Source: Candidatus Woesearchaeota archaeon (lineage in GTDB: Archaea; Nanobdellota; Nanobdellia; Woesearchaeales; GW2011-AR9). Taken from it: a stretch of 64,000 bases of DNA. The DNA lies in the NCBI GenBank assembly GCA_016185725.1, contig JACPNA010000042.1, positions 1,681 to 65,680 of the forward strand. Direction: 5' to 3'. This document shows, one piece after another, positions 1 to 64,000 of this stretch. The translations under genes and the position numbers were made by a program. Positions within the stretch are counted from its first letter, which is position 1. Every line of letters starts with the position of its first letter. A model generated the notes under the pieces. The model was not told where the DNA came from, did no database searches, and saw only the letters and a list, made by a program, of their open reading frames with translations.

Positions 1-670
1 TATGAGTAAAATTCCTCTTATCCTCAATATATCCTACTCTTATTATTGGTTCTTGTTTACCTTGTTCAATTTTGGCAATTTGATAAGCATACCACGGAAT
101 TCCAAAAACATAATCCCTACGTGGTCCTTCATGATTAAACGCTCTCGTCCTAATTACATTTAAACCATAAGACCGATAATAAACATACCCAATTAAATCC
201 TGAGCAATTTTTGTAACCGCATAAGGATTGACCGGTCTTAAAACAGTTTCTTCATTAATGGGCAATTCCTCCTCTTTTATTTCCCCATGTTCTTCTCCTG
301 AACCAGGAATTAAAAAACGAGGATTTATACCTAACACTTTCATCGCATCCAGAAAATTAACCGTCCCATTATAATTAACATTCATATAATGAGTAGGATG
401 ATCCCATGAAGGAGACACAAAACTCTCCGCAGCAAGATGATATATTTTATCCGGCTTTACTTCATTAAGTAAATTACGCACACTAATCGAATCTGTAATA
501 TCACATTCTATAAACTTGATTTTATCCAGCAAATGTCTTATATTCCTTAGCCTTGAATTATTCCATCGTTTAATACCATAAACTTCATAATTCCCTTTCT
601 CTAACAGAAAATCAGCTAAATGAGATCCTACAAAACCTTCAATACCTGTTATTAATATTTTTTCTTTCAT
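1..670 (-). CDS. NAD-dependent nucleotide-sugar 4,6-dehydratase (GDP-mannose/GDP-heptose 4,6-dehydratase-like), partial. The N-terminus is at 670 and the C-terminus runs off the window.
   Basis: The reverse-strand translation starts MKEKILITGIEGFVGSHLADFLLEKGNYEVYGIKR (Rossmann GxxGxxG). It also contains ...TRAFNHEGPRRDYVFGIPWYAYQIAK, which resembles the Gmd 'RAFNHxGPRRG' region. An ATG at 670-668 immediately follows the gmhA stop. The six-frame track does not call it because it is truncated. Confidence 0.6.
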   Translation of the reverse strand, partial: MKEKILITGIEGFVGSHLADFLLEKGNYEVYGIKRWNNSRLRNIRHLLDKIKFIECDITDSISVRNLLNEVKPDKIYHLAAESFVSPSWDHPTHYMNVNYNGTVNFLDAMKVLGINPRFLIPGSGEEHGEIKEEELPINEETVLRPVNPYAVTKIAQDLIGYVYYRSYGLNVIRTRAFNHEGPRRDYVFGIPWYAYQIAKIEQGKQEPIIRVGYIEDKRNFTH

Positions 671-700
671 TTTCGTCGCCTTTAATAAGTCTATTTTAAT

Positions 701-1282
701 TTATACCTCTTTTTCTCTTTTAATTTTACCCACATGACTAGCTATCAAATGAGTAAGAACCATATGAATATCCTCAATTGGACCATAATTATTTGATGGT
801 ACAATAATGTGATAATCAACCATCTCTTTTGCTTCACCACCATCAAATCCCAACATGCCTAAAACTGTCGCCCCTACCTTTTTCGCTGTCTCTATCCCTT
901 TCAATATATTTTTTGAATTGCCACTGCCAGTTATTACTATCAACAAATCCCCTTTATTTATAAAATTCCTTAATTGTTGCGAAAATATATCCTCATAACT
1001 CAAATCATTTCCATAAGCAGTAAGTAATGATACATTGTCTGTCATTGAAATAACTCTAAGTCTTTTTTCATCATCATCATAAACTCTTTGAAGAGTTCCC
1101 TTATTAAGATCACAAGCAAAATGAGACGCCGTCGAAGCGCTCCCCCCATTACCTATAATAAATATTTGTTTGTCATTAGTATAAGCATCAAATATTAATC
1201 CTGTTGCTTTTTTTACATTTAATAAAGGTAATTTATCTATTGTTTTTTTCAATTCTTCGATATAATTTGTTATATGTTCCAT
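701..1282 (-). CDS. gmhA: Sedoheptulose-7-phosphate isomerase (SIS domain, GmhA)
   Basis: The 193-aa protein carries the SIS motif IFIIGNGGSASTASHFACDL and has GmhA-like length. Confidence 0.8.
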   Translation of the reverse strand: MEHITNYIEELKKTIDKLPLLNVKKATGLIFDAYTNDKQIFIIGNGGSASTASHFACDLNKGTLQRVYDDDEKRLRVISMTDNVSLLTAYGNDLSYEDIFSQQLRNFINKGDLLIVITGSGNSKNILKGIETAKKVGATVLGMLGFDGGEAKEMVDYHIIVPSNNYGPIEDIHMVLTHLIASHVGKIKREKEV

Positions 1283-1353
1283 CTAAAATACCGATTTTTA
1301 AGTTAAAATATTATAAAATACTAATCTACAGATATATATTGATTATGATTTTA

Positions 1354-2334
1354 TTATTCATCAACATAAATAATTTTGCTCCCTTCCATTTCAAAATTAA
1401 ATTTAAATTCTCTAAGATTAAATAACACTTTTCTGAGATTATCTTGCTTATTCTTTTCACAATAGAAAAGTAAAAAACCACCCCCGCCTGAACCCAGAAT
1501 CTTACCTCCAACAGCACCAGCTTTCAAAGCCTTTTCATAATAGCCAGTTATTAAAGAATTTGTTATATTACTAGCAAGTTTTTGTTTGAAAAGCCAATTT
1601 TTATGTAGTATACTTCCGAACTCCATGAGATTATCCGTTTCCAATGCTATTTTCAGTCTTTTTGACAATTCCACCATATTATTCAAAACTTCTAAATTAT
1701 CTTTTGTTTTATTTTTTTGTTCAGTCAGTGTAACATCTGATCTTGTATTTATCCCCGTATGAAACGCAATAAGATTTTTTTGAAGTGTTAATTTGGTTTC
1801 TCTTTTCATAATAATTTTTTCTACTTCAACTACTTCGTCTGAATTAAATGTAATAAAATTTAAACCGCCAAAAGCAACAGCATATTGATCTTGTTTTCCA
1901 ATAGGATGTCCTAAAATATTGATTTCTATTTCACAAGCTTCTTCTGCTAACTGCTTAGCCGATACATATTCTCCTCTAAAAGCATGCAAAGCATGTAAAG
2001 TGCCAACAAGAATAGCACTAGAAGAGCCAAGTCCAGAACCCTCATGATCTGCCAAAAGATCAGAGACATAGACTACTTCCATTCCTTTTGTCCACCCCAC
2101 CATTTTAAGAGCTTCTCTCACAAGCTGATGTTCAATTTTATCAATCGAATCAACTTCTTCTACTTTTGAATAAGCAATTCTTATTTTATCTGTAAACCTT
2201 TGGTTAACCATAATATATAGATATTTATTGATGGTTGTACTTAGAACAGAACCTAATCCCTGTTGATAATATTCCCTTAAATCTGAACCACCTCCTACAA
2301 AACTCATTCTAACTGGCGTTTTTGAAATAATCAT
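1354..2334 (-). CDS. hddA: GHMP-family sugar kinase, D-glycero-D-manno-heptose 7-phosphate kinase-like (HddA)
   Basis: The N-terminus MIISKTPVRMSFVGGGSDL is typical of HddA and other GHMP kinases. The protein has 326 aa and lies upstream of gmhA on the same strand. Confidence 0.7.
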   Translation of the reverse strand: MIISKTPVRMSFVGGGSDLREYYQQGLGSVLSTTINKYLYIMVNQRFTDKIRIAYSKVEEVDSIDKIEHQLVREALKMVGWTKGMEVVYVSDLLADHEGSGLGSSSAILVGTLHALHAFRGEYVSAKQLAEEACEIEINILGHPIGKQDQYAVAFGGLNFITFNSDEVVEVEKIIMKRETKLTLQKNLIAFHTGINTRSDVTLTEQKNKTKDNLEVLNNMVELSKRLKIALETDNLMEFGSILHKNWLFKQKLASNITNSLITGYYEKALKAGAVGGKILGSGGGGFLLFYCEKNKQDNLRKVLFNLREFKFNFEMEGSKIIYVDE

Positions 2335-2485
2335 ATTATCATTAATAATTGGTTTTATTATTTAAGTAAACCTCAACTTTAACGAATTTTTACTGATAAC
2401 TTTAAAAATGTTGTTATATTTTTAAATAAGTGTATTAAAAATCCAAAAATTATATTAAATAACTTATAAAAATACAAATATTCAA

Positions 2486-3412
2486 ATGAAATTATCAATA
2501 ATAATTCCTGCCTTTAACGAAGAAAAAAATATAACCCCCTTACATAATGAACTTTTAGCAACTTTAATTACTCTTAATTACAAATATGAAATTATTTTTA
2601 TTGATGATGGATCCACAGACAGCACTTTTAAAGAAATTCTTAAATTAAAAGAACAAGACAAAAATATTAGAATAATCAAGTTTAAAAAAAATTTTGGCCA
2701 AACCGCAGCGTGGAATGCTGGTTTTACTTTAGCAAAAGGAGATTTAATCATAGTAATGGATGCAGATTTGCAAAATGATCCTAAAGATATTCCTTTATTG
2801 ATAAACAAATTAAATGAAGGTTATGATATCGTCAGTGGTTGGCGTTACAATAGAAAAGATAATTTTTCAAAAAAAATATTCTCTTTCTTTGCTAACAAAT
2901 TAAGAAAATTATTAACCGGTGAAAAAATTCATGATTCTGGCTGTTCTTTGAAAATTTACAAAAAAGAATGTCTTAAAAATTTAAAATTATATGGTGAAAT
3001 GCATCGTTATATTACTGCAATTCTTTCTTGGGAAGGATATAAAATAGGAGAAATAAAAGTCAGCCATAATTTCAGAAATACTGGAAAAACAAAATACTCA
3101 TCATCAAGACTATTTAAGGGCATGATGGACCTTTTATTAATACTATTCTGGCAGAAATACTCGGGACGTCCTATTCATATTTTTGGACTATTGGGATTTT
3201 TATCCGCTTTGTTAGGTTTTCTTGCTGGAATAACTTCTTTATACTTCTGGTTTTTCAAAAATTTAAGTTTCTCCAAAACGTTTCTTCCTAATGCTGCAAT
3301 TTTCTTTATTCTAATGGGAATAAACTTGCTCATTTTTGGAATTATTGCAGATATATGTCTAAAAATATATTACAAAGATGAAGAACCTTATTTAATTGAA
3401 AAGATTATTTAG
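2486..3412 (+). CDS. GT2 glycosyltransferase with C-terminal TM helices (polyprenyl-phosphate sugar synthase, DPM1/GtrB-like)
   Basis: It contains IIIPAFNEEKNI...IIFIDDGSTDST and a DAD-like motif (VMDADLQNDP). The C-terminal ~80 aa are hydrophobic. Confidence 0.8.
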   Translation: MKLSIIIPAFNEEKNITPLHNELLATLITLNYKYEIIFIDDGSTDSTFKEILKLKEQDKNIRIIKFKKNFGQTAAWNAGFTLAKGDLIIVMDADLQNDPKDIPLLINKLNEGYDIVSGWRYNRKDNFSKKIFSFFANKLRKLLTGEKIHDSGCSLKIYKKECLKNLKLYGEMHRYITAILSWEGYKIGEIKVSHNFRNTGKTKYSSSRLFKGMMDLLLILFWQKYSGRPIHIFGLLGFLSALLGFLAGITSLYFWFFKNLSFSKTFLPNAAIFFILMGINLLIFGIIADICLKIYYKDEEPYLIEKII

Positions 3413-3416
3413 TATC

Positions 3417-3908
3417 CTACTTTTTATATGTTATTTTATTAATTTTTTTCAAGTAATCATTCATCAACATATCATTTTCTTCTGGAGCCCACTCCGCAAA
3501 TTCCCTATAAGTGGTAGGATTATATTTTCCAAGATACAACTCACAAAGAACTGAAGGTTCCAAAGTGATTATAGTATGATAAGTTTGTGCTGGTATTTCC
3601 ACAAAAACAGTATCCAAACTGGACAAAATATAACTTTCTCTAAAAGTACCATCATCATTAAAAATTATCACTTTCATTTTACCTAATATAAGTATCACTA
3701 TTTCTCTCCCATCATTCATTGGATGTTTGTGTGGTCTAACATAAGTTCCAGGAAGAAGTACATTAAACATTACTGCCGGAATTTCGCCCTTATCAGAACT
3801 TCTTAATAAATAAAAAGCTCTTTTCCTATCAGAAATTTTTGCTTTTTCAAATAATTCTTTTAAAATATTAGGTTCTAATTTTAATATATTACTTACATTT
3901 ATTCCCAT
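3417..3908 (-). CDS. Cupin-fold protein (WbuC-like)
   Basis: The 163-aa protein has a PHKHP metal-site-like motif in a small beta-rich sequence and sits in a glycan cluster. Confidence 0.4.
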   Translation of the reverse strand: MGINVSNILKLEPNILKELFEKAKISDRKRAFYLLRSSDKGEIPAVMFNVLLPGTYVRPHKHPMNDGREIVILILGKMKVIIFNDDGTFRESYILSSLDTVFVEIPAQTYHTIITLEPSVLCELYLGKYNPTTYREFAEWAPEENDMLMNDYLKKINKITYKK

Positions 3909-4025
3909 AAACTTTCAAATAAATGAAGCTTTATAAATTTTAATGAACATTTTTAATAATTAGCACAAAATCTGTTTTATTGTTACTATAAATTTATAAA
4001 TAGAAAAATATCAAAAATAAAACAT

Positions 4026-5741
4026 ATGAGTAAACTTTCATCGACAGATATTCAAAAAACAACAAAGTTGCTTGTTACTGGTGGTTGTGGGTTCATAGGT
4101 TCAAATTTTATAAGATATATTCTAGATAAATATCCTAATTGTGAAGTAATAAATATAGATAAATTATCTTATGGTGGTAATTTAGATAATCTTCGAGATA
4201 TAGAAACAAATCCGCATTACAAATTTATTAAAGGTGACATTTGTGACCAAAAATTAGTTGATGAAACAGTAAAAGAGATAGATGGAATAATTCATTTCGC
4301 CGCAGAAACACATGTAGATAGATCCATCCAAAGTTCAACTGATTTTATCAAAAGTAATGTAATAGGAACACAAGTATTACTAGAATCAGCTACAAAAAAC
4401 GGATTAAAAAGATTTCATTATATCTCTACTGATGAAGTATTTGGAGCATTAGGAGAAGAAGGAAAATTTAATGAAAAAAGTCCGCATGATCCTAAGAATC
4501 CTTATGCTGCAAGCAAGGCTTCTGCTGAACATCTAGTCCGTTCTTTTTTTCACACTCATCAATTGCCCATTACTATTTCTAATTGTTCTAACAATTATGG
4601 ACCCTATCAATACCCCGAAAAATTCATTCCGCTCTTTTTAACAAACTTAATAGAAAGTAAAAAAGTACCGGTTTATGGTAGTGGACTTAACGTAAGGGAT
4701 TGGATTCATGTAATAGATCATTGCCGAGCTATTGATTTAATTTATCATCAAGGAAAAATTGGTGAAAATTATTGTATTTGTACCAACGACGAAAAAAGAA
4801 ACATAGACTTAACTAAAGAGATATTGTCAGAATTTGGATTTGGAGAAGAGAAAATACATTTTGTTGTTGATAGAAAAGGACACGACTTTAGATATGCTAT
4901 GGATAATTCCAAAATAAAAGAATTGGGGTGGACACAAAGTATAGAATTAAAAAATGGTTTAAAAGATACGATTCAGTGGTACAAACAGAATGAATGGTGG
5001 TGGAAAAAACTCAAAGAAAATAAGGTAAAGGGAATAATACTAGCAGGAGGAACAGGAAGTAGATTACTTCCCTTAACAAAAGTTACAAATAAGCATTTAT
5101 TGCCTATCTATGATAAACCTATGATTTTTTATCCATTAGAAACGCTAAAAAAAGCGGGAATTACTGATATTATAATTGTCTGTGGGACGGAAAGTGTAGG
5201 TGACTTCCTAAAATTATTGGGTAGTGGAAAAGAATATGGAGTTAACTTAACATATCGAGTACAAGACGGCTCGGGAGGAATAGCACAAGCAGCTAGTTTA
5301 GCTAAAACTTTCGTTGGAAAAAGCAAATGTGTGATGATTTTGGGGGACAATATTTTTGAAGAAGATATTACTCCTTACGTTGATGCATTTGAAAAACAAA
5401 GAAAAGGAGCGAGAATTCTTCTTAAAAAAGTTGGAGAAAAAGAAGCAAAAAGATTTGGCGTTGCCATAGTTGAAGGAAAAAAAGTAACTTATGTTGAAGA
5501 AAAACCAGAGATTCCTAAATCTAACTTAGCAATGACTGGATTATATATGTTTGATGACGAAATATTTGATATTATCAGTCGCTTAAAACCTTCAAAAAGA
5601 GAGGAACTAGAAATAACCGACGCATTAGATGCTTATGTGAAAAAAGGAGAATTAGAATATGATATAATCACTGGATTTTGGTCAGATGCTGGTACATTTG
5701 AATCATTGCACAACTCTTCACTATTCATTAAAAAAACATAA
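4026..5741 (+). CDS. Bifunctional fusion protein. The N-terminal part is a dTDP-glucose 4,6-dehydratase (RmlB-like) and the C-terminal part is a glucose-1-phosphate thymidylyltransferase (RmlA-like).
   Basis: Residues 1-~330 contain LLVTGGCGFIGSNFIRYIL, YAASKASAEHL (YxxxK) and the HFAAETHVDRS motif of RmlB. Residues ~335-571 contain KGIILAGGTGSRLLPLTKVTNKHLLPIYDKPMIFYPLETL, the RmlA sugar-nucleotidyltransferase signature. The whole is a single uninterrupted 571-aa ORF. Confidence 0.8.
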   Translation: MSKLSSTDIQKTTKLLVTGGCGFIGSNFIRYILDKYPNCEVINIDKLSYGGNLDNLRDIETNPHYKFIKGDICDQKLVDETVKEIDGIIHFAAETHVDRSIQSSTDFIKSNVIGTQVLLESATKNGLKRFHYISTDEVFGALGEEGKFNEKSPHDPKNPYAASKASAEHLVRSFFHTHQLPITISNCSNNYGPYQYPEKFIPLFLTNLIESKKVPVYGSGLNVRDWIHVIDHCRAIDLIYHQGKIGENYCICTNDEKRNIDLTKEILSEFGFGEEKIHFVVDRKGHDFRYAMDNSKIKELGWTQSIELKNGLKDTIQWYKQNEWWWKKLKENKVKGIILAGGTGSRLLPLTKVTNKHLLPIYDKPMIFYPLETLKKAGITDIIIVCGTESVGDFLKLLGSGKEYGVNLTYRVQDGSGGIAQAASLAKTFVGKSKCVMILGDNIFEEDITPYVDAFEKQRKGARILLKKVGEKEAKRFGVAIVEGKKVTYVEEKPEIPKSNLAMTGLYMFDDEIFDIISRLKPSKREELEITDALDAYVKKGELEYDIITGFWSDAGTFESLHNSSLFIKKT

Positions 5742-5803
5742 AGATTAAAATACTTTAATGACGGATAAAGTGATAAATTCATATTAAAAAAAAGTAAAAA
5801 AAC

Positions 5804-6910
5804 ATGGAATATAAAATAACTTTATTCAAAGTTCATATGCCAAAATCTGTAATCAAGCCTCTTAAGAATACATTACTTAGTGGTTTTATTGGTCAAGGTC
5901 CTAAAGTTGAAGAATTCGAAAATATTTTGGGAAACTATATTGGAAATAAATACGTTCTTACTTTAAATTCTTGTACTTCTGCTATTCAATTAGCTCTTCG
6001 CTTGTGTAATGTTGGTTTTGGAGATGAAGTTATTTCTACTGCCATGACCTGTACTGCCACAAATGAACCCATTTTAGCTCTGGATGCGAAAATAATTTGG
6101 GCAGACATAAATCCTACTACCGGAAACATTGATCCAAAATCAATCAAAAATAAAATTACCAATAAAACCAAAGCAATTATAGCTATGCATTGGGGAGGAT
6201 ACCCTCCTGATTTAAAAGAAATTAATATTATTGCTAAAGAATATGGAATTAAAGTTATTGAAGATGCTGCTCATGCTTTTGGAGCAGAATACCAAGGACA
6301 AAAAATAGGTAATCATTCTGATTTTGTTTGTTTTTCATTTCAAGCAATAAAACACATTAATACTGTAGATGGAGGAGCATTGTTCTGTAAATCAGAAGAG
6401 GATTATAAAAGAGGTAAACTCTTAAGATGGTATGGTATAGATAGAGAAGAAAAAGATCGCTCTGATCATCGATTAGAAAAAGATATTAAAGAATATGGGT
6501 ATAAATTTCATATGAATGATGTTTGTGCAACAATTGGAATAGAACAAATGAAATTTATTGATAAAATTTTAGAAAAAAATAGAGCAAATATCAATACATT
6601 AAACAATGCCTTTCAAAACAACAATAAAATTAAATTATTAAGTTATAAAAATGATAGATTATCTGCGTATTGGTTATATACTATTCTTATAAAAAATAAA
6701 GATGATTTTAAAACAAAAATGAACGAGAAAGGGATAATGGTTTCTCCTGTACACGCACGTAATGATTCCCATACTATGTTTCAAGAATTTAGATGTGAAC
6801 TTCCCAATGTAGATAAATTTTATTCTGAAATGATTTGTATCCCTTCGGGATGGTGGCTTAAAAATGAAGAGATAGAATATATTATTAAAACTATCAACGA
6901 AGGATGGTAA
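5804..6910 (+). CDS. DegT/DnrJ/EryC1/StrS-family PLP-dependent sugar aminotransferase
   Basis: It contains DAAHAFGAEY and SFQAIKHI (the Schiff-base Lys region) and is 368 aa long. Confidence 0.85.
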   Translation: MEYKITLFKVHMPKSVIKPLKNTLLSGFIGQGPKVEEFENILGNYIGNKYVLTLNSCTSAIQLALRLCNVGFGDEVISTAMTCTATNEPILALDAKIIWADINPTTGNIDPKSIKNKITNKTKAIIAMHWGGYPPDLKEINIIAKEYGIKVIEDAAHAFGAEYQGQKIGNHSDFVCFSFQAIKHINTVDGGALFCKSEEDYKRGKLLRWYGIDREEKDRSDHRLEKDIKEYGYKFHMNDVCATIGIEQMKFIDKILEKNRANINTLNNAFQNNNKIKLLSYKNDRLSAYWLYTILIKNKDDFKTKMNEKGIMVSPVHARNDSHTMFQEFRCELPNVDKFYSEMICIPSGWWLKNEEIEYIIKTINEGW

Positions 6911-6940
6911 TTTAATAGAAGGAATATTAAAAAAATCATT

Positions 6941-8041
6941 ATGACTAAATTATTATGTATTACTTTATTTGGAGAAATTTGTGGGAGTAGTAGAGTAAGA
7001 GTATTACAATTTATTCCCTTTCTAGAAAAAAATAACATTCAATGTACTTCTAAAAAATTATTTTCAGATGAATATTTTAAGATAATATCTAATCAAAAAA
7101 AATGTAATTACTTAATCAAAAATCTATATACTATAAGTATAGCAATTATTATGTTATTAAAAAAAATAAAATACTCATTTATTGCAAAAAATTATGATGT
7201 AATTATTATCCAAAAAGATGCATTTCCCTTGATATTACAAAAAATAATGTATAAAAGAAACAAAAATATCATTTTTGAATTTGATGACACGATTTTTGAA
7301 CCAAGTCAATTTGCAAAAGGTTTAAATAAAATTTATGATAGGTATAGAATAAATATTTTGCCGCACTTTTTGGAAATAAGTAAACATATCATCGCTGAGA
7401 ACAACTATCTAGCAAATTACGCAAAACAATACAACAACAATGTGTCTATCATAACTGCACCAATAGACACTGAAAAATATTTTCCTAAAAAAAAAGATAA
7501 AAATAATGAAATAATTATAGGTTGGATAGGAAGTGCTTTTACAACCAATCAATTAAAATTATTAATTTCTCCTTTTAAAAAAATAAGTGAAAAATATCCA
7601 GATATATTAATAAAATTAATAGGAGCAGATAAAAATATAGATTTTGATGATATTCCTGTGAAATATGTTAAATGGTCTTTAGAAACAGAAGTAGAAGAAT
7701 TACAAAGTTTTGATATAGGTTTAATGCCCTTAGATAATGATCCTTTTAATAAAGGTAGATTAGGGTATAAAATGATACAGTATATGAGTATAGGAATACC
7801 AATAGTAGCTTCTGATATGGGATTAAATAAAGAGATAATTACAGAATATGAAAATGGTTTTTTAGCTTCAAATGATCAAGAATGGATAAACAAATTATCA
7901 TTACTTATAGAAAATAAAAATTTAAGAAAAAGAATGGGCAAAAGTGGGAGAAAAAAAGCTGTTGAAGAATATTCTCTAAAAATTGCAGAACAAAAAATCT
8001 TAAGTATAATCAAAACTATAGCAGAGAATAGTGCAAATTAG
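6941..8041 (+). CDS. GT-B glycosyltransferase (GT4/group 1)
   Basis: The C-terminal domain has the EYENGFL / E-x7-E-like motif and the length, 366 aa, fits this family. Confidence 0.65.
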   Translation: MTKLLCITLFGEICGSSRVRVLQFIPFLEKNNIQCTSKKLFSDEYFKIISNQKKCNYLIKNLYTISIAIIMLLKKIKYSFIAKNYDVIIIQKDAFPLILQKIMYKRNKNIIFEFDDTIFEPSQFAKGLNKIYDRYRINILPHFLEISKHIIAENNYLANYAKQYNNNVSIITAPIDTEKYFPKKKDKNNEIIIGWIGSAFTTNQLKLLISPFKKISEKYPDILIKLIGADKNIDFDDIPVKYVKWSLETEVEELQSFDIGLMPLDNDPFNKGRLGYKMIQYMSIGIPIVASDMGLNKEIITEYENGFLASNDQEWINKLSLLIENKNLRKRMGKSGRKKAVEEYSLKIAEQKILSIIKTIAENSAN

Positions 8042-8255
8042 CAATTATATCTTTTCAACAATTAATTATATAAACTAAACCAAAAATATAACAAAAAATA
8101 GCCGTTCGGAACTTATCCATGCACTAAAGTGCATAGGTCTTAAAGTTCCAAACTGAACAAGGAAATTTCATGCTAAAGCACAAGTTTTATACCCAAAGAA
8201 ATTTCCGATAAATACAAATAAGATATAACCAAAAATTAATTGAAAAATAAAACTC

Positions 8256-9698
8256 ATGGAAAATTACGATGTGATACTAGTAAACCCAGATTTTTTGAGT
8301 ATTTACAATGCCAAATTTCCTCCTTTTGCAGCTATGTTTTTATCATATGCTCTTAAAAAAGCTGGTTACTCCATTAGAATATTTGATACACAATTCGAAA
8401 AAGAAGATAATCTCTATGAATGTATCAAAAATAATAAACCACTATGGGTAGGATTCTCAGTAATGACTGGTCCAACCATAGCTCGAACTTTAAAAATATG
8501 CCAGAAAATTAGAGAGATCTCTTCAGATATAAAAATTGTCTGGGGAGGTCCGCATCCAACTTTACTTCCTAAAGATACTCTTAAACATAAACTTATTGAT
8601 ATTGTAGTCATATCAGAAGGAGAAAAAACCGTTGTGGAATTAACAAAAACACTAAAGAATAATGAAAACTTGGATTTAGTCAATGGAATTGGATATAAAA
8701 AAAATGAAGAGATTATAATTACTAAACCCAGAGAATTTACAACTGATTGGGATAATGAAGTGGGATTAGATTGGGATAATGTCAAAATAAATAATTACAT
8801 TGATTCTCAAGGCAAATATAAAAAAATTTCTTTAATTACTAGTCGTGGCTGTCCTTTTAGATGTAAATTTTGTTGGAATATAATGGCAAATAATAGACGC
8901 TGGAGAGGCTGGTCTGCTGAAAAAGTTATTGAAGAGATACAGCGTTTGCTTCCTTATGGGGTGAATTATATAACTTTAGAAGATGATAATTTTGGAGTTG
9001 ATTTAAATAGAGCTAAAAAAATTTTAAAATTTATGAAAACACGAGATATTTTATGGTCTTTTGAGGGTGTTCGCGTAGGAAAACACATCACCATAGAATT
9101 AATCCAATTTTTCAAAGAAAACAATTGCCATCATCTTTCTTTCGGAGCAGAATGTGGAAACCAGAAAATGCTTGATTACATTGCCAAAGATATTACTGTT
9201 GAACAACTAATTGAATCTGCTAGATTAACCGGACAATATAAATTAGGTGTTAGATATAGTTGGATTATTGGTTTTCCAAAAGAAACGCACGCTGATAGAA
9301 TGGATCTTATATCATTAATCAATAAAATTACTGAATTAAATCCTAATTGCGCTCATTATATTGGTATTTATGGACCTCACCCTGGTTCAGAAATATTTCA
9401 AGAAACTATTGAAGCGGGTTGGATTCCTCCTAAAAATGTAGAAGGATGGTCATTATTTAGAGAAGAAGTAGATTTACCTTACTGCAAAAATATGTGGTAT
9501 TTGAGGAGCATAGCTTTAGCTTGTTTCTTTAAATTTGCAGTAGACTCTTCTTTAAGAGCACACTCAAAAACAAAAATTATTTATAGAATTCCTTTTAAAA
9601 TTTTGAAGTTTGTATCTAACATAAGATGGAAATATAGATTATTCCACTTTCCAATTGAATACAAAATACTAACATTAATAAAAAATAAAATTACTTGA
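8256..9698 (+). CDS. B12-binding domain radical SAM protein (class B rSAM)
   Basis: An N-terminal B12-binding-like domain is followed by the CPFRCKFC CxxxCxxC cluster motif. The protein is 480 aa. Confidence 0.7.
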   Translation: MENYDVILVNPDFLSIYNAKFPPFAAMFLSYALKKAGYSIRIFDTQFEKEDNLYECIKNNKPLWVGFSVMTGPTIARTLKICQKIREISSDIKIVWGGPHPTLLPKDTLKHKLIDIVVISEGEKTVVELTKTLKNNENLDLVNGIGYKKNEEIIITKPREFTTDWDNEVGLDWDNVKINNYIDSQGKYKKISLITSRGCPFRCKFCWNIMANNRRWRGWSAEKVIEEIQRLLPYGVNYITLEDDNFGVDLNRAKKILKFMKTRDILWSFEGVRVGKHITIELIQFFKENNCHHLSFGAECGNQKMLDYIAKDITVEQLIESARLTGQYKLGVRYSWIIGFPKETHADRMDLISLINKITELNPNCAHYIGIYGPHPGSEIFQETIEAGWIPPKNVEGWSLFREEVDLPYCKNMWYLRSIALACFFKFAVDSSLRAHSKTKIIYRIPFKILKFVSNIRWKYRLFHFPIEYKILTLIKNKIT

Positions 9699-9715
9699 TA
9701 AGAAAAATAAACAAA

Positions 9716-10417
9716 TCATTTTGTCGCAATAATTATCATCATTTTTGAGAGTATTAAATTATTAGTCCTGTTATATAATATTAAGATATATCTTAAGAAA
9801 AAATTACATAAATTCAATGTACTTTGATAAATATAACCTTTCAAACCAATATTAAAACTTTCTTCTTTAATTATAATTTTACTAAAACCAGATAAAGACA
9901 GAACTTGTCGAACACTTTCGTATGAGTAATAGGTAGTATACGTAAAATCATTACTCATTGATCTTAAACAAAAAGGATTTGTAATGGAAGGAGTTCTTAG
10001 CAATATAACCCCATTTGAATTTAAAGCCTGCTGAATAGCTTGGAGATATATAATTGTTTCCTCTTTGGGTATGTGAGCAATGACATCACTTAAAAATATT
10101 AAATCATAAGTATTCTTATGTTTTTTTAAAAAATCAAGTGTATTATATACTAGTTTTACTTTTGAAGTAACTTTTTCTTTAACAAAATCAACTTGTTGTT
10201 TTCCTATTTCAATACCAAAATAATTAGTATAACCTTCTTTCTCAAGATACGCCAGAAAAGAGCCTCGACCAAAACCAATTTCCAGTATCTTACTGCCTTT
10301 ATCCTTGGGTAAATACAGACCATAATTAATTTTAATGTATCTTAATTCTAAAGCTATTCGTGTTTCATCAAAAAAAGAATAGTAATCCTTTGTATATTGG
10401 TGCCAAATATCTGTCAT
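9716..10417 (-). CDS. Class I SAM-dependent methyltransferase
   Basis: It contains motif I ILEIGFGRGSF and has 233 aa. Confidence 0.65.
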   Translation of the reverse strand: MTDIWHQYTKDYYSFFDETRIALELRYIKINYGLYLPKDKGSKILEIGFGRGSFLAYLEKEGYTNYFGIEIGKQQVDFVKEKVTSKVKLVYNTLDFLKKHKNTYDLIFLSDVIAHIPKEETIIYLQAIQQALNSNGVILLRTPSITNPFCLRSMSNDFTYTTYYSYESVRQVLSLSGFSKIIIKEESFNIGLKGYIYQSTLNLCNFFLRYILILYNRTNNLILSKMMIIIATK

Positions 10418-10450
10418 AATCTATATTTATTTTATTAATGATATAAAAAA

Positions 10451-11425
10451 CTATTGTATTAAAGATCGACTCTTTTTAATTTTTAAAAAACCATATGCCC
10501 CTAATAAGAAAGCGTACATTAATCCAAAAACGTGAAAAGCTAATCCCGATACTATTGATTGTTCCTTTGCAAAACCAAAAAACAATAAAACTAGGACCCA
10601 AGTCCCTTCCGTTGTGCCAAACCCCATAAATCCCTGTATTGGTAATAAATAAGTCAACATAGTTAAGCCAGAACCCAATACAAAAACTGAAATAGGAATT
10701 TGAATAAAATAGCTAACAACTATAAAATCAGCCAACAAAAGAAATGACCACAACAATAAAGAAATGATAAACATTTGAAAAATTAATTTTTTAGATTTAA
10801 TCATATCAAAATGTTGTAGTGTTTCAATAATTTTTTCCATTATTTTTCTAAGAAATAATAAAGATTGTTTTCCCCGTATTCTTTTCATGAAATTTAGAAT
10901 AGAATTGCGTTTAAAAATTAAAAGATAGATAATTAATAGCAGTAGAAAGCAAAAAAATAAAGCAAAATAATTAAAAAAGATATTACTTTTAGGAGTAAAT
11001 AACAATGAAATAGAAAAGAATAATAAGATTATTACCATGTCAAAAATTCTCAAAATTCCTAATGTGAACAAGCCTTTAGTCCCCTCTATACCTTCATTTT
11101 TAAGCAAAAAGATATGCGAAAATTCTCCCATTCTCCACGGCAAAACATTATTTAAAAAATTATGGATACAAGTAATATCAAATATTTTATAATAAGATAT
11201 ACTCTTCTCAAATAAAATGTAGGTGCGCAATGATCTTAAAATATTTCCTATTAAATATAAAATAAAGGATATTAATATAACATGCCATTTTAATTGAGAA
11301 AACACTGAAAATAAAAAATCCACAGAAATGCTTTTAAATAGTACCCACAAAATAGCTAAAGTAATAAATAAAGTTGCCAAAAAAACAAAAACTTTATTTG
11401 ATCTATTTTTTTTTACTTCCGCCAT
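10451..11425 (-). CDS. Polytopic membrane protein, PF03706/UPF0104 flippase-like (LPG-synthase TM-domain family)
   Basis: It has about 8 TM helices and the motif LPWRMGEFS, which matches the P-G-x-x-G-x-x-E core of PF03706. Confidence 0.5.
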   Translation of the reverse strand: MAEVKKNRSNKVFVFLATLFITLAILWVLFKSISVDFLFSVFSQLKWHVILISFILYLIGNILRSLRTYILFEKSISYYKIFDITCIHNFLNNVLPWRMGEFSHIFLLKNEGIEGTKGLFTLGILRIFDMVIILLFFSISLLFTPKSNIFFNYFALFFCFLLLLIIYLLIFKRNSILNFMKRIRGKQSLLFLRKIMEKIIETLQHFDMIKSKKLIFQMFIISLLLWSFLLLADFIVVSYFIQIPISVFVLGSGLTMLTYLLPIQGFMGFGTTEGTWVLVLLFFGFAKEQSIVSGLAFHVFGLMYAFLLGAYGFLKIKKSRSLIQ

Positions 11426-11484
11426 TATTTAGTTAAATTGAACGCAAAGGTATATAAAGATTTAGTATTGTGGCCAAAAAGTGA

Positions 11485-12246
11485 ATGAATATGAAGAATG
11501 AATATTTTCCAGAAAAAACGGACTATCCGGATAATTTAGATATTATTAAGACAAAAAAATCAAAACAGTACTATAACGCCATAGAATCTTCTGCTTCAGC
11601 TTACTTTGATAGTCCCAAAACAGTAAAAAAACTATTTTTTAAACGCCTTACTGAAGTAATATCCCTTATTGGAGATAAAAAATATAACCTTACATTGGAC
11701 GCAGGAACAGGTATCGGCATTGTGCTTCCATATCTCAGTCAAAAAAGTCAAGAAATTATTGCTATTGATTATTCTGATATTGTTAATTATGCTGCTTTTA
11801 TGTGTGAAAAGAAAGGAATAAAAAATGTCTCTTTTCAAAAAGTAGATTTAAATAAATTTACTTCTAAAAACAAATTTGATTTAATACTTTGTCTTAGCGT
11901 ATTAGAACACATAGAAAATCCCGCAATCATTTTTGAAAAATTCAATGAAATTTTACATGAGCATGGAACTTTAATAGTGGGTTATCCTATCGAAACAAGT
12001 ATTGTCAAATTGTTTAGGCACTTAGAGTCTTATTTTAGAAAAAGCATTAACAAAAAAATCATAGAGGATAGTTACAAAAAAACGGAAGAATTCGCAGGTC
12101 ATATCTCTGACTGGAAGAAAATAGACAGAGCATTGATCAAGAACTTTAATATAGAAAAAAAAATAGATTTGAAATTCTGCTTCTTAAAATATTATGCAAT
12201 AAGAAAAGTGCACAAAAAAAAAGAAGATAACCTTCATGAAACTTAA
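11485..12246 (+). CDS. SAM-dependent methyltransferase (Methyltransf_11/23-like)
   Basis: It contains LDAGTGIGIV (motif I) and DLILCLSVLEHIENP (motif II/post II). Confidence 0.65.
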   Translation: MNMKNEYFPEKTDYPDNLDIIKTKKSKQYYNAIESSASAYFDSPKTVKKLFFKRLTEVISLIGDKKYNLTLDAGTGIGIVLPYLSQKSQEIIAIDYSDIVNYAAFMCEKKGIKNVSFQKVDLNKFTSKNKFDLILCLSVLEHIENPAIIFEKFNEILHEHGTLIVGYPIETSIVKLFRHLESYFRKSINKKIIEDSYKKTEEFAGHISDWKKIDRALIKNFNIEKKIDLKFCFLKYYAIRKVHKKKEDNLHET

Positions 12247-13894
12247 AAGCGAACAAATTTACATATTAATTATCTTTGGGATATTACTATTTTTAGGTTT
12301 TGCAAGTTTATTTAGCAATAAATTAACCCATGATTTCCCGCAAGGATTTAATGCTAACGACGCTTTTTACAAATACAACCGGGCCCATAATCTTGCAGAA
12401 ACTAGTAACTGGAAAAATATAGAAGAGTATACTGTCGAAGGAAGAAAAGATCTTCTTCAGGATGACAGCCCTCTAGCTTATGTACTCACAGTAGTTTTTT
12501 CAAGCAATTCAAAAATACCAGATTTTGATGCTTACCAATTGATAGGAATAATCTCTAAAATTTTAGCGGCGTTTATAATATATATGATTATTAGGAAATT
12601 CAATCCAAAAGTTGCCCTTATTTCATTGGTCATAGTGCCATTCATATTCATAAAAAACAATTTCATCTCTTTTTATTTTGGTTGGATTCCTATCACTCTA
12701 GCTGCTTCAATATTAATACTCCTCATCTGGCTCCTTTTAAACTTTGAATTGAAATCTGCATGGTTAATCTTAGGAATAATTATAAGTTCTGTCTTACTAA
12801 CACATCTTTCTGAATTTTATTACGCCATTCTTATTACAAATATAATCTTAATATATTTGCTAATAAAAAATAAAAACAGAAAAATCTTAACGAAAACAAG
12901 TTATGCTTTAGTGATATTTATCATTTTAACATTCTATTTTTTACCAATTTTTATCAATAATTCTCTTAGTTTAGCACAAGACAAATCTGTTGTTACTATT
13001 AGCGCACTCAAACAGCCATCCTTCCCCATAACCCTTCTTTCAGATTTTAGCTTCTTTCAATATTTCATTATTCTTGGTATCTTAATATCATTTTATTATT
13101 GCTACCAACACAAAGAAAAAATAATCTACTTTTTACCACTCTATATATTAATAATCATCTCTAACTTTCCTTTATTAGGCATGCACGATCGCTTTTATCA
13201 ATTACGCTATTTTTGGCCTATCATATTTATGATCTTCTTTGGATTAAGTATTTATTATATTATCAACTTAATTCTAAGACTAAAACCATTTAAAAATATA
13301 AATGATAATCTCCAAAACATTATTTACATCATCTTAACTTTATTATTTATTATATTATCTATTAACTTATATTACACGCCTCCCTCACCAAATAGCTTAG
13401 TAGTAAACAAAGATATGTGGGAGGGTATGCAATGGGTAAAAAATAATATTCCTGAAAACAAAACAATACTCATTGTTCATGGTGATAGTTATCAGCAACA
13501 TGGAATCTTCTTGATGTTTGGGAAAGTAATTCACCAGATAAAAGATGAAGATTATTATACCAAATTAAATTCTGGACAAATATCCAAAAATTATACTATT
13601 CGCAAATTTATTCACGGCTATGATTATTACAAAAGAACAGGATTTTTTACTTTTGAACCAGTTAAATTAGGTAAACCAGAATGGGAACAAACTCGTGGTT
13701 GGGAAGAAACCAATCTTTGCGATTTTGAATATTATGTAATCGACAAACCCAGTAGATTTCCGCAAGTAATAAATTACAACGCTAAAATAAGAGCAACATT
13801 ACTAAACAATAAAGATTTCACCGAAATATTTAGTAATGGATGGTATAGTATACTAAAAAATAATAACCCTGGAGCTGATTGCCTTGGAAAATAA
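12236..13894 (+). CDS. Large polytopic membrane protein with a C-terminal extracytoplasmic domain; putative GT-C-fold glycosyltransferase
   Basis: The 552-aa protein has more than 10 predicted TM helices followed by a soluble domain (MWEGMQWVKNNIPENK...). This domain is paralogous to the C-terminal region of the 14285-16273 protein. Confidence 0.4.
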   Translation: MKLKSEQIYILIIFGILLFLGFASLFSNKLTHDFPQGFNANDAFYKYNRAHNLAETSNWKNIEEYTVEGRKDLLQDDSPLAYVLTVVFSSNSKIPDFDAYQLIGIISKILAAFIIYMIIRKFNPKVALISLVIVPFIFIKNNFISFYFGWIPITLAASILILLIWLLLNFELKSAWLILGIIISSVLLTHLSEFYYAILITNIILIYLLIKNKNRKILTKTSYALVIFIILTFYFLPIFINNSLSLAQDKSVVTISALKQPSFPITLLSDFSFFQYFIILGILISFYYCYQHKEKIIYFLPLYILIIISNFPLLGMHDRFYQLRYFWPIIFMIFFGLSIYYIINLILRLKPFKNINDNLQNIIYIILTLLFIILSINLYYTPPSPNSLVVNKDMWEGMQWVKNNIPENKTILIVHGDSYQQHGIFLMFGKVIHQIKDEDYYTKLNSGQISKNYTIRKFIHGYDYYKRTGFFTFEPVKLGKPEWEQTRGWEETNLCDFEYYVIDKPSRFPQVINYNAKIRATLLNNKDFTEIFSNGWYSILKNNNPGADCLGK

Positions 13895-14279
13895 CACCCA
13901 AAACAACTATAATAATTTAAAAAACCAAATTAAATTAGATCTAAAAAGCTTTGGAATAACCACTTTAATTTTAATAGTTATATTTATTGGAATTTTCTAT
14001 AAAGAAAACATACTAACCACCATTTGGGTAGTTCTTTCATTCTTACTTACTTTCACTATACCTGGATTCATTCTTTGCTACTTGTGGCATGATCAATTAG
14101 ATTTTCTAGAACGTTTCATAATCAGCAATATGCTCGGTTTAATCTCCGTAGGTATCCTAAGTTATAATATTTCTATTTATACCGGTATTAACATTAAGAT
14201 TATCAGTATAATTACACCAATAATAGTAACTATCATTTCTGGATCAATAGTATATTTCACTGAAAAAAAAGAAAGATAA
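13884..14279 (+). CDS. Small membrane protein (4 TM), hypothetical
   Basis: The 131-aa protein is hydrophobic and is translationally coupled (11-nt overlap) to the upstream GT-C-like gene. Confidence 0.35.
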   Translation: MENNTQNNYNNLKNQIKLDLKSFGITTLILIVIFIGIFYKENILTTIWVVLSFLLTFTIPGFILCYLWHDQLDFLERFIISNMLGLISVGILSYNISIYTGINIKIISIITPIIVTIISGSIVYFTEKKER

Positions 14280-14284
14280 ACAAA

Positions 14285-16273
14285 CTAAACCACCTTCACA
14301 ATAACTCCCCCATTATTCTGATAAACAACCACAAATTTATCTTTACTATTAAAATAATCTTGAAACTTTCCGATAATAATTTCTTGGGTTTTATTGCCGA
14401 AATCGTAATATCTAAAACTCATTGAATCTAAAATAAAATATTCATATTTTTCTTTTTTCAAGAAATTATAAACATCCAAGGAACTTTTATTGATAAATCC
14501 TTCTCTCAATTTGATATTCTGTTCACACCAATCACAATTATCCATATCTAAACCAATCACTTCATTATTCTGACTTCCAGAAAAAGACATGACTTTAGTA
14601 TTTTTAGGTAAACTATTCAACCATAAATACAATTGCACTTCCTCCATAGACGTCCAACTTGCTCCCGGTGGCCACATTGCCGTATTCACCGCATATTTTT
14701 GTTCCCCAGAAGTATACCATAATCCAATTAACAGAACCATAACCAACACTACCCTCACAACTTTAATTTTATCGGGAACTAATTTAAGTATAACAAAAAA
14801 TCCTTCCGCACAAATCAACGCTGTCGGAATTGCTAATAATAACCATGTCCTAAACCCAAATAACCCGGGAATATTAAATGTAGCGCTATTCACAATTAGA
14901 AAAGCAATCAATAACCACCCTAAAATTACCACGGGATAATAACTTTTATTTTTATAATATTTTTTTGCTAACATTACCACCATAAAGACCGAAATGATTA
15001 TTAAAATAGTGATAATTATACCCCAACCAATAGGATTATTAATCATATTACCTGATTTTGCTACAAAAAAATCATCAAAAGTATACGCTTTTGTCGCACT
15101 GCCTAAATTAGGCTTGAAATAATTCTGAACGAAACTAACTATCTTATACACTAAACTGGTATCCCGCGAAACTAGCCCCGGATCCAAATCGCTAATCCTC
15201 CCTGCTCTCTCTGTAAAAAAAGAACCAATCTTCATTGCCCACCACGATAACGATAAGGCTATTCCAATCAACAAAGAATAAAAATGTTCTAACGGCCATT
15301 TGCGTTCAAAAATCCATTTAATCACAACATAAACACCAAAAAACAGCAAAAATTTAATTGCATGCTCTGGATGAACTAAAAATATGCCAGCAATTGCTAA
15401 AGCAGAAACAAACATCCACTTCCTTGCCTCCTTTTTACATTCTTCCATTTCCTCATTGCCGCCACCGCTGCTGCCCTCACTATTAATACATTCCAAACAA
15501 TAAAACGCCACACAAACCAAAAATGGCAGCAAACTATGCGCCCAAATAAAATGACTCAGATAAGAAGGAATCACCGTTAAAATAAATGTAGCCAATAATG
15601 CCTTCTTTCGACTCTTCATAAATTTCGTTGCAAAAAAATAAAATACAATAATACTTAACGAAATAATTAACGCATTAAAAAATTTAAGCGTCCAATTCAC
15701 CGAATCATTAGTCTGATACAAAACCGCCATCAGAATGTCATACGCTGGAGGATAAGGATCAATATATCGAAACAAATCCTTACCCGTGTAAGGCTCATAT
15801 GCTGTTTTTTCCAGAGCAATATATCTCACACTTCTCGCATGCTCCCACGGATCATCATCTTCTAAATAAGGATAAGAAAAAGCTCCCGTGTGATACATAT
15901 AAAACGTAAACGCAAATAAAACAAAAACTCCTAATAAATAAAGATCTGCTTTATCTAATTTTATTTTGTTTATTTTGCTTATTTCATTTAAATCATCTTC
16001 AAAATTAAATTTATTTTTAATAAAATACCGGCCCAAACAATAAACAGGAACAGCTAAACTAACAACTAAAAAAATTCTCCAATCTAAGGGAATATGTGCT
16101 AAATTCAAAACTGTTCCCAATACCACAAAAACAGGCAATCCTATGCCCATTCTCATCAAATTTCTTTCCCAAAAATTACCCCACTTCTTTATAAATAATG
16201 TAGCTGTAAACCCCAATCCCCATAAATAAACAAAAAATAAAATTATTGTTGTAATATTCATATTTAACCCCAT
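14285..16273 (-). CDS. GT-C-fold-like polytopic membrane glycosyltransferase candidate (OST/ArnT/PMT-like architecture)
   Basis: The 662-aa protein has a many-TM N-terminal region with an acidic first-loop motif (YPYLEDDDPWEH, DxD-like) and a C-terminal soluble domain. No WWDYG motif is present. Confidence 0.45.
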   Translation of the reverse strand: MGLNMNITTIILFFVYLWGLGFTATLFIKKWGNFWERNLMRMGIGLPVFVVLGTVLNLAHIPLDWRIFLVVSLAVPVYCLGRYFIKNKFNFEDDLNEISKINKIKLDKADLYLLGVFVLFAFTFYMYHTGAFSYPYLEDDDPWEHARSVRYIALEKTAYEPYTGKDLFRYIDPYPPAYDILMAVLYQTNDSVNWTLKFFNALIISLSIIVFYFFATKFMKSRKKALLATFILTVIPSYLSHFIWAHSLLPFLVCVAFYCLECINSEGSSGGGNEEMEECKKEARKWMFVSALAIAGIFLVHPEHAIKFLLFFGVYVVIKWIFERKWPLEHFYSLLIGIALSLSWWAMKIGSFFTERAGRISDLDPGLVSRDTSLVYKIVSFVQNYFKPNLGSATKAYTFDDFFVAKSGNMINNPIGWGIIITILIIISVFMVVMLAKKYYKNKSYYPVVILGWLLIAFLIVNSATFNIPGLFGFRTWLLLAIPTALICAEGFFVILKLVPDKIKVVRVVLVMVLLIGLWYTSGEQKYAVNTAMWPPGASWTSMEEVQLYLWLNSLPKNTKVMSFSGSQNNEVIGLDMDNCDWCEQNIKLREGFINKSSLDVYNFLKKEKYEYFILDSMSFRYYDFGNKTQEIIIGKFQDYFNSKDKFVVVYQNNGGVIVKVV

Positions 16274-16304
16274 TAACTAATCTTACTAATAAATTATAGC
16301 TTCA

Positions 16305-17018
16305 TTATTTATATTTTCCTAAAATAGTATTTACCCTTATCTTAAATAAATCATGCAACATTCGCCAAGAATCTTTTAAAAAATGAACCGTGCTACCCTT
16401 CTGATCAACCCAAGTTACTGGTACTTCCGCCACTTTATATCCATAATTCTTAGCTAAATAAAGCATTTCCACATCAAAAGCGAAACGGTCAATTGTCATT
16501 ATACTGAAAATCTTCTTGGCTGGTTCTGCTTTCATTAATTTAAACCCGCACTGTGTATCTTTAAATTTGAGACCAACAATAATATTAACGAAAAAAGGAA
16601 AAAATTGCCCTGCAAATTGTCTATATTTTGACTGTTTAACAACGATATTAGAACCCTTTAAATTTCGAGATGCAACAACGAAATCATAACCATCTAAAAT
16701 AGATTGATAGAGCGTATCCAATTCCTTCATAGGAGTAGCTAAATCACTATCCATAAATAATATAAAATCGCACTTTGCCCGTAGAACTCCTTTTTTTATA
16801 GAATAACCTTTTCCTTTATTAACACTATTTTTTAAGACAGTAATATATTTATTTTTTTGAATAGAAGAGAAAGTATTATCATTTGAACCATCATCAACAA
16901 TTATTATTTCATAAGAATTTATTTTTTCACTATTTTTTAAAAAATATATTACAGATTCTAATGTATTTTTAATTCTCTTTTCTTCATTATACGCCGGAAT
17001 GACAATTGATAGATTCAT
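16305..17018 (-). CDS. GT2 glycosyltransferase (dolichyl/polyprenyl-phosphate sugar synthase-like, soluble form)
   Basis: It contains MNLSIVIPAYNEEKRI...IIIVDDGSNDNT and DSDL (DxD), and has 237 aa. Confidence 0.8.
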   Translation of the reverse strand: MNLSIVIPAYNEEKRIKNTLESVIYFLKNSEKINSYEIIIVDDGSNDNTFSSIQKNKYITVLKNSVNKGKGYSIKKGVLRAKCDFILFMDSDLATPMKELDTLYQSILDGYDFVVASRNLKGSNIVVKQSKYRQFAGQFFPFFVNIIVGLKFKDTQCGFKLMKAEPAKKIFSIMTIDRFAFDVEMLYLAKNYGYKVAEVPVTWVDQKGSTVHFLKDSWRMLHDLFKIRVNTILGKYK

Positions 17019-17049
17019 TTTTAATTTCTTTAATTTTTAAATGTTTCTT

Positions 17050-18795
17050 CTACTCTTTATAGTAAATAGTCCAATAGGTCAAATTCTGGATAGAAAAACC
17101 ATTTTCTAAAAAATTATGCCCCCATCTATTATAAAACTCTGATTCATGATATCGATACACAACAACATAAATCGGAATATTTCTAACTCCTTTCAATTGT
17201 TCTGCCAAATTTTTAGCATTATAATCAACTGCTTCTAATGAATCTCTTCTATATTCAAACAAAGGAGCCTGTTGTTTAAAAACAAACGGATTATATCCTT
17301 GTTTTGCTCGCATAAATGTAAACATAACATAATCAGGATTATAATACCAAGACTTAGTTGGATTGGGAGTTTCCGAACTTCCTGTTCCTGGAGCATGCAA
17401 TAATATTTTAAAATCCTGCTTAGATTTCAAATAATCCAATAACTGATCATTCTTCTCTCCAGAATCTTGATATGTTTTATTATACATCCAGATATCAACT
17501 AAAAACAAAGAAACGACAAAAGTTAGTATCACCAAAAAATAAATTATTTTCTGGCGTTTCTTAAATGTTAAATCAACCAGAGAATATAATCCATATGCAG
17601 AAGCAATTATGACCAAAGGAAAAGCATGAACAATATACCTGATTTGATGATTAGACATTCTCAATGAAAAATATAAATAAATAGCTAAAAAAAACAAGGA
17701 GATAATAACCATCTGTTTTCTTGTTTCTTTATCCTCAATTTTACCTTTAATAAGCAAATAAATAACATAAAAGAAGAACAACGTAAAAAATAAAGTTCTT
17801 TGCAGATAACCATGAATCATATAGGTAAAATTAGAAAATAATGTGCCCCGCCCCATCCAAGGATAGTTTAAAGATAAATAATTTAGATCATGAGTGCAAT
17901 CTCTTATCTCTTGAGAAGAAGTTGTTATAATCCTCTCTAAAAAATGATTATCAAATAAATTATATTTTAGCCATTGATAACTAATTAGCAAAAACACCAA
18001 ATTTTGCAAAAAAGCAACAAATATAATTTGCAACGCCCCTGAATCACCCAATATTTTCCAATTTAGTTTATATCCCGCTTCTTTTTTATCCTCCCAATAT
18101 TTCGCCAAAATCAAATAAATAAAATAAATCACAAAAAAGATATCTATAAATAAAGCCCCCGAATATTGAATCAACGTAGCCAAAGTCAAAAACAATCCCC
18201 CTATTAAGATATTCCAACTAAAATTAACATAAAAATCCTTAAAAAACTTAATTCTATAATTTTTCTTGACCGCGCGTACAAATGTAAAATAATACCAAAA
18301 TAAAGTCATCATCGCAATTGGTATGGGTGCTAAAGCTTGAATAGCACTATACATATAAAATAAAGTTGACATTATTAAAATAATAGAAGAACTTAATGCT
18401 ACTATCTCTTTCTTTGTTGCGCGTAAAGCAATTATATATACTAAAATAGCGCTGATTATGGAACAAATCAACGCCATAAATCGTATCGCAAAAAAAGTTG
18501 GCCCAAAAATAAAATAAAAAAGAGCTCTGATAAGACCATCAATCGGCGGATCAATATTCGCAAACCAGCCCGCATTATATCCCATTTGTTGATATTTATT
18601 GACAAATTCATCAAAAGGAACATAACTATCAAATAGTATCGTTTTAATATAATCATGCCAAATCATTCCTCCTGCCGCATGTCTTGATTCGTCATAAGAT
18701 AATTGAATGGTATCAAAAGTTGCAGAAATCCAAAAACTATAAACTATTAAAAACAAAACCAGCACAATGACATAAGGAGATACCTTCAATTTCAT
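17050..18795 (-). CDS. GT-C-fold membrane glycosyltransferase candidate (ArnT/PMT, GT39/83-like)
   Basis: The 581-aa protein has about 12 TM helices and an N-terminal loop ...SYDESRHAAGGMIW typical of the ArnT/PMT family. It lies immediately downstream of a GT2 gene. Confidence 0.45.
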   Translation of the reverse strand: MKLKVSPYVIVLVLFLIVYSFWISATFDTIQLSYDESRHAAGGMIWHDYIKTILFDSYVPFDEFVNKYQQMGYNAGWFANIDPPIDGLIRALFYFIFGPTFFAIRFMALICSIISAILVYIIALRATKKEIVALSSSIILIMSTLFYMYSAIQALAPIPIAMMTLFWYYFTFVRAVKKNYRIKFFKDFYVNFSWNILIGGLFLTLATLIQYSGALFIDIFFVIYFIYLILAKYWEDKKEAGYKLNWKILGDSGALQIIFVAFLQNLVFLLISYQWLKYNLFDNHFLERIITTSSQEIRDCTHDLNYLSLNYPWMGRGTLFSNFTYMIHGYLQRTLFFTLFFFYVIYLLIKGKIEDKETRKQMVIISLFFLAIYLYFSLRMSNHQIRYIVHAFPLVIIASAYGLYSLVDLTFKKRQKIIYFLVILTFVVSLFLVDIWMYNKTYQDSGEKNDQLLDYLKSKQDFKILLHAPGTGSSETPNPTKSWYYNPDYVMFTFMRAKQGYNPFVFKQQAPLFEYRRDSLEAVDYNAKNLAEQLKGVRNIPIYVVVYRYHESEFYNRWGHNFLENGFSIQNLTYWTIYYKE

Positions 18796-18881
18796 TAATA
18801 AACCTTAAAACAACCATCACTCTTAAAACCTTCGAACTAAAGCATAAGATATATAAATAGTTTATTGTTTTTTTTAATCTC

Positions 18882-19796
18882 ATGAAAGTCACAAAAATTC
18901 AGGAAAGTAACCCCCTTTTAAACATAATAATAAGTATTCCTGCTTACAACGAAGAAGCAACCATTGGTCAGGTTATCCAAGATATCAAAAACACCTTAAA
19001 ATTAACCGATTACAATTACAAAATTCTTGTTCTAAACGATGGCTCTACTGATAACACTGCTGAAATATCAAAAAAAAATGGTGCTATTGTGATATCAAAC
19101 AAACGAAACCTTGGCTTAGCCGAAACCTTTAAACGTGAAATGCAAGAATTCCTTACATTAAAAGCGGACATAATTGTTCATACCGATGCTGATGGACAGT
19201 ACCCTTCCCATTATATCCCTGAACTAATTAAGAAAATAGAAGAAGGCAATGACCTTGTTCTAGGTAGCCGTTTTGGCAAAGGTAAATATGAAGGTTCAAT
19301 ATTAAAAAAACTAGGCAATATAACTTTTGCCAAAGTATTTTCCAATCTACTAAAAACTAACATAACTGATACAACTACCGGCTTCCGTGCTTTCACTAAA
19401 GAAGTAGCTCAATTACCCTTAATTAACAATTTTACCTATACCCAAGAACAATTAATTCGTGCAGGGAAGGCAAAAATGCACATTGCTGAAATTCCTATTA
19501 CTACCCAAGAAACTCCTCGTCCCAGTCGTCTTTTCAAAAACCCCTTTGATTACGCTATTAAAGCCTGGATTAATATTTTTAGAATTTATCGTGACTTTGA
19601 ACCTCTCAAATTCTTTGGTAGAATTGGTGCATTATTTTTAGGAGTGGGATTTTTATTAGGAATTTGGATACTTTATTTATGGTTAACAACAGGTTCGGTT
19701 GGCGCTTTGCCAAGAGTAATTTTAAGCATGCTTTTAATAACAACCGGAATACAGATAATGCTCTTTGGCTTTTTAGCAGATATGAATAAAAAATGA
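18882..19796 (+). CDS. GT2 glycosyltransferase with C-terminal TM anchor (polyprenyl-phosphate sugar synthase-like)
   Basis: It contains IISIPAYNEEATI...LVLNDGSTDNT and TDADGQ, and has two C-terminal TM helices. Confidence 0.8.
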   Translation: MKVTKIQESNPLLNIIISIPAYNEEATIGQVIQDIKNTLKLTDYNYKILVLNDGSTDNTAEISKKNGAIVISNKRNLGLAETFKREMQEFLTLKADIIVHTDADGQYPSHYIPELIKKIEEGNDLVLGSRFGKGKYEGSILKKLGNITFAKVFSNLLKTNITDTTTGFRAFTKEVAQLPLINNFTYTQEQLIRAGKAKMHIAEIPITTQETPRPSRLFKNPFDYAIKAWINIFRIYRDFEPLKFFGRIGALFLGVGFLLGIWILYLWLTTGSVGALPRVILSMLLITTGIQIMLFGFLADMNKK

Positions 19797-20752
19797 ATTA
19801 TTCGAAAATAAAAAATTTATCGAAAAATATCCTAAAAATATCTGTTACTATTTTGATTATAATTTTTCTGATTTATAAAATAGGATTGAACAACCTAATT
19901 TCCACTTTATCTTCAGCCAACATATTAATTCTTTTAGTGATAATTCCGATAAAATTAATCTCTTTATTATTTACAACTTTAAACATAAAAATATTACTGG
20001 ATGTAATTAAAAAAAAAATAACTTTTTACAAATTATTTATTTATTCCAATCTTGCTTGGTCTATAGGCTTATTCCTTCCTGGTCGTCTAGGTGAATTTTC
20101 TCTTAGTCATTTTTTACAAGAAGAAGATTATACCTTAGGAGAAAGCGCTGCTGTTTCTTTATTAGATAAAATAAGTACATTTATTGTATTAGGCATATTA
20201 TCAATATTAGCCATACTCAAATATTTTGATACAATTTATGCCCTACAATTTTCTTTAATTCTTTTAACAATCTTAATCATCAGTTTATTTTTATTATCCA
20301 ACGAAAAAATAAGAAATATAATAAAGCAAAAAATCTTAGGAAAATATTCCTTATTATTTTATGGCTTTTATACTTCTTTTAAAGATATTCTAATAAATCA
20401 TAAAAAAATCTTTATATTAAACCTTCTTACCACATTAATCAAATGGAGTTTTAGTTTTCTTACTATTAAGATAATATTTATATCTTTAGGAACACCAACA
20501 CACTTTCTTGATATATCTTATATTACTTCCCTTTCCATGATTATTGCCTTAATTCCTATTAGCATAGGAGGGATTGGATTAAGAGAATCAACGGCAGTTT
20601 ATCTCTTTAATATTGTTTATATAAAACCAGAAATTACTTTAGCAGCACATTTAATTAATATTGCATTGAATTATATTATTGCTTTCATATTTATAACATT
20701 TAACTGGGACCTAATCAAAATCAACAAAGAAAAATATTCCAGCAAAAAATGA
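19793..20752 (+). CDS. PF03706/UPF0104 flippase-like membrane protein
   Basis: It overlaps the upstream GT2 stop by 4 nt and carries the motif LPGRLGEFS. It has 8 TM helices and is a paralog of the 10451-11425 protein. Confidence 0.5.
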   Translation: MNYSKIKNLSKNILKISVTILIIIFLIYKIGLNNLISTLSSANILILLVIIPIKLISLLFTTLNIKILLDVIKKKITFYKLFIYSNLAWSIGLFLPGRLGEFSLSHFLQEEDYTLGESAAVSLLDKISTFIVLGILSILAILKYFDTIYALQFSLILLTILIISLFLLSNEKIRNIIKQKILGKYSLLFYGFYTSFKDILINHKKIFILNLLTTLIKWSFSFLTIKIIFISLGTPTHFLDISYITSLSMIIALIPISIGGIGLRESTAVYLFNIVYIKPEITLAAHLINIALNYIIAFIFITFNWDLIKINKEKYSSKK

Positions 20753-20809
20753 AGATATTATTCTGTTCAAGACTTTGCCAAAACATTGATTCCTTTATCA
20801 TATTATCTT

Positions 20810-22945
20810 TTAATTTTTAACATTGAAGTTTCCATTCAAAATCTCCTCCACTCTAAAACAAATTTCCATTGATTCATATGCCTTATTCGCATCAATCAAT
20901 TCTGATTTTTCTCCGCGTAATTTTTTCAACAATTCTACAAGTTCAGCATAGTGCCCTTTATCTTGTTTTATACTGGATTTTTTACCATTAATAAACAACT
21001 GTTCAAAATCATCTAATACTGCAACATTACCTCCGCCAAATATCTCAATTCTTTCTTTAGATAAAGTATCATTAGCATAATCAGTATACACTAAAGTAGC
21101 AACAGATCCATCCCCATATTTAATCGTGACTGCCGCATTATTACTATCTATAACTCTTCCGTCCGAATTGATCTTATAAGCATTAATCTCTGAAAAACGA
21201 GTTCCAATTATATAATTAAAAAAACTAAACATATGGCACATCTCTCCTATAATCCTTCCCCCGCCTTCCTCTGGATCATTAACCCAATCCTCTCTTCCCG
21301 TCGGCTTGGTATTAACGCGATAATTAATTATTAGCGGATAATCACGTGTTTCAAAAAATGATTTAACCTGCTGAGTCAGAGGAGCATAATTTCTATTGAA
21401 ACCAACACTATACACCAATCCCTTCCCCTTCAACGTATTTAAAATGCTCCTGCATTCCTCTCGAGTAATCCCCATTGGTTTCTCTACAAATACCTGCTTC
21501 CCTTTTTTTAATGCTTCAATAGCAATTTTAGCATGTAAATTATGCCTTGTTGAAATAACCACTAAATGTATATCTTTATCATTAAGTACTTCTGTATAAT
21601 CTGCAGAACAATACTCCGCTCCATTAAGTAACGCTAAATTTTTAGCAGAACCTGGGTTTTTTGTTACAATGGCTTTGAGATTAAAATCATCTATCTTTTT
21701 AACATTAACTAAATGCGTGCCTTTTGCAAAATTTCCCGCACCAATTAGACCAACATTTATCTTTCCCACTATCTTTTTATTTGATGTAACTAAGCGCAAC
21801 GGCTCTTCCTTATTAAGTTCCTGGGGATAACTCAAAAGTACTATTAACGGAACAGGATTAGCTTTACTCAATGTTAAATATGCTTCTTCTGCCTCATCAA
21901 TTGAAAATTCTTTCTCTATTAACTCTTCAACAGAAATTTTCCGTTCCGCTAACAACCGTAAAAACTCTTGCATATTTCTATTTTCTGTCCATCGAACATA
22001 TCCCAAAGGATAATCCTGGCCTTTTTCCTCATAGTCTTTATCATATCTCCCCGGTCCGTATGAAGTAGAAATTAAAAAATCTAACTCTTTTTTATACATA
22101 ACCTCCCTATTGATAGTTATCGGAACCTTGCCCAACAATACAACTCTTCCTTTTTTTCTGCACATTTCCATAGAATTATTTATTATGTCCTTATTATCTG
22201 TGGCTGCACTGATGATTACACCATCTACACCTATCCCTTTCGTAAAATGAATTGCATTTTTAACAAAATCTGTTGTAAAAAATCTATGAACCTTAGCTTT
22301 TTTAGCTCTTTTTTCATTGATATCAATACCAATAACCTGACAGCCGATAGCACTGAGGATCTGACAAACTATTTGTCCTAACAATCCTAAACCATACACC
22401 ACAATAATCTCTCCGAATGAAGGATTTAATCTTCTCACACTTTGAATTGCTATTGAACCTATAGTTGTTAACGAAGCTTCTTTTAAAGAAACATTCTTAG
22501 GAATTTTTACAACTAAATTTTTAGGCACACAAACAATTTCCGCATGGCTCGCATAATTTTGTCCTCCGCAAGCAACATCATCATTAACAGAAAATTCCCT
22601 GACATTCTTGCCAACTTCCATCACCTTGCCAGAACAACTATATCCCAACCGCCACCAATTATTTAACATTTGTTTAACATAATTATACGTTTTGAAATAC
22701 CCCTCTTTTTTAGCCTTAATTATAACACTCTTAACCAACTCTTTCTTTTCTAAAGCAGTTTGATATAGCGGCTGTTTTAATTTTTTAACCGTATTCAGTT
22801 CCGTTCCGCTGCTTATTACAGAATACAAAACCTTAACTTTAACTTCATTATCTCCGCAGACAGGAACTGTAACTTCTTCAACCTGTACTCTCCCTTTCTT
22901 AGCAAAAACTTGTTTCATAGTAATACTACTCCATTTTAGCAACAA
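20810..22945 (-). CDS. Bi-domain oxidoreductase. The N-terminal part is a zinc-type MDR alcohol dehydrogenase and the C-terminal part is a Gfo/Idh/MocA NAD(P) oxidoreductase.
   Basis: The N-terminal domain has GroES-like and Rossmann regions (VVYGLGLLGQIV). The C-terminal domain begins KINVGLIGAGNFAKGTHL (Gfo/Idh/MocA). The whole protein is 711 aa. Confidence 0.7.
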   Translation of the reverse strand: MLLKWSSITMKQVFAKKGRVQVEEVTVPVCGDNEVKVKVLYSVISSGTELNTVKKLKQPLYQTALEKKELVKSVIIKAKKEGYFKTYNYVKQMLNNWWRLGYSCSGKVMEVGKNVREFSVNDDVACGGQNYASHAEIVCVPKNLVVKIPKNVSLKEASLTTIGSIAIQSVRRLNPSFGEIIVVYGLGLLGQIVCQILSAIGCQVIGIDINEKRAKKAKVHRFFTTDFVKNAIHFTKGIGVDGVIISAATDNKDIINNSMEMCRKKGRVVLLGKVPITINREVMYKKELDFLISTSYGPGRYDKDYEEKGQDYPLGYVRWTENRNMQEFLRLLAERKISVEELIEKEFSIDEAEEAYLTLSKANPVPLIVLLSYPQELNKEEPLRLVTSNKKIVGKINVGLIGAGNFAKGTHLVNVKKIDDFNLKAIVTKNPGSAKNLALLNGAEYCSADYTEVLNDKDIHLVVISTRHNLHAKIAIEALKKGKQVFVEKPMGITREECRSILNTLKGKGLVYSVGFNRNYAPLTQQVKSFFETRDYPLIINYRVNTKPTGREDWVNDPEEGGGRIIGEMCHMFSFFNYIIGTRFSEINAYKINSDGRVIDSNNAAVTIKYGDGSVATLVYTDYANDTLSKERIEIFGGGNVAVLDDFEQLFINGKKSSIKQDKGHYAELVELLKKLRGEKSELIDANKAYESMEICFRVEEILNGNFNVKN

Positions 22946-22977
22946 TATTTAAATATTTTGAAGTTCAAATCCCTTTA

Positions 22978-24870
22978 ATGACAAATAAGCTAAAGTTTTA
23001 TAGTAACAGACTTAAATGTATGAGTTTGCCGGAACTTCTCTACCGAATTAAATGGAAAACCAAACTAGAAACATATTATAAAATTTTAAGCTTAAAACAA
23101 CAAAAAATAAACCTTCCATTTGAACAATTACAGCAAGATTTTAACTCAACAAAATTTTGGTTTGAATATTCCCAAGAAAAAAACAAAGAAAAAATATTAC
23201 AAGAATATTATCCTAATCTTACCCCAAAAAGCACCATCTCAAAAGCTAATGCCTACCTGCAACACACCATTCCCATCTATGAACTTAGAAAAAACCTTGG
23301 GAAAGAAATAAATTGGAACAAAGATTACAAAACAGAAAAGATTTGGACACGCCAATTCATTGGTAAAATCCATCATGCAGATTCTAATTATGGTTATGTT
23401 CGCTACATTTGGGAGCTTAATCGCTGTAATCACCTCGTAACTTTAGCCCAAGCTTATTTTCTCACTGAAAACGAAAAATACGCTCAAGAGATCATTAGCC
23501 AAATAGGATCCTGGATTGGACAAAACCCTTACTTGAAAACTATCAACTGGTTTTCCGGATTAGAATTAGGAACCCGTATCATCAACTGGACCATTGCTCT
23601 AAAACTCATCAAAAAATCATCGTATTTGACACAAGAAAGATTAAATAACGCCTTATCATCAATTTATCTCCAAACAGATTTTACTTATCATAACCTATCT
23701 AAATACTCTTCTGCTAACAACCATTTGGTAGGAGAATTAGCAAGTATCAAATTAACAACTGCTGTCTTCCCCCACTTCCCTCACGCTAAAAAATGGAACA
23801 AAATAAGTACAAAAAAAATAGACCGTGAAATACTTCAACAAATTTATGAAGACGGTGTAGGTAAAGAGCAATCAGTAAATTACTTATTATTTATCCTAGA
23901 CCTCTATTTTTGGAGTTCCTTGGCTATTGACCAAGAAATAAAACCAGAAATAAAAACAAGAATAATAAAAAGTAGAGAATTCTTATCCGCCCTAGAAATA
24001 GGAACATTTCTACCATCCATTGGCGATACTGATGAAGCCTATGTATCCGGCATTCATTCTGAAAAAGAAAGAATTAATTTCTTTAACCATTGGACTGCCA
24101 AAATCAATCATAACCCACAAATCAAAAATACCCCTAGCAAACTATTCCCCTTAGGCGGCTATTTCATCTCAAAAAACACTGCACAAAACACCACTTTAAT
24201 CTTCGACTGTGGTCCTCTTGGCTACCTTTCTACTTCCGGACATGGTCACTGTGATGCCCTTAGTTTTATCCTCACCATAAACAACAAACCATTTTTTACT
24301 GATCCTGGAACGTATGTCTATCATGAAGGAAAAGAATGGCGTAATTACTTCAAATCCACTGAAGCACACAATACTATCAAAATTGATCAAAGAGATCAAT
24401 CGCAAATAACTGGTCCATTCACCTACGGAAAAAAAGCCCAAACAAAAATAATCAATTCCAAAATCAATCCCATAATTGACGAAATTACTGCTTCACATAA
24501 CGGCTATAAAAACAGAGGAGTAATTCATCAACGTACAATAACCCATGACAAAAAAGCACAAGAAATTACTATTTTAGACATATTACAAACAAAAAACAAT
24601 AAACCGCATGAATTATCTCTCTTCTTCAATTTATCTCCAACAATAAAAATACAAGAATCATCAAATAATCACTTCATTTTATCCCAAGAAAAAACAAAAA
24701 TAAAACTAACTTTAGATCCCTCATTAAATACTACGCAACACCATGGCGAAACAAACCCTATTTTTGGTTGGAATTCACCTCAATTCGGCATAAAAATACC
24801 CTCCTTGTGCTTAGAAAGTACAACTAAAATAACCACAACTACGACCTTTAAGACAACAATCACTTATTAA
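22978..24870 (+). CDS. Heparinase II/III-like family protein (polysaccharide lyase-like fold; function in glycan biosynthesis unknown)
   Basis: It contains NWFSGLELGTRIINW (Hepar_II_III_N) and a GHGHCDALSF motif, and has 630 aa. Confidence 0.65.
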   Translation: MTNKLKFYSNRLKCMSLPELLYRIKWKTKLETYYKILSLKQQKINLPFEQLQQDFNSTKFWFEYSQEKNKEKILQEYYPNLTPKSTISKANAYLQHTIPIYELRKNLGKEINWNKDYKTEKIWTRQFIGKIHHADSNYGYVRYIWELNRCNHLVTLAQAYFLTENEKYAQEIISQIGSWIGQNPYLKTINWFSGLELGTRIINWTIALKLIKKSSYLTQERLNNALSSIYLQTDFTYHNLSKYSSANNHLVGELASIKLTTAVFPHFPHAKKWNKISTKKIDREILQQIYEDGVGKEQSVNYLLFILDLYFWSSLAIDQEIKPEIKTRIIKSREFLSALEIGTFLPSIGDTDEAYVSGIHSEKERINFFNHWTAKINHNPQIKNTPSKLFPLGGYFISKNTAQNTTLIFDCGPLGYLSTSGHGHCDALSFILTINNKPFFTDPGTYVYHEGKEWRNYFKSTEAHNTIKIDQRDQSQITGPFTYGKKAQTKIINSKINPIIDEITASHNGYKNRGVIHQRTITHDKKAQEITILDILQTKNNKPHELSLFFNLSPTIKIQESSNNHFILSQEKTKIKLTLDPSLNTTQHHGETNPIFGWNSPQFGIKIPSLCLESTTKITTTTTFKTTITY

Positions 24871-25909
24871 CATTTATTTCCAACAAAACAGAATCCACGA
24901 TAATATTGGCCGTATTAACCAATTGTGTATCAATTATTCCCTTTATTTTTAATAACCATTTCTTTTTCTCTTTTTCATTCAATAATTCATCTATTTTCTT
25001 AAAAATATCTTTCTCTTCTTCTATCTTATAAATTCCTCCCCAACTCAAAAAAGGATTGTTCGCATACATTTCTCTACCACCGGTATAAATGCATGGTACT
25101 CCTAATAACGCTGATTCTCTCGCCATACTATCCCCCGAAGACAAGCAAAACAAAGCATAATACATTATCGAATAAACATCATCTAATGGTTCTTCTAATA
25201 TTGTACAATAAGGAGCATAAAATTCTCTTCTAGACTTATCTTCTAAAGAAAGCATTACTTTTATTCCTTTTTCCTGTAAATATTTTATAGAACTAACCAA
25301 CCCTTCTTGTTTGAGATTAGTATAATTCATACTAATCCCTGCTACCTCTCTTACAAAAACATAATTATTCTGTTCTAATCTTAAATCTTCAATTATTTTC
25401 TTTTTAGGTTTGTAAAAATCAGGGTGTAAATAAGCCAGCTCTTTAAATCCCCCATAAGCAACTATTTTCTTTGACCGTTTTGGAATTACCTTTGGAATTA
25501 TTAATTTATTAGCAAAAAAATAAGATAAACTAAAATTCAATTTAAATTCATAATCATCATAAAATAAAATTGATTTTATACCTAACAATCGAGAACAGAA
25601 TGCTAACGTAAAATCACCCACCCCTAACGTTAAACTAGCCTTGTTTTTTTTTAAATATTGTAATAGTCCTTTAATCCGCTTCATCACCATAAAAATTTTA
25701 CCAAAAGTATTCGGACTATATACTCCTATTTTTGTTAACGTATACGCGGGAAATTCTTTTTGTAATACTTTTTCTATTTTTCCCCTATCTAAATAAACAA
25801 TTTCTATCTCAAACCCTCTTTTATTAAGTTCTCTAATAGCCTTCTTAAAAAAATTCAAATGCGCTAAATGTATCACACTAAAAATAATTTTATTTGCTAT
25901 TGTCTTCAC
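24860..25909 (-). CDS. DUF354-family protein (GT-B/UDP-GlcNAc 2-epimerase-like fold)
   Basis: The 349-aa protein has a tandem Rossmann-like architecture, a glycine-rich C-terminal half (GGREMYANNPFLSWGG) and a sequence character typical of archaeal DUF354. Confidence 0.4.
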   Translation of the reverse strand: MKTIANKIIFSVIHLAHLNFFKKAIRELNKRGFEIEIVYLDRGKIEKVLQKEFPAYTLTKIGVYSPNTFGKIFMVMKRIKGLLQYLKKNKASLTLGVGDFTLAFCSRLLGIKSILFYDDYEFKLNFSLSYFFANKLIIPKVIPKRSKKIVAYGGFKELAYLHPDFYKPKKKIIEDLRLEQNNYVFVREVAGISMNYTNLKQEGLVSSIKYLQEKGIKVMLSLEDKSRREFYAPYCTILEEPLDDVYSIMYYALFCLSSGDSMARESALLGVPCIYTGGREMYANNPFLSWGGIYKIEEEKDIFKKIDELLNEKEKKKWLLKIKGIIDTQLVNTANIIVDSVLLEINVNK

Positions 25910-25937
25910 CTTAATCTAATTGTAATCACGCTCATCA

Positions 25938-27236
25938 TCAAACAAGTAATTTATAATTTTTAAATTCTGATCCTTTTTTCTTCAATAAGCCGTTTAAATC
26001 AATAATCTTCCCCTCATACCATTTTAATTTATCAATGCCTAAATAATCTACTGACCCTATAATTATAGTGTCAAATTTATTCAAATCTGGTTCTTTTACC
26101 GCCAAAAGTCCCATTTGTGGCAGTGTACTTTCAATAAATGTTTTATTAGCTCCTAATAATAAATCTTGTTCAAAAAGATTATCTACAAATTGTACATTGT
26201 AATTTAAATCCTTCAAATTACGCATTAACTTAACGTATGGGCTTTCTCTAAAATCATCTGTTCCATTCTTAAAAGTTATCCCTGAAATTAAAATATTTTG
26301 AGGATTTCCCTCTGTGATTTTTTGTAATGAATATCGTATCTGTTCATCATTCGATTTCATTACTGATTCTAAAACTAATGGAAATGTGCCCGAAGTTAAA
26401 GTTAAAATACCTTTCAAATCCTTCGGTAAACATGAACCCCCAAACGCAAATCCTGGTTTTAAATAATAAGGAGATAAATTTAAAGTCTTATCTTGACAAA
26501 AAATATTCATAATCTTATGGCTATCTATGCCTAATTCATTGCAAATTCTCCCTATCTCATTGGCAAACCCTACTTTTAACCCATGAAATGCATTATTAGT
26601 ATACTTAAATATCTCCGCTTCTTCTAACTTAACACGATGAATATTTTCTTTAACCCCTATCTTATCATAAAATTGTTCTAATAAATCGCCAGATTTTCCA
26701 TCAGCTTGACCAATTATTGTAAATGGTGGATGATAAAAATCTTGCACCGATGTGCCTTCCCTTAAAAATTCAGGGTTCATGCATCCCCCAAAACTTTTCC
26801 CCAGATATAATCCTGAATTTTTTTCAATGACTTTAATAAAATTTTGAGTTGTTCCAGGAGGAACAGTACTTCGAATAACAAATAGATGATAACCAGATTT
26901 ATTACGCAATTCTAAATTTAATTGTTCAGCTAAATTAGATATAGCATCTAAATTAATGCTGCCGTCTTCTCTTGATGGGGTTCCTACACATATAAATGAA
27001 ATATCAGTCTCATGTAAGACTTCCCCTAATGACTCTGTAACTTTAATCCTTTGTTTTCTTACTCCTTCTAATAATAACGCCGAAACTTCTTTCTCCTTAA
27101 AAGGAGAAACCCCTTTTTGAATAAGAGCATTCTTTTTTACATCAATATCATATCCCAAAACTGTAATACCTTCTTGTGCTAAGCAACCGGCAAGTGTTGC
27201 TCCTACATAACCAAAACCAAACACACTAACCTTCAT
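25938..27236 (-). CDS. Nucleotide-sugar 6-dehydrogenase (UDP-ManNAc/UDP-GlcNAc/UDP-Glc dehydrogenase family)
   Basis: It has an N-terminal NAD fold (VFGFGYVGATLAGCLA) and the catalytic Cys motif GGSCLPKD, and has 432 aa. Confidence 0.8.
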   Translation of the reverse strand: MKVSVFGFGYVGATLAGCLAQEGITVLGYDIDVKKNALIQKGVSPFKEKEVSALLLEGVRKQRIKVTESLGEVLHETDISFICVGTPSREDGSINLDAISNLAEQLNLELRNKSGYHLFVIRSTVPPGTTQNFIKVIEKNSGLYLGKSFGGCMNPEFLREGTSVQDFYHPPFTIIGQADGKSGDLLEQFYDKIGVKENIHRVKLEEAEIFKYTNNAFHGLKVGFANEIGRICNELGIDSHKIMNIFCQDKTLNLSPYYLKPGFAFGGSCLPKDLKGILTLTSGTFPLVLESVMKSNDEQIRYSLQKITEGNPQNILISGITFKNGTDDFRESPYVKLMRNLKDLNYNVQFVDNLFEQDLLLGANKTFIESTLPQMGLLAVKEPDLNKFDTIIIGSVDYLGIDKLKWYEGKIIDLNGLLKKKGSEFKNYKLLV

Positions 27237-28201
27237 TTGGGATTCCTCCTAAAATTATACACCAAATCATACCACTCCACCAACCTTCTCACACCTTCTT
27301 CAATACTGACTTTTGGTTCATAACCTAACATTTCCCTGCTTTTAGAAACATCGGCAAATGTCATCTCTACATCCCCTTGCTGTTTCTCCACATATCGAAT
27401 TTTCACCTTTTTATTTAAATTATTCTCAATTAATGAAACAAAATAATTTAGTTGTACTGGATTTGCACCACCTAAATTAAATAGTTCATATTTATGGCTC
27501 TTATCCAACGCAGCTACAACTCCCCCAACAATATCGCTAATATAAGTATAATCTCGTCTAGATGTTCCCTCTCCATAAATTTCTATCTCTTCTCCTCGAG
27601 CAATCTTATCCACAAATTTAAATGGAGCCATGTCCGGCCTTCCTCTTGGACCATATACCGTAAAGAATCGCAAACAAGAACAATTTAAATCATAAAGATG
27701 ATTATAATTATAACAAAATAACTCTCCCGCTTTCTTACAAGCAGCATAAGGAGATATCGGCTTATCAACCATATCTGTTTCTTTAAAACAACCCTCTGTC
27801 CTATTACCATAAACCGAAGAACTTGACGCAAACACGAAATTATCTATCCCATATTGTTTTGCCAATTCCAACAAATTAAGCGTCCCTCTAATATTAACCT
27901 CTTCGTATAAAAAAGGATTATTAATCGAAGGTCTAATCCCTGCTCGAGCCGCTAAATGTATTATCTTCCGTGGATTTTCTTTTTCAAAAACACTTCGCAT
28001 TAACGAAAAATCTAAAATATCCCCGCGACATAATCGACAATTTCTTTTTTCTAAACAATCAACAATATTCCGCTCCTTAATCCTTGGATTATAATAATCA
28101 TTAAAATTATCCACACAAACAACTTCATCTTCTCGCGCTAACAATTCTTCACAAACATGGCTTCCGATAAATCCTGCTCCGCCTGTAACTAATATTTTCA
28201 T
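27233..28201 (-). CDS. UDP-glucuronate 4-epimerase-like SDR (NAD-dependent epimerase)
   Basis: It contains [24 protein letters not shown] (YxxxK) and RFFTVYGPRGRPDMA, which is characteristic of UDP-GlcA 4-epimerases. Confidence 0.7.
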   Translation of the reverse strand: MKILVTGGAGFIGSHVCEELLAREDEVVCVDNFNDYYNPRIKERNIVDCLEKRNCRLCRGDILDFSLMRSVFEKENPRKIIHLAARAGIRPSINNPFLYEEVNIRGTLNLLELAKQYGIDNFVFASSSSVYGNRTEGCFKETDMVDKPISPYAACKKAGELFCYNYNHLYDLNCSCLRFFTVYGPRGRPDMAPFKFVDKIARGEEIEIYGEGTSRRDYTYISDIVGGVVAALDKSHKYELFNLGGANPVQLNYFVSLIENNLNKKVKIRYVEKQQGDVEMTFADVSKSREMLGYEPKVSIEEGVRRLVEWYDLVYNFRRNPK

Positions 28202-28204
28202 ATT

Positions 28205-29155
28205 CTACTCTCCGATCAACCCTCTAAAATATGTTATTGTCTTTTTCAAACCATCTTCTAAATCTATCCTTGGCTCCCAATCTAATTTCTTTTTAGCTAA
28301 ACTTACATCTGGTTTACGTTTACAAGGATCATCTTGGGGCAATTTTTGATAAACAATCCTGCTTTTACTCCCGGTATAAGCAATAACTTTCTCCGCTAAT
28401 TCCAACATTGTAAATTCATTAGGATTACCTAAATTAACCGGTCCATTGAAATTTTCACAATTCATCATTTTAATCATACCCGCAACTAAATCATCAACAT
28501 ACTGAAAACTTCTCGTTTGTTTTCCATCGCCATAAATTGTAATATCCTTGCCTTCTAACGCTTGCACAATAAAATTACTAACCACTCTGCCATCATTTTT
28601 TGCCATTCTCGGTCCATAAGTATTAAAAATTCTCACAATTCTCACCTCTACATAATTCTGGCGATTATAATCAAAAAATAACGTTTCCGCAACCCGTTTG
28701 CCTTCATCATAACATGCCCTTATCCCATCACAATTGACATTACCTTTATAACGTTCAGTTTGCGGATGTTCTAGCGGATCACCATACACTTCCGAAGTTG
28801 ACGCTTGTAATATTCTCGCTTTGTGTTTCTTAGCTAAACCTAACATATTTATTACCCCAATAGTATTAGCTTTAATCGTTCTAATAGCATTATACTGATA
28901 ATGTACTGGTGAAGCGGGACAAGCTAAATTATAAATTTCATCAACATGTTTATCCGCAAAATAAGGATTTATAATATCATGTTCAACAAATTCAAAATTA
29001 TTATCACTTAACAAATGTTTAATATTCTCCTCACTTCCCGTAAATAAATTATCTACACAAATAACATTTTCTCCATTAGACAACAATTTCTCGCATAAAT
29101 GGCTTCCAATAAATCCTGCTCCTCCTGTAACCAGAATATTTTTTTTCTTTATCAT
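28205..29155 (-). CDS. UDP-glucuronate decarboxylase (UDP-xylose synthase, UXS)
   Basis: It contains [19 protein letters not shown]...[18 protein letters not shown] and YDEGKRVAE (YxxxK), a typical UXS signature. It has 316 aa. Confidence 0.75.
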
Positions 29156-30480
29156 AGTTGTAAAGGATAATTCCTCCCCACACCATAATAATTAAATCCA
29201 TGATTATTTGCTGCTTTTGGCAACCATCTATTCCTTAAATCAAATATCAAATTACCTTGCATTAATTCTTTTAATCTATCAAAATCAGGTGCGTCAAACT
29301 CTTTCCATTCTGTTAATAATATCAACGCATCAGCATCTTTAACTGCAGCATATTTATCTTCTGCAAAATTGACTTTATCCCCGAAAATTTGCCTTGCTTT
29401 ACCATCTTGTGGATCATAAGCAACAACTCTAGCTCCTTCTTTAATCAATCTTTCAATTATTGGAACAGAAGCTGCATCTCTCATATCATCAGTATTAGGT
29501 TTAAATGTCAATCCCCAAACTGCTACGTTAACTTTATCGCCTGTCAACAATTTTTGCACTCTTTCCCCCATATAATTCTTATGTGCCTCATTTGAATGAT
29601 GAATTTGACTTAACAATAGGGGGTCATATCCATTTTCTCTAGCTCTTGCCGCTAACCCCTGTACATCCTTTGGAAAACAACTTCCCCCATATCCTGGACT
29701 AGGAAACATAAATTTATAACCTATTCTTTGATCTTCACACACCATTTTTCGTATAATATCCATGTCCGCTTCCGGAGTAATATCTGCAATCCTCGCAAAT
29801 TCATTGATCGTCGCTATTCTTGTTGCTAACGCCGTATTGGAAAACAATTTTGCTAATTCTGCATCTGCTGGTGAACCGCGAATAATTCTATCACTTTGAA
29901 TATTAAATGGATGATACAATTCTTGCATAACTCTAAACGCCTCATCAGAATGAGTGCCAATAATTATTCGATCTGGTTTAGCAAAATCACTAATCGCTGT
30001 TCCTTCCGCTAACGTTTCCGGATTAGAAACATATCCCCATCTAACCTTTGCTCCTTTTAACTTATTATTAAAAATATTATTTACCAATTCATAAGTTCCT
30101 TGTGGCACCGTACTCTTTCCTACAACAACTTTAAATCCCTCAGCATCTTTTAAAATATCGCCTATCTCTTCCGCTACACTTTTAACATATCTCAAATCAA
30201 ATGAACCATCTTCATCAGAAGGTGTTCCTACCGCAATAAATATCACTTTAGAATTTAACACCGGCTCTCTTAAATGATAAGTAAATTTCAAATTACCGTT
30301 AGCTAAATTGTTCTTAACTAACCTTTCTAATCCCGGCTCATAAATATGTACTTTACCATTATTTAAATCTTCAATTATTTCTTCATTATTATCTACACAA
30401 ACTACTTCATTGCCTCTATCTGCAAATAATGTGCCGGTAACTAAACCTACATAACCAGTTCCCACCATTGTGATTTTCAT
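29152..30480 (-). CDS. ugd: UDP-glucose 6-dehydrogenase (Ugd)
   Basis: It contains [16 protein letters not shown] and GGSCFPKD. The ORF track extends to 30540, but the ATG at 30480 is preceded by GGAGGT 8 nt upstream, so the shorter start is preferred. Confidence 0.8.
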
Positions 30481-30550
30481 AACAATAAACCTCCAAAATA
30501 AGCTTCTAACCCCATTAGTTAAAAGAGATATAATAAACACCTAAACTATC

Positions 30551-31303
30551 CTATAATTCTTGATAAATAATACCTAACGCAAACCGTTCCGTTTCTTCAT
30601 AATCCAATGCTTTACCCATCGCTTTAACCTTATCACTAGCATCATAACTATCATCTAAATGATAGATTTTATCCTTAAAATAATCATGTTCTTTGCCAAA
30701 CGTAATACAACTTTGCATTATATCCACAAACGCAAATCCTTCGTATTCAATCGCTTTTTTCATTATCTCTACTAATCCCTTAGGATCGCCAGAATACGCC
30801 CGAGCGACAAATTTTGCTCCCGAAGCAATTGCTAATGCCAACGGATTAACTGGCATTTCTTCCGAACCACTCGGACTAGACTTACTCTTCGTTCCCTTCT
30901 TTGACGTCGGCGAATATTGTCCTGTCGTTAATCCAAACACTCCATTGTTATGTACAAAATAGGCAATGTTCACATTGCGTCTACACGCGTGAATAAAATG
31001 ATTTCCACCTTCACCATATCCATCTCCATCTCCGCCAAAAGCAATCACTTTAAGTTTAGAATTTGCTAATTTGACACCTTGAGCAACCGGCAAACTTCTC
31101 CCATGCAGCCCTACAAATCCATACGCTTTTATCCAATACGGCAATTTTGCAAAACAGCCAACTCCAGAGACTAACACTGTCTCCTCTTGTGGTACATTCA
31201 ACTCCATTAACGCCTTTTTAACACTTAAAATAATGCCAAAATTTCCGCAGGTTGGGCACCAATTAGGTTGTTCTTCTCTTTGAAAATCTTTAAGTGTTAA
31301 CAT
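30551..31303 (-). CDS. 2-oxoacid:ferredoxin oxidoreductase, beta (TPP-binding) subunit
   Basis: It has a TPP-binding GDGDGYGEGGNHF-type motif, conserved Cys near the N-terminus, and 250 aa. Confidence 0.8.
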   Translation of the reverse strand: MLTLKDFQREEQPNWCPTCGNFGIILSVKKALMELNVPQEETVLVSGVGCFAKLPYWIKAYGFVGLHGRSLPVAQGVKLANSKLKVIAFGGDGDGYGEGGNHFIHACRRNVNIAYFVHNNGVFGLTTGQYSPTSKKGTKSKSSPSGSEEMPVNPLALAIASGAKFVARAYSGDPKGLVEIMKKAIEYEGFAFVDIMQSCITFGKEHDYFKDKIYHLDDSYDASDKVKAMGKALDYEETERFALGIIYQEL

Positions 31304-33018
31304 TTTTTCTTCAACTCCTCATATAATTCATCAACTGAAAAGTTTTTGCCATCATAACGTAAAATTGTCTCCTCAAACCGTATCATCGTTTTTTCTTGTA
31401 TTAATCCGCCCAATTGTGCAGAATAATTATTCTCCACTAAAATTAATTTCTTAGCCTTACCTAAAACATTTCCTACTTCCTCAGACATAAATGGTCGCAT
31501 ATATTTAACAATAAACGCATTAATGCTTTTTCCTTGTTTTTGTAATCGTTCTACTGCTTCAATAATTGCTCCTGACGTGCTCCCCCACCCCACCACAGTA
31601 ATCTCTGCATTTTTCTCTCCATAAATTTCTTGAAGCGGTAATTCTTTGGCAATATAATCTAGCTTATTCATTCTCCTCTTCATCATTTTTATTCTAATTT
31701 CCTGCTCTTCTATAATCTCTCCTACCTCATCATGCTCATCACCAGCGCAAGTATAAAAACCATTTTCCGTTCCTGGTAATGTTCTTTCATAAACACCATC
31801 ATTTTCAACCTGATAACGTTTGAATAAACCATTTCGTAGATCTTTATCCTCTAGTTTTATTTTAACCCCGTATTTTTTAGAAAAATCAATGCTCAATTTC
31901 CTGCTTTCATCATGAAAACTTAACGTCTTAAAACTTTCTGCCAATTGTTTATCGATTAATACTAATACAGGCAATTGATATTTTTCTGCTAAATAAAACG
32001 CTCTTTTAGTTTCTGTATAACATTCTTCAATATTTGCTGGTGCTAAAACCACATGCGGAAAATCTCCAGTTCCAGAATATAACACAAACTTCAAATCGCC
32101 CTGTTCTGTTTTCGTCGGCAATCCCGTTGACGGTCCTGGTCTTTGTCCTTCAACGACTACTAACGGAACTTCCGCCATCGAAGCTAATCCCATCGCTTCG
32201 ATCATCAACGCAAATCCCCCTCCTGATGACGCGCACATTGCTCGTGCACCGGCATATGATGCTCCAATCGCCATATTGATAACCGCAATTTCATCTTCCA
32301 CTTGCATCACTTTTAATTCCTTATTCTTCTCTGCTTCCTTAGCTAGATTATGTAATATCGCCGAAACCGGCGTCATAGGGTATTGTACATGAAATTTTAA
32401 CCCTGCATCTAACGCCCCTAACGTAACCGCGTCATTCCCGCTCAAAAAATCAAATTTATTATTATGCGCTTCTATTTCTTCAACCCTCTCCACTAATTTT
32501 TCCGCTTCTCTTGCTGCTTTAGAATTTCTTTCTCCCTGTCCTGCCTTCTCTTTAAAAAATTCTTTAATAACTTCTTCTAAAATACTTGATTTTATTCCAA
32601 AATACTTTACAAACGCCCCCAAAAACAACGCATTGACAATTCCTTTTTCTTGCAATTCCTGCTCTAACTTTTTGACTGGAATTTTAATCAAGACTAAATT
32701 TTTATTATCTTCTTCATTAACATTAAAACTATCATCAACAAAAATAATTCCTTTCTTCTTCATAAATTCATAATGCTTGGCAATTGTATCTTTACTAAAC
32801 GCAAATAATACCTCAACATCATTAACATCAGCACTGACATTACTATTTGTAATTCTTAATGTATGATAATTATGCCCACCTTTAATTTGTGAAGCATATT
32901 CCTTGCTAGAATAAATATGATAACCTAATCTTACAAATACCTTCGCAAGAATATCTGCCGCTGCTGCTAACCCTAATCCCGCCTCCCCCCCAATACGCAC
33001 TACTAAATCCTTCTTCAT
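31297..33018 (-). CDS. 2-oxoacid:ferredoxin oxidoreductase, fused gamma-alpha subunit
   Basis: The N-terminal gamma domain (RIGGEAGLGLAAAADIL) is fused to a pyrimidine-binding/transketolase-like alpha domain. It has 573 aa and overlaps the beta gene by 7 nt. Confidence 0.8.
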   Translation of the reverse strand: MKKDLVVRIGGEAGLGLAAAADILAKVFVRLGYHIYSSKEYASQIKGGHNYHTLRITNSNVSADVNDVEVLFAFSKDTIAKHYEFMKKKGIIFVDDSFNVNEEDNKNLVLIKIPVKKLEQELQEKGIVNALFLGAFVKYFGIKSSILEEVIKEFFKEKAGQGERNSKAAREAEKLVERVEEIEAHNNKFDFLSGNDAVTLGALDAGLKFHVQYPMTPVSAILHNLAKEAEKNKELKVMQVEDEIAVINMAIGASYAGARAMCASSGGGFALMIEAMGLASMAEVPLVVVEGQRPGPSTGLPTKTEQGDLKFVLYSGTGDFPHVVLAPANIEECYTETKRAFYLAEKYQLPVLVLIDKQLAESFKTLSFHDESRKLSIDFSKKYGVKIKLEDKDLRNGLFKRYQVENDGVYERTLPGTENGFYTCAGDEHDEVGEIIEEQEIRIKMMKRRMNKLDYIAKELPLQEIYGEKNAEITVVGWGSTSGAIIEAVERLQKQGKSINAFIVKYMRPFMSEEVGNVLGKAKKLILVENNYSAQLGGLIQEKTMIRFEETILRYDGKNFSVDELYEELKKKC

Positions 33019-33175
33019 CGTCTAAACCAAACAGACTTTATTTAAAAGTATTATGCAAGAAAAAACAATCAATAACAAGTAAAATTATGATGACGAAAAA
33101 TCGTAGTTCAGAACAAGAACATGTTAAACATTTTTTGATATACACCCTGGAAATTTCCTATAATAAAAATAAGGA

Positions 33176-33283
33176 GGACAGCTTACCGATGTTCCCACGT
33201 AACGCAGTACAAATCAGTACGGAGACGTTCTTAACTTCCGAGATCGAAACGGGATCGGGTGACCCACGCCCCTCTGGCCGTCC
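33176..33283 (-). rRNA. rrf: 5S ribosomal RNA
   Basis: The reverse complement reads GGACGGCCAGAGGGGCGUGGGUCACCCGAUCCCGUUUCGAUCUCGGAAGUUAAGAACG...GUGGGAACAUCGGUAAGCUGUCC. It matches the 5S consensus CCGAUCCCAUUCCGAAC-CGGAAGUUAAG and has a terminal helix I pairing (GGACGGC/GCUGUCC). It is a GC-rich island in AT-rich DNA. Confidence 0.8.
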
Positions 33284-33302
33284 AATAATGCTAATTCTCC
33301 CG

Positions 33303-33316
33303 CCTATTTATAAAGA
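33303..33316 (-). promoter_or_regulatory. Archaeal TATA box (TTTATAAATA) about 26 nt upstream of the 5S rRNA 5' end
   Basis: The minus-strand sequence is CTTTATAAATAGGCGGGAG, centred about 26 nt upstream of the predicted 5S start. Confidence 0.45.
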
Positions 33317-33388
33317 TTTCTGTTGATTAATACCCTTATTTAATTGACAATTAAATTAAAGAAAAAGAAAAGAAAAAAAGTAAAGAAA

Positions 33389-34489
33389 CTAATTCCCGCA
33401 CTGCGCCACCGCTGATGCTTCATCCTGTGTATACCCAAAACCCGGTGAAAACGCTTTATCCGGCAAAGATTCCGAACACTCTGCAGGTGGAGTATTAAAT
33501 GCATCGCAGATTGTCTTCAAATATGCCGCTGGAGACCGCTCTGAATTCGCTTCTGCCCCATTGATAATCAACGTTGGCGAACCCGCTACACTATATTTTT
33601 CATTATCTGCTTTGAATACATCGAACTTAGGGAATCTTCCGCTTAACCACGTAGTTTTATCATTAAACTGCTCTGTAATTCTAAACTCTGCATCTAACTT
33701 CTTCACACAGACTTTAAGTTTATCCTGATCAATTCCCGCTGTAGCTAAACACTCCTCGCCCTTGCCTTCCTTCAAGAAACACTTCAAATAAGTATTAAAT
33801 TTGCTTTTCTGCTCATTCCAAATACAGACCTGGTTCATTTCTTCCTTAACTTCCACCTCTCCATGCATGGCATAATAAACAAACTTCAATTCAAAATCAA
33901 CCTTATTGCCTAATTTTTCCACTGCTGATAAAATCCCTTTTTCTGCTTGTGTTCCATACGGACAATGACTCATTACAAACAATTCCACTGTAGGTTTATC
34001 TGATTTGGTGAATTCCGCTTGTTTTTGCGGACTTGAACTTGCCGTTCCTGCCGCCAACGGCTGAGTTACATCAATAGCCTGTGGAAAAAACAATTTTCCA
34101 TCCTTGGAAACATAACTATTAATCTCTTGACCATTCACACTTAATTTCATACTATAAATATTGCCTTCATCTTTAATTTCCTTTACCGAAGCTGTTGCCT
34201 GTCCTTGTAACAGATTTTTATTGATGAAATCCAATGTTTTCTGTGAAGCTTCTTCTTTAGAAACGCTCCCGCTGCCAAAAGATTTAAACCCGCTTGTAAA
34301 AAATGATATCACCAGCAATAACACTAAAACTCCCGTAACGACATACCAATAATTAAACTCTATTTCCTGTTTTTTACGATGTTCGGAGCCATGATGTTCA
34401 GAACTATGATGTTCATGACCACCTTTATGTTCTTCTGTATGCATCCCTTCATGTTCACAATTATGCTCGCATTTATGTTCTTCTGACAT
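33389..34489 (-). CDS. Membrane-anchored protein with a His-rich N-terminal tail and an extracytoplasmic DsbA/thioredoxin-like domain
   Basis: The N-terminus is MSEEHKCEHNCEHEGMHTEEHKGGHEHHSSEHHGSEH, followed by a single TM helix and a thioredoxin-fold region (FVMSHCPYGTQ, with only one Cys in the CxxC position). Eight further Cys occur in the C-terminal half. Confidence 0.5.
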   Translation of the reverse strand: MSEEHKCEHNCEHEGMHTEEHKGGHEHHSSEHHGSEHRKKQEIEFNYWYVVTGVLVLLLVISFFTSGFKSFGSGSVSKEEASQKTLDFINKNLLQGQATASVKEIKDEGNIYSMKLSVNGQEINSYVSKDGKLFFPQAIDVTQPLAAGTASSSPQKQAEFTKSDKPTVELFVMSHCPYGTQAEKGILSAVEKLGNKVDFELKFVYYAMHGEVEVKEEMNQVCIWNEQKSKFNTYLKCFLKEGKGEECLATAGIDQDKLKVCVKKLDAEFRITEQFNDKTTWLSGRFPKFDVFKADNEKYSVAGSPTLIINGAEANSERSPAAYLKTICDAFNTPPAECSESLPDKAFSPGFGYTQDEASAVAQCGN

Positions 34490-34512
34490 ATAGTACCCAC
34501 CTCAAATATTTT

Positions 34513-35277
34513 TTAATATACTTTTAACACTTTTCTCAACCCTATGCTAAATAGAATTGATAAAATTATATACCACGCTAACCATCCTGGATACCATCCA
34601 AACAAAGATACTTTTTTTCCTAATGGTCTTAACTTATTGTAATTAATTTTAAGCTGTTCAATATCAGAATGATCAAAAACGGTCACTGCTTCATCCGCTG
34701 ATAAAACCGTAGTAATTAACACCTTCTTGCTTTGTTCCGCCTCCCCGCTTTTAACCAAAAACTCATGATCGCCTTCCTTGCTCCTTAACGACCAAACTGC
34801 TTCTTTATTTTTTATTTCCTGTTTAACTTCGCTTAAAACTTCCGTATCATCATCTACTATTATCTCAGCATAGCCATTAACCCCTTCCTTAAAAACAGCA
34901 GTTACAGAATAAGATTCATCCGGAAATATTGGCTCATAGCTCAAATGTCCTGTCATCCATGCAAAAATAATCAAAATAGGAATCATCGTAATTAACGTTG
35001 GCTTTATCGAATGTTTCATATATTCAAAATTAGTCGTCATCGCTTCTTTTTGCATCTTCATCATTTCTTCCGGCTTATCCCTCATCAACTTAATTTTATC
35101 TTGAAACTCTTTCTGTTTATCCTTAAGCCTCTTCATTTCATCTTGATTACTAAAAAATTTGTAAGCTAACGTAACAATCAACGTAATAATTAATGCTAGA
35201 ATAACTATGCCTAAAAAAGGATTGAAATTGAGTATGGGCAGCATCACCGGATTAAAAATTGGATCTAAAAATGCCAT
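34513..35277 (-). CDS. DUF106/Oxa1-superfamily (archaeal YidC/EMC3/TMCO1-like) membrane insertase candidate with inserted soluble domain
   Basis: A TM1 helix is followed by a K/E/R-rich coiled coil (KRLKDKQKEFQDKIKLMRDKPEEMMKMQKEA), then TM2, a ~110-aa soluble insert and a C-terminal TM. Confidence 0.45.
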   Translation of the reverse strand: MAFLDPIFNPVMLPILNFNPFLGIVILALIITLIVTLAYKFFSNQDEMKRLKDKQKEFQDKIKLMRDKPEEMMKMQKEAMTTNFEYMKHSIKPTLITMIPILIIFAWMTGHLSYEPIFPDESYSVTAVFKEGVNGYAEIIVDDDTEVLSEVKQEIKNKEAVWSLRSKEGDHEFLVKSGEAEQSKKVLITTVLSADEAVTVFDHSDIEQLKINYNKLRPLGKKVSLFGWYPGWLAWYIILSILFSIGLRKVLKVY

Positions 35278-35331
35278 AACCTCATTTTTACAATATCCCC
35301 TTATAAACTTATTGGTGTAGAACTCTATAGG

Positions 35332-36345
35332 TTAGAAAGAGTATTTTCTTTTGACCGCCGCTTCTTCTTCCTTCTCAAACAAATATCCTGGTAAGAATGA
35401 TTTCTTAAAATACTGATAAAATTCCACCATATTAAAATCTTCAATTAAATCCTTAAAATCATTTCTTACTTGAATTATTAATTCTCTTACTCTTTCCCTG
35501 CTCGACGCTTCAATATCAATTTCCATATCCCAATCCCCTACCGTTTTATTCATCTGCACAATTTCTCTTGTTTTCAATAGATAACTTGTTAATGCCGCTT
35601 CTCTTTCTGGAGTGAAATTATGCAATTTCAAAAACAGTCTGACTTTTTCAATGCCTAATTGTCGTGCATCTAACAAATATTTGAACCCTTTGATGATTCT
35701 TCTTTTTTGCAGAGATTTAAACAAGCTATTTACTGTTTTAATATTTAATTCCGTATTGGCAGCTAATTTTGTCAGCCTCATCTTAGGTGCATATAACAAT
35801 TCCTTCATCAACTTGATTTCATCTTCTGTAAAATATTGCACTTCCCTATCTCCCCCGACGATTTTTTCTTGCTGTATTAATAACGGAGAATCTTCTAGTA
35901 ATAAATACGAACGTGGATAAACATGAGTTACTACATTCAGAATAATTTTATAATGATTCAACGTCGGAATAACTGCTGCAATTTTTTTTAGTTCTTTATT
36001 GAATCGTGAAGCATTGGGTGCCCCTACTTCTACGACAAAATCAAACTCTCCGCTTAATTCATACATTGACATAATATATTTATTCTCTTTCAATTGCTTG
36101 ATTATCGCCACCTTATCCTCTTCGCCAATATACCCGCCTTTGAAATAAACACGAAATAACAATATCCCGAAATAAGAATAATCAAAAATACAATGCGCAT
36201 TATTCACCATGCACTCTTTTTCTAAGACATCCAAAGAATATTTTATCCTCTGCGAACTCTTCCTCAATTGACTTGCTAACTCTTTAATCTTAATTCGTGA
36301 ATTTTCACAATACAAAAAGAGCAGATTTCTGTCAACAAGCACCAT
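35332..36345 (-). CDS. Tandem-duplicated Lrp/AsnC-like transcriptional regulator (2x HTH + RAM/ACT-like modules)
   Basis: Two HTH-like segments (IKIKELASQLRKSSQRI... and MRLTKLAANTELNIKTVNSLFKSL) are each followed by a beta-alpha-beta-like domain. The protein has 337 aa. Confidence 0.4.
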   Translation of the reverse strand: MVLVDRNLLFLYCENSRIKIKELASQLRKSSQRIKYSLDVLEKECMVNNAHCIFDYSYFGILLFRVYFKGGYIGEEDKVAIIKQLKENKYIMSMYELSGEFDFVVEVGAPNASRFNKELKKIAAVIPTLNHYKIILNVVTHVYPRSYLLLEDSPLLIQQEKIVGGDREVQYFTEDEIKLMKELLYAPKMRLTKLAANTELNIKTVNSLFKSLQKRRIIKGFKYLLDARQLGIEKVRLFLKLHNFTPEREAALTSYLLKTREIVQMNKTVGDWDMEIDIEASSRERVRELIIQVRNDFKDLIEDFNMVEFYQYFKKSFLPGYLFEKEEEAAVKRKYSF

Positions 36346-36451
36346 TTCTAAATATAATTTTTATTTATTAATAAATCTTGTGGCCAATATGATAAAAAAA
36401 CAAAAAATAAGTGAGAATACATATAAATACCCGCTTTACCTTTAAAACTTC

Positions 36452-37225
36452 ATGAACAGAGTCACTAAAGAAAATATTTTTGAGGCAATGATTCAGCTGC
36501 AATATTTTAACTTGCTTAATTCCCTGCCCTATTTCCAAAAAAATCAAATTTGTGACATTGATGGTACTCCTTTAAACAGCCAAGAAAATCCTCATTCTAA
36601 AGGCGCTTATATTATCTATGATGGTCCAGAAATTCTTGAAAAAGCCCGTTCCATGGCAGTACGTAAACATGGTTTTGGTTCTACCTTAGAAACACCAACA
36701 CAAACCGATTTGCTCGGCTACATAAAATCAAATAAAGATTCCGATGTTACTTTATTGTACAACACTGCTGCTCAACAAATTACTCCTCTGAAAGGTGAAT
36801 TAAAGAATTATGTGGAAGGAGAAGATTTAGAAAAAATTTTAAAATCCAACTTACCTGCCGATTTTGTTGAACCGAACGCTAATTCCCTCAATCTTGATCA
36901 AATCGGTACCAAAACTGCCAACGCCATTTTTGTTCCATATATCCTCAACAAAAACCAAGACGCGGGTGTGCGTACTATTTTGGTAAAACGTTCTCCTTAC
37001 GGATCCTTAGGCATGGGTAAAGTAGCCGAATTCAGCAAAGACGGTTTAACCCGTGAATTCTTCCTGTGTCACGACCAAAATCATCACGGCCTATTTGTTA
37101 ATGCCAACTACCACATAGTTGGAGAAGTTCGTACTTACTCTAAAGAAAACAACAAACTAAAACTAAAACAACATCAATTCGTTCACATTTCCCAGGAAGG
37201 AGATATACAATATAATATGCAATAA
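36452..37225 (+). CDS. Hypothetical protein (257 aa), no recognisable domain
   Basis: It is a long ORF with balanced composition and is divergent from the Lrp-like regulator. Confidence 0.45.
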   Translation: MNRVTKENIFEAMIQLQYFNLLNSLPYFQKNQICDIDGTPLNSQENPHSKGAYIIYDGPEILEKARSMAVRKHGFGSTLETPTQTDLLGYIKSNKDSDVTLLYNTAAQQITPLKGELKNYVEGEDLEKILKSNLPADFVEPNANSLNLDQIGTKTANAIFVPYILNKNQDAGVRTILVKRSPYGSLGMGKVAEFSKDGLTREFFLCHDQNHHGLFVNANYHIVGEVRTYSKENNKLKLKQHQFVHISQEGDIQYNMQ

Positions 37226-37644
37226 AGATCATCCCTGCAAGATATTCCCCTATCTAACAGTTGATCTGCAACGACTTCCCTATCTCCTTCCTTTTTATTA
37301 TAGCAAATGTTTTGGAACTATTCACAATAACTATAGAGGAGTTTGCAAAAAGGAATTTTGAGCACAATAAATCCTGAAACTAGACCAAGAGAGCCAAAAA
37401 TTCCACCATTTCAACTCCTCTTAGAGAACGCTGAGAAAAGAAACTTCTTTTCTGGCGCACCAAAAACAATGGTTTTTGAGTGCTTTGACAAGAAAGATGA
37501 ATTATTCAAAGTTCTCTATCTTCTAAAAATAAGCATCATTATTTCTAAACGCCCCTCTGAATATCCCTCTTCATAAGTTTTAAAAGTAAATACTACAAAT
37601 GTATCAAAAAAAAGAAACTAAGACTAAACAAAGAGGCGATATTT

Positions 37645-38058
37645 ATGAAAAAAACAATTATACCATTTCTATTAATTTTAGTATTGACATTAACCATCAG
37701 TGCCTGTACCACTTCCTCATCAGAAACTACTGCCAACACGCAAGTAACAACCGCCGCAACCGCCTCCACTTCCGACAACACCGACAAAGAAGTTCATATC
37801 GATATGTTCAATTTTGGTTTCATACAGGATCCCATCACTATCCAAAAAGGAGACCGTGTACGCTTACGTATTACCAGCAGTCAAGGAACCCATAGTCTCA
37901 CCATCCCCGAGTTAGGTTTATCCACTGGAGCAATTAGTGCAGGACAACAACAAGTACTCGAATTCACCGCTAAACAATCCGGCGCATTTAACTATTTCTG
38001 CACCATCCCCTGCGGTAGTGGACATCGGACCATGCGTGGACAGCTTACTATAGAATAA
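37645..38058 (+). CDS. Cupredoxin-domain lipoprotein (type-1 copper-site-like His/Cys/His/Met)
   Basis: It has a signal peptide plus lipobox (LTLTISAC), a Thr/Ser-rich linker, then GTHSL...YFCTIPCGSGHRTM (C-x3-H-x2-M). An RBS-like AGAGGCG lies upstream. Confidence 0.6.
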   Translation: MKKTIIPFLLILVLTLTISACTTSSSETTANTQVTTAATASTSDNTDKEVHIDMFNFGFIQDPITIQKGDRVRLRITSSQGTHSLTIPELGLSTGAISAGQQQVLEFTAKQSGAFNYFCTIPCGSGHRTMRGQLTIE

Positions 38059-38089
38059 ATTTATATAATATAAAAGTCTATTTTAATCG

Positions 38090-38446
38090 ATGGATTTAAC
38101 ATTAATTAAAATTAGGAGAACTACATGGCAGGAATTTCATAAAGACTTTAACCCAGAAGAAACAAAGATTATTTTGAAGAATAATCGAAGAATTGGTTAT
38201 TATGCACTCAAAAATAAATCAGATCATTATTATATAGACAATGTTCAAATTTCCCCCTCCATGAAAGGAAAAGGAATTGGAACACACATTCTGAAATTAA
38301 TAGAAAAACAGGTTCTTAAAACAAAAACCAAGGTAATCAAGTTAGAAGTTTTTAAAGATAACCCTGCCAAAAAACTATATGAAAGATTTAACTATAAACT
38401 AATAAAAGACAAAAAGACGTCTATATTAATGGAGAAAAAAATATAG
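38090..38446 (+). CDS. GNAT-family N-acetyltransferase
   Basis: It contains the acetyl-CoA binding motif (V/I)xxxxKGKGIGTHIL and has 118 aa. Confidence 0.6.
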   Translation: MDLTLIKIRRTTWQEFHKDFNPEETKIILKNNRRIGYYALKNKSDHYYIDNVQISPSMKGKGIGTHILKLIEKQVLKTKTKVIKLEVFKDNPAKKLYERFNYKLIKDKKTSILMEKKI

Positions 38447-38490
38447 TATCTTTCCCTACATCATATTTTCTCAGCACCCTATGCTTCAAA

Positions 38491-38509
38491 CTTTTTCTTT
38501 TGGAAAAAG
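38491..38509. terminator. Hairpin (CTTTTTC-ttttg-GAAAAAG) in a T-rich context between convergent GNAT and secY genes
   Basis: A perfect 7-bp inverted repeat is flanked by T-tracts. Confidence 0.3.
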
Positions 38510-38595
38510 GAAACTAAATTGTTACATTCAGTCGCTAAAGTACCCCGACTTAACACCTCTTAGAAAAATAACCTAAAAAATATTTTAAAAACACC

Positions 38596-39984
38596 CTACT
38601 CCATAAACTTTCTCATCGTCGGATTCATGTCCATCATATGTTGCTTCGCAATCTCTTCATACAACTTGTACACAATCATCACCGCTAATAATATCCCCGT
38701 TCCACGCGATAACGCCCCCGTTAAATCTGCAATCGACGCTAATAACCCTATTGCCGCCCCTCCCACGATAGTAAGTGGCCATATATATCGCTCTAAAATT
38801 CTCTCTAACACTCGTTCGTCCCTTCTAAACCCCGGAATTTGTAGACCAGAATTTAATATCTGTTTCGCTTGCGAACGCGCATCCATGCCTGACGTTTGCA
38901 CCCAGAAAATACTAAACAAAATCGCTCCTCCCACCATTAAAGAGATATAAAAAAACGCTTGACCTAACTGTGATAACGTAAAACTTCCCCTAATTACATT
39001 CTGCACGATATCCGGAGAACTTATCCAATACACAACCCCGCTTATCGGTGAATTCCCGGAAAACGTACCTAAAAGAGGATGCCCCCATTTTTCTAACAAG
39101 CGAGCAAATAGCTGTATATTCGCAATAAATGCCGCGACCAAAATAACCGGAATGTTGGAAGTATAAAAGAAATTCAATGGCCAGCGCATGCTATACCCCC
39201 TCACTCTTCCAAATGATAATGGAATTTCCACCTTCATCGCTTGACCATACACACAAATCGCAAACACAATTAACGTAGAAACAACCGCCGCGAACATTAA
39301 CGCTGCTGTTGTCACATCTCCTGATGCTAAAGATTGAAATAACGCCGGAATCGCTCCCGCCGCAATTTCCGGATTAGTTGGTGAAGGCAAAAAGTTAAAC
39401 GCCCTAATAAATATCTCTTGTGCTACCCCTGCTGCAATAAAAAGCGATATTCCCGAACCTAAACCCCACTTGGAAACAACTTCGTCCATGAACATAATTA
39501 AAATTCCGCCGAGAGTCAACTGAAATATCAACAACAATTCCATCTGCAAAAACAACGGCGTTCCTGCCAACGCCGGTGAAGGTGCTAACCCCCCCATAAA
39601 CACATAAATACACGCTTCAAAAACAACAAAAAACATCCCCAAAAATTTTTGTAATCCTTGGAATTTCTTTCTGCCTTCTGTATTCGTTAAATCAAACTTC
39701 AATATTCCTGTTCCATTCAATAACTGCAGAACAATAGAAGCAGTTACTAATGGCCCAATACCTAACGAAATAATGCTTCCAAACGACGCACCTAAAATAA
39801 TCGATAAAAACTCAAACTGCTGTAGCGCGTTTTCTCCTAACCCATATAATGGGATATGTCCCATCACAAAAAAAATCACTAAAATAATTAACGTCCATTT
39901 TAATTTTTCCTTAAACGGCAGTTTTTTCTGTAATGGACCTCGAACTTCCGGTAAATTAGAAATAATTGTATCAAATAAACCCAT
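38596..39984 (-). CDS. secY: Preprotein translocase subunit SecY
   Basis: The 462-aa, 10-TM protein sits at the end of the ribosomal operon with typical SecY sequence. Confidence 0.9.
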   Translation of the reverse strand: MGLFDTIISNLPEVRGPLQKKLPFKEKLKWTLIILVIFFVMGHIPLYGLGENALQQFEFLSIILGASFGSIISLGIGPLVTASIVLQLLNGTGILKFDLTNTEGRKKFQGLQKFLGMFFVVFEACIYVFMGGLAPSPALAGTPLFLQMELLLIFQLTLGGILIMFMDEVVSKWGLGSGISLFIAAGVAQEIFIRAFNFLPSPTNPEIAAGAIPALFQSLASGDVTTAALMFAAVVSTLIVFAICVYGQAMKVEIPLSFGRVRGYSMRWPLNFFYTSNIPVILVAAFIANIQLFARLLEKWGHPLLGTFSGNSPISGVVYWISSPDIVQNVIRGSFTLSQLGQAFFYISLMVGGAILFSIFWVQTSGMDARSQAKQILNSGLQIPGFRRDERVLERILERYIWPLTIVGGAAIGLLASIADLTGALSRGTGILLAVMIVYKLYEEIAKQHMMDMNPTMRKFME

Positions 39985-39992
39985 CTTTAAAT

Positions 39993-40454
39993 TTAACTTT
40001 CTTCCTCACCGATAACATCTGAAGAAAGCACTTCACCCCCTGCAGCCTTAACCTTTTCAGCTGCTGATGCGCTGCATCGATCCACACTTAACTTTAATTT
40101 CATTTCCACAATTCCTGTTCCTAATAACTTGCCATAACCTAATTCTCCCAAATCGATTGCAATAACATCCCCTTCTTTTACAGCCTTGCCTTGCTTTAAT
40201 AATTTCTCTATCTTATCTTTAGTGAAATAATTTAAATTAATTGCTTTAACATCCACACTGTCTCTTCTTGGTAAAAATCCTTGTGCTCCTAATTGATTGG
40301 GCATCCCTGCTTTCTTTTGTCCTGCCCTTTTACCTGTGCCTGCTCTTCCTTTTCCACCGCGGCTGCCTGCACCTCTCCGCTTCTTGCGCATACCCCCACC
40401 ATGATTACTGCTTCCTCTGTACTTCCCTACCTTCTTTTTCTTATGAACGACCAT
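39993..40454 (-). CDS. rpl15: Ribosomal protein uL15
   Basis: It has a Gly/Arg/Lys-rich N-terminus (GKGRAGTGKRAGQKKAG) and sits at the expected operon position. Confidence 0.85.
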   Translation of the reverse strand: MVVHKKKKVGKYRGSSNHGGGMRKKRRGAGSRGGKGRAGTGKRAGQKKAGMPNQLGAQGFLPRRDSVDVKAINLNYFTKDKIEKLLKQGKAVKEGDVIAIDLGELGYGKLLGTGIVEMKLKLSVDRCSASAAEKVKAAGGEVLSSDVIGEEES

Positions 40455-40455
40455 T

Positions 40456-40923
40456 TTATAACATCCTCTTGATTAAATCATTAATTTTTTCTCCCCTATA
40501 CCCTAACCCGCCCCCAACTTTAAAAGGAACTTTTATTCCTTTCCTTCCAAATCCCTTGCGTGGCGGATTTAATCGAAAATAAGGTTTGTAATCCTTTCCA
40601 TTAAAACTAAATATAGCATACTTATATTTTTTCTTAACATCTGTTTTGCGGGATAAAAATAATTCTCCTCGCTTTTCAACCAATTCTTTAACTGTAGCAT
40701 CATCAATTTCTCCCCAAGTAACGCAATCTTTAACTTTTACAACCATTCCTTTCATAGTAGGAGTATTATCAACAATAACCGCATGATTTTTTCTGAACAT
40801 ACGTAACATTGCGAGCGTATCTTTAACATCTTTGCTTAAATCAATTAATCCTCTCACTAATACCACAACTAACTTATTTCCACTTCCCGCAACAACTTTT
40901 TTTGCTTGAACTTTAGCCATCAC
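40456..40923 (-). CDS. rpl30: Ribosomal protein uL30
   Basis: The sequence is archaeal L30-like and it sits at the expected operon position. Confidence 0.8.
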   Translation of the reverse strand: MMAKVQAKKVVAGSGNKLVVVLVRGLIDLSKDVKDTLAMLRMFRKNHAVIVDNTPTMKGMVVKVKDCVTWGEIDDATVKELVEKRGELFLSRKTDVKKKYKYAIFSFNGKDYKPYFRLNPPRKGFGRKGIKVPFKVGGGLGYRGEKINDLIKRML

Positions 40924-41750
40924 TATGCCTCCCCTTTCTCCGCATTCTCACTCTTCTCAACAGTCTCTACCTTAACTTTTCCTTCAACAATTCCCAATTT
41001 ACGGACATCTTCTGGTTTAATTTTAACTTCTGATAATTTTTTAAGAGCATCTACCAGAGCATATATCAAATTTAATTTTGTACCTGTTTGTCCTTCTGTC
41101 TTGCTCCATACATCTTTAATTCCTGCTAAAGACAAAATCTTTGCGCATTCTTTTTCTACACATAAACCTTTACCTCTTGGTGCTGGCATTAATGTAATCT
41201 TTACCGAACCGCACTTACCTGTAACTGCAAACGGAACTGAATTTGCTTCTCGCGCATCGGTAGCCCAACTGCCGCATCCTCTCCTGACACGAATAATATT
41301 TAATCTTGCATCTCTCCTCGCTTTATCTCTTGCTGGCACGGTTTCTTTACTCATGCCTAAACCAACGCCAACATATCCATCCCTATTACCCACTACTGCG
41401 CAAGTCATAAACTTAATTTTATTCCCTTCTTTTGTTTTCTTTTGCGTCTGTCTAAAAATTCTTCTCTGACCACCGCCAAATTTACCCTTGGCCTGACCAA
41501 TTAATAATAAATCTTCTTCCAGATTAGAAATTAAGACATTGGCAATTTCCGGCTCAAGAATAGTATAACCATTATCAAAAATTTGATCTATATCATTGAT
41601 TATTCCCTCTTTGACTCTTCTGCCTAAATCAGTAATAGGTTTCCATTGCGCTTCCCTTTCAGGAATATCTTCTATTCCCACCTCGCTTCCTGACTTGATT
41701 ATTTCAACTTCTTTCTTGAACGATTTTTTTGCGACTTTTTCTTTTGCCAT
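40923..41750 (-). CDS. rps5: Ribosomal protein uS5 (with Lys/Glu-rich C-terminal extension)
   Basis: It has S5 dsRBD and C-terminal domains and sits at the expected operon position. Confidence 0.8.
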   Translation of the reverse strand: MAKEKVAKKSFKKEVEIIKSGSEVGIEDIPEREAQWKPITDLGRRVKEGIINDIDQIFDNGYTILEPEIANVLISNLEEDLLLIGQAKGKFGGGQRRIFRQTQKKTKEGNKIKFMTCAVVGNRDGYVGVGLGMSKETVPARDKARRDARLNIIRVRRGCGSWATDAREANSVPFAVTGKCGSVKITLMPAPRGKGLCVEKECAKILSLAGIKDVWSKTEGQTGTKLNLIYALVDALKKLSEVKIKPEDVRKLGIVEGKVKVETVEKSENAEKGEA

Positions 41751-41774
41751 ATTTGATTATTACCTTTTTTTTGA

Positions 41775-42368
41775 TTATTTAACTTTCTCTTGCGCCAATT
41801 TTTGTTTTACTTGCTCAAATATTGCTTCGATTGATTCTGGCACAGCTTTATTTTTTAAATACTCTGCAAATCTTAGATTATACCCCTCTTTCCCCTTTAA
41901 ACTCTTGGCATAATCAGCCACATGCTTTCCGCTGATTCTTGCTTTATCGGGAAAAACTTCTTTATCATCACCATGCGGCACATTTAAACCGCCATCCAAT
42001 GCACCTAATAAAAATGCATAAACTTTTCCTTTGGCAATTGGAGTTTTAAACCCCGCATCTAAAATGGCTTCTTTAACACCTTTAGATAGCGCTTTTTTAG
42101 CCGCTAACACCCCCGTCAGATAAGCTGCCGGAAAATTTTTAAGAGAAAAATTCCACCCATACTTTCTTAACCCATAAGAATCTACTCCCGCTAAAATTTT
42201 ATCCCCTTTGCTTTCAAATACAATTAACTGTGCAATTACCCTTGAATTTGTAAATCTAACCGTTAACCTTGGCTTGCGCGCAAATAATAACCTCAGCCTT
42301 TTCTTATAATTAGTCTTTAACTCGCGCTTTCTTCGAAACGGAACCGTTTTTGGTTTAAGTGATTTCAT
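41775..42368 (-). CDS. rpl18: Ribosomal protein uL18
   Basis: It belongs to the L18P/L5e family and sits at the expected operon position. Confidence 0.8.
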   Translation of the reverse strand: MKSLKPKTVPFRRKRELKTNYKKRLRLLFARKPRLTVRFTNSRVIAQLIVFESKGDKILAGVDSYGLRKYGWNFSLKNFPAAYLTGVLAAKKALSKGVKEAILDAGFKTPIAKGKVYAFLLGALDGGLNVPHGDDKEVFPDKARISGKHVADYAKSLKGKEGYNLRFAEYLKNKAVPESIEAIFEQVKQKLAQEKVK

Positions 42369-42383
42369 TTTTTATTATTAACC

Positions 42384-42860
42384 TTATTTTTTGTTTTCTT
42401 TATTTTCTCTTTGTTCTTTCTGATCAAACATTTGATGCTCATTCAAAAACATTTTAACGTGGCGTACATTTCTGAAATAACCGCCCCTGCACATGGCATA
42501 TATTTTATGATAGTTTGCTGATGATAATAATTCTTTGTCTTTTAGCTCCTTAATAAATTCACGTTGAGCTCTAATTCTTGTCATCCACTGTTCTTTTCTT
42601 GGAACTATTGCATACTTTGAACCTTTCTTGCTGCCTCTATTCTTCCTTCTTCCCTTGCGCTTTTGTTTCAACAGCTTTCTTGCTCTTCCTCTTGACTGTT
42701 CATTTTCACCGCTCTTGTAAATTTTTCCTACGGCAATTAAACCGCGGATATCTGATCGAGTGATAGCTTTCTCAATATCAACCAATGCTCCTTCTTCAAA
42801 TCTTACTTTGCTTGGCGAAATCTTCAAAATCTTCCCCGCTAATTTTTTTTTACTGTTCAT
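42384..42860 (-). CDS. rpl19e: Ribosomal protein eL19
   Basis: The sequence is L19e-like (KRKGRRKNRGSKKG). Confidence 0.8.
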   Translation of the reverse strand: MNSKKKLAGKILKISPSKVRFEEGALVDIEKAITRSDIRGLIAVGKIYKSGENEQSRGRARKLLKQKRKGRRKNRGSKKGSKYAIVPRKEQWMTRIRAQREFIKELKDKELLSSANYHKIYAMCRGGYFRNVRHVKMFLNEHQMFDQKEQRENKENKK

Positions 42861-42885
42861 TTGTTGTCGCCTTGATTTTTTGATT

Positions 42886-43536
42886 TTAAACTTGTTTTTT
42901 GATTAATACCTTCTCCTTAACTTCTTTTTCTTCCTTATTTTCTTTATTTTCTTTATCTTGTGCTGCTGCCTCTGCCCCTTCTATAGCGCCTTCTTTTTGA
43001 GCTTTTTCTTTAGCTTTTTCTTCCTCTTCTTTTTTCTTTTTCTCTTCTGCTCTCTTCATCTTTTCTTCTTCTTTTTTGTTCTTTAATTTTGTTTTTTCAT
43101 CTTTCAACTTTTTACGGACATTGAACTTATGTTGTAATTTTATGCTCATTTCCCCTAAATCTCTTACATTAAGAACACGAATCTTTCTTTCTTGGGCTGC
43201 TTTCAATATCAATAACTTTTTCTTCATTCCTACATCAGAAGCAATAATCGCTCCTTGTCCTTTTGGATTTAATGATAATAATTGTTTGTCATTATAAACA
43301 ATAACTTTTTCTAGACCAGATGAATGTAAACCCCTCACTTCTTTGGGCGAACTATACCCTACCCTTGGCAAAACCGGCCTTCCCAAATTCCTTTGACGTA
43401 CTGCTGAATGTAACCCCCTAGGATAACGCCATTTTTCTTCTACTCTTGCCTTATAATTAGATTCTTTAATTACAAACCTGGGCTTCTTCCTCTTTGCTTT
43501 AGCTCGTAATTCTAATAATCGTTTAATATCCTTCAT
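42886..43536 (-). CDS. rpl32e: Ribosomal protein eL32 with ~80-aa Lys/Glu-rich C-terminal tail
   Basis: It has an L32e core (RYPRGLHSAVRQRNLGRP...) plus a low-complexity KE-rich extension. Confidence 0.8.
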   Translation of the reverse strand: MKDIKRLLELRAKAKRKKPRFVIKESNYKARVEEKWRYPRGLHSAVRQRNLGRPVLPRVGYSSPKEVRGLHSSGLEKVIVYNDKQLLSLNPKGQGAIIASDVGMKKKLLILKAAQERKIRVLNVRDLGEMSIKLQHKFNVRKKLKDEKTKLKNKKEEEKMKRAEEKKKKEEEEKAKEKAQKEGAIEGAEAAAQDKENKENKEEKEVKEKVLIKKQV

Positions 43537-43541
43537 TGTAA

Positions 43542-44087
43542 TTAAATCTCCGTCTTGCCTGCTTTCTTAGTAATATAACATCCATCCTGAAAAATTCTTC
43601 TATCCCTGTTGGTTATCCTGCACATATTTTCAACACGCGAAGCCATTAATCCTGCCTTTTCTTTATCCGCACTAGTGATTATAACTTCCACGCCATTGAC
43701 TTTAACATCAACCCCTTTTATTATTTCAACTTTTCTAGGAACTGCTTCTCCTAAAAAATTCTTTATTACAAATTCTTGACCGCTAACCGTAACTGTCATT
43801 GGGAAATGACCAGAACAAACTTTCAAAAGATAAACATGTGGTTCTATAACCCCTTTAACCATATTAACAATATGTGCTTCGAAAGAACCAATCATTGTTT
43901 TTTCCCTTTTAGTTGCTTTAAGCGCTTCCAAAATAATCTTCTCCCCTTCCACTTTAATTTTAAGACGTGGATGTGCAAACATTCTTTCTACCTCTCCTTT
44001 GGGACCTTTTACCTTCAAAACATTATGTACATAAGTACTTATAACTCCTTTCTCCAATACAATTTCCCGTTTTAAGTTTTCTTTCAT
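43542..44087 (-). CDS. rpl6: Ribosomal protein uL6
   Basis: It has a two-domain L6 sequence and sits at the expected operon position. Confidence 0.8.
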   Translation of the reverse strand: MKENLKREIVLEKGVISTYVHNVLKVKGPKGEVERMFAHPRLKIKVEGEKIILEALKATKREKTMIGSFEAHIVNMVKGVIEPHVYLLKVCSGHFPMTVTVSGQEFVIKNFLGEAVPRKVEIIKGVDVKVNGVEVIITSADKEKAGLMASRVENMCRITNRDRRIFQDGCYITKKAGKTEI

Positions 44088-44097
44088 CTTAATGAAT

Positions 44098-44487
44098 TTA
44101 ATAGCAAAATGCTAACAACTTTCCCCCCATGCCTTTTTCCTTGGCTTCGATATGGGTCATAATTCCTTGTGGTGTTGAAACAATTATTACCCCAAAATCC
44201 TTAGCGGGCAAATAACGTTTCTCCCATTTCTCATAATTATCTTTTTTAGTGGAAAATCTCGGCTTAATCACACCACATCTGTTAATGTTCCCTAACAAAT
44301 TTAATTTAATAATTCCTCCCTTACCATCTTCAACTAATTCAAATGTTCCCAAATAACTGTGTTCATTCATAATTCCTAAAATCTTCTTCAAAATAGCTGA
44401 CGCTGGTTTAATCAGGACTTCCCGCTTTCCTACTTTCTCAGCATTCACTATCTTGGATAATGCTGCTGCCAACGGATCATTTAACAT
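44098..44487 (-). CDS. rps8: Ribosomal protein uS8
   Basis: The sequence is S8-like (MLNDPLAAALSKIVNAEKVGK). Confidence 0.85.
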   Translation of the reverse strand: MLNDPLAAALSKIVNAEKVGKREVLIKPASAILKKILGIMNEHSYLGTFELVEDGKGGIIKLNLLGNINRCGVIKPRFSTKKDNYEKWEKRYLPAKDFGVIIVSTPQGIMTHIEAKEKGMGGKLLAFCY

Positions 44488-44540
44488 TTTTTATTTTTAC
44501 CTCTTCAATTAATCATTAATATTTTAATTTTGATTTTTAT

Positions 44541-44771
44541 TTAGCTGAATTTTTTAAACCCTAACCCCACCGCCATTTCCCTAAAGCAATGACGACACAA
44601 ATTTAAACCATATTTATCTATGTGTCCCCCCATTCTTCCGCAGTTTCGGCATTTTTTTAGTGCCGCTCCGCATGACCTCTTCTTCGGTTGATTAAATTTG
44701 ATATATTTAGCCTTCTTGATCGGCTTCGCATTTAACTGCGTGAACATTTTTTTATAATCGCTCGTTGTCAT
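44541..44771 (-). CDS. rps14: Ribosomal protein uS14 (zinc-ribbon type)
   Basis: It contains CRNCGRMGGHIDKYGLNLCRHCFRE. Confidence 0.8.
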   Translation of the reverse strand: MTTSDYKKMFTQLNAKPIKKAKYIKFNQPKKRSCGAALKKCRNCGRMGGHIDKYGLNLCRHCFREMAVGLGFKKFS

Positions 44772-44797
44772 TTTTTATATTCAATAATTCAATTTAA

Positions 44798-45343
44798 CTA
44801 TTGAACCTCCACGCCTAATTTTTTTATGAACGCCATCGCTTCTTGTTTAGTAATTTGTTGTTTTTTACCTATGCTTGTTTGCTTAATCCTTCTTTTTTTT
44901 ACCCTATACCCAAATCTCTCTAAAGTAACTGCAACTTCTAAACCCATAATTTTTAATTCCGGATCATATTTTACTCCTTCAATATCAATATACTCCGGAA
45001 TACCAAAAGACAAATTACCACTATTATCAAAATTACTTACCTTTAATTTATTTTCTTTGGCTGCTAACAAACGCTTCAGCAGCTTTTCTGCATCTTTCCT
45101 TACTGTAACTTTACAGCCGATAGCTAATCCCGGACGTAAACCCCACCCTGGAATTCTGCGTTTAGTAGTGGTTTTAACGGGAGTGCAGCCCAGTGCTAAT
45201 ATTCCTAACAACTTTAATCCTCTCTTCATTAAATCTTCACTTTTGCCTGCACCCACATTTAAAGTAACTTTCGCTATCTTAATTTCACGCATAGGATTCT
45301 CTTTTCCTGATACATTCTCTTTTCCGGATTTTAGTATTGTCAT
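44798..45343 (-). CDS. rpl5: Ribosomal protein uL5
   Basis: The sequence is L5-like and it sits at the expected operon position. Confidence 0.8.
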   Translation of the reverse strand: MTILKSGKENVSGKENPMREIKIAKVTLNVGAGKSEDLMKRGLKLLGILALGCTPVKTTTKRRIPGWGLRPGLAIGCKVTVRKDAEKLLKRLLAAKENKLKVSNFDNSGNLSFGIPEYIDIEGVKYDPELKIMGLEVAVTLERFGYRVKKRRIKQTSIGKKQQITKQEAMAFIKKLGVEVQ

Positions 45344-45378
45344 TTTTTTTATTTTGAAGATATTGATTCTTTTCTGGA

Positions 45379-46065
45379 TTATTTTTTTAATTGTATAACT
45401 GGCTCTTTTTCACCAACTACAAATAAATATGCTTTAGCTGTCTCGACCTCTTTACCATCAGTAACATAAACTGCTTGATCCCCTTTTATTTGTTTGAGTA
45501 TGCCCACATCACCGCAATGTTTGCCTTTTGTTAAAAAAACGGTCATCCCTGCTTTCAAAGGCAGAACTTTCGTAACCTCTGATTTTGGAAGAGATAATAC
45601 TACACTATCTCCTACCTTGATTTTTTCTGTACTTAAGAAGTTCTTGCCATCATAAAGATTATACTGTACTTTTCCTTTAGGTAATATTCTTTTGCCGATA
45701 ACTTTACCAACCTTAACCTTGCTTTCTGCAGCATTGATCTCCCTTAATGTTAAAAATCCATTTTCGTCGATAAACATCCTATAGTGCTTATTCAAATCAC
45801 CGATTGTTAACACATCAAATAAACCCACATTAAATCGATGGTCTTTTTTTCTTCTTCCATCAACTAATATATTTTTGTTATTCAAAATTTTACGTACTTC
45901 ACCCATAATTGCTCCTAATCTTAATGTATCTCTCATTAAGACGCCTAAAGGCAAACCCATCTCTTTAGCATGCGCTCCCGGACTGGGCTTCACTGTAAAT
46001 ATAAACTGTTTTCTATCAATTCTCCACGTTCGTGGTGATGCAATTCTTTTCAAGTGGCTTGTCAT
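45379..46065 (-). CDS. rps4e: Ribosomal protein eS4
   Basis: The S4e N-terminus is MTSHLKRIASPRTWRI. Confidence 0.85.
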   Translation of the reverse strand: MTSHLKRIASPRTWRIDRKQFIFTVKPSPGAHAKEMGLPLGVLMRDTLRLGAIMGEVRKILNNKNILVDGRRKKDHRFNVGLFDVLTIGDLNKHYRMFIDENGFLTLREINAAESKVKVGKVIGKRILPKGKVQYNLYDGKNFLSTEKIKVGDSVVLSLPKSEVTKVLPLKAGMTVFLTKGKHCGDVGILKQIKGDQAVYVTDGKEVETAKAYLFVVGEKEPVIQLKK

Positions 46066-46093
46066 TTTATTTTAACCTTTCATTATCTAAACT

Positions 46094-46612
46094 TTAATTT
46101 TTTATTATGCTTTTCTTAACGAAAATTTTCCCTTCATCCTTCATTACTTTCTTTCCCATATTTTTATCGCTGCCTGCGGAAACAACTTTTTTCGCCGCTT
46201 TGTCTTCCTTCTTATTAACACTCTTATGGATATTCTCTAACTTTTCCTTTCTATATTTATCCCCGCTCAGCTCTAAATCAACAATAACTAAATTTGAAGG
46301 GTGAAATGGAAGTTGTACTTTTGAACCGCTTTTCTTAATCATTTCTAACCCTACAATATACACTCTTTCTCGTTTTAGATTAATATGATCGACTTTACCC
46401 TCTTTCTTATTATACTGTCCGCGCGTAACTTTAACTTTGTCTCCCTTCCGTAATTGTATCGCTCTTGTACCATGCTTGGCTCTTAATTCTTTAGACAAAT
46501 GAACATGCATAAACTTTTGTTTTATATGTAAAGGAGCATTAAATCTGTATTTTCTTTGCTTTCTGGCTTGTGCACTTTGTTTCCAATTTTTTGAAAACTT
46601 TCTTTTTGTCAT
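46094..46612 (-). CDS. rpl24: Ribosomal protein uL24 (KOW) with K-rich C-terminal extension
   Basis: It has a KOW motif (KGDKVKVTRGQYNKKEGKV). Confidence 0.8.
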   Translation of the reverse strand: MTKRKFSKNWKQSAQARKQRKYRFNAPLHIKQKFMHVHLSKELRAKHGTRAIQLRKGDKVKVTRGQYNKKEGKVDHINLKRERVYIVGLEMIKKSGSKVQLPFHPSNLVIVDLELSGDKYRKEKLENIHKSVNKKEDKAAKKVVSAGSDKNMGKKVMKDEGKIFVKKSIIKN

Positions 46613-46651
46613 TTTTTTAACACTCCATTTATAATATTAATTTTACATTAT

Positions 46652-47053
46652 TTATACAATTATGCTTGCCACCTTTGCCACCGCTGGCCATCTTTCTGCT
46701 ACTTCCTTGGCAATAGGACCTTTGAAAATTGTTCCTTTAGGATTGCCCTTTTCATCTTTTAATACAACTGCCGCATTATCTTCAAATTTTATTCTTGTTC
46801 CATCTGGCCTCCTATACTCTTTTCTTTGGCGCACGATTATTGCTGGAACGACTGTTTTTCTCATTTCTAATTTCCCTTTTTTAACTGCCGTCATTACTAA
46901 ATCGCCAACTCCTGCTGCCGGAACTCTGCCCCTGACCGTCTTATGACCTATAACCGCAATAATCTTTAACACCTTAGCTCCAGAATTATCACATGTATCC
47001 ACACGTGCTTCTAACGGTAAAGCTCTAGGAATACTGCTTTTTAATGCTTTCAT
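46652..47053 (-). CDS. rpl14: Ribosomal protein uL14
   Basis: The sequence is L14-like and it sits at the expected operon position. Confidence 0.85.
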   Translation of the reverse strand: MKALKSSIPRALPLEARVDTCDNSGAKVLKIIAVIGHKTVRGRVPAAGVGDLVMTAVKKGKLEMRKTVVPAIIVRQRKEYRRPDGTRIKFEDNAAVVLKDEKGNPKGTIFKGPIAKEVAERWPAVAKVASIIV

Positions 47054-47496
47054 TGTTTCACCGCGTGAACGTTTTTATAATCTTTTGTCTCTGCGCTTTC
47101 TTTATGTTTGCGTGCATGCATTTTTTCTTTTTCTAATCTCTCTGCTGCTTCTTTCACTAGACTTAACTGATCAACATCACCTAATAATTGGATTATAACA
47201 TGGTGCTTCATTTTGCTTAATGGTCTCGTCTTTGCTGCTAATACTTGCTGACCAATCTTCGCATTAAGACAGCCCGGATTATGTACTCTCATCCTTGAAC
47301 GCTTCAATTCATAACGCTCATATTTTGGAACATAAACTGATCTAGACCATTCTATCGTTGCCGTTCTATTAATGTCTTTTTTCACTATTTTTCCTCTATA
47401 AATTTCGTTCTTTACACTAATATCTCCATGGAAGGGGCATTTTTTATCTGTACACTCTATTTTTGGCGCCTTGACGCCCAATACTTCATTTTTCAT
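47050..47496 (-). CDS. rps17: Ribosomal protein uS17 (with C-terminal extension)
   Basis: It has an S17 OB-fold (GKIVKKDINRTATIEW...). Confidence 0.8.
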   Translation of the reverse strand: MKNEVLGVKAPKIECTDKKCPFHGDISVKNEIYRGKIVKKDINRTATIEWSRSVYVPKYERYELKRSRMRVHNPGCLNAKIGQQVLAAKTRPLSKMKHHVIIQLLGDVDQLSLVKEAAERLEKEKMHARKHKESAETKDYKNVHAVKQ

Positions 47497-47598
47497 CTTA
47501 GTTTAATCCTCAACTTTAATTAATTTTAATTATTTCTATCCTAAGCTGTCTCGCTCTCCTATCACTCCCACCTATCCAACATTTTCCCGTATCAAAAT

Positions 47599-47847
47599 TT
47601 AACCTTTGATACGTTCTTCGGGACGCCTATTTATCTCCTTCCCGGAAATGATTGTCCCCTTTGGTGATAGTTTGAATGTGATATTATTCTTTAGTAAACG
47701 TTTCATTTTACCATCCTGCTCTATAACCAACGTTGATTTTGTTTCATCAACAACTTTACCGCAAATTCCTTGATTGAATTTATTTGTTGATTCTACAATG
47801 CATATTTCCTTGCCGATTAACTCAAAAGGGAATATCTTTATCTTCAT
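47599..47847 (-). CDS. rnp1: RNase P protein component 1 (Rpp29/Pop4)
   Basis: It contains ELIGKEICIVESTNKFNQGICGKVVDETKSTLVIEQDGK, an Rpp29 Sm-like fold. It sits in the conserved position between S17 and SUI1. Confidence 0.7.
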   Translation of the reverse strand: MKIKIFPFELIGKEICIVESTNKFNQGICGKVVDETKSTLVIEQDGKMKRLLKNNITFKLSPKGTIISGKEINRRPEERIKG

Positions 47848-47879
47848 TTGATCTCACCAAAATGTTTCCGTTTTGATGT

Positions 47880-48209
47880 CTAATCCCCCCCGCTAAATGT
47901 CAAATCCTCAAATACTATCATTTCCTCAGGGAAACCTAATTCTGCTAATGCCTTCTTTGCTTTTAGTTTATGATCACCCTGTAGTTCAATCACGCCATTT
48001 TTAGCCGTGCCACCGCAGGCAAATTTTGATTTTAATTTTCTGAATATTTCTTCCAAATTTGCATCCTTAGCCATCCCATCAATCACCGTATACTTCTTTC
48101 CGAACTTCCTCTTTTCGATTTTAACCACGATTTTTTGTTGTTCACGTGCTATAGTCTCGCAAACACACAAATCTTGTGGTAGACCGCACTGATTGCAAAC
48201 GCCAACCAT
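47880..48209 (-). CDS. Translation initiation factor SUI1 (aSUI1/eIF1)
   Basis: It contains FACGGTAKNGVIELQGDHKLKAKKALAELGF (SUI1 domain). Confidence 0.8.
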   Translation of the reverse strand: MVGVCNQCGLPQDLCVCETIAREQQKIVVKIEKRKFGKKYTVIDGMAKDANLEEIFRKLKSKFACGGTAKNGVIELQGDHKLKAKKALAELGFPEEMIVFEDLTFSGGD

Positions 48210-48212
48210 ATT

Positions 48213-48416
48213 TTACTCCTGCTTAACCTCCTTTTTGTTCAATAACGTTAACGCCCTGGCAATATTTTTCTTTATTTGTTTCAACTTGCCTGGATTTTGT
48301 ACATTAGCCCCACTTGCTACTTGACTATTTAATTTTAATAATTCTTTTTTGAATTCTGCCAATCTCTCTCTCAACTGTTCTTCCGACAGACTTGTGAATG
48401 CGCTTATTCTTTTCAT
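48213..48416 (-). CDS. rpl29: Ribosomal protein uL29
   Basis: It is a short coiled-coil protein at the conserved operon position. Confidence 0.8.
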   Translation of the reverse strand: MKRISAFTSLSEEQLRERLAEFKKELLKLNSQVASGANVQNPGKLKQIKKNIARALTLLNKKEVKQE

Positions 48417-48423
48417 TGCTTAT

Positions 48424-49209
48424 TTATTCCTCTTTCTTTTCCTCTTTTTTTTCTTCTTTTTCTGCAATAACTTCTTCAGTATTTTCCTTTGCCTTTTTCT
48501 TAGATGCTGTTTTTTTCTTTTCTGTTTTTTCTCCTGAAACTTTCTTTTTGCTTCCTTTCTCTTCCTCTTTCTTGACAATTTCACCTATAGTTGTAGGTTT
48601 CTGTTCCTCAGCTTCTTTTAATATCGTAACCTGGTCAGGTAATATTAAATCAGGCGGCATGATTGCTACTTGGATACCGATAATTCCCGTCTTTAACAAC
48701 GCTGCCGTTTTTGCTTTTCTTACTCCTTCTAACGCGGCATCCCCACATTTTTTAAGATAGCCCTGATAAAATCTCCAGCTCTTTGCTCTCGCTCCCGGAA
48801 TTTTACCTGAAATAATAACTTCCACCCCTAATGCTCCAGAGTTCATTACATTCTCCATAATTTTATGACCAACACCTTTGAACCTTGCTGAACCAAACCT
48901 CTCTAAAGAACCTGCTATTCTTTCTGCAACAATATTGGCATCTAAAAAAACGTTTTTTACTTCATTGATTTCAATCTGCGGATTTTCTAATTTGAAATTT
49001 TGTTTCAGTTCTTTAGTCAAATCCCTTATATTTGATCCCTTTGAACCAACAATTAAACTCGGTTTGCTAGTATAAATGATAATTTTTTCGCCTAAAGGAA
49101 TTTTCTTTAATTTGATTTGTGATATGCCCACTCCTTTTAACTTACCTTCTATGTACTTCTTAATATAAAACTCCTTGGTTTTCTGTGTAATGAACTCGCG
49201 CTCAATCAT
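48424..49209 (-). CDS. rps3: Ribosomal protein uS3 (KH domain) with K/E-rich C-terminal tail
   Basis: It has KH and S3-C domains and a low-complexity tail. Confidence 0.85.
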   Translation of the reverse strand: MIEREFITQKTKEFYIKKYIEGKLKGVGISQIKLKKIPLGEKIIIYTSKPSLIVGSKGSNIRDLTKELKQNFKLENPQIEINEVKNVFLDANIVAERIAGSLERFGSARFKGVGHKIMENVMNSGALGVEVIISGKIPGARAKSWRFYQGYLKKCGDAALEGVRKAKTAALLKTGIIGIQVAIMPPDLILPDQVTILKEAEEQKPTTIGEIVKKEEEKGSKKKVSGEKTEKKKTASKKKAKENTEEVIAEKEEKKEEKKEE

Positions 49210-49733
49210 TATTCAGACCTCTCTGTACCTTTTTGCTTCATTATTTTTTCCTTCTTATCTCCTTTAACGGCTTTTTCTTCTTTCTTATTATCATTTTTCT
49301 TTTGCTTTCTTTCTATAACTTCAATTTCAATATGGGTTCTTTTAGTGGCATGTCTTCCCCTTCCCCCCGAAAAAGGAATGGATGCTTTATTTGCAATTAA
49401 CTTGCTGATTTTTAATGAACTTGTATTCAAACCTTTAAATTGTGCGTTGGCTTCCACTGATTTTAATAATTGCAAAAAGTGACTTGCTGCTTTTTGTGGA
49501 AATCTTCCGCCAGCCATACCTGGCTTATGTCCTAAATCCATTGTTGCTCTTCTATACGGTACGGGTTTTCTCATTGCAACAACCTCTTCTAAAAAAGCCT
49601 TCGCCCAAGCCAAATCTTCATATCGTAAATGATAACTTATTTCTACACTTTGTTTAGTAGAGATAGGAGCGCTTAACAATCGAGCGGTAGCACTATGTTC
49701 CTTTGCTGACCCTTTATTTTTATTTTCTGCCAT
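49209..49733 (-). CDS. rpl22: Ribosomal protein uL22
   Basis: The sequence is L22-like and it sits at the expected operon position. Confidence 0.8.
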   Translation of the reverse strand: MAENKNKGSAKEHSATARLLSAPISTKQSVEISYHLRYEDLAWAKAFLEEVVAMRKPVPYRRATMDLGHKPGMAGGRFPQKAASHFLQLLKSVEANAQFKGLNTSSLKISKLIANKASIPFSGGRGRHATKRTHIEIEVIERKQKKNDNKKEEKAVKGDKKEKIMKQKGTERSE

Positions 49734-49797
49734 TGTTTTTTTCTCCCTATTTATTCATTATTAAATGTTAATCTTTATTTATTATAAATGTTAAATC

Positions 49798-50178
49798 TTA
49801 TCTTGCTGATACCGCCTTGCTTGACCTTGTAGCGCCAATACCTGCTGAACTATGTGTAACAGATTTTCTAGTGTGTGAAAACTCACCTAAAAAATGTCCA
49901 ATCATATCCGGCATTATAAGTACCATCACATATTCTTTGCCATTATAGACTTTTATAGTTTTACCGATCATTGCTGGCATAATAATCATATCCCTGCAAT
50001 GCGTTTTAATATCTGGATCATTAGCCTCCACCTTCTTTAATAATCTTTTATGTTGTTCGCTTAACCCCCTCTTTAATGATCTTCTTTGTCTGGAAGGAAC
50101 TAAAGTCATAAATGTCTTTATATCTAATCTTTTTATCTGTTCTTCTGTTCTTCCTTGCCAAATGAATTCTTTTGCCAT
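49798..50178 (-). CDS. rps19: Ribosomal protein uS19
   Basis: It has an S19 motif (GHFLGEFSHTRK...). Confidence 0.85.
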   Translation of the reverse strand: MAKEFIWQGRTEEQIKRLDIKTFMTLVPSRQRRSLKRGLSEQHKRLLKKVEANDPDIKTHCRDMIIMPAMIGKTIKVYNGKEYVMVLIMPDMIGHFLGEFSHTRKSVTHSSAGIGATRSSKAVSAR

Positions 50179-50308
50179 TTTTTTAACCTTGCATATTTTT
50201 TATTTATAGGAAATTTCTAGACGAAATTTCTTATTCGAGAAAGACGTAGTCTTTCTGAACAGGAAAACTTTGTTTTCCTTGTTCCCAAAAAATCATCGGG
50301 ATTTTTCA

Positions 50309-51013
50309 TTATCTTTTCCTACCTGTTCTTCGTGGTGCAATCTTACCCACTTTCCTTCCCGGAGGCGCACTTCTTGGAGACTGTGTAGGCCTGCCTTTGA
50401 TATGTGAACATTTTCCACCAAAGGGATGATCAACTGCGTTCATGGAAATACCACACACTCTAGGATATAACCTGCCTTGTGCTTTGAACTTATGAAACCG
50501 TATCCCTGCTTTTAAGAACGGCTTTTCCGTTCTTCCTGAACCCGCTACAATTCCTAACGCTGCCTTGCATAACGGTGAAAATAATCGTTCTTTTCTTGAT
50601 GGTAACTTGATTTTGATGCCCTTGTCTTCTTTCGCTACTATTTTAGCAAACGTGCCTGACGCTCTTACTAATTTGCCGCCATCTCCTGGCTGTAATTCCA
50701 AATTATGAATAAATGAACCTTCCGGAATATCTCTTAAACATAAAACATCACCATTATGCATTTCCGCACTGCTTCCTACACTAACCATATCCCCCACTTT
50801 AATTCCCTCTGGAGCGATTGCTAAATTCTGTTCTCCGGTTAAATAATGAACTCTCATTAATGGTGCCGTATGTCCTGCGCAATGCACTAAATCAACTACT
50901 GTTCCCGTTGATTCTGTAGGGTAATGTTTAACTTCACCCTCATAGTTATGACTAGAAGCGCGATACACCGGGGTTCCTCGTCCTCTGCGTTGTGTTATTA
51001 ATCTTTTACCCAT
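50309..51013 (-). CDS. rpl2: Ribosomal protein uL2
   Basis: It has L2 signatures (DHPFGGKCSH...). Confidence 0.9.
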   Translation of the reverse strand: MGKRLITQRRGRGTPVYRASSHNYEGEVKHYPTESTGTVVDLVHCAGHTAPLMRVHYLTGEQNLAIAPEGIKVGDMVSVGSSAEMHNGDVLCLRDIPEGSFIHNLELQPGDGGKLVRASGTFAKIVAKEDKGIKIKLPSRKERLFSPLCKAALGIVAGSGRTEKPFLKAGIRFHKFKAQGRLYPRVCGISMNAVDHPFGGKCSHIKGRPTQSPRSAPPGRKVGKIAPRRTGRKR

Positions 51014-51027
51014 AGTTTACACCATTG

Positions 51028-51357
51028 TTATATTAATCCCAAATCCGCACTGACATCTGATGCCAAAAATTGCGGTGTCAATTTTACTGTTGCTCTTTTT
51101 TCTCCTCTGATAGAGTTTTGCATATTAACTTTAGCTACTTTAACTTTAAACATCGTTTCTACCGCTTTCTTAACCTCTTGCTTGCTTGCAGAACTGCTTA
51201 CTACAAAAGATAACTTATTATCAAACTCTATTTGTCTGATACTTTTTTCCGTTGATAATGGATATAATAATACTTTATGATAATCTGCCTCTCTTGCTGC
51301 TTTAATCCCTAACTGTTTTTCTTCCCTTCCTTTCTTTACTGTTTCTTTTTTTGCCAT
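51028..51357 (-). CDS. rpl23: Ribosomal protein uL23
   Basis: The sequence is L23-like and it sits at the expected operon position. Confidence 0.8.
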   Translation of the reverse strand: MAKKETVKKGREEKQLGIKAAREADYHKVLLYPLSTEKSIRQIEFDNKLSFVVSSSASKQEVKKAVETMFKVKVAKVNMQNSIRGEKRATVKLTPQFLASDVSADLGLI

Positions 51358-51380
51358 TTTTGATTTAGTTTTTTGATTGA

Positions 51381-52187
51381 TTAATTATACAAATTATCTT
51401 TTTTTAGTGCATCGATTGCTTTTTCTGTCCATAACGTTACTCTTCCCGGCATTGCACCCGGAGCAAGTAATTCCGCATTCAAACCTTTTACTATAGTAAC
51501 ATCAATACCTTCGATATTTTCTGCTGCCTTTATTACTGGACAATTTTCTGCAACAACTATGAGGATCCCCTTTTTACGTTGGTATCTTCTTCCTCTACGT
51601 TTGCCTATTCCCGCCCTAATCTTCTTAACTGCACATCGTGCCAATTCATCTTTAAATCCTAATGCTTGCAGTATTTCTTCCACCTCTTTAGTCTTGGATA
51701 GACTTTCAAAAGATGAATCCATTACAAACGGATATTCCACCGGAACTTTATGACCTCTTTTACAAACAATAACTTTATTTACTGTCGCGGCCAATGCCGA
51801 CCTTATAGCTTTTTGATTTTCTTTCTTATTGATTTTCTGTTCTAAAACTTTTTCTGCCTTCGGTGGATGAGATCTTCTGCCTCCCACTGTTTGTGGACTA
51901 TATGCTCCTACCCAGAACATTCTTGTTCCTCTTCGTGATAAGATTTTACGATTGACCCTGCTGATGCCAAACCCATAACACCCACGGTAATCCCTACGCC
52001 GTTTACTGACTGAAGAAGCTGAGCGCTTACCTGCTTCTTCATAAGCACCATATCGCTGTCTTGAAGCACTTTGTAACGCATGAACTGCTCTCTTGATTAA
52101 ATCTGGACGATACTCTTCGCTAAATTGCGAGGGTAGCTCTTTATCTCCCGATTTTTTCTTTTGCAAATCAATTATTGGTAATTTCAT
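51381..52187 (-). CDS. rpl4: Ribosomal protein uL4 (L1e)
   Basis: The sequence is archaeal L4-like. Confidence 0.85.
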   Translation of the reverse strand: MKLPIIDLQKKKSGDKELPSQFSEEYRPDLIKRAVHALQSASRQRYGAYEEAGKRSASSVSKRRRDYRGCYGFGISRVNRKILSRRGTRMFWVGAYSPQTVGGRRSHPPKAEKVLEQKINKKENQKAIRSALAATVNKVIVCKRGHKVPVEYPFVMDSSFESLSKTKEVEEILQALGFKDELARCAVKKIRAGIGKRRGRRYQRKKGILIVVAENCPVIKAAENIEGIDVTIVKGLNAELLAPGAMPGRVTLWTEKAIDALKKDNLYN

Positions 52188-52196
52188 TTTTTAGCC

Positions 52197-53159
52197 TTAT
52201 TTTGAGATATAATTTATATCAGGCACTTCTTTACTTATTTTTTTTACACGTTCTGCTGCCGTCAACAAAACTTCTCTTTTAACTGGTCCGACTACTGAAC
52301 CATGCACTAGCACATAACTATTTTTTACTATGCCATAATTGTCTAATCCGCCCACTCGATTGACTTCTGCGCCATCATGCCCTATTTTTACAATTTTTTT
52401 ATTATATTCTGTTCTTTGATGATAACCCATTTTCCCTGATTGAGCAACACTAAACTCCACTCTTTTTGGCGTCCATGAACCCAGCGTAGCAATCCCTCTC
52501 TTAGTTTTCTCTGCTTTGTGCGATCGTATTTGAACGCCATATCTCTTCACCGTGCCTTGAAAACCCTTGCCTTTAGTAACACCACGAATATCAATTAAAT
52601 TACCCGGCTCAAAAACATCTGTAATAGCAATTTGTTTGCCTAATATACTCTTAGCAAAAGTAAGCTTATCATCCTTCTTACCACCTAACGCAATTTCCAA
52701 TAACTTTGGCTTCTTTGTTCCTATAGGAGCAACATTTTCTGGAAGAGTTTGTACTACTAATCTTAAATCATCAAAATCTTTAATCTCATCAATACTTTTA
52801 CCTTGCTTTTTTGGCAACGGCATTGTTCTCCCTAAGTTCTTCTCTAATTTACTTGCCCAAATAGAAGCGGATTTTATTAAACCATATAATGAATTTTTAT
52901 AAAAAGAAACACCTGAAATTAATAATGGAGGACATTCCAAAATAGTCACAGGAATAGAGATAATCTCACCTTTGGTATTGGACTTTGCTCGTGTATCCAT
53001 AAACTGCACATGTGTCATTCCTGCCTTGACTGCAATAAATCCTAACAATTTTACTTTGCTTTCCGTAGCCCAATTCCTAACCCTGACTAATGTATGTCGA
53101 GACCTTTTTCTAGGCCAATACTGCATACTTCCTCTACGTGGATGTCGTATATTTCCCAT
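52197..53159 (-). CDS. rpl3: Ribosomal protein uL3
   Basis: The sequence is L3-like and it is the first gene of the operon. Confidence 0.9.
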   Translation of the reverse strand: MGNIRHPRRGSMQYWPRKRSRHTLVRVRNWATESKVKLLGFIAVKAGMTHVQFMDTRAKSNTKGEIISIPVTILECPPLLISGVSFYKNSLYGLIKSASIWASKLEKNLGRTMPLPKKQGKSIDEIKDFDDLRLVVQTLPENVAPIGTKKPKLLEIALGGKKDDKLTFAKSILGKQIAITDVFEPGNLIDIRGVTKGKGFQGTVKRYGVQIRSHKAEKTKRGIATLGSWTPKRVEFSVAQSGKMGYHQRTEYNKKIVKIGHDGAEVNRVGGLDNYGIVKNSYVLVHGSVVGPVKREVLLTAAERVKKISKEVPDINYISK

Positions 53160-53520
53160 TGTATTATATCATCTAAAGATTACTTAACTTACCTAAGCAA
53201 TACCCAAGTAACACTGCAACCTTTTATTTTAATTGCCTATTCATAGTTTTCATCAAGAATTAGCTATGCTAAAGATGATGTCAACCTTTTCAGGCATAAT
53301 TCCAAAAATCATTGATTCTTAAGAACCAGTGTGATTTCGGATTAAATGTACATAACCAAAATTAACTTTTTGATTAAATAAGCTTAAATTAAGCTTGTTT
53401 CTCCATGGGAACCACCCTTATTTATAAAGATATCGGTAGAGAAAAATAAAATCATACCTCATTGTATTGAATATTAACTCCTTCCTAACATAAACTTCTA
53501 ATTCCACCATGAATTAAAAT

Positions 53521-53757
53521 TCATCTCTCCCTCACCATCCTCACCGTCGACTCTAGACTACTGTCCTCCTTAAATGGATTACTGCTGTCATTAACAAAAA
53601 AATTCACCTTCACCCAATTCTTCTTATGACAATCATCACATTTAACCACTTTATAATCTAATTCTACCCATGGCGAACGCACAATTTCATCTGCTAAATC
53701 ATTAGGACAATACTTACATTTATGTTCCCGCAACTTGCGCATGAGAGTATCATTCAT
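53521..53757 (-). CDS. Small zinc-ribbon protein (CxxC...CxxC), hypothetical
   Basis: The 78-aa protein contains CKYC and CDDC pairs. Confidence 0.4.
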   Translation of the reverse strand: MNDTLMRKLREHKCKYCPNDLADEIVRSPWVELDYKVVKCDDCHKKNWVKVNFFVNDSSNPFKEDSSLESTVRMVRER

Positions 53758-53796
53758 AAGAGAAACGCACCTTTCTGAATATTAATATAAGGAAAA

Positions 53797-53804
53797 TTTA
53801 AATA
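53797..53804 (+). promoter_or_regulatory. TATA-box-like TTTAAATA upstream of nop5-flpA
   Basis: AAAATTTAAATATATT lies about 30-35 nt upstream of the nop5 ATG, which suggests a leaderless or near-leaderless transcript. Confidence 0.35.
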
Positions 53805-53834
53805 TATTCCGCTTTTCGCATAATTTGAAGTTAA

Positions 53835-54809
53835 ATGAACTACCTTTTCACTAACATTATTGGGACTTTTATTTTAGATGACCACTTCAAGATAATTGAC
53901 CAAATTACCTTCAAAACAGTTCAAGACTATTTAACTAAAGAAACATCAGAACAAAAATTAACTAAAAAGCACCCCCTAACTAAACCCCTCCCTCCAGAAA
54001 AACTCGCCTTAGCTTTAAACAACTTCCGAAACAAAAAATATCATCTTGAATTTTATCAAAAAAATCTCTCCTTAACCAAAAAAGCCATCAGAAATTCCGT
54101 TACAGAAGATCAATTAATAATTCAAGCCATTGCTAACATCAATGAATTAGACAAAACCATCAACCTCTTAGGCAAACGCCTTAGAGAATGGTATAGCCTG
54201 CATTTCCCTGAACTTTCCGAAAAAATTGATAATCATGAAAAATATGCTCAATTCCTCTTAGAAAAAACGAGAACAGAATTAATCAAAGAACTGAACATTG
54301 ATTCAGAAATTATGGGTGCCGATTTAGACAAAACTCATCTTGACGAAATTAAACAACTCGCTAACCAAATATTACAACTACGTGATTTGCGCTATAAACA
54401 TGAATCTTATCTTCACGAAGTCATGCAAAAATACTGCCCAAATATTTTAGAAATGTCCGGTACAACCATTGGCGCAAAACTAATCGAACTTGCCCGTGGA
54501 TTAAAACAGCTCGCTATTCTGCCTGCCTCTACCGTTCAACTTCTCGGCGCAGAAAAAGCCTTATTTCGTCATATAAAAACTGGCTCACGCTCTCCGAAAT
54601 ATGGCGTGATTATTAATCATCCCTTCATCCAAAACGCTCCTCGCGATTGTAAAGGAAAAGCCTCGCGTATTTTAGCCGACAAAATTACCTTATGCGCCCG
54701 TTTAGATTATTTCCACGGCGAATTTAAGGCCTTGGAATATAAACAAGATTTAGAAGAAAAATTATCCCAAACAAAAAAAAAACAACCAAAAAATGTCCAG
54801 AAAAATTAA
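53835..54809 (+). CDS. nop5: C/D box sRNP protein Nop5 (Nop56/58 homologue), short form apparently lacking the coiled-coil domain
   Basis: It has a Nop domain (GAKLIELARGLKQLAILPASTVQLLGAEKALFRHIKTGSRSPKYGVIINHP) and a KKxx-rich tail. It has only 324 aa. Confidence 0.85.
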   Translation: MNYLFTNIIGTFILDDHFKIIDQITFKTVQDYLTKETSEQKLTKKHPLTKPLPPEKLALALNNFRNKKYHLEFYQKNLSLTKKAIRNSVTEDQLIIQAIANINELDKTINLLGKRLREWYSLHFPELSEKIDNHEKYAQFLLEKTRTELIKELNIDSEIMGADLDKTHLDEIKQLANQILQLRDLRYKHESYLHEVMQKYCPNILEMSGTTIGAKLIELARGLKQLAILPASTVQLLGAEKALFRHIKTGSRSPKYGVIINHPFIQNAPRDCKGKASRILADKITLCARLDYFHGEFKALEYKQDLEEKLSQTKKKQPKNVQKN

Positions 54810-55467
54810 ACCGCATAAACTATTTGAAATGTATGAAGAAGCGCATGGCAGAAGAATCTTCACTAAAAGTATTGTTCCTAACTATACTCCCTTTGATGAA
54901 CGTATCGTTCGTGAAGATGGAGAAGAATATCGCGAATTCGATCCCACGAGAAGTAAACTTGCCGCTGCCATCATGAAAGGCAGTTTAAACATTGGCATGA
55001 GAAAAGATGATGTTATCCTTTACTTAGGTGTTTCTCACGGCTATACTTCTTCCTTTGTCTCTGATATTATCGGAAAAGACGGTCTTATTTTTGGCATTGA
55101 CCCTGCTCCTCGCGTAATTCGCGACTTGGTCTTCCTTTCTCAACATCGCCAAAATATTGTTCCTATTCTTGCTGATGCCAATCATCCGGAAACATACGCC
55201 GACAAAATCTGCACACCGAATATCATCTATCAAGACATCGCCCAAAAAAATCAAGCTGAAATCTTCCTTACTAACTGCAAATTGTTCCTCCAAAAAGGCA
55301 GTTACGGTCTACTTGCCGTAAAAGCCCGCAGTATTGACATCAAACGTTCATCCAAACAAATTTTTGAAGAAGTAAGAAAAAAAGTAGAAAAAGAATTGAC
55401 TGTCATCGATTATCGCATTCTTGACCCCTTAGAAAAAGATCATTGCATGATTATTGTTAAGAAATGA
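54793..55467 (+). CDS. flpA: Fibrillarin (rRNA/tRNA 2'-O-methyltransferase FlpA)
   Basis: It contains VLYLGVSHGYTSSFVSDIIGKDGLIFGIDPAPRVIRDLV (SAM motif I) and overlaps nop5 by 17 nt. Confidence 0.9.
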   Translation: MSRKIKPHKLFEMYEEAHGRRIFTKSIVPNYTPFDERIVREDGEEYREFDPTRSKLAAAIMKGSLNIGMRKDDVILYLGVSHGYTSSFVSDIIGKDGLIFGIDPAPRVIRDLVFLSQHRQNIVPILADANHPETYADKICTPNIIYQDIAQKNQAEIFLTNCKLFLQKGSYGLLAVKARSIDIKRSSKQIFEEVRKKVEKELTVIDYRILDPLEKDHCMIIVKK

Positions 55468-55585
55468 ATTTTAGTATCCTACTTTCTCTAAATATTTTTG
55501 TAAATCCTTATGTTCCTTATCACAATCAAATCTAAAAAAATAATTCTCACTAAATTTTATAAACATTAACATCTTTGCTCACTAA

Positions 55586-55873
55586 ATGTCCCTTTCCCGT
55601 CACGCCGCCTATCTTTATCTTTATTCTCGTAAATTACAGCATCTCACCGAAAAAATCCAAAAATTAACTAAAGAGGCCCAATCCCACATCCAAAAACATA
55701 ATTCCACTAATGACCAGACCGCCAAAGAAAGATATCGCTATAAACACGCTAAATTAATGCAGGAAATCCAAAAATTAATGAAAAAACATAACGAACTGCT
55801 CAGCTGGATACATCACCATCAAGCTTCTTTCGCTTACGCCTTACAGAGAGAACATAAACTTAACTTTAAGTAA
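55586..55873 (+). CDS. Hypothetical coiled-coil protein (95 aa)
   Basis: It is an ORF with a K/Q/H-rich helical character and no recognisable domain. Confidence 0.3.
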   Translation: MSLSRHAAYLYLYSRKLQHLTEKIQKLTKEAQSHIQKHNSTNDQTAKERYRYKHAKLMQEIQKLMKKHNELLSWIHHHQASFAYALQREHKLNFK

Positions 55874-55884
55874 ATTAACTCTGA

Positions 55885-56145
55885 TTATTTCTTAACCACT
55901 TTAATAATATTCACCGGACAGACATCAGCCGCTTCTTGATTGGTTGCTCTTGCCTCTTCCGAATCAATATCTAACTCCCACTGTTCACCAACTTTCTTAG
56001 AACCTTTCAAATTAGCCATACCCTCCTCATCCATTTCCCAAAAATCAGGGCTAATCGCTGCGCATGCCCCGCAACTAATACACTGATCCTTCAAATGCAC
56101 AATTAAATGTTTTGCCATTTTAAAAATACCCCTCTTACTAATCAA
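55885..56145 (-). CDS. 4Fe-4S ferredoxin (single cluster)
   Basis: It contains CISCGAC...C and ...CP. The true start is likely the internal MAKHLIVH. Confidence 0.65.
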   Translation of the reverse strand: MISKRGIFKMAKHLIVHLKDQCISCGACAAISPDFWEMDEEGMANLKGSKKVGEQWELDIDSEEARATNQEAADVCPVNIIKVVKK

Positions 56146-56231
56146 AAAAACCCCTTATTTATATTATTTTCCCATCACTTTACCCTTACTCCGCAGAAAG
56201 CTTTATATAAATTGTTTATTTTATTCTTCCT

Positions 56232-57194
56232 ATGCAAAAGAGTGTGAGAAAAACCCTATTTTTATCTCTCCTGATTTTCTCTCTCCTATTCTTAATCTCC
56301 TGCAGTAAAGTTGCCGGTGGTGAAACTCCTCCTGACACTGCCGCTCGCCTTAAAGCCGTTCAGACTGGTACCCAAGGCATTGTTCTAAGAATCATGCCTA
56401 ATGCTCCTCCCCCTATAATTTACGATCGCAATGAACTAGTCGCTATTGTTGATGTTGATAATAAAGGTAACTTCCCCTTAGAACCAACGGAATGTTTCAT
56501 CCAAGTAACCGGCTTTGACCCTACTATCATTAAGGGTAGTATGAATTCTCCTCATTCCTGTGCCGAAAACTATCCCGGAATATTTGAAGGAAAAACAATC
56601 TATAACCTCAATGGTGGCACTAACCAAATTGAATTCCGTTCTCCTAATGTTATTCTCCCTCCTGGAGTTCAGGAATACAGCCCTATTTTAAATTTCTTAT
56701 CCTGTTATCATTATCATACTATCGCTAATCCTCAAATATGTGTAGACCCTTTATTTTATCAAGTAACTTCCCAGCAAAAAACGTGTATTCCCAAATCTGT
56801 AGGTATGACTGGTGGACAAGGAGCACCTGTTGCCATAAGCAATGTTGGCGTAGAGATGACCGGTGGTCGCGCTGTATTTACTATTACCATCAACAACATT
56901 GGTGGTGGTCGTGTGCTCTCCCCCTATGCCAACTATCAAGAATGCGGACAAGCTTCTATTGCTCGAACTGACGAAGATAAGGTCGTCTTTGACGTAAAAT
57001 TAGCTGGAGCCAGCCTTGTTGACTGTAAACCTCGAGATAAAATTGTCCGTCTAAATAATGGTATTGGTCAAATATTTTGCACATTTAATATCCCTGGTTC
57101 TACCGCATATGAAACCCCTTTGTCTATTGACTTAGATTATAGCTACATGCAATCCTTTACCCGCCCCATAAAAATAGTAAAAACACCCGAATAA
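56232..57194 (+). CDS. Secreted lipoprotein, hypothetical (paralog A)
   Basis: It has a signal peptide with lipobox-like LISCSK and a beta-rich mature domain ending ...GAPVAISNVGVE...VFTITINN. Confidence 0.55.
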   Translation: MQKSVRKTLFLSLLIFSLLFLISCSKVAGGETPPDTAARLKAVQTGTQGIVLRIMPNAPPPIIYDRNELVAIVDVDNKGNFPLEPTECFIQVTGFDPTIIKGSMNSPHSCAENYPGIFEGKTIYNLNGGTNQIEFRSPNVILPPGVQEYSPILNFLSCYHYHTIANPQICVDPLFYQVTSQQKTCIPKSVGMTGGQGAPVAISNVGVEMTGGRAVFTITINNIGGGRVLSPYANYQECGQASIARTDEDKVVFDVKLAGASLVDCKPRDKIVRLNNGIGQIFCTFNIPGSTAYETPLSIDLDYSYMQSFTRPIKIVKTPE

Positions 57195-57314
57195 AACCGA
57201 TTTGACTTCCAAGAACTAAAAAAGTTTAAATACCCCTCTTCTTTAATCCTTCAATAAAGTATAATAGGTATAATAATTACAACATTTAAATTATAAATTA
57301 AAGAGGCTGATAAT

Positions 57315-58226
57315 ATGAAATACAAAAGTATAATTCTATTTATTGTAATGCTTGCTAGTATGTTGCTGCTTACTGCTTGTAATACGCAACAACAAACCAA
57401 CCAACCCAAAGGAATTTATATAGGTGGTACTCTCGGTATAGTCGCTAAATTTCAGCCATTTGGCGTCACTGAAGATAACATTTACAGCATCTACGACTCT
57501 GAAACATTTCCTATAGAAACAACCTTTACTAACAAAGGGGAGTATGAAATTAAACCCGGCGATGTAACTATTAAATTACTTGGTCCCTCTGAAAAAGAAT
57601 TCTCCGGTATAGCTAATTGGGAATTAAAAAATAAAGATACCGTAGAAAAAATAAGTGAACTAACACCTAACGGCGGAGAAGAAACCCTTAGTTTTGCTTC
57701 TGATGCCAAATATCTCAGCCCTGTTACCGGAGCAATTCAACGCGCTTGGTTTGCTAATATAGAATACAAATATCAAACCTACGCTATCGTTCCTGAAGTA
57801 TGTTTAAAAGAGGACCTCACTGATAAACGCGTTTGTGAAGTTAAAGATCCAAAAAAAGCAGTATCTGTTTCTGGCGCCCCCATAACTATAACTAACGTAG
57901 AAGAAGACACCTCGGGAAAAGGAATTATGGCCTTAAAATTCAAAATTAAAAACGTCGCTACCGGCAAAGTAGCCCTCCCCGCAGAAGATTTTTCTCCTAA
58001 TCTAGACAAACTCTCTTTCTCATTGGACGATTCTGCTTGGGAATGTAAATCCACCGGAAAAATCAATGAAGCACGTCTTATAAACGGAGAAGCAGAAATC
58101 GTCTGTAAACTAAAAGAAGCCCTGGCTAAAGGCGCACTTTCCACAACGCAAGTTAAACTAACGCTTGACTATAAATATAGAGATATAATCTCCGAGAAAA
58201 TTCAAATCAAGCAAAGCGTAAAATAA
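57315..58226 (+). CDS. Secreted lipoprotein, hypothetical (paralog B)
   Basis: It has a signal peptide with LLTACN lipobox and shares C-terminal architecture with paralog A (GAPITITNVEE...ALKFKIKN). Confidence 0.55.
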   Translation: MKYKSIILFIVMLASMLLLTACNTQQQTNQPKGIYIGGTLGIVAKFQPFGVTEDNIYSIYDSETFPIETTFTNKGEYEIKPGDVTIKLLGPSEKEFSGIANWELKNKDTVEKISELTPNGGEETLSFASDAKYLSPVTGAIQRAWFANIEYKYQTYAIVPEVCLKEDLTDKRVCEVKDPKKAVSVSGAPITITNVEEDTSGKGIMALKFKIKNVATGKVALPAEDFSPNLDKLSFSLDDSAWECKSTGKINEARLINGEAEIVCKLKEALAKGALSTTQVKLTLDYKYRDIISEKIQIKQSVK

Positions 58227-58275
58227 ATTTTTTTATTTATATTCATTTTTCATAAACAATATTATTTTAATTAAC

Positions 58276-59394
58276 ATGGAACTACCACTAACAAACCAAC
58301 CCTTATTCCACCGTTTCCAAGAATTCTTTAAAACTCTTTCTAAAAACGACAAAATTGCCATTTATCACGACACTGACCCAGATGGCATCACTTCTGCAAA
58401 AATCATTACTGCTTGTTTAAACCGCTTGAATCTTAACGTTAAGTTATATTTACAAAGTCAAAAAGGCGAAATTGATATTAGCAATGAAAACATTGCTCTT
58501 ATCAAAAAACATCATATCACTAAACTCATTACTACCGATAAAGCGATCGAATGTTCTCCTGAACAAATTAAAAAAGTAGAACAATTTGCGAATATTTGTA
58601 TCTTCGACCACCATGTTATAGAAAATGACATCTCTTCAACAAAAACAGTGTTCCTTAAACCGCAATTATTATTCCAAACTAATCGTCCTGATCAATATTG
58701 TAGTGCCAAATTTACCTACGATCTTCTCAACACTCTCACTCCTTTAGACGACCTCGATTGGATTTGCTTAGCTGGTGTTATTGGTGATATGGCTTTTCCC
58801 GCTTGGCCTGAATTTGTCCATAAAACTCTTAAAAAATACAAATTAAAAAACAAAGACCTCTTCTCCACCAAAATTGGTCTTCTCACTCAATTAATTTCCT
58901 TTGCCGAATCTCTTGATGAACAAAAAAAATGTTTAAAGATCATTCTTTCATCTAATAACCTCACCCAAGCCCTTTCCCTGATGCGCCCTTATATGAAAGT
59001 GAAGTTAGAACTTGATAACTACACCCAAAAATTTGATAAACATGCAGAAAAATACAACCAGAACAATCTTTTAATTTTAGAAGTCAAATCACCCTACAAA
59101 ATAAAATCCTTGATTAGCAGCAAAATTGCCCACAAAAAATATCCTCATAAAACTATTATTACTACGCAAAAAATCGGACAGTTCATGACTATCTCTGCCC
59201 GCCGTAATGATTGTAAAATAAGCATGAATATTCTTTTAAAAAAATCTCTTGGCAACCTTCCCGGCAACGCCGGTGGTCATATTCCTGCCTCTGGCGCTTC
59301 TGTATCCATTAAAGATTATCCCGAATTCAAACAAAATCTCATCAAAAACGAACTAGAAATGCGCACGGAAAAAAAATCTAAAACTGCTTCTTAA
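58276..59394 (+). CDS. DHH/DHHA1-family phosphoesterase (short RecJ/GAN/NrnA-like)
   Basis: It has a DHH motif (ICIFDHHVIEND), an Asp-rich motif (IYHDTDPDGITSA) and a DHHA1 GGH motif (NAGGHIPASGAS). It has 372 aa. Confidence 0.7.
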   Translation: MELPLTNQPLFHRFQEFFKTLSKNDKIAIYHDTDPDGITSAKIITACLNRLNLNVKLYLQSQKGEIDISNENIALIKKHHITKLITTDKAIECSPEQIKKVEQFANICIFDHHVIENDISSTKTVFLKPQLLFQTNRPDQYCSAKFTYDLLNTLTPLDDLDWICLAGVIGDMAFPAWPEFVHKTLKKYKLKNKDLFSTKIGLLTQLISFAESLDEQKKCLKIILSSNNLTQALSLMRPYMKVKLELDNYTQKFDKHAEKYNQNNLLILEVKSPYKIKSLISSKIAHKKYPHKTIITTQKIGQFMTISARRNDCKISMNILLKKSLGNLPGNAGGHIPASGASVSIKDYPEFKQNLIKNELEMRTEKKSKTAS

Positions 59395-59683
59395 ACCTAA
59401 AACTACTTCTCCAGACAAAAATCCCACATAAATTGGAAGAACTTTCGATAACCCTCCGCTAGTACTTTACTTTTCAAAACAAATTGTAATGGCTCATCAT
59501 AAAGTTCTCCTAGTTTAACCACCACAAATGGAACTACATAATCTCCCAATATGTCCACCGCCGTAGCACTAGAATATTTCTTTGGTAAAAATTTATACGA
59601 CTTACCCGCAATATTTAAGAATAATGATGTCTAATAATTTTTGTATCCTATTATTTTAATTGATATACAAATCAAACCACTCT

Positions 59684-60640
59684 TCACCGAATTCCCACCA
59701 ACATCACAAACGCTAAAAAACTTTCTAACTGAATATACTCATCACTTCCTTCTACCATCCTAAACTCTACTTCTCCGCATTTATCAACTAACTCTACTTT
59801 TTTTCGATCATCGAGATACAAATTCCAGATCTCTTTTTGAATTTGTTTAATCACATCAATTCCCGACAGCCCATAATCCAGCATCAATGATAATAGCTTC
59901 TTCCTTGCCTCAATGAAATTACCATTCGCTGCAATCGACAAAACTTCATTGACCTCTCTCGGTTTCGCTACTGAAGCCATAGAATAAACCAAATTCGCAT
60001 CAATTTTTGCATTCAGAACCGCACAACTCTGCATAATATTCTCTAATTTTCGACAATCGCCTTCACACACTTCAAATAACGCCTTTCGTGCATCAGAAGA
60101 AACTTCCAATTTTTCTCCCTTACCCACTGTATCAATAACCACGCCAATCTCTTGTTCTGATAACGGCTTAAACCGAAATACTGCGCATCGACTTTGTATT
60201 GGATCAATAATCTTTGAACTATAATTACATGATAAAATAAAACGGCAAGTCTTAGTATAATTCTCCATTGTCCGTCTAAGAGCCTGTTGTGCTTCTCGTG
60301 TCAAAGCATCCGATTCATCTAAATAAATCAATTTAAATGGCACATCGCCGATTGCTCTTGTTCGCGCAAAATCCTTAACCTTGACCCTGATAATATCAAT
60401 TCCTCGTTCATCAGAAGCATTTAATTCTAATGTGTTATCACGCCAATATTCTCCAAATAACTGCTTAGCAATAACCAAAGACAGCGTTGTCTTACCTATT
60501 CCCGCCGGTCCGGAAAACAACAAATGAGGCATATTTCCTGATTTTACAAACGCTGCCACTTTTTCTACAATTTCCTTCTGACCTTTAACCTCATCAAAAC
60601 TTGCTGGTCTATACTTCTCTGTCCAAATTGTCGAAGTCAT
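59684..60640 (-). CDS. rfcS: Replication factor C small subunit
   Basis: It has a Walker A (LLFSGPAGIGKTT), a DEAD-like box (IYLDESDAL) and an SRC motif region. It has 318 aa. Confidence 0.9.
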   Translation of the reverse strand: MTSTIWTEKYRPASFDEVKGQKEIVEKVAAFVKSGNMPHLLFSGPAGIGKTTLSLVIAKQLFGEYWRDNTLELNASDERGIDIIRVKVKDFARTRAIGDVPFKLIYLDESDALTREAQQALRRTMENYTKTCRFILSCNYSSKIIDPIQSRCAVFRFKPLSEQEIGVVIDTVGKGEKLEVSSDARKALFEVCEGDCRKLENIMQSCAVLNAKIDANLVYSMASVAKPREVNEVLSIAANGNFIEARKKLLSLMLDYGLSGIDVIKQIQKEIWNLYLDDRKKVELVDKCGEVEFRMVEGSDEYIQLESFLAFVMLVGIR

Positions 60641-60694
60641 AAAATATCAAGACTATACTTAGTTTATAAGTTTTACTCCCCCCAAATCTCTACA

Positions 60695-60886
60695 CTAAAA
60701 AACATATAATATCACTTGCTTAAAAATACTAAACATTTGCGGCAAAGACAAATTAAACACAAAAACAACTACTAACGTAGCTAATAACACCCAAATCATT
60801 GCTTTCAGCACCAACGTTAAAATCTCCTCTAAAAAAACCAAAATTAACACCCCCGATGCTATAACTATAAGCAAAAATATATCCAT
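60695..60886 (-). CDS. Possible small 2-TM membrane protein (63 aa)
   Basis: It is a hydrophobic ORF between rfcS and mscS on the same strand. It has no homology signal and may be spurious. Confidence 0.2.
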   Translation of the reverse strand: MDIFLLIVIASGVLILVFLEEILTLVLKAMIWVLLATLVVVFVFNLSLPQMFSIFKQVILYVF

Positions 60887-60945
60887 TTAAAACCTAAAAA
60901 CAGAGAAAGTATTTAATAATTACTCTAAAAAATAAATTTAAAAAA

Positions 60946-62016
60946 TTAATCCTTCACATGAACAACTTGTGTAGGATAAGGAATCATAATCTTAGCCTTA
61001 TTTAAAGCATTATATACTTCTTCCGTTATCTTCAGCTGCATCGCCGCTTCTTTATCCCAATGCTCCACCCAAAAGAATACCCTAAACTTCAATGCAAAAT
61101 CTCCCATCTCAAAAAATTGTACCGAAGGAGCCGGTTTTTTGGAAACACCCTCTATTTTACTCACTACACCCATTACCACCTTCCTCACTTTCTCTACATC
61201 CGTGCCATATTCCACCCCAAAATCTACTCGTCCTCTAACTCTAGTATCTGGCTGAGTAAAATTCATCACTCTTGAATTTGCTAAATAACCATTGGGGATA
61301 TACACTACTTCATTATTGAAAGTCATCAACTTTGTGCTTCTCAACCCAATATCGTGAATAATTCCCACTTCTCCGCTTTCCAATTTTATCTTATCCCCGA
61401 TTTGGTAAGTCTTATCAACTAATAAATTAATTCCGCCAAGAACATTCTTCAAAGAATCCTGCAACGCTAATCCTAACACAATACCACTGATACCCACGCC
61501 AGCTAAATAAGGAGTAATATTAATCCCCCATATATTAAGCGCCCACATCAACGCAATTATCACAAATACGATATGCGATGCTTTATGAAATAACGGTAAT
61601 AACACATCATCTAATTTACTTTCTGTTCTCTTAGAAAATGTTATGCCCCACCCTTCAATGAATACATCTAAAACCCTCATTAACACAAACAAAAATGTTA
61701 CTGCTAACAACGTATCCACAACATTAACCAGCCGATCATGCCACCCCATATTAAATAAAGCTAATTTTACCCCGAAAACCAATATTAGCAAAAATATCGG
61801 CTTGCTCGTATATTTGAATATCAAATCATCAATAATTGTCTCTGTTTTCCCCGCTAAAGTTTTCAGATATCCATTAAACAAAAACAATAATACTCCCGCA
61901 AAGACTGCAAATGCCACCACTATTGCAATTGAAGAAATCAGCAGATTATCCATATATGGTAACGTATGTACTCTTCCCAACAGATTATCCATGAATGCTT
62001 GCGTTATTAAGACCAT
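60946..62016 (-). CDS. Mechanosensitive ion channel, MscS family
   Basis: It has N-terminal TM helices followed by an MscS beta-domain (LANSRVMNFTQP...). Confidence 0.85.
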   Translation of the reverse strand: MVLITQAFMDNLLGRVHTLPYMDNLLISSIAIVVAFAVFAGVLLFLFNGYLKTLAGKTETIIDDLIFKYTSKPIFLLILVFGVKLALFNMGWHDRLVNVVDTLLAVTFLFVLMRVLDVFIEGWGITFSKRTESKLDDVLLPLFHKASHIVFVIIALMWALNIWGINITPYLAGVGISGIVLGLALQDSLKNVLGGINLLVDKTYQIGDKIKLESGEVGIIHDIGLRSTKLMTFNNEVVYIPNGYLANSRVMNFTQPDTRVRGRVDFGVEYGTDVEKVRKVVMGVVSKIEGVSKKPAPSVQFFEMGDFALKFRVFFWVEHWDKEAAMQLKITEEVYNALNKAKIMIPYPTQVVHVKD

Positions 62017-62213
62017 CTTCTCTCAAGACAAACCCTTCTTTAAATATATTTCGCTTCAAAATTTTTTGTGTTATCCCCAAACTATTCCCTGTGATGAGTT
62101 TTTTTTAATTTAGAAGTTATTTAGCTTTCCACCAATTAAATTTAACCATCAACATCCAAAAAAATCAACCAACACTAAAAAAAGAAGAATAAATTAAAAA
62201 TTCTTACTTGAAA

Positions 62214-62498
62214 TTAATCCTCTTTCATATCCCCCACATCACCGGAAGGAACAGCATTTCTTGAAATGATCACTACATCCCCAATTGACTTCACTAGTTG
62301 ATGTGGTACAATGACCCCTCTTGCACTGCCGATAACTCTGCTTAAGAAAGAAGTTTTAGTTGCTTTAATTCTCCACCCAGAAATTTTATTTCCTGCCAGA
62401 ATACATTCCTCTATGTCGCCAAAGTAATCACCTGAATCTGTGAACACTTTTAAATCATACGAATCCGATAATTTTCTCATTTTTAACATAAATTTCAC
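62214..62498 (-). CDS. PRC-barrel domain protein
   Basis: The 94-aa protein has a PRC-barrel-like sequence (VIGSARGVIVPHQLVKSIGDVVIIS). Confidence 0.55.
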   Translation of the reverse strand: MKFMLKMRKLSDSYDLKVFTDSGDYFGDIEECILAGNKISGWRIKATKTSFLSRVIGSARGVIVPHQLVKSIGDVVIISRNAVPSGDVGDMKED

Positions 62499-62573
62499 CT
62501 CTATTGTAGATTATAATTATTACTCTAAAAGTAAGCCCTTAAGTTTAAATACTTTTCTGTTATGCAGTAGCTT

Positions 62574-63326
62574 ATGAAGACAATGCCTTCTCTTAAGCTC
62601 TTGGGAACTTCTCATATTGCTCAGCAAAGTATCAACGAAATAAAACACGCCATAACTGTTTTTCAGCCAGATATCATTGCTTTAGAACTAGATACCCCGC
62701 GTGCTCATTCCTTGCTATCAGAAAAACAAAACAAAATTTCCCTAACCGCCATCACTGAAATAGGTGTTAAAGGCTATTTATTCGCTAAAATCGGGCAAAT
62801 CGCCCAACAAAAATTAGGCAATTCTGTAGACATTGCCCCCGGCTCAGAAATGAAAACAGCTCTGGAACTAGCTAAAAAAAATAACCTTCAAATAGAATTA
62901 ATTGATCAGCCCATTCAAATCACCTTGAAAAACTTCTCTAAACATTTAACCTGGAAAGAAAAATTTCATTTCTTCACCGATATCCTCCACGGAATTTTCT
63001 TTCCGAAAAAACAACTTCGTGAATTTGGCCTGGAAAAACTAGATTTACGTAAAGTTCCCGAAAAAGAACTAATCATGAAAATAGTCGCCCAGCTAAAAAA
63101 ACGCTACCCTAACATCTATAAAACCCTTATTGACGACCGTAATCGTTATATGGTTAAATGCCTTGTTAAACTTCTACGCGAACATCCCGGAAAAAAAATT
63201 CTGACCATTGTCGGCGCCGGCCATTTAGACGGCATGCAAGAGTTATTGTTAAAGATAGATGTTATAAGAACAGGAGAGAACTTTGCAAAAAATCATCCTA
63301 AAGAGAAAAATCTCATACCCCACTAA
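62574..63326 (+). CDS. TraB/GumN-family protein
   Basis: The N-terminus is LKLLGTSHIAQQSINEIKHAITVFQPDIIALELD and a GAGHLDG-type motif lies near the C-terminus. Confidence 0.7.
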   Translation: MKTMPSLKLLGTSHIAQQSINEIKHAITVFQPDIIALELDTPRAHSLLSEKQNKISLTAITEIGVKGYLFAKIGQIAQQKLGNSVDIAPGSEMKTALELAKKNNLQIELIDQPIQITLKNFSKHLTWKEKFHFFTDILHGIFFPKKQLREFGLEKLDLRKVPEKELIMKIVAQLKKRYPNIYKTLIDDRNRYMVKCLVKLLREHPGKKILTIVGAGHLDGMQELLLKIDVIRTGENFAKNHPKEKNLIPH

Positions 63327-63385
63327 ATTTTTTACTGAAAAAAAACTACAATTTTTACCGTAACATTTTTAAAAAACAACCCCTT

Positions 63386-63824
63386 TTAACTTCATAAAGT
63401 AGCAGTGGCAGGAGCTCACACAAACCGCAGGTCGTATGTTGTGGGATTGAGTCTAATCACAAAATCCCACTTGAATGAATTTCAATTCAAATATTTGACT
63501 TGCTCAACGGTTTGCGAGGAAAGTCCGTCCACCAGTAAAGAGAATTAACCTCTCTCTACAACATGACCGCTTCCCTAGGAAGGAGGAGAAATCCCTCGGC
63601 TCTGGCTCAGAAACGACATGTCCATAACTAAGGATGATATTGGCGAAGCTTCTTGTGAAAGAAGTCAGTTAACCCTTTGACATTGGTTATGGGAACAATT
63701 AAACGGCGAAACCTGGTCGGTGCAAGTACATTTATGTACGCTTAGTAGAATGCTCTAAACGACTATCGGCATTTCTTAGAAATGTTTTGGGTCTTACAAA
63801 AGACGGCTTACGCCACTCTACTTT
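63386..63824 (+). ncRNA. rnpB: RNase P RNA (archaeal), boundaries approximate
   Basis: CR-I-like GAGGAAAGUCCG lies at 63516-63527. CR-V-like ACAAAAGACGGCUUACGCC lies at 63797-63815. The terminal pairing is AAAGUAGCAGUGGC (63387-63400) with GCCACUCUACUUU (63812-63824). It is a GC-enriched island, and a TTTAAAAA TATA-like element lies about 20-25 nt upstream. Confidence 0.55.
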
Positions 63825-64000
63825 TCTTTATTTTAGTGAACAACATAATTAAAGCCTAATTTTATATGTCGTTTACTATCTAATGAGCGACACAATTTAA
63901 TGATTTGCTTATGTCACTCATTATTTAACCAAAAACTATAAAAACTACCCTAAAAAACAATACTTTTATGACCGATGACAAAATTCGCTTGCCTTCAGGA

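Follow-up and report, generated by a model that had tools for sequence, protein, structure and literature searches.

At one edge of a 64,000-nucleotide stretch of woesearchaeal DNA (the window), we confirmed the existence and coordinates of three genes, encoding a GHMP-family kinase, a SIS-domain isomerase and an extended SDR. Judged by sequence, the locus is a variant of the known nucleotide-heptose pathway. We favour, with some reservation, the reading that the cassette makes a nucleotide-activated heptose for the cell surface, the trio being its front half and the rest lying beyond nucleotide 1; it also seems fairly likely that the trio is the promoter-proximal part of a longer cassette. 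The first-pass annotation had proposed a heptose or 6-deoxyheptose module, and the affinity of the kinase, the conserved synteny and a fusion protein described below bear this out, while we can only infer the substrates and products, among them the exact sugar, the nucleotide and the SDR reaction. Heptoses are known in a few archaeal glycans (Thermoplasma, Cuniculiplasma), and the cassette is a candidate alpha-type route to them in archaea. That the host is an archaeon is shown by the ribosomal proteins of archaeal type (L3, L2, S3, S4e, L32e, S5 and L18) and the archaeal SecY encoded in the window, and the NCBI protein records are named Candidatus Woesearchaeota archaeon. The source is a groundwater MAG belonging to DPANN, whose surface glycans are essentially uncharacterised and probably mediate host attachment.

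Layout of the trio and its neighbourhood

All three genes are on the minus strand with spacers of 71 and 30 nt, in agreement with their earlier description as co-directional and tightly spaced. The features of this end of the window are as follows.

1..670, minus strand: N-terminal part (223 of 331 codons) of an extended SDR, Gmd/Rmd/DmhA group; the window ends within the gene (MBI2662466.1)
671..700: SIS-SDR spacer, 30 nt
701..1282, minus strand: predicted GmhA-like SIS-domain ketose-phosphate isomerase with altered metal site, 193 aa (MBI2662467.1)
1283..1353: kinase-SIS spacer, 71 nt
1354..2334, minus strand: GHMP-family sugar-1-kinase, HddA/WcbL-like, 326 aa (MBI2662468.1), first gene of the cassette
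2335..2485: divergent intergenic region between the kinase and GT2 genes, 151 nt
2486..3412, plus strand: GT2 polyprenyl-phosphate glycosyltransferase-like protein (ArnC/PgfS/AglJ-like), 308 aa, divergent neighbour of the kinase
3417..30540: surface-glycan gene island (context), from Pfam and NCBIfam scans

Two small ORFs around the kinase-SIS spacer, at 1204..1425 (plus) and 1326..1517 (minus), are AT-rich artefacts overlapping real genes. We presume that 2335..2485 is the promoter region between the kinase and GT2 genes; an Rfam search of it returned no match. There are no tRNAs in the window, and its sole RNA gene, a 5S rRNA, lies outside the cassette region. The GT2 protein matched Pfam Glycos_transf_2 and the NCBIfam models for PgfS (172 bits) and ArnC-type proteins (169 bits). 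Its divergent arrangement with the kinase is also found in the closest relatives (L041, L042 and L058). By association, the protein is a possible user of the activated sugar. The island that follows encodes a WbuC cupin, an RmlB-RmlA fusion, a DegT aminotransferase, GT4 and GT2 enzymes, a B12-radical SAM protein, methyltransferases, PMT-like GT-C and LPG_synthase_TM proteins, a heparinase II/III-like protein, UDP-sugar dehydrogenases and SDRs.

Relationships of the three proteins

The kinase consists of the Pfam domains GHMP_kinases_N and GHMP_kinases_C. Its top NCBIfam match was HddA (NF049969) at 137.1 bits over the full length, against an equivalog cut-off of 600, followed by mevalonate kinase at 63 bits, and its best PDB matches were 3K85, 4USM/4USK (WcbL) and 4N3O at 109-140 bits, compared with 39 bits for galactokinase. 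It is 33% identical to 3K85 and 29% to WcbL; solved heptokinases are ~41% identical among themselves (PMC4691232). WcbL has the catalytic residues Arg13 and Asp163, and its Gln162 enlarges the sugar pocket (PMC4691232). These align with R9 and Q148-D149 of our kinase, which are invariant or nearly so across 33 homologues. The kinase thus groups, as initially proposed, with HddA/WcbL-type heptokinases and not with galacto-, mevalonate, homoserine or fuco-kinases, and this closeness, with all three residues retained, supports the heptose reading.

The predicted isomerase (Pfam SIS_2, 62 bits) had gmhA as its top NCBIfam match (TIGR00441, 124.2 bits, below the cut-off of 209.45), and its best PDB matches were all GmhA structures (84-97 bits), which likewise favours a heptose. 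The active site of GmhA spans subunits. [quoted passage not shown] Their counterparts here are H54, D58, E170 and H178, so that both histidines are kept and Glu and Gln are replaced by Asp and Glu, respectively. All 20 SIS proteins examined from cassettes (20 of 20) share this His-Asp-Glu-His pattern. It does not vary among 40 homologues, nor does C57, and the two ligand changes hold throughout 40-60 family members from many phyla. The Asn-Gly-Gly-Ser loop is retained (N45-G-G-S48), and the substrate-phosphate loop reads T118-G-S-G-N-S123 versus the canonical Ser-Thr-Ser-Gly-x-Ser, with Gly in place of a Thr that is reported to be fully conserved (Thr122 in M. tuberculosis numbering; PMC7705670). 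The replacements of Glu68, Gln175 and Thr122 weaken the heptose reading (PMC5705639, PMC7705670), and the invariance of the changed zinc ligands makes the exact sugar uncertain. The earlier identification of this protein as GmhA therefore stands as far as its closest family is concerned, but with a score below the cut-off and two of four zinc ligands changed, its sequence indicates that it is not a canonical GmhA.

The complete SDR, recovered from L001 (2575-3570), is 331 aa long and 100% identical to the window over the shared part. It belongs to Pfam GDP_Man_Dehyd, and its best NCBIfam match was gmd (TIGR01472), with 181.8 bits for the full-length protein against a cut-off of 415. All three proteins thus fall far short of their equivalog cut-offs, which counts against the heptose reading. 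Sequence motifs of the SDR include GxxGxxG at 9-15, S124-G-E126 and Y150xxxK154. Compared with the Gmd signature [ST]-S-E ... Y-x3-K (PMC8987622), the SDR retains Ser, Glu, Tyr and Lys and has Gly in place of the middle Ser; Rmd carries the same residues. We considered this motif as a discriminator between dehydratases and reductases and rejected it, since Rmd, DmhA and our SDR all keep Ser-x-Glu...YxxxK (PMC8987622). The top PDB match was Rmd of A. thermoaerophilus (2PK3, a 4-reductase) at 233 bits, followed by the C. jejuni GDP-heptose 4,6-dehydratase (7US5) at 202 bits over the full length, with Gmds at 149 bits or less. On these scores the SDR is not a canonical Gmd, and its resemblance to Rmd, a reductase, is slightly closer than that to the heptose dehydratase of C. 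jejuni. The nucleotide would be GDP and the SDR reaction 4,6-dehydration. The second-place heptose dehydratase and the retained motif argue for the heptose reading (PMC8987622); a 4-reductase as top structure, in a minimal cassette that has no separate assigned 4-reductase, argues against it.

A transferase-phosphatase fusion, probably beyond an insertion

The first-pass annotation had found no GmhB or HddC in the window and suggested that they might lie upstream of nucleotide 1. Both statements held. Scanning 38 ORFs of the window against Pfam and NCBIfam revealed no HAD phosphatase, the only nucleotidyltransferase in the window is the RmlA that is fused to RmlB, with no second free-standing one, and tblastn of the protein described next against the whole window gave no match. 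In relatives, an HddC-like nucleotidyltransferase fused to a GmhB-like phosphatase is encoded as one protein directly after the trio. The same MAG encodes such a fusion (P0156, MBI2662638.1) on a 2.6-kb contig, and the sequencing runs in which the window genes occur contain it too. Its HAD-IIIA domain (residues 233-385) scored 169.4 bits against PRK08942 (GmhB; cut-off 178) and 120.9 against TIGR00213 (cut-off 149.6), passed the HAD-IIIA and histidinol-phosphatase domain models, and had the GmhB structures 3L8H, 4PNH and 2GMW as best PDB matches. Its nucleotidyltransferase domain scored 122.6 bits against mannose-1-phosphate guanylyltransferase, 115.6 against HddC and 78 against the Y. pseudotuberculosis HddC structure (6JQ8); the HddC score, well under the cut-off of 300, weakens the heptose reading.

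The predicted gene order in this organism is kinase, SIS, SDR, inserted DNA, a 200-aa ORF (ORF200), the fusion and a P-loop kinase. The region past nucleotide 1 was reconstructed indirectly from short Logan contigs, with no spanning read, and the inserted ORF was located by scanning metagenomes with a degenerate pattern. Past the SDR stop codon the DNA tracks the SDR-ORF200 spacer of a relative and then diverges, 60 nt after the stop, into an IS4/IS5-type element with a DDE_Tnp_1 transposase; the fusion contig resumes the same spacer. A 9-bp direct repeat, CAGGAGTGC, is found on both sides of the insertion. This repeat and the continuity of the spacer support the heptose reading, and we infer from them that the SDR and the fusion are physically linked across the insertion; a junction rebuilt from short contigs weakens it, as does the right end of the insertion, which showed no match to the 18-bp terminal inverted repeat of the IS. 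We therefore do not claim a simple single-IS insertion. Neither Pfam nor NCBIfam matched ORF200, even with the threshold relaxed to E = 5, and a Nudix-like box that we considered in it was not supported.

In 21 genome loci the sequence extends 3.5 kb or more past a homologous kinase. An SDR is found in 20 of these and a nucleotidyltransferase-phosphatase fusion in 17, within four genes, and in 10 loci, from phyla of both bacteria and archaea, the genes follow one another precisely as kinase-SIS-SDR-fusion. These counts argue that the association of the trio is not due to chance. The fusion follows the trio in every locus whose SDR is 88% identical to ours (L047-L053; NTP_transferase plus HAD-IIIA), and it is also present in a relative whose kinase falls in the same 90% cluster as the window kinase (L058/L059). 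In L071 the order is shuffled and the gene set is still together. The intact gene set of L071, the fusion with its GmhB-like and HddC-like domains in the same MAG, and its synteny in 17 of 21 loci all favour the heptose reading. A P-loop kinase (PRK/uridine-kinase-like or AAA_33) also recurs in the cassette and weakens that reading, since it has no role in the canonical pathway.

The module had been thought rare in archaea, which our data contradict: 16 of 37 loci from species-representative genomes (~40%) are archaeal, and there are thousands of metagenomic homologues more than 60% identical. Many of the hosts are archaea and bacteria that have not been cultivated, including CPR, Omnitrophota and Chloroflexota, and Thermoplasmata MAGs are among them. 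Across the family, the slot after the SIS gene holds either a DmhA/Rmd-like SDR, as in the window, or an SDR with best PDB match 6VO6, which we take to be the C. jejuni GDP-heptose C4-dehydrogenase Cj1427. Sister cassettes with the latter type often continue with RmlC-like cupin epimerases and further short SDRs, and many sister cassettes of the family add a TylC3-type sugar C-methyltransferase. The 6VO6-type SDRs, epimerases and short SDRs recall the C. jejuni heptose-modification toolkit and so lend support to a heptose (PMC10680097).

Proposed pathway, alternatives and known systems

In the pathway that we propose, the SIS protein would convert sedoheptulose-7-phosphate to an aldoheptose-7-phosphate, the GHMP kinase would phosphorylate O1, the HAD domain of the fusion would remove the 7-phosphate, and its nucleotidyltransferase domain would form an NDP-heptose, probably with GDP. 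The SDR would then oxidise C4 and eliminate water across C5/C6 to give a 6-deoxy-4-keto-heptose, with the 4-keto group perhaps reduced by the SDR or by a partner enzyme, and the product would enter the adjacent surface-glycan machinery.

The same architecture might serve another sugar if the variant SIS uses a different ketose phosphate or sets the opposite configuration at C2 (gluco, not manno). The product would then be either a heptose of non-manno configuration, for which the D-glycero-D-galacto-heptose in N-glycans of Thermoplasmatales is an example, or an octose made from octulose-8-phosphate, and the GDP-octose route has the same isomerase-kinase-phosphatase-guanylyltransferase logic. 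The invariance of the SIS ligand changes across phyla argues for a selected, distinct site and not for decay, and the Q175E change inactivates canonical GmhA (PMC5705639). Members of the kinase and SIS families are also closely related, with identities above 55-65% even between domains but of only ~30% to characterised enzymes, and archaeal glycans hold a non-manno heptose whose biosynthesis is undescribed (PMC12448462, PMC11407970). The cassette occurs in Thermoplasmata MAGs. [quoted passage not shown] A broader conjecture, also unlikely in our estimate, is that the cassette family, in archaea and bacteria alike, is a route that has escaped recognition and leads to heptoses different from D-glycero-D-manno-heptose. 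It would consist of the GHMP kinase, the His-Asp-Glu-His(+Cys) SIS, the fusion, the P-loop kinase and an interchangeable first-modifying SDR. If this is true, the cassette may supply the genes so far missing for archaeal heptoses like the D-glycero-D-galacto-heptose of the Thermoplasmatales N-glycan, and the altered isomerase would set a different C2 configuration or act on a different substrate.

That the SDR is an ordinary GDP-mannose 4,6-dehydratase/4-reductase, making GDP-D-rhamnose or another 6-deoxyhexose beside a kinase and SIS of no relevance, we consider very improbable. NCBI annotates it as “GDP-mannose 4,6-dehydratase”, its top NCBIfam and PDB matches are gmd and Rmd, and certain Gmds are bifunctional Gmd/Rmd enzymes (bioRxiv 10.1101/854612), but its score is below half of the gmd cut-off, 7US5 beats every Gmd by more than 50 bits, and this type of SDR occupies a fixed slot between the SIS and the fusion in unrelated genomes (L015, L024, L047, L059). 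Furthermore, we found no ManB, ManC, phosphomannomutase, mannose-1-phosphate guanylyltransferase or GDP-fucose synthase in the window, whose other SDRs reach 69-71 bits against the GDP-fucose synthase model (cut-off 500); a canonical Gmd paired with a GDP-fucose synthase, named at the outset as the result that would overturn the module, is thus not what the locus encodes. It is also quite improbable that the locus is a recently inactivated remnant in which the insertion uncoupled the operon and the activated sugar is no longer made. All four runs with the SDR contain the insertion (L001, L002, L046 and L003, the last ending too early to extend far), which may silence the downstream genes, and none of the short contigs retrieved bridges the SDR and ORF200. 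Yet the ORFs on both sides are intact and apparently constrained, the insertion lies between genes, transcription of those downstream may start from a promoter of their own or an IS-borne one, and two contigs of 20-50 kb that carry the genes lay outside the comparison and might hold an uninterrupted allele.

Automated pipelines already label the cassette as heptose synthesis, although its SIS protein breaks two supposedly invariant GmhA residues and its fifth enzyme is unexplained. The activities of four small soluble proteins thus bear on thousands of annotations, which they would either confirm or replace with a new activated sugar, and the fused transferase-phosphatase could serve as a convenient one-protein tool for making NDP-heptoses.

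Compared with known systems, the cassette is most readily set beside the GDP-heptose/6-deoxyheptose pathway, for each of whose five activities it encodes a homologous fold, with the genes clustered in a surface-glycan locus. The isomerase is of the SIS_2 type, the anomeric kinase is a GHMP protein with the same Arg, Asp and pocket Gln, the predicted 7-phosphatase belongs to HAD-IIIA, the nucleotidyltransferase has the NTP_transferase fold, and the extended SDR is closest to Rmd/DmhA. It differs in that nucleotidyltransferase and phosphatase form a single polypeptide, the metal ligands of the SIS protein have changed, the proteins are only ~30% identical to characterised enzymes and score below all curated cut-offs, there is an extra P-loop kinase (and, in Woesearchaeota, ORF200, which has no family), and the host is a DPANN archaeon. 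With the GDP-D-rhamnose pathway (Gmd plus Rmd) it has in common an SDR whose top structure is the A. thermoaerophilus Rmd and the Ser-x-Glu...YxxxK motif, but it lacks a Gmd partner and GDP-mannose supply genes, and its SDR sits inside a heptose-type cassette. The lincomycin GDP-octose pathway (LmbR/N/P/K/O) also uses an isomerase, a GHMP kinase, a HAD phosphatase and a guanylyltransferase on a higher ketose phosphate, but with a dedicated transaldolase, in actinobacterial secondary metabolism and as separate proteins. The LmbN/P/K/O genes are named in PMC4351081.

In the C. jejuni toolkit, a C4-dehydrogenase (Cj1427) or a 4,6-dehydratase is followed by cupin C3/C5-epimerases and C4-reductases (PMC10680097). 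The slot after the SIS gene in the cassette family, with its DmhA/Rmd-like or 6VO6-matching SDR and the cupins and short SDRs that often follow, is similar; the C-methyltransferase of sister cassettes is not part of that toolkit, and the window version has no assigned epimerase or reductase. Finally, enzymes for ADP/NDP-beta-D-manno-heptose (HldE/HldA/HldC type) have recently been reported in archaea (Tang et al. 2024, as summarised in PMC11573728). This route likewise runs from sedoheptulose-7-phosphate through an isomerase, a kinase, a phosphatase and a nucleotidyltransferase, but with a PfkB-family kinase, a cytidylyltransferase-fold transferase and the beta anomer, whereas the cassette encodes a GHMP kinase and an RmlA/ManC-fold transferase, as expected of the alpha type.

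Gene trio, host and surroundings

Three co-directional genes lie at the left edge of the window, with spacers of 71 nt (kinase/SIS) and 30 nt (SIS/SDR). On its other side the kinase faces a divergent GT2 gene (2486-3412), with 151 nt between the two.

2334..1354, minus strand: GHMP kinase, 326 aa (NCBI MBI2662468)
1282..701, minus strand: SIS-domain protein, 193 aa (NCBI MBI2662467)
from 670 past nt 1, minus strand: extended SDR, 331 aa in full, 223 codons in the window (NCBI MBI2662466)

The full-length SDR was taken from public short contigs (L001-L003 and L046), which are identical to the window where they overlap it. The three accessions are the exact window proteins, from an 88,391-bp contig of an NCBI Candidatus Woesearchaeota MAG. 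Because of these identical proteins, and because it encodes archaeal-type L3, L2, S3, S4e, L32e, S5, L18 and SecY, the window DNA is archaeal. With the ORFs and host established, the tightly spaced kinase, SIS and SDR genes described in the first-pass annotation are confirmed.

The trio sits in a surface-glycan island that runs from window 1 to ~30.5 kb and has 26-31% GC, compared with 33-38% in the ribosomal-protein half. The island encodes:

polyprenyl-phosphate GT2s, PMT-like GT-C proteins and LPG_synthase_TM proteins
an RmlB-RmlA fusion, a DegT aminotransferase and a WbuC cupin
a B12-radical SAM enzyme, methyltransferases, a heparinase II/III-like protein and UDP-sugar dehydrogenases

Given this location, the gene content is consistent with an activated sugar destined for a cell-surface glycan.

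Several neighbors deserve description in their own right. The RmlB-RmlA fusion (4026-5741, plus strand, 571 aa) joins a dTDP-glucose 4,6-dehydratase (RmlB, 452 bits, above cut-off) to an RmlA-like glucose-1-phosphate thymidylyltransferase, and recurs in a relative (L041, 575 aa); a survey listed no more than one or two RmlA/RmlB fusions (bioRxiv 10.1101/854612). The B12-binding radical SAM protein (8256-9698, plus strand) may act in sugar methylation or another radical modification, and has homologs near the cassette in unrelated loci (L007, L015 twice, L020, L029, L041 and L047). A 711-aa protein (20810-22945, minus strand) combines a zinc-type alcohol dehydrogenase module with a GFO/IDH/MocA oxidoreductase module, and the heparinase II/III-like protein of this archaeal glycan locus has both N and C domains (22978-24870, plus strand). 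GC skew is strongly negative over the entire window (cumulative -8), and the 64 kb contain a single 5S rRNA (33173-33285, minus strand) and no tRNA.

Kinase and isomerase

The kinase resembles heptokinases more than any other GHMP kinase. Its top NCBIfam model is HddA, at 137 bits over the full length, far below the curated cut-off of 600, followed by mevalonate kinase (63), fucokinase (59) and galactokinase (48). Its closest PDB structures are likewise of heptokinase type (3K85, WcbL (4USM/4USK) and 4N3O; 109-140 bits, 29-33% identity), while galactokinase reaches 39 bits. Grouping with other GHMP kinases, which the first-pass annotation had named as evidence against its proposed GDP-heptose-type module, was thus not what these scores gave. 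In WcbL, Arg13 and Asp163 are the catalytic residues, Asp163 being the base, and Gln162 gives a larger sugar pocket than galactokinases have (PMC4691232). The equivalent R9 and Q148-D149 vary little or not at all among 33 homologs. The family is very large, with members more than 60% identical across bacteria and archaea.

The SIS protein is nearest to GmhA, as first annotated, in both NCBIfam (124 bits) and PDB searches (84-97 bits), but it scores below the NCBIfam cut-off of 209 and two of the zinc ligands are replaced. Work on Burkholderia pseudomallei GmhA describes its ligands His64, Glu68, Gln175 and His183 as shared by all orthologs, and its Q175E mutant is inactive (PMC5705639); a study in Mycobacterium tuberculosis found the equivalent Gln and one loop Thr fully conserved (PMC7705670). 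At the ligand positions the window protein carries H54, D58, E170 and H178, that is, Glu to Asp and Gln to Glu; Asp61 is also replaced by Thr, and the loop Thr by Gly. All 20 SIS proteins encoded in cassettes, bacterial and archaeal, share this pattern, and it is invariant, together with Cys57, across 40 further homologs. The site thus reads as a coherent, selected active-site variant rather than decay. The Asp and Glu changes may compensate each other, so that manno-heptose-7-phosphate is still produced, or they may signal a different substrate or different C2 stereochemistry. By its zinc ligands the protein falls outside GmhA; the argument from context that it works like GmhA is strong.

The cassette in relatives and its probable continuation past the window edge

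The first-pass annotation had suggested that the missing GmhB and HddC may lie past nt 1 or be substituted, and both relatives and this MAG favor the former. We retrieved 37 species-representative genome loci by kinase homology, called and clustered their ORFs, and annotated recurrent clusters. The conserved order is kinase, SIS, SDR and then a ~400-aa fusion of an NTP_transferase domain (HddC/ManC-like) with a HAD-IIIA domain (GmhB-like). Behind this core there are often a sugar C-methyltransferase, an RmlC-like cupin and further SDRs. Among the 21 informative loci, each extending 3.5 kb or more beyond the kinase, the fusion lies within four genes of the kinase in 17 and the order is exact in 10. 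Where the SDR is 68-88% identical to that of the window, the fusion always comes directly next (L015, L024, L025, L037 and L047-L053). A relative whose kinase falls in the 90% cluster of the window kinase (L058/L059) reads GT2, kinase, SIS, SDR, 200-aa ORF, fusion and AAA_33 kinase, and a 6.9-Mb genome (L071) keeps the cassette genes together in altered order.

Three further features recur around the fusion. A P-loop kinase (AAA_33 or PRK/uridine-kinase-like), which has no part in the canonical heptose pathway, repeatedly follows it directly and is joined to it in many homologs, giving proteins of ~600 aa:

L055, 1937-2095 (contig carrying this MAG's fusion)
L047, 12294-12947
L015, 13830-14462
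L011, 12636-14462
L071, 9181-9801 (the 6.9-Mb genome)

The 200-aa ORF is conserved between SDR and fusion only in Woesearchaeota relatives (L056:97-699, MBI2662637.1; L059:3342-3944) and has no match in Pfam or NCBIfam. A TylC3-type sugar C-methyltransferase (Methyltransf_13/14) stands right behind the fusion in many sister cassettes (L004:7384-8649, L018:13861-15096, L071:13288-14547), which would imply C-branched heptoses in those organisms.

In the window organism the fusion homolog is P0156 (395 aa, NCBI MBI2662638.1), on a 2,644-bp Candidatus Woesearchaeota archaeon contig. MBI2662637.1 (locus tag HYX11_04220) adjoins it, a P-loop kinase comes next, and its sequencing runs are those of the window genes (SRR12113383 and SRR12113384). 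Compared with locus L047 (8323-12301), the SDR is 88.5% identical and P0156 76%, both exceeding the kinase and SIS protein (59-60%), which suggests a mosaic cassette shaped by internal recombination or transfer.

DNA beyond the SDR stop (L001, L002 and L046) tracks a relative's spacer between SDR and 200-aa ORF up to AATAGTACAGGAGTGC and then becomes foreign. The fusion contigs (L055 and L056) start with 30 foreign nt, followed by CAGGAGTGC-GTAAAGTTTATAAA, the remainder of that spacer. The 9-bp CAGGAGTGC is carried by both the left spacer end and the resumed spacer, and so forms a direct repeat flanking an insertion:

L002, 1878-2148; L046, 1149-1419; L055/L056, 1-39: insertion in the spacer after the SDR, just past window nt 1

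On the left the insertion opens with an IS4/IS5-type element that encodes the start of a transposase, whose full-length homologs have ~305 aa with DDE_Tnp_1 and DUF772; homologous IS copies are ~1,023 bp long and end in perfect 18-bp inverted repeats (GGCTAATATGAAACCCTC). The 30 nt known from the right end do not match this repeat, so the insertion may be larger than one IS, or composite. From these contig ends, rather than a spanning read, we infer that the cassette extends past nt 1 and that mobile DNA interrupts its intergenic spacer, which would explain why public assemblies break there.

Precedent and the reaction of the SDR

The first-pass annotation had called such a pathway rare in archaea, which does not hold for this cassette. 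Archaea account for about 16 of the 37 loci (Nanoarchaeia/Woesearchaeota, Thermoplasmata, Heimdallarchaeota and unclassified Euryarchaeota), and further matches come from Methanoperedens, Aenigmarchaeota, Pacearchaeota, Odinarchaeota and Hodarchaeales, so the cassette is not rare in uncultivated archaea. The N-glycans of Thermoplasma and Cuniculiplasma contain D-glycero-D-galacto-heptose (PMC12448462, PMC11407970), archaeal beta-type NDP-heptose enzymes have been reported (PMC11573728), and JGI pipeline names of the homologs are already those of heptose enzymes. The searchable literature yielded no characterized HddC-GmhB fusion and no such SIS variant, which is weak evidence of absence. The pathway logic is already known; the uncharacterized elements are the fusion, the changed site of the isomerase, the additional recurring P-loop kinase and the archaeal hosts.

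A canonical GDP-mannose dehydratase (Gmd) with a separate GDP-fucose synthase, the other outcome that the first-pass annotation had named as evidence against its module, is not what the window shows. Against the Gmd equivalog the full SDR reaches 181.8 bits (cut-off 415). In a PDB search Gmd structures come at ~149 bits, behind Rmd (233 bits) and the C. jejuni heptose dehydratase (202 bits), and the two other SDRs in the window score 69-71 bits against GDP-fucose synthase (cut-off 500). The Ser-x-Glu...Tyr-x3-Lys signature of Gmd-type dehydratases (PMC8987622) is present in the SDR as S124, E126, Y150 and K154, but the reductase Rmd has it as well, so the motif cannot decide the reaction. In minimal cassettes (L047, L059 and the window organism) the window-type enzyme is the sole SDR; a pure 4-reductase would there have no keto substrate, and the enzyme should therefore at least oxidize C4. 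Since this oxidation is needed and several Gmds also reduce their own product (bioRxiv 10.1101/854612), the most economical reading is a dehydratase, possibly bifunctional.

Sister cassettes carry a different SDR in the same slot, with 6VO6/6VO8 as its closest solved match (123 bits). We take these structures to be Campylobacter jejuni Cj1427, a GDP-heptose C4-dehydrogenase. If 6VO6 is indeed Cj1427, the two cassette types would parallel the two ways into heptose modification in C. jejuni (PMC10680097).

Follow-up and report, generated by a model that had tools for sequence, protein, structure and literature searches.

One open reading frame of an archaeal genome joins a dTDP-glucose 4,6-dehydratase domain (RmlB) to a short-form RmlA domain through a linker of three residues; RmlA and RmlB stand for the first two steps of the dTDP-sugar pathway. 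We consider it very probable that this frame is a natural fusion gene of a DPANN archaeon and encodes a bifunctional enzyme, that it originated by stop-codon loss, and that its product supplies a neighboring DegT aminotransferase and a surface-glycan gene island. NCBI lists an identical protein, assigned to a Candidatus Woesearchaeota archaeon, and names it 'dTDP-glucose 4,6-dehydratase' only. Because this name covers just the dehydratase, the RmlA activity escapes annotation in such genomes, and a reconstruction of DPANN pathways could count the first step as absent when it is not. Below, the window refers to the whole 64 kb stretch of DNA that was analysed.

Architecture of the fused gene

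The raw sequence contains no stop and no frame break from 4026 to 5741 on the forward strand (Table 1). The initial annotation described this frame as a complete RmlB followed by a catalytically complete RmlA, a description borne out by Pfam and NCBIfam models, alignments and motifs. The HMM search that it called for found both Pfam domains in one chain: Epimerase/GDP_Man_Dehyd covers residues 16-315 (E 3e-74), and NTP_transferase covers residues 335-569 (E 2.4e-57). The gene belongs to the RmlB-RmlA fusion architecture class, which is not a curated family, by virtue of its single frame and its conservation in independent sequences.

Table 1. Positions of the fused gene, its parts and its neighbors in the window
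Feature	Position	Strand	Basis or remarks
Fused rmlB-rmlA gene	4026..5741	+	571 codons plus stop; ATG start; both Pfam domains in one ORF
RmlB domain, predicted dTDP-glucose 4,6-dehydratase	4065..5015	+	residues 14-330; TIGR01181, 6bi4/2hun alignment, fold
Linker E-N-K	5016..5024	+	residues 331-333; edges from 6bi4 and RfbA alignments and the model
Short-form RmlA domain, predicted glucose-1-phosphate thymidylyltransferase	5025..5738	+	residues 334-571; RfbA 3hl3/4ecm alignment, fold
Probable archaeal promoter region	3909..4025	.	AT-rich, divergent intergenic; TATA-like boxes ~3986-4003, read from sequence
DegT/DnrJ/EryC1 PLP-dependent sugar aminotransferase	5804..6910	+	PF01041 E 6.5e-91
WbuC-family cupin, divergent	3417..3908	-	TIGR04366 105 bits vs cutoff 42; DUF6016
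GT2 glycosyltransferase, 308 aa	2486..3412	+	PF00535 E 1e-37, residues 4-165
GT1/GT4 glycosyltransferase, downstream of DegT	6941..8041	+	PF00534, PF13692
B12-binding radical SAM enzyme, same gene string	8256..9698	+	PF02310, PF04055

The junction sequence first quoted for this protein (..WYKQNEWWWKKLKENKVKGIIL..) is correct. The RmlB alignment stops at K330, equivalent to the penultimate residue of the 6bi4 chain, and V334 pairs with the start Met of Bacillus anthracis RfbA. In the predicted model, a helix spanning residues 323-330 is followed by a strand at residues 335-339. The monomer model of the entire fusion has a pTM of 0.63, and the orientation between its domains is uncertain.

Upstream of the fused gene, the intergenic region with TATA-like boxes is probably its promoter region. 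A scan for sigma-70 promoters and terminators revealed no enrichment and is uninformative, since such a scan is not suited to archaeal DNA. With one promoter and one chain, the two activities would be supplied in a fixed 1:1 ratio.

Neighboring genes and the probable product

In the pathway that we propose, the C-terminal short-form RmlA would convert glucose-1-phosphate and dTTP into dTDP-glucose. The N-terminal RmlB would then oxidise, dehydrate and reduce dTDP-glucose with a tightly bound NAD+, yielding dTDP-4-keto-6-deoxy-D-glucose, the usual branch-point intermediate of the pathway. Most likely, this intermediate feeds the adjacent DegT enzyme and glycosyltransferases encoded in a large gene island for surface glycans, and the end product would most likely be an amino-dideoxyhexose rather than rhamnose. 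Neither RmlC nor RmlD was found among the genes from 701 to 34489 (about 34 kb annotated of the 64 kb window), and no dTDP_sugar_isom match was found there. Distant fused orthologs adjoin an FdtA-type isomerase, a C-methyltransferase and a DegT protein, which are other users of dTDP-4-keto-6-deoxyglucose.

The DegT gene does lie immediately downstream, as first described, and the locus of an ortholog with 92% identity shows the same arrangement. In that locus the DegT protein has the same position with 89% identity, and the GT2 protein shows 93% identity. A cupin of 65% identity stands beside the same ortholog in two metagenomes, so that the order cupin-fusion-DegT is kept. The GT2 at 2486..3412 is a candidate polyprenyl-phosphate sugar synthase. 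All contexts examined have a B12-binding radical SAM gene in the vicinity of the fused gene, with copies that are mutually only 20-27% identical. We also considered the WbuC cupin as a possible substitute for RmlC or FdtA, but it has no Pfam or NCBIfam match beyond DUF6016 and WbuC.

The proposal that DegT forms a dTDP-4-amino-4,6-dideoxyhexose is no more than plausible. Its closest solved relatives are 4xau/4zwv (268 bits), CalS13 (4zas) and ArnB, which are C-4 aminotransferases acting on 4-keto-pentoses; the C-4 type agrees with the proposal. A literature search returned nothing on the substrates of AtmS13/CalS13. On the other hand, DegT scores below every equivalog cutoff compared (PseC, 248 against 423.5; PRK11706, 174 against 375; DesI, 144 against 650). 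It can be assigned to superfamily PF01041, and not to a specific type such as the WecE/VioA/DesI 4-aminotransferases. A 4-amino-4,6-dideoxyhexose is a plausible product, and an Arn-like source of the substrate has to be weighed.

In the Arn-like case, DegT would aminate a UDP-4-keto-pentose supplied by the UDP-glucose dehydrogenases and SDRs at 25.9-30.5 kb, and the fused enzyme would feed a different step. The 4-keto-pentose chemistry of the solved relatives of DegT agrees with this, as does the content of the island, with its two UDP-glucose dehydrogenases, two SDRs, ArnC-like GT2s and PMT/ArnT-like GT-C proteins. The dehydrogenase genes, however, are located about 20 kb away on the opposite strand, whereas only 62 nt separate DegT from the end of the fused gene, with both on one strand, and the fusion-DegT pair is still adjacent, with a spacing of 7 nt, in the 92% ortholog from two metagenomes. 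We therefore regard the UDP-4-keto-pentose as a less likely substrate, though one that deserves serious consideration. An Arn-like route of this kind would involve one GT2 and one GT-C transferase. Apart from the fused gene, the annotated part has SDR paralogs of the RmlB superfamily only at 27233-29155, where Epimerase-family genes lie between the two UDP-glucose dehydrogenase genes.

Catalytic residues of the two halves

With 452.2 bits, the RmlB half exceeds the cutoff (365.1) of TIGR01181, the equivalog model for dTDP-glucose 4,6-dehydratase, and residues 14-329 span all 321 positions of the model. Over its full length it aligns with 6bi4 (chain residues 25-345 of 346; 373 bits) and with 2hun, and its predicted fold superimposes on both with TMt values of 0.95-0.96 and an rmsd of 1.4-1.8 Å. 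The motifs GGCGFIGS at residues 19-26, STDEV (T135, D136, E137) and Y160xxxK164 are invariant among 18 fused homologs of the same domain order. By comparison with published RmlB structures, these represent the NAD-binding GxxGxxG, the catalytic Thr-Asp-Glu and the YxxxK pair. We infer that this half is a dTDP-glucose 4,6-dehydratase.

The RmlA half aligns end to end with B. anthracis RfbA (3hl3/4ecm; 274 bits, query residues 2-233 of 239) at 52% identity, and the predicted fold matches with a TMt of 0.91. Lack of nucleotidyltransferase residues in this half had been named as a finding that would overturn the bifunctional reading. The residues are all there, in the motifs GGTGSRL (R346), K356, Q413, GDN (D441), EKP (K493) and WSDAG (D554). 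Across the 18 fusions, five of these six residues (K356, Q413, D441, K493, D554) are invariant and R346 nearly so. By comparison with the RmlA structures of P. aeruginosa and E. coli, R346, K356, D441, K493 and D554 are the catalytic residues, and Q413 corresponds to the thymine-reading Gln.

This half scores below both rmlA equivalog cutoffs, with 231.2 bits against 360.65 for TIGR01207 and 230.6 against 320.25 for TIGR01208. The matches reach position 237 of the 286 in TIGR01207 and position 230 of the 353 in TIGR01208, each from position 1, and the low scores result from the absence of the C-terminal ~50 residues in the short form. Its last residue corresponds to about position 243 of the 292-aa RmlA, and residues ~244-292 of that enzyme are without a counterpart. 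Accordingly, it is a short-form RmlA-like enzyme by sequence and not a classical RmlA. As the equivalog cutoffs are not reached, its nucleotide specificity rests on the similarity to B. anthracis RfbA together with the conserved Q413, which point to a glucose-1-phosphate thymidylyltransferase as the predicted activity.

A further explanation accepts the fusion as real and supposes that one of the domains survives as a remnant without catalytic activity, or that the enzyme uses another nucleotide (UTP/UDP-glucose), so that the product would not be dTDP-4-keto-6-deoxyglucose. It would account for the sub-cutoff scores of the RmlA half, and short sugar-1-phosphate nucleotidyltransferases are promiscuous in vitro (PMC10375476). 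RmlB-like folds can also carry other chemistry, as in the decarboxylase EvdS6, which shares 42% identity with the RmlB half. However, every catalytic and nucleotide-contact residue that we checked, including Q413, is there and conserved across the fusions, the RmlB half passes a dTDP-specific model, and the RmlA half best matches an RfbA whose crystal contained dTDP-glucose (4ecm). This makes a remnant domain or another nucleotide improbable, and we retain the bifunctional dTDP enzyme.

The missing C-terminal segment may bear on regulation. In RmlA, E256 is a contact in the allosteric feedback site for dTDP-L-rhamnose (PMC10375476), and the segment that contains it is absent from the RmlA half. 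Since the classical allosteric segment is missing, feedback control, if any, would have to follow another mechanism. We speculate, with little confidence, that the near-zero linker may lock an RmlB dimer and an RmlA oligomer into a fixed assembly, such as a D2 tetramer, which channels dTDP-glucose and, owing to the short RmlA, possibly escapes feedback by dTDP-sugars. If so, the fusion would provide genome-reduced DPANN archaea with a streamlined, self-contained module for supplying 4-keto-6-deoxyhexose. As a naturally occurring example, it could also be used to study how a dimeric SDR is combined with an oligomeric nucleotidyltransferase in a single particle. A compact fused enzyme could serve as a convenient single-protein catalyst for dTDP-4-keto-6-deoxyglucose, the entry to many rare sugars, and this value is modest; the RmlB-RmlA fusion opens no long-standing question.

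Origin of the fusion and comparison with known systems

A frameshift or stop near 5000-5040 had been named at the outset as the sign of two genes merged in error. A separate Logan assembly (SRR12113384) is identical in DNA over 2327 bp, and the frame is open across the junction in orthologs of 92% (two separate metagenomes), 79%, 64% (11 contigs), 63% and 62% identity. In the 92% ortholog, the junction nucleotides and the length of the A-run differ, and the frame is still kept. Between W326 and G336 there is no in-frame ATG, GTG or TTG, so a separate RmlA would have no start ahead of its essential glycine loop. The GC content by codon position is equal in the two halves. The A-rich, homopolymer-prone junction (GGAAAAAACTCAAAGAAAATAAGG), the stop codons found there in both shifted frames and the absence of fusions among the best 80 loci from GTDB species-representative genomes would fit an indel or a miscalled stop merging adjacent rmlB and rmlA, but the identical second assembly, the open frame in five ortholog clusters that have diverged and come from different samples, the missing start and the uniform codon-position GC effectively refute such an artefact. 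Internal initiation of a separate RmlA was considered as well and rejected; the only nearby in-frame alternative is a TTG at L300, within the RmlB fold.

The domain order, inverted relative to the reaction order, had been singled out as remarkable, and this is not borne out. Unfused loci commonly carry rmlB and then rmlA (L002, L004, L015, L016, L028, L050, L068), and fusions of both orders are similarly frequent, with 24 B-A clusters and 15 A-B clusters. Fusions of the forms RmlA-RmlB, RmlB-RmlD-RmlA, RmlD-RmlA and RmlB-RmlD are present as well. In the archaeal locus L002, the unfused rmlB and rmlA lie in one frame with a single stop between them (..WWWKPLKGKKGAF*MVKGVILAGG), and many fusions retain the former start Met of RmlA, as KMKGIIL. 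By loss of the stop codon between such an adjacent same-strand pair, the fusion most likely arose, and we infer that the B-A order comes from this origin and not from functional logic. In the domain tree, the RmlB-RmlA form requires at least eight gains or losses, and the tree implies several independent origins.

The best 80 loci of the species-representative scan are unfused adjacent genes or lone rmlB, and this suggests rarity. Among the best 150 matches listed for 50%-identity representatives there are four RmlA/RmlB fusions; no match listed exceeds 59% identity, and this set is unfit for counting fused clusters. RmlA/RmlB fusions are mentioned in a 2019 survey (bioRxiv 10.1101/854612), and JGI names one of them 'dTDP-glucose 4,6-dehydratase/glucose-1-phosphate thymidylyltransferase short form'. 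Gene fusions of the RmlB-RmlA type are rare, have recurred and were on record before, and the present one is in this sense fairly ordinary. Our literature search found no solved structure, biochemical study or enzyme assay for any RmlB-RmlA fusion. In the PDB, no chain spans both domains, and TM-scores with normalisation to the query reach 0.54 at most.

Single polypeptides that combine enzymes of nucleotide-sugar pathways are known from RmlC-RmlD fusions, plant RHM/NRS-ER and E. coli HldE (10.1101/854612; PMC4022621). They join other domain pairs, and several of them are biochemically characterised, whereas our search found no such work on the RmlB-RmlA type. Fusions from public metagenomes and MAGs (P0002-P0062) hold RmlB and RmlA in one chain, and the 24 clusters counted above share the B-A order. 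P0002-P0006 are orthologs of the 571-aa protein, with 62-92% identity and an equally short junction, whereas in other B-A fusions the linker can reach ~70 residues and the RmlA is of the long form, and further fusions differ by the A-B order or by an RmlD inserted between the domains.

The classical long-form RmlA of P. aeruginosa (1fxo) and S. enterica (1iim), with 292-293 aa, shares the catalytic core and active-site residues with the RmlA half, which scores 187-195 bits against these structures over chain residues 2-240; the long form has the E256 segment that the fusion lacks. The closest solved relatives are RfbB (6bi4; TMt 0.96) and RfbA of B. anthracis. We found no report of the oligomeric state of this RfbA, which is likewise a short form of ~245 aa without the C-terminal extension. 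In B. anthracis, RfbB and RfbA are two stand-alone proteins, whereas in the archaeon their counterparts form one chain with a linker of three residues.

The fused chain and its two halves

The rmlB-rmlA gene reads as one ORF of 571 codons starting with ATG, in which the raw sequence contains no stop or frame break. Pfam places Epimerase/GDP_Man_Dehyd (residues 16–315) and NTP_transferase (residues 335–569) in the same chain, so the initial annotation of both enzymes within a single uninterrupted ORF is borne out. The fusion scores 452 bits against the NCBIfam equivalog for dTDP-glucose 4,6-dehydratase (TIGR01181, cutoff 365). The two NCBIfam rmlA equivalogs give about 231 bits each, short of the 360 and 320 they require, and are matched only up to model positions ~237 and ~230. 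We therefore read the C-terminal half as a probable short-form thymidylyltransferase; the RmlA described as 'complete' is so in its catalytic residues, not as the full-length classical form.

The RmlB half carries GGCGFIGS, T135-D136-E137 and Y160xxxK164, and the RmlA half carries GGTGSRL (R346), K356, Q413, D441, K493 and D554. The roles of these residues follow those in solved RmlA and RmlB structures. An alignment of 18 fusions shows little or no variation at these positions, and the fusion is probably bifunctional.

The RmlB half aligns end to end with P. horikoshii 2hun and with B. anthracis RfbB (6bi4; query 13–330 on chain 25–345 of 346). The RmlA half aligns with B. anthracis RfbA (3hl3/4ecm; 274 bits) from V334, opposite the RfbA start Met, nearly to the RfbA end. 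From these two limits, the linker comprises just three residues, E331-N332-K333. In the AlphaFold2 monomer model, built with 18 same-order fusions as the alignment (mean pLDDT 85.5), the final helix of RmlB (323–330) leads almost directly to the first strand of RmlA (335–339); the pTM is only 0.63, making the mutual orientation of the domains unreliable. Foldseek matched the halves separately to PDB structures (TMt 0.95–0.96 for RmlB, 0.91 for RmlA). It found no PDB chain spanning both (best query-normalised TM-score 0.54), in agreement with a PDB sequence search.

The 13-residue N-terminal extension MSKLSSTDIQKTT is shared with the 92% identical ortholog and absent from other homologs. Since its pLDDT is also below 50, translation could start downstream, for example at TTG 4068.

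The fusion is real. NCBI lists the identical protein (source 'Candidatus Woesearchaeota archaeon'), and over 2327 bp the window agrees without a difference with a separate Logan assembly of run SRR12113384. Fused orthologs at 92% (two different metagenomes), 79%, 64% (11 contigs), 63% and 62% identity keep the junction in one open frame. At the junction of the 92% ortholog, the A-run differs in length and GTA becomes ATA, with the frame nonetheless kept. No in-frame ATG, GTG or TTG lies between the WWW motif of RmlB and the essential glycine loop of RmlA, so RmlA could not be translated separately. An artefactual merging of two adjacent genes is thus ruled out by the identical records, the open orthologs, their differing junction nucleotides and the missing RmlA start. 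Codon-position GC is equal in both halves.

Gene order, related fusions and prior record

The domain order, described initially as reversed relative to the pathway, loses its significance on comparison. Both rml gene orders occur at unfused loci of species-representative genomes, and rmlB precedes rmlA in archaeal and Patescibacteria MAGs (loci L002, L004, L015, L016, L028, L050, L068). At L002 (junction ...WWWKPLKGKKGAF*MVKGVILAGG), the rmlB stop is followed immediately, in the same frame, by the rmlA ATG; a single substitution in such a stop codon would produce a fusion like that of the window. Many fusions in the alignment of 18 retain the former start Met, as ..KMKGIIL...

Other fusion orders also exist. 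Protein databases hold 15 clusters of RmlA-RmlB and 16 of RmlB-RmlD-RmlA, the latter about 880–930 aa with RmlD at about 350–640 (P0012, P0017, P0018, P0021–P0026 and others). RmlD-RmlA and RmlB-RmlD fusions also occur among metagenome proteins, with P0194 (513 aa) and P0154 (716 aa) as examples. Linkers in RmlB-RmlA fusions are between about 0 and about 70 residues long, and both short and long RmlA subtypes are found. A rough neighbour-joining tree of 100 RmlA domains requires at least 8 changes for RmlB-RmlA, at least 5 for RmlA-RmlB and 1 for the triple fusions, which form one clade. This indicates repeated, independent fusion or fission. Together with the order at unfused loci, it suggests that the domains simply follow the order of the ancestral genes, and that this order carries no particular significance for function.

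Separately, inserts of about 290–480 residues split the RmlB homologs P0180 (697 aa) and P0209 (822 aa), and probably P0187, P0245 and P0260. In the two scanned, P0180 and P0209, the inserts match Intein_splicing, and that of P0180 also LAGLIDADG homing endonuclease; both are thus intein-containing dTDP-glucose dehydratases.

Across 185,579 species representatives, none of the best 80 loci is fused. In the protein collection, the best 120 matches include at least 55 fused clusters (90% identity). A 2019 survey of 21,964 genomes reported RmlA/RmlB fusions in 'only 1 or 2 instances', and also noted an RmlA-RmlB fusion that was annotated just as RmlB (bioRxiv 10.1101/854612). NCBI names the present protein RmlB only. 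JGI gives one fused homolog both enzyme names. The literature search found no biochemical or structural work on RmlB-RmlA fusions. The fusion type is a recurrent, opportunistic merger of operon genes, already in databases and literature; possible uses of the protein are as a compact biocatalyst and as a structural test case.

The glycan island and the likely pathway

Archaeal markers in the window (L19e, L5e/L18, L30/L7e, Sec61-type SecY, EMC3-like insertase) show the host to be archaeal. The GC content of the window is 33%. Besides the genes in the table, the surface-glycan island encodes a SIS isomerase, a GHMP kinase, GT2s, a GT4, methyltransferases, two LPG_synthase_TM proteins, two PMT/ArnT-like GT-C proteins, two UDP-glucose dehydrogenases and two SDRs. 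The window has no second RmlA paralog, and the ~34 kb annotated yielded no RmlC (dTDP_sugar_isom) match and no RmlD. The other SDR paralogs are only Epimerase-family genes, flanked by the two UDP-glucose dehydrogenase genes.

Features of the window and of compared loci
Sequence	Position	Strand	Feature
Window	1 to about 30.5 kb		Surface-glycan island
Window	3417–3908	-	WbuC-family cupin (TIGR04366/DUF6016), divergent to fusion
Window	4026–5741	+	rmlB-rmlA fusion
Window	4026–4067	+	N-terminal extension
Window	4068	+	TTG, possible start
Window	5804–6910	+	DegT aminotransferase
Window	8256–9698		B12-binding radical SAM
L082	3572–5182		B12-binding radical SAM
L084	3477–4865		B12-binding radical SAM
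L086	8737–10146		B12-binding radical SAM
L087	1–986		B12-binding radical SAM
L086	1470–3086		538 aa; Methyltransf_13/14 sugar C-methyltransferase + FdtA-like 3,4-ketoisomerase
Window	12236–13894		ORF, no Pfam match; in island
Window	13884–14279		ORF, no Pfam match; in island
Window	20810–22945	-	710 aa; zinc-type alcohol dehydrogenase + GFO/IDH/MocA oxidoreductase domains
Window	22978–24870	+	Heparinase II/III-like
Window	33389–34489		ORF, no Pfam match
Window	36452–37225		ORF, no Pfam match

The 92% ortholog keeps the cupin-fusion-DegT arrangement, its DegT being 89% identical. Near more distant fused orthologs the aminotransferases differ (only about 28% identical), and the neighbours include an FdtA-type ketoisomerase and a sugar C-methyltransferase, other users of dTDP-4-keto-6-deoxyglucose. 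With such varied neighbours, the fused enzyme seems to supply the 4-keto-6-deoxy branch-point intermediate as a general module, while the tailoring steps differ from genome to genome.

The solved proteins nearest to DegT are 4xau/4zwv, CalS13 and ArnB, which are C-4 aminotransferases; the 4-amino product proposed initially is hence plausible, although DegT passes the cutoff of no equivalog. These relatives also act on 4-keto-pentoses, which keeps a DegT substrate from an Arn-like UDP-pentose route of the same island a live alternative.

All contexts examined have a B12-binding radical SAM gene no more than a few kb from the fused gene. Identity to the window copy is just 20–27%, so what recurs is an enzyme class, not one ortholog. 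A sugar C-methylase or similar is one possibility for its role. The WbuC cupin might isomerise or epimerise the 4-keto sugar, a role no model supports. The 538-aa protein near the L086 fused ortholog is a further fusion of dTDP-sugar pathway enzymes. The heparinase II/III-like protein, unusual for a DPANN archaeon, adjoins the 710-aa dehydrogenase fusion, and four ORFs of 131–552 aa lack a Pfam match at E ≤ 1e-4.

Regulation and quaternary arrangement

A 222-symmetric tetramer could in principle house an RmlB-type dimer interface together with an RmlA-type oligomer. In the classical RmlA tetramer, dTDP-L-rhamnose binds to an allosteric site between subunits, of which E256 is a part (PMC10375476). 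The RmlA half stops at the equivalent of residue ~243, before E256, so by alignment this site would not exist in the same form in the fusion. The stand-alone B. anthracis RfbA likewise ends at the ~243 equivalent.

Follow-up and report, generated by a model that had tools for sequence, protein, structure and literature searches.

Sugar C-methylation by cobalamin-type (class-B) radical SAM (rSAM) enzymes has precedents in GenK, GenD1 and MoeK5, the last of which acts on a lipid-linked sugar. Three-component polyprenyl-phosphate glycosylation systems combine a GT2 synthase, a flippase and a GT-C transferase. A hopanoid cluster (the bacteriohopanetetrol cyclitol ether pathway; locus L177) carries hpnI (a glycosyltransferase, GT), hpnJ (a B12-type rSAM), hpnK and an HpnL-like gene, whose product, annotated as a ‘lysylphosphatidylglycerol synthase domain’ protein, corresponds to HpnL. 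HpnL itself is a member of PF03706/IPR022791 (bioRxiv 10.1101/2025.07.29.667474). Across class B, C-methylation is the best represented function by a wide margin, with C-methyltransferases in every characterised group, the sugar C-methylating enzymes being listed as Csp3 methyltransferases; methylases and non-methylases are indistinguishable by sequence or fold (PMC12931638).

Here we establish the domain make-up, fold and conserved gene partnership of a class-B rSAM protein encoded in a 64-kb stretch of DNA, which we call the window, and infer a substrate, an order of steps and a possible methyl transfer. The preliminary description of this DNA had assumed an AT-rich archaeal host, in agreement with a GC content of 26–38% in the window and the presence of the archaeal markers Nop56/58, fibrillarin, RFC and SecY. 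The rSAM protein and the GT-C-like protein encoded downstream each have a 100% identical NCBI counterpart from ‘Candidatus Woesearchaeota archaeon’.

A class-B radical SAM protein within a glycan island

The rSAM gene lies in a glycan island of ~30 kb (window positions 1 to ~30.5 kb). The island encodes an RmlB/RmlA fusion, a DegT aminotransferase, one GT4, four GT2 and three GT-C-like proteins, a second PF03706 protein, two UDP-glucose dehydrogenases, NDP-sugar epimerases/dehydratases and a heparinase II/III-like protein. Two more sets that resemble the three-component glycosylation systems occur in the window: a GT2 (18882–19796) with a PF03706 protein (19793–20752), and a GT2 (16305–17018) with GT-C-like proteins (17050–18795 and 14285–16273).

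Table 1. Features of the rSAM locus (window coordinates unless given as aa)
Feature	Position	Strand	Length	Basis or remark
RmlB–RmlA fusion (sugar-supply pair)	4026–5741	+		
DegT/PseC-type aminotransferase (sugar-supply pair)	5804–6910	+		
GT4-type (GT-B fold) glycosyltransferase	6941–8041	+		PF00534 5.1e-16, PF13692; directly upstream of rSAM
Class-B rSAM protein (B12-binding domain)	8256–9698	+	480 aa	PF02310 + PF04055
rSAM, Rossmann-like B12 domain	about aa 6–155			
rSAM, core motif CPFRCKFC	8850–8873	+		C199-P-F-R-C203-K-F-C206
rSAM, C-terminal tail	aa 395–480			Family-specific, basic and aromatic
MT1, class-I SAM-dependent methyltransferase	9716–10417	-	233 aa	Methyltransf_23/25/12/11 above gathering scores
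PF03706 (LPG_synthase_TM/flippase-like) protein	10451–11425	-	324 aa	Stand-alone, polytopic membrane protein
MT2, class-I SAM-dependent methyltransferase	11485–12246	+	253 aa	Methyltransf_31 5.6e-16 and related families
GT-C (GT39/PMT-like) candidate	12236–13894	+	552 aa	Polytopic membrane protein
Small conserved membrane protein	13884–14279	+	131 aa	TTG start; overlaps end of GT-C-like gene

The N-terminal part of the rSAM protein matches the B12-binding family PF02310 over nearly its full length (E 6.5e-20; 71.6 bits, gathering score 32.1; residues 20–129, profile positions 11–120 of 121) and carries a conserved GGPHPT loop, and residues 194–355 match the Radical_SAM family PF04055 (E 7.8e-19). 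Direct reading of TSRGCPFRCKFCWNIM at nt 8838–8885 places the core motif as listed in Table 1. Its three cysteines are invariant across 37 homologs, as are G297, E299 and G301, which we take to be a GGE-like SAM-binding motif. The two-domain AF2 model (pLDDT 93.3) has MgmA, TsrM, OxsB, AprD4, TokK and CysS as its top Foldseek matches and superposes on the solved cobalamin-bound class-B enzymes MgmA, TsrM, OxsB and TokK. Both the class-B assignment and the cobalamin-binding fold proposed earlier are thus borne out; a Rossmann-like N-terminal domain is no guarantee of cobalamin binding, AprD4 and ArsL being non-binders (PMC12931638). The preliminary description had supposed that the host would need to import cobalamin; the 64-kb window shows neither transport or salvage genes for it nor a cobalamin riboswitch, and the absence of uptake and salvage genes weighs against methyl transfer from cobalamin. 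The 86-aa tail, with a net charge of +10 and 16 aromatic residues, is only weakly suggestive of an enzyme at the membrane interface.

The preliminary description was also right to place two class-I methyltransferases and a PF03706 protein by the rSAM gene: all four genes are present and Pfam-backed. MT1 (Methyltransf_23 2.3e-13, Methyltransf_25 1.8e-10; motif I, ILEIGFGRG) has as its nearest solved relatives, in weak matches, an uncharacterised archaeal methyltransferase (3dli) and phosphoethanolamine N-methyltransferases, and an MT1 ortholog occupies the equivalent position in three related loci (L001–L003); it may N- or O-methylate a sugar. MT2 (motif I, LDAGTGIG) weakly matches various solved N-methyltransferases; its gene is transcribed away from that of the PF03706 protein and shares its last 11 nt with the gene that follows. 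The flippase-like protein (PF03706 at 5.6e-30 and 105 bits, gathering score 33.4; TIGR00374 ‘flippase-like domain’ at 51 bits, cut-off 43.2) would carry a modified lipid-linked sugar over the membrane. The polytopic protein downstream of MT2 matches PMT_2 weakly (E 1.4e-3; 19.3 bits, short of the 26.1 needed for gathering) and its AF2 model has a pLDDT of only 48; an identical protein is named ‘glycosyltransferase family 39 protein’ at NCBI, and its syntenic counterparts elsewhere match PMT, PMT_2 or GT87. It is probably a GT-C glycosyltransferase, which would pass the sugar from a lipid carrier at the outer face. The small membrane protein that follows has no Pfam match and is kept downstream of the GT-C-like gene in L001–L003 (129 bits).

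At the other end, the fusion joins dTDP-glucose 4,6-dehydratase to glucose-1-phosphate thymidylyltransferase (TIGR01181, 452 bits, above the cut-off of 365; the RmlA-type profiles TIGR01207 and TIGR01208 score about 231 bits, under their cut-offs). Together with the aminotransferase (PF01041 6.5e-91), it predicts a dTDP-amino-dideoxyhexose as the likely source of the sugar on which the rSAM protein would act.

Conserved gene partnership across lineages

The arrangement recurs around rSAM relatives (36–81% identity) in a set of 11 lineages (the window, L001, L004, L006, L008, L009, L010, L075, L180, L182 and the P0028 locus). The most constant partner is a glycosyltransferase: a GT4 or GT2 gene adjoins or lies near the rSAM gene in all 11, GT2 standing in for GT4 in some. 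A PF03706 protein is encoded within 8 kb in 8 of the 11, a class-I methyltransferase nearby in 7, and NDP-sugar (nucleotidyltransferase) and/or DegT genes also in 7; most lineages further encode a polytopic GT-C-like protein. Among 12 fetched loci whose rSAM protein scores at least 300 bits, 11 have a GT-C-like gene and 10 a PF03706 gene within 8 kb. The 130 directly adjoining genes counted around some 70 homologs (at least 150 bits) include 14 for GT4-type and 13 for GT2 proteins, about 9 for class-I methyltransferases and 26 for further rSAM proteins, and glycan loci also house relatives from cultured bacteria (a Lawsonia intracellularis plasmid; Solidesulfovibrio).

Because it recurs in independent lineages, this arrangement is not due to chance, and the retention of the glycosyltransferase, PF03706 and GT-C-like partners places the rSAM protein in a lipid-linked glycan or glycolipid module. 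In L180, L010 and the P0028 locus, sulfotransferases, an ATP-grasp protein or a SPASM rSAM take the place of the methyltransferases, so that the partnership is with the glycan and not with methylation; the nearby methyltransferases are uninformative on the chemistry of the rSAM protein itself. This conserved synteny, a new result, backs a glycan role far more than the gene order of one genome could, and we consider it highly probable that the enzyme tailors a glycan or glycolipid intermediate.

Sequence relationships and candidate reactions

No curated NCBIfam family matched the rSAM protein at its cut-off. The best named profiles, BchE (TIGR02026, 156 bits) and HpnJ (135 bits), both of non-methylating families, fall far short of their cut-offs (481 and 577.6); among 37 clade members their best E values are 1.4e-55 and 1.7e-54, and for every member HpnJ ranks second among named profiles. 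In pairwise BLASTP the protein is about equally far in sequence from HpnJ (88 bits, 26% identity over 332 aa), BchE (108 bits, 25%; aa 7–386, spanning the B12 and rSAM domains) and, as the one sugar C-methylase reference, a probable MoeK5 ortholog (107 bits, 25%). This last (L176:8806-10314) we presume to be MoeK5 because the genes around it on the S. clavuligerus megaplasmid follow a moe-like order. A rough neighbour-joining tree puts the protein inside a very large uncharacterised family, and all of 200 bootstraps split this family from each of the three references. The resemblance to BchE is probably that of a generic class-B scaffold common to both and nothing more. On grouping with non-methylating enzymes, which the preliminary description had weighed, the results diverge: the two sub-cut-off profiles point that way and the tree separates the protein from both. 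Its suggestion of a C-methylated glycan sugar stands in part, since conserved synteny supports action on a glycan, whereas profiles, pairwise scores and tree do not establish C-methylation. Methyl addition is beyond proof from sequence alone; we put its chance at a little short of even.

The comparable gene set of the hopanoid cluster makes ring contraction, as in HpnJ and Cds, a live if unlikely rival. A glycosyltransferase would first decorate a membrane lipid with an amino sugar, and the rSAM enzyme would then abstract H-5, upon which the pyranose would open and reclose between C1 and C5; the PF03706 protein would then move the resulting cyclitol head group, calditol-like or like that of bacteriohopanetetrol (BHT) cyclitol ether, to the outer leaflet. 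The constant HpnJ profile rank fits this carbocycle-forming route, as does the DegT gene, since HpnJ is proposed to act on an amino sugar whose amine is free and no acetyltransferase adjoins that gene. However, HpnJ gives the low profile score noted above and the lowest BLASTP score of the three references, and the tree divides the two; the PF03706 protein has no BLASTP similarity to HpnL and no HpnL profile match, an HpnK-type deacetylase is absent, and the downstream GT-C-like protein suits glycan transfer more than a terminal lipid head group.

Somewhat less likely still is another non-methylating radical reaction on the sugar (AprD4-like deoxygenation or dehydration, epimerisation, oxidation or C–C coupling), with cobalamin perhaps acting as electron sink, or perhaps not bound by the N-terminal domain. 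The sugar 1,2-diol dehydratase AprD4 ranks among the top fold matches and comes second among solved proteins in sequence match to the family profile (9.6e-30), and the replacement of the methyltransferases in three lineages accords with such chemistry. That match is limited to the rSAM core (aa 173–391) and leaves out the N-terminal domain, where the PF02310 match is strong and the GGPHPT loop conserved. OxsB, BchE and ThnL are class-B enzymes with other chemistry, but non-methylators are a minority of those characterised (PMC12931638).

Least probable, to the point of being improbable, is action on the lipid part, by which the enzyme would methylate or cyclise a polyprenyl or dolichyl carrier or an archaeal isoprenoid lipid shared with the glycosylation genes, on the model of HpnP/HpnR, GrsA/B and Gmm: isoprenoid lipids are substrates of several class-B enzymes (PMC13459092). 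The weak HpnR and ladderane-lipid profile matches (73–91 bits), the basic, hydrophobic tail and the link to a lipid-flippase-like protein favour it, but the enzyme partners most tightly with glycosyltransferases and NDP-sugar enzymes rather than with lipid-synthesis genes, and the family also occurs in bacteria, whose lipids differ. To our knowledge, moreover, DPANN archaea generally lack lipid synthesis.

We tentatively favour, with not quite even confidence, a cobalamin-type tailoring enzyme of membrane-associated glycoconjugate assembly that would transfer a C-methyl group. RmlB/RmlA and the aminotransferase would make a dTDP-amino-6-deoxyhexose, which the adjoining GT4 would load, on the cytoplasmic side of the membrane, onto a lipid or a glycan already linked to one. 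The 5′-deoxyadenosyl radical of the rSAM enzyme would take a hydrogen off an unactivated sugar carbon, and the enzyme would most likely deliver the methyl of methylcobalamin, a step favoured because it is the commonest class-B chemistry, to give a C-methyl-branched sugar. The two class-I methyltransferases could add N- or O-methyl groups, the PF03706 protein would flip the lipid-linked product and the GT-C-like protein would complete its transfer extracellularly, to the final acceptor.

Comparison with known systems

As in the hopanoid cluster, a glycosyltransferase, a B12-domain rSAM, a tailoring enzyme and a PF03706 protein stand side by side here, and the actual or proposed substrate is a sugar on a membrane lipid. 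The glycosyltransferase there is HpnI, here a GT4; where that cluster has the HpnK deacetylase, this locus has methyltransferases; hopanoid genes are lacking, the host is archaeal and a GT-C-like protein is added. HpnJ, moreover, is thought to be non-methylating, unlike the C-methylation that we favour. BchE, the anaerobic Mg-protoporphyrin IX monomethyl ester cyclase, differs in its C-terminal region and in its bacteriochlorophyll context, which is lacking here.

GenK, GenD1/GntE, MoeK5, Fms7 and Fom3 share the two-domain architecture and a place among sugar-modifying genes, but belong to actinomycete antibiotic pathways and not to a cell-surface glycan; the probable MoeK5 resembles the protein no more closely than BchE and HpnJ do, and the tree keeps the two apart. 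We know of no rSAM enzyme described as inserted in a three-component glycosylation set, as it is here. The flippase-like part is PF03706 in place of GtrA or an EmrE-like protein, and the glycosyltransferase adjoining the rSAM gene is a GT4. The logic is nevertheless similar to that of the GtrA/B/C, ArnC/E-F/T and CsbB/GtcA/YfhO polyprenyl-phosphate systems, with a cytoplasmic glycosyltransferase, a small flippase-like protein and a GT-C-like transferase.

A predicted cobalamin-dependent radical SAM enzyme in a glycan island

Listing and translating the open reading frames of the window, together with Pfam and NCBIfam searches, recovered the four genes singled out in the preliminary description where it had placed them: a B12-type radical SAM protein (P0001), two class-I SAM-dependent methyltransferases (MT1 and MT2) and a PF03706 flippase-like protein. 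In P0001, the B12-binding profile PF02310 (E = 6.5e-20; 71.6 bits, gathering score 32.1) covers residues 20-129 and matches positions 11-120 of its 121, and the Radical_SAM profile PF04055 (E = 7.8e-19) covers residues 194-355. The segment of the gene that translates as TSRGCPFRCKFCWNIM places the cluster motif at C199-x3-C203-x2-C206, and these three cysteines are invariant in 37 homologs. A confident AF2 model (pLDDT 93.3, pTM 0.91) has alternating strands and helices over residues 6-155, all with pLDDT above 88. Foldseek searches of the PDB matched this model to MgmA (4.6e-22), TsrM (3.8e-21), OxsB (3e-19), TokK (2.5e-17) and CysS (1.1e-16), with query-normalised TM-scores of 0.59-0.67; the nearest solved folds are a mixture of methylases (MgmA, TsrM, TokK and CysS) and non-methylases (OxsB and AprD4).

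P0001 therefore has the architecture of a class-B enzyme and a confidently modelled class-B fold. The cobalamin-binding N-terminal fold assumed in the preliminary description stands, with PF02310 matched over nearly its full profile and a model resembling cobalamin-bound class-B members, and P0001 is predicted to bind the cofactor. Class-B enzymes hold cobalamin in the base-off form without a DxHxxG motif, so a sequence motif cannot decide binding, and the related N-terminal domains of AprD4 and ArsL carry no cobalamin (PMC12931638). The C-terminal tail (residues 395-480) has a net charge of +10, 16 aromatics among its 86 residues and conserved R457, W458, F463 and P466. BLASTP alignments of P0001 to HpnJ, BchE and a MoeK5-like protein stop near residue 390, short of this tail, which is thus particular to this family; its features are loosely consistent with a role at the membrane interface.

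Features of the glycan island and adjoining part of the window
Feature	Coordinates (nt)	Strand	Evidence or remark
RmlB-RmlA fusion	4026-5741	+	dTDP-glucose 4,6-dehydratase profile, 452 bits, above cut-off
DegT/PseC-type aminotransferase	5804-6910		
GT4	6941-8041		directly upstream of P0001
P0001, B12-type radical SAM protein	8256-9698	+	480 aa
P0001, cluster-motif segment	8838-8885	+	
P0001, C-terminal tail	9438-9698	+	
MT1, class-I methyltransferase	9716-10417	-	several Methyltransf_* profiles above gathering scores; motif I EIGFGRG (GxGxG)
PF03706 flippase-like protein, predicted	10451-11425	-	PF03706 5.6e-30, 105.3 bits vs 33.4, profile 3-302 of 302
MT2, class-I methyltransferase	11485-12246	+	several Methyltransf_* profiles above gathering scores; motif I DAGTGIG (GxGxG)
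Polytopic membrane protein, probably GT-C	12236-13894	+	PMT_2 19.3 bits, under gathering score of 26.1
Small membrane protein	13884-14279		overlaps end of 12236-13894
GT-C-like protein	14285-16273		
GT2	16305-17018		
GT-C-like protein	17050-18795		
GT2	18882-19796		
Second PF03706 flippase-like protein	19793-20752	+	9.1e-34; 4-nt overlap with end of preceding GT2 gene
Alcohol dehydrogenase-like/oxidoreductase fusion	20810-22945	-	711 aa, TTG start
Heparinase II/III-like protein	22978-24870	+	PF07940 1.8e-46; PF16889 5.5e-28
Pyruvate:ferredoxin oxidoreductase genes	30551-33018		
5S rRNA	33173-33285	-	62 bits; adjoins the preceding genes; sole rRNA in the window

A glycan island occupies ~30.5 kb from position 1 of the window and, farther along, holds GT2 genes, NDP-sugar enzymes and the heparinase II/III-like protein, which may modify polysaccharides as a C5-epimerase or lyase-type enzyme. 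The flippase-like protein next to MT1 also passes TIGR00374 (NCBIfam 'flippase-like domain'; 51 bits against a cut-off of 43.2). TylM1/DesVI-type sugar N,N-dimethyltransferases were considered as matches for MT1 and MT2 and set aside, being absent from their PDB hits at E < 0.01. The probable GT-C protein is labelled GT39 at NCBI and its syntenic counterparts match PMT, PMT_2 or GT87; its AF2 model, built from 6 homologs, is unusable (pLDDT 48, pTM 0.43). Several parallel sets of glycosyltransferase, flippase and GT-C genes seem to lie in the island, comprising the GT2 gene and second flippase-like gene at 18882-20752, the other GT2 gene and the two further GT-C-like genes. The RmlB-RmlA fusion is a single polypeptide, also kept in the related locus L001, with the dTDP-glucose 4,6-dehydratase N-terminal and the glucose-1-phosphate thymidylyltransferase C-terminal, and the second step of the pathway is therefore encoded before the first. 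A further fusion joins a Zn-dependent alcohol-dehydrogenase-like part to a GFO/IDH/MocA oxidoreductase.

NCBI lists proteins from 'Candidatus Woesearchaeota archaeon' that match P0001 and the probable GT-C protein at 100% identity, the GC content of the window is 26-38% and archaeal informational genes lie farther along, so the host was correctly read as an AT-rich archaeon. GC is unevenly distributed, at 26-31% over 1-14 kb and 33-38% past ~26 kb, and GC skew, above zero at 4-10 kb alone, stays at -0.2 to -0.4 from there to the window end whichever strand codes; the island may be compositionally foreign, or strand asymmetry may switch near 9-10 kb. The 64-kb window holds no cobalamin transport or salvage genes, and an Rfam scan of it detected no cobalamin riboswitch, its sole hit being the 5S rRNA. 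Promoter and terminator counts in the window were those expected by chance, from a scan ill-suited to an archaeon.

Conserved partners of the radical SAM protein

The homolog search returned 804 relatives among its scored candidates. In exhaustive HMMER searches the representatives numbered 42,685 at E <= 1e-3, 24,233 at E <= 1e-10 and 3,407 at E <= 1e-30, the last giving a family of about 3,400 clusters at 50% identity. Only about a dozen homologs reach at least 300 bits, and scans of genome and metagenome contigs yielded, among the matches listed, mostly relatives at 25-35% identity rather than orthologs.

We compared gene order in 11 lineages whose radical SAM proteins are 36-81% identical to P0001 (the window, L001, L004, L006, L008, L009, L010, L075, L180, L182 and the P0028 locus). 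A GT4 or GT2 gene lies beside or close to the radical SAM gene in all 11, a PF03706 protein in 8, and a class-I methyltransferase in 7, as does a DegT aminotransferase and/or sugar nucleotidyltransferase (7 of 11); a large polytopic protein, often matching PMT, PMT_2 or GT87, accompanies it in most. Neighbourhoods were searched with iterated HMMs, as single-sequence phmmer overlooks divergent PF03706 proteins such as that of L004. Among fetched loci with a radical SAM score of at least 300 bits, PF03706 was found within 8 kb in 10 of 12 and a GT-C-like protein in 11 of 12; around 159 remoter homologs the counts were 12 and 31. Even for the remoter homologs, both counts far exceed the chance expectation for genomes that carry one such gene or a few. 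The recurrence of this partnership in 11 lineages rules out chance adjacency to glycan genes. The conserved partners of P0001 are a glycosyltransferase, a PF03706 protein of flippase-like type and a GT-C-like protein.

Around ~70 homologs that score 150 bits or more, a census of 130 immediate neighbours counted 14 GT4-type and 13 GT2 glycosyltransferases, about 9 class-I methyltransferases, 3 PMT_2 proteins and 26 further radical SAM proteins, of which 22 carry a B12 domain. A second B12-type radical SAM gene occurs in about 45% of the remoter-relative loci (L013-L172), often in tandem within 100 bp; the window has one such gene only. Two remote relatives, both on annotated plasmids from cultured bacteria, have comparable surroundings. 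The Solidesulfovibrio carbinolicus genes run epimerase, acyltransferase, glycosyltransferase and radical SAM. The 27-kb plasmid NZ_CP107057.1 (L174) of the obligate intracellular pathogen Lawsonia intracellularis has a glycan locus at 2455-14756 that runs GT2, GalE, GT2, two DUF2304, SIS, hypothetical protein, B12-type radical SAM, two methyltransferases, a second radical SAM, four methyltransferases and GT2; these six class-I methyltransferases, three GT2, GalE and two DUF2304 suggest a heavily methylated surface glycan.

A paralogous Woesearchaeota clade of B12-type radical SAM proteins (L011:8001-9512 and L181:7001-8515), 34-35% identical to P0001, has no glycan genes beside it. Its genes are placed between one for a TYW1-like radical SAM protein (Radical_SAM plus Wyosine_form) and tRNA synthetase genes, in a conserved setting with CysRS, TBP, an MCM that carries an intein, LeuRS and aRF1, and the clade may have a role in RNA or tRNA modification. 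Because these paralogs sit among housekeeping genes, the glycan context is specific to the clade of P0001 and not genome-wide, and the neighbourhood method can separate such contexts.

Placement among class-B families

P0001 reaches none of the curated NCBIfam families, scoring 156.3 bits against a cut-off of 481.35 for BchE (TIGR02026), 135.1 against 577.6 for HpnJ (TIGR03471), 125 against 600 for PhpK, 117 against 750 for ApyD and 81 against 360 for MgmA. The order of best hits is identical across 37 clade members, the best E values being 1.4e-55 (BchE) and 1.7e-54 (HpnJ). Reference sequences were drawn from annotated plasmids: HpnJ of Mycetohabitans (L177), BchE of a Rhodobacteraceae member (L178) and a protein from a moenomycin-like cluster on a Streptomyces clavuligerus megaplasmid (L176). 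The last is the B12-type radical SAM protein of a locus in which Pfam also recognizes an epimerase and two further proteins, one AsnB-type and one AsnB-like, whose genes are separated by an unannotated ORF; from the moe gene order we take it to be the probable MoeK5 ortholog. By BLASTP, P0001 is equidistant from HpnJ (88 bits, 26% over 332 aa), the MoeK5-like protein (107 bits, 25% over 380 aa) and BchE (108 bits, 25% over 395 aa).

A neighbour-joining tree (45 sequences, 476 columns), crude and holding three references only, put HpnJ, BchE, the MoeK5-like protein and the Lawsonia and Solidesulfovibrio proteins on one side and the P0001 clade with a broad uncharacterised family on the other in all 200 bootstraps, and gave the 13-member P0001 clade 62% support. 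This crude tree with its three references still suffices to place P0001 with neither a sugar C-methylase nor a non-methylase. C-methyltransferases are scattered over all characterised class-B groups (2026 review, PMC12931638), and placement in the superfamily is likewise uninformative on C-methylation, in agreement with our result.

Candidate chemistry and the hopanoid parallel

The preliminary description had proposed unusually methylated, perhaps C-methylated, sugars in a surface glycan. Its link to glycans gains strength from the partners that recur across lineages; C-methylation itself is neither supported nor refuted, as P0001 is equidistant from the references and falls in no curated family, and the tree sets it apart from HpnJ and BchE and equally from the MoeK5-like protein. 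The RmlB, RmlA and DegT genes predict a dTDP-derived amino-6-deoxyhexose. From the class-B architecture, the fold and the conserved partnership with glycosyltransferase, PF03706 and GT-C-like proteins, we infer that P0001 would act at the cytoplasmic face on a sugar that has been, or is soon to be, attached to a membrane lipid carrier; flipping of the product and its transfer to the outside of the cell would follow.

MoeK5, GenK and GenD1 show that class-B methylation takes place on sugars. Mainly on such precedents, and on methylation being the commonest class-B chemistry (PMC12931638), we put C-methylation of the sugar by P0001 at a little short of an even chance. The main rival is a ring contraction like that of HpnJ, which is thought to contract the ring of glucosamine carried on a lipid, and the hopanoid genes hpnI, hpnJ, hpnK and HpnL form a comparable gene set (bioRxiv 10.1101/2025.07.29.667474); shc, hpnH and hpnK are absent from the window and from nine related loci checked with Pfam, and we consider this reaction unlikely. 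Some other radical chemistry on the sugar is less likely still. Chemistry directed at the lipid we regard as improbable.

The public annotation of these genes is generic, and it and the class-B enzyme class were already known. Our literature search found no characterised B12-type radical SAM enzyme in O-antigen, capsule, S-layer or DPANN glycan loci, and we could not find a description of the set of glycosyltransferase, class-B radical SAM, PF03706 and GT-C-like proteins, or of a large uncharacterised class-B family tied to glycan loci across DPANN archaea, Candidate Phyla Radiation (CPR) and other bacteria. The module is common to DPANN archaea and also occurs beside remoter relatives in CPR and other bacteria. 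One very large branch of the large and mostly uncharacterised class-B group is now linked to glycan or glycolipid assembly, and its partner set, a glycosyltransferase plus PF03706 and GT-C-like proteins, frequently joined by DegT and methyltransferases, defines a testable cassette.

The hopanoid cluster in L177 consists of hpnI (a glycosyltransferase), hpnJ (a B12-type radical SAM), hpnK and an LPG-synthase-domain protein (HpnL). The window likewise brings together GT4, radical SAM, methyltransferase and PF03706 genes, a resemblance of gene sets only. The PF03706 protein of the window has no BLASTP similarity to HpnL, and the two are parallel only at the level of Pfam and InterPro families. 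The hosts differ, that of the window being an archaeon. It is conceivable, though we hold it doubtful, that the module is a counterpart of HpnI/J/L, in which a radical-rearranged sugar, either C-branched or carbocyclic (cyclitol-like), would be made on a lipid carrier, flipped and then presented at the cell surface by an episymbiotic archaeon. If true, this would assign a function to a very large class-B family so far uncharacterised and add a cobalamin-dependent step to surface-glycan synthesis in organisms obliged to scavenge B12, such that a DPANN archaeon of reduced genome would have a putative metabolic dependence on its host or community.
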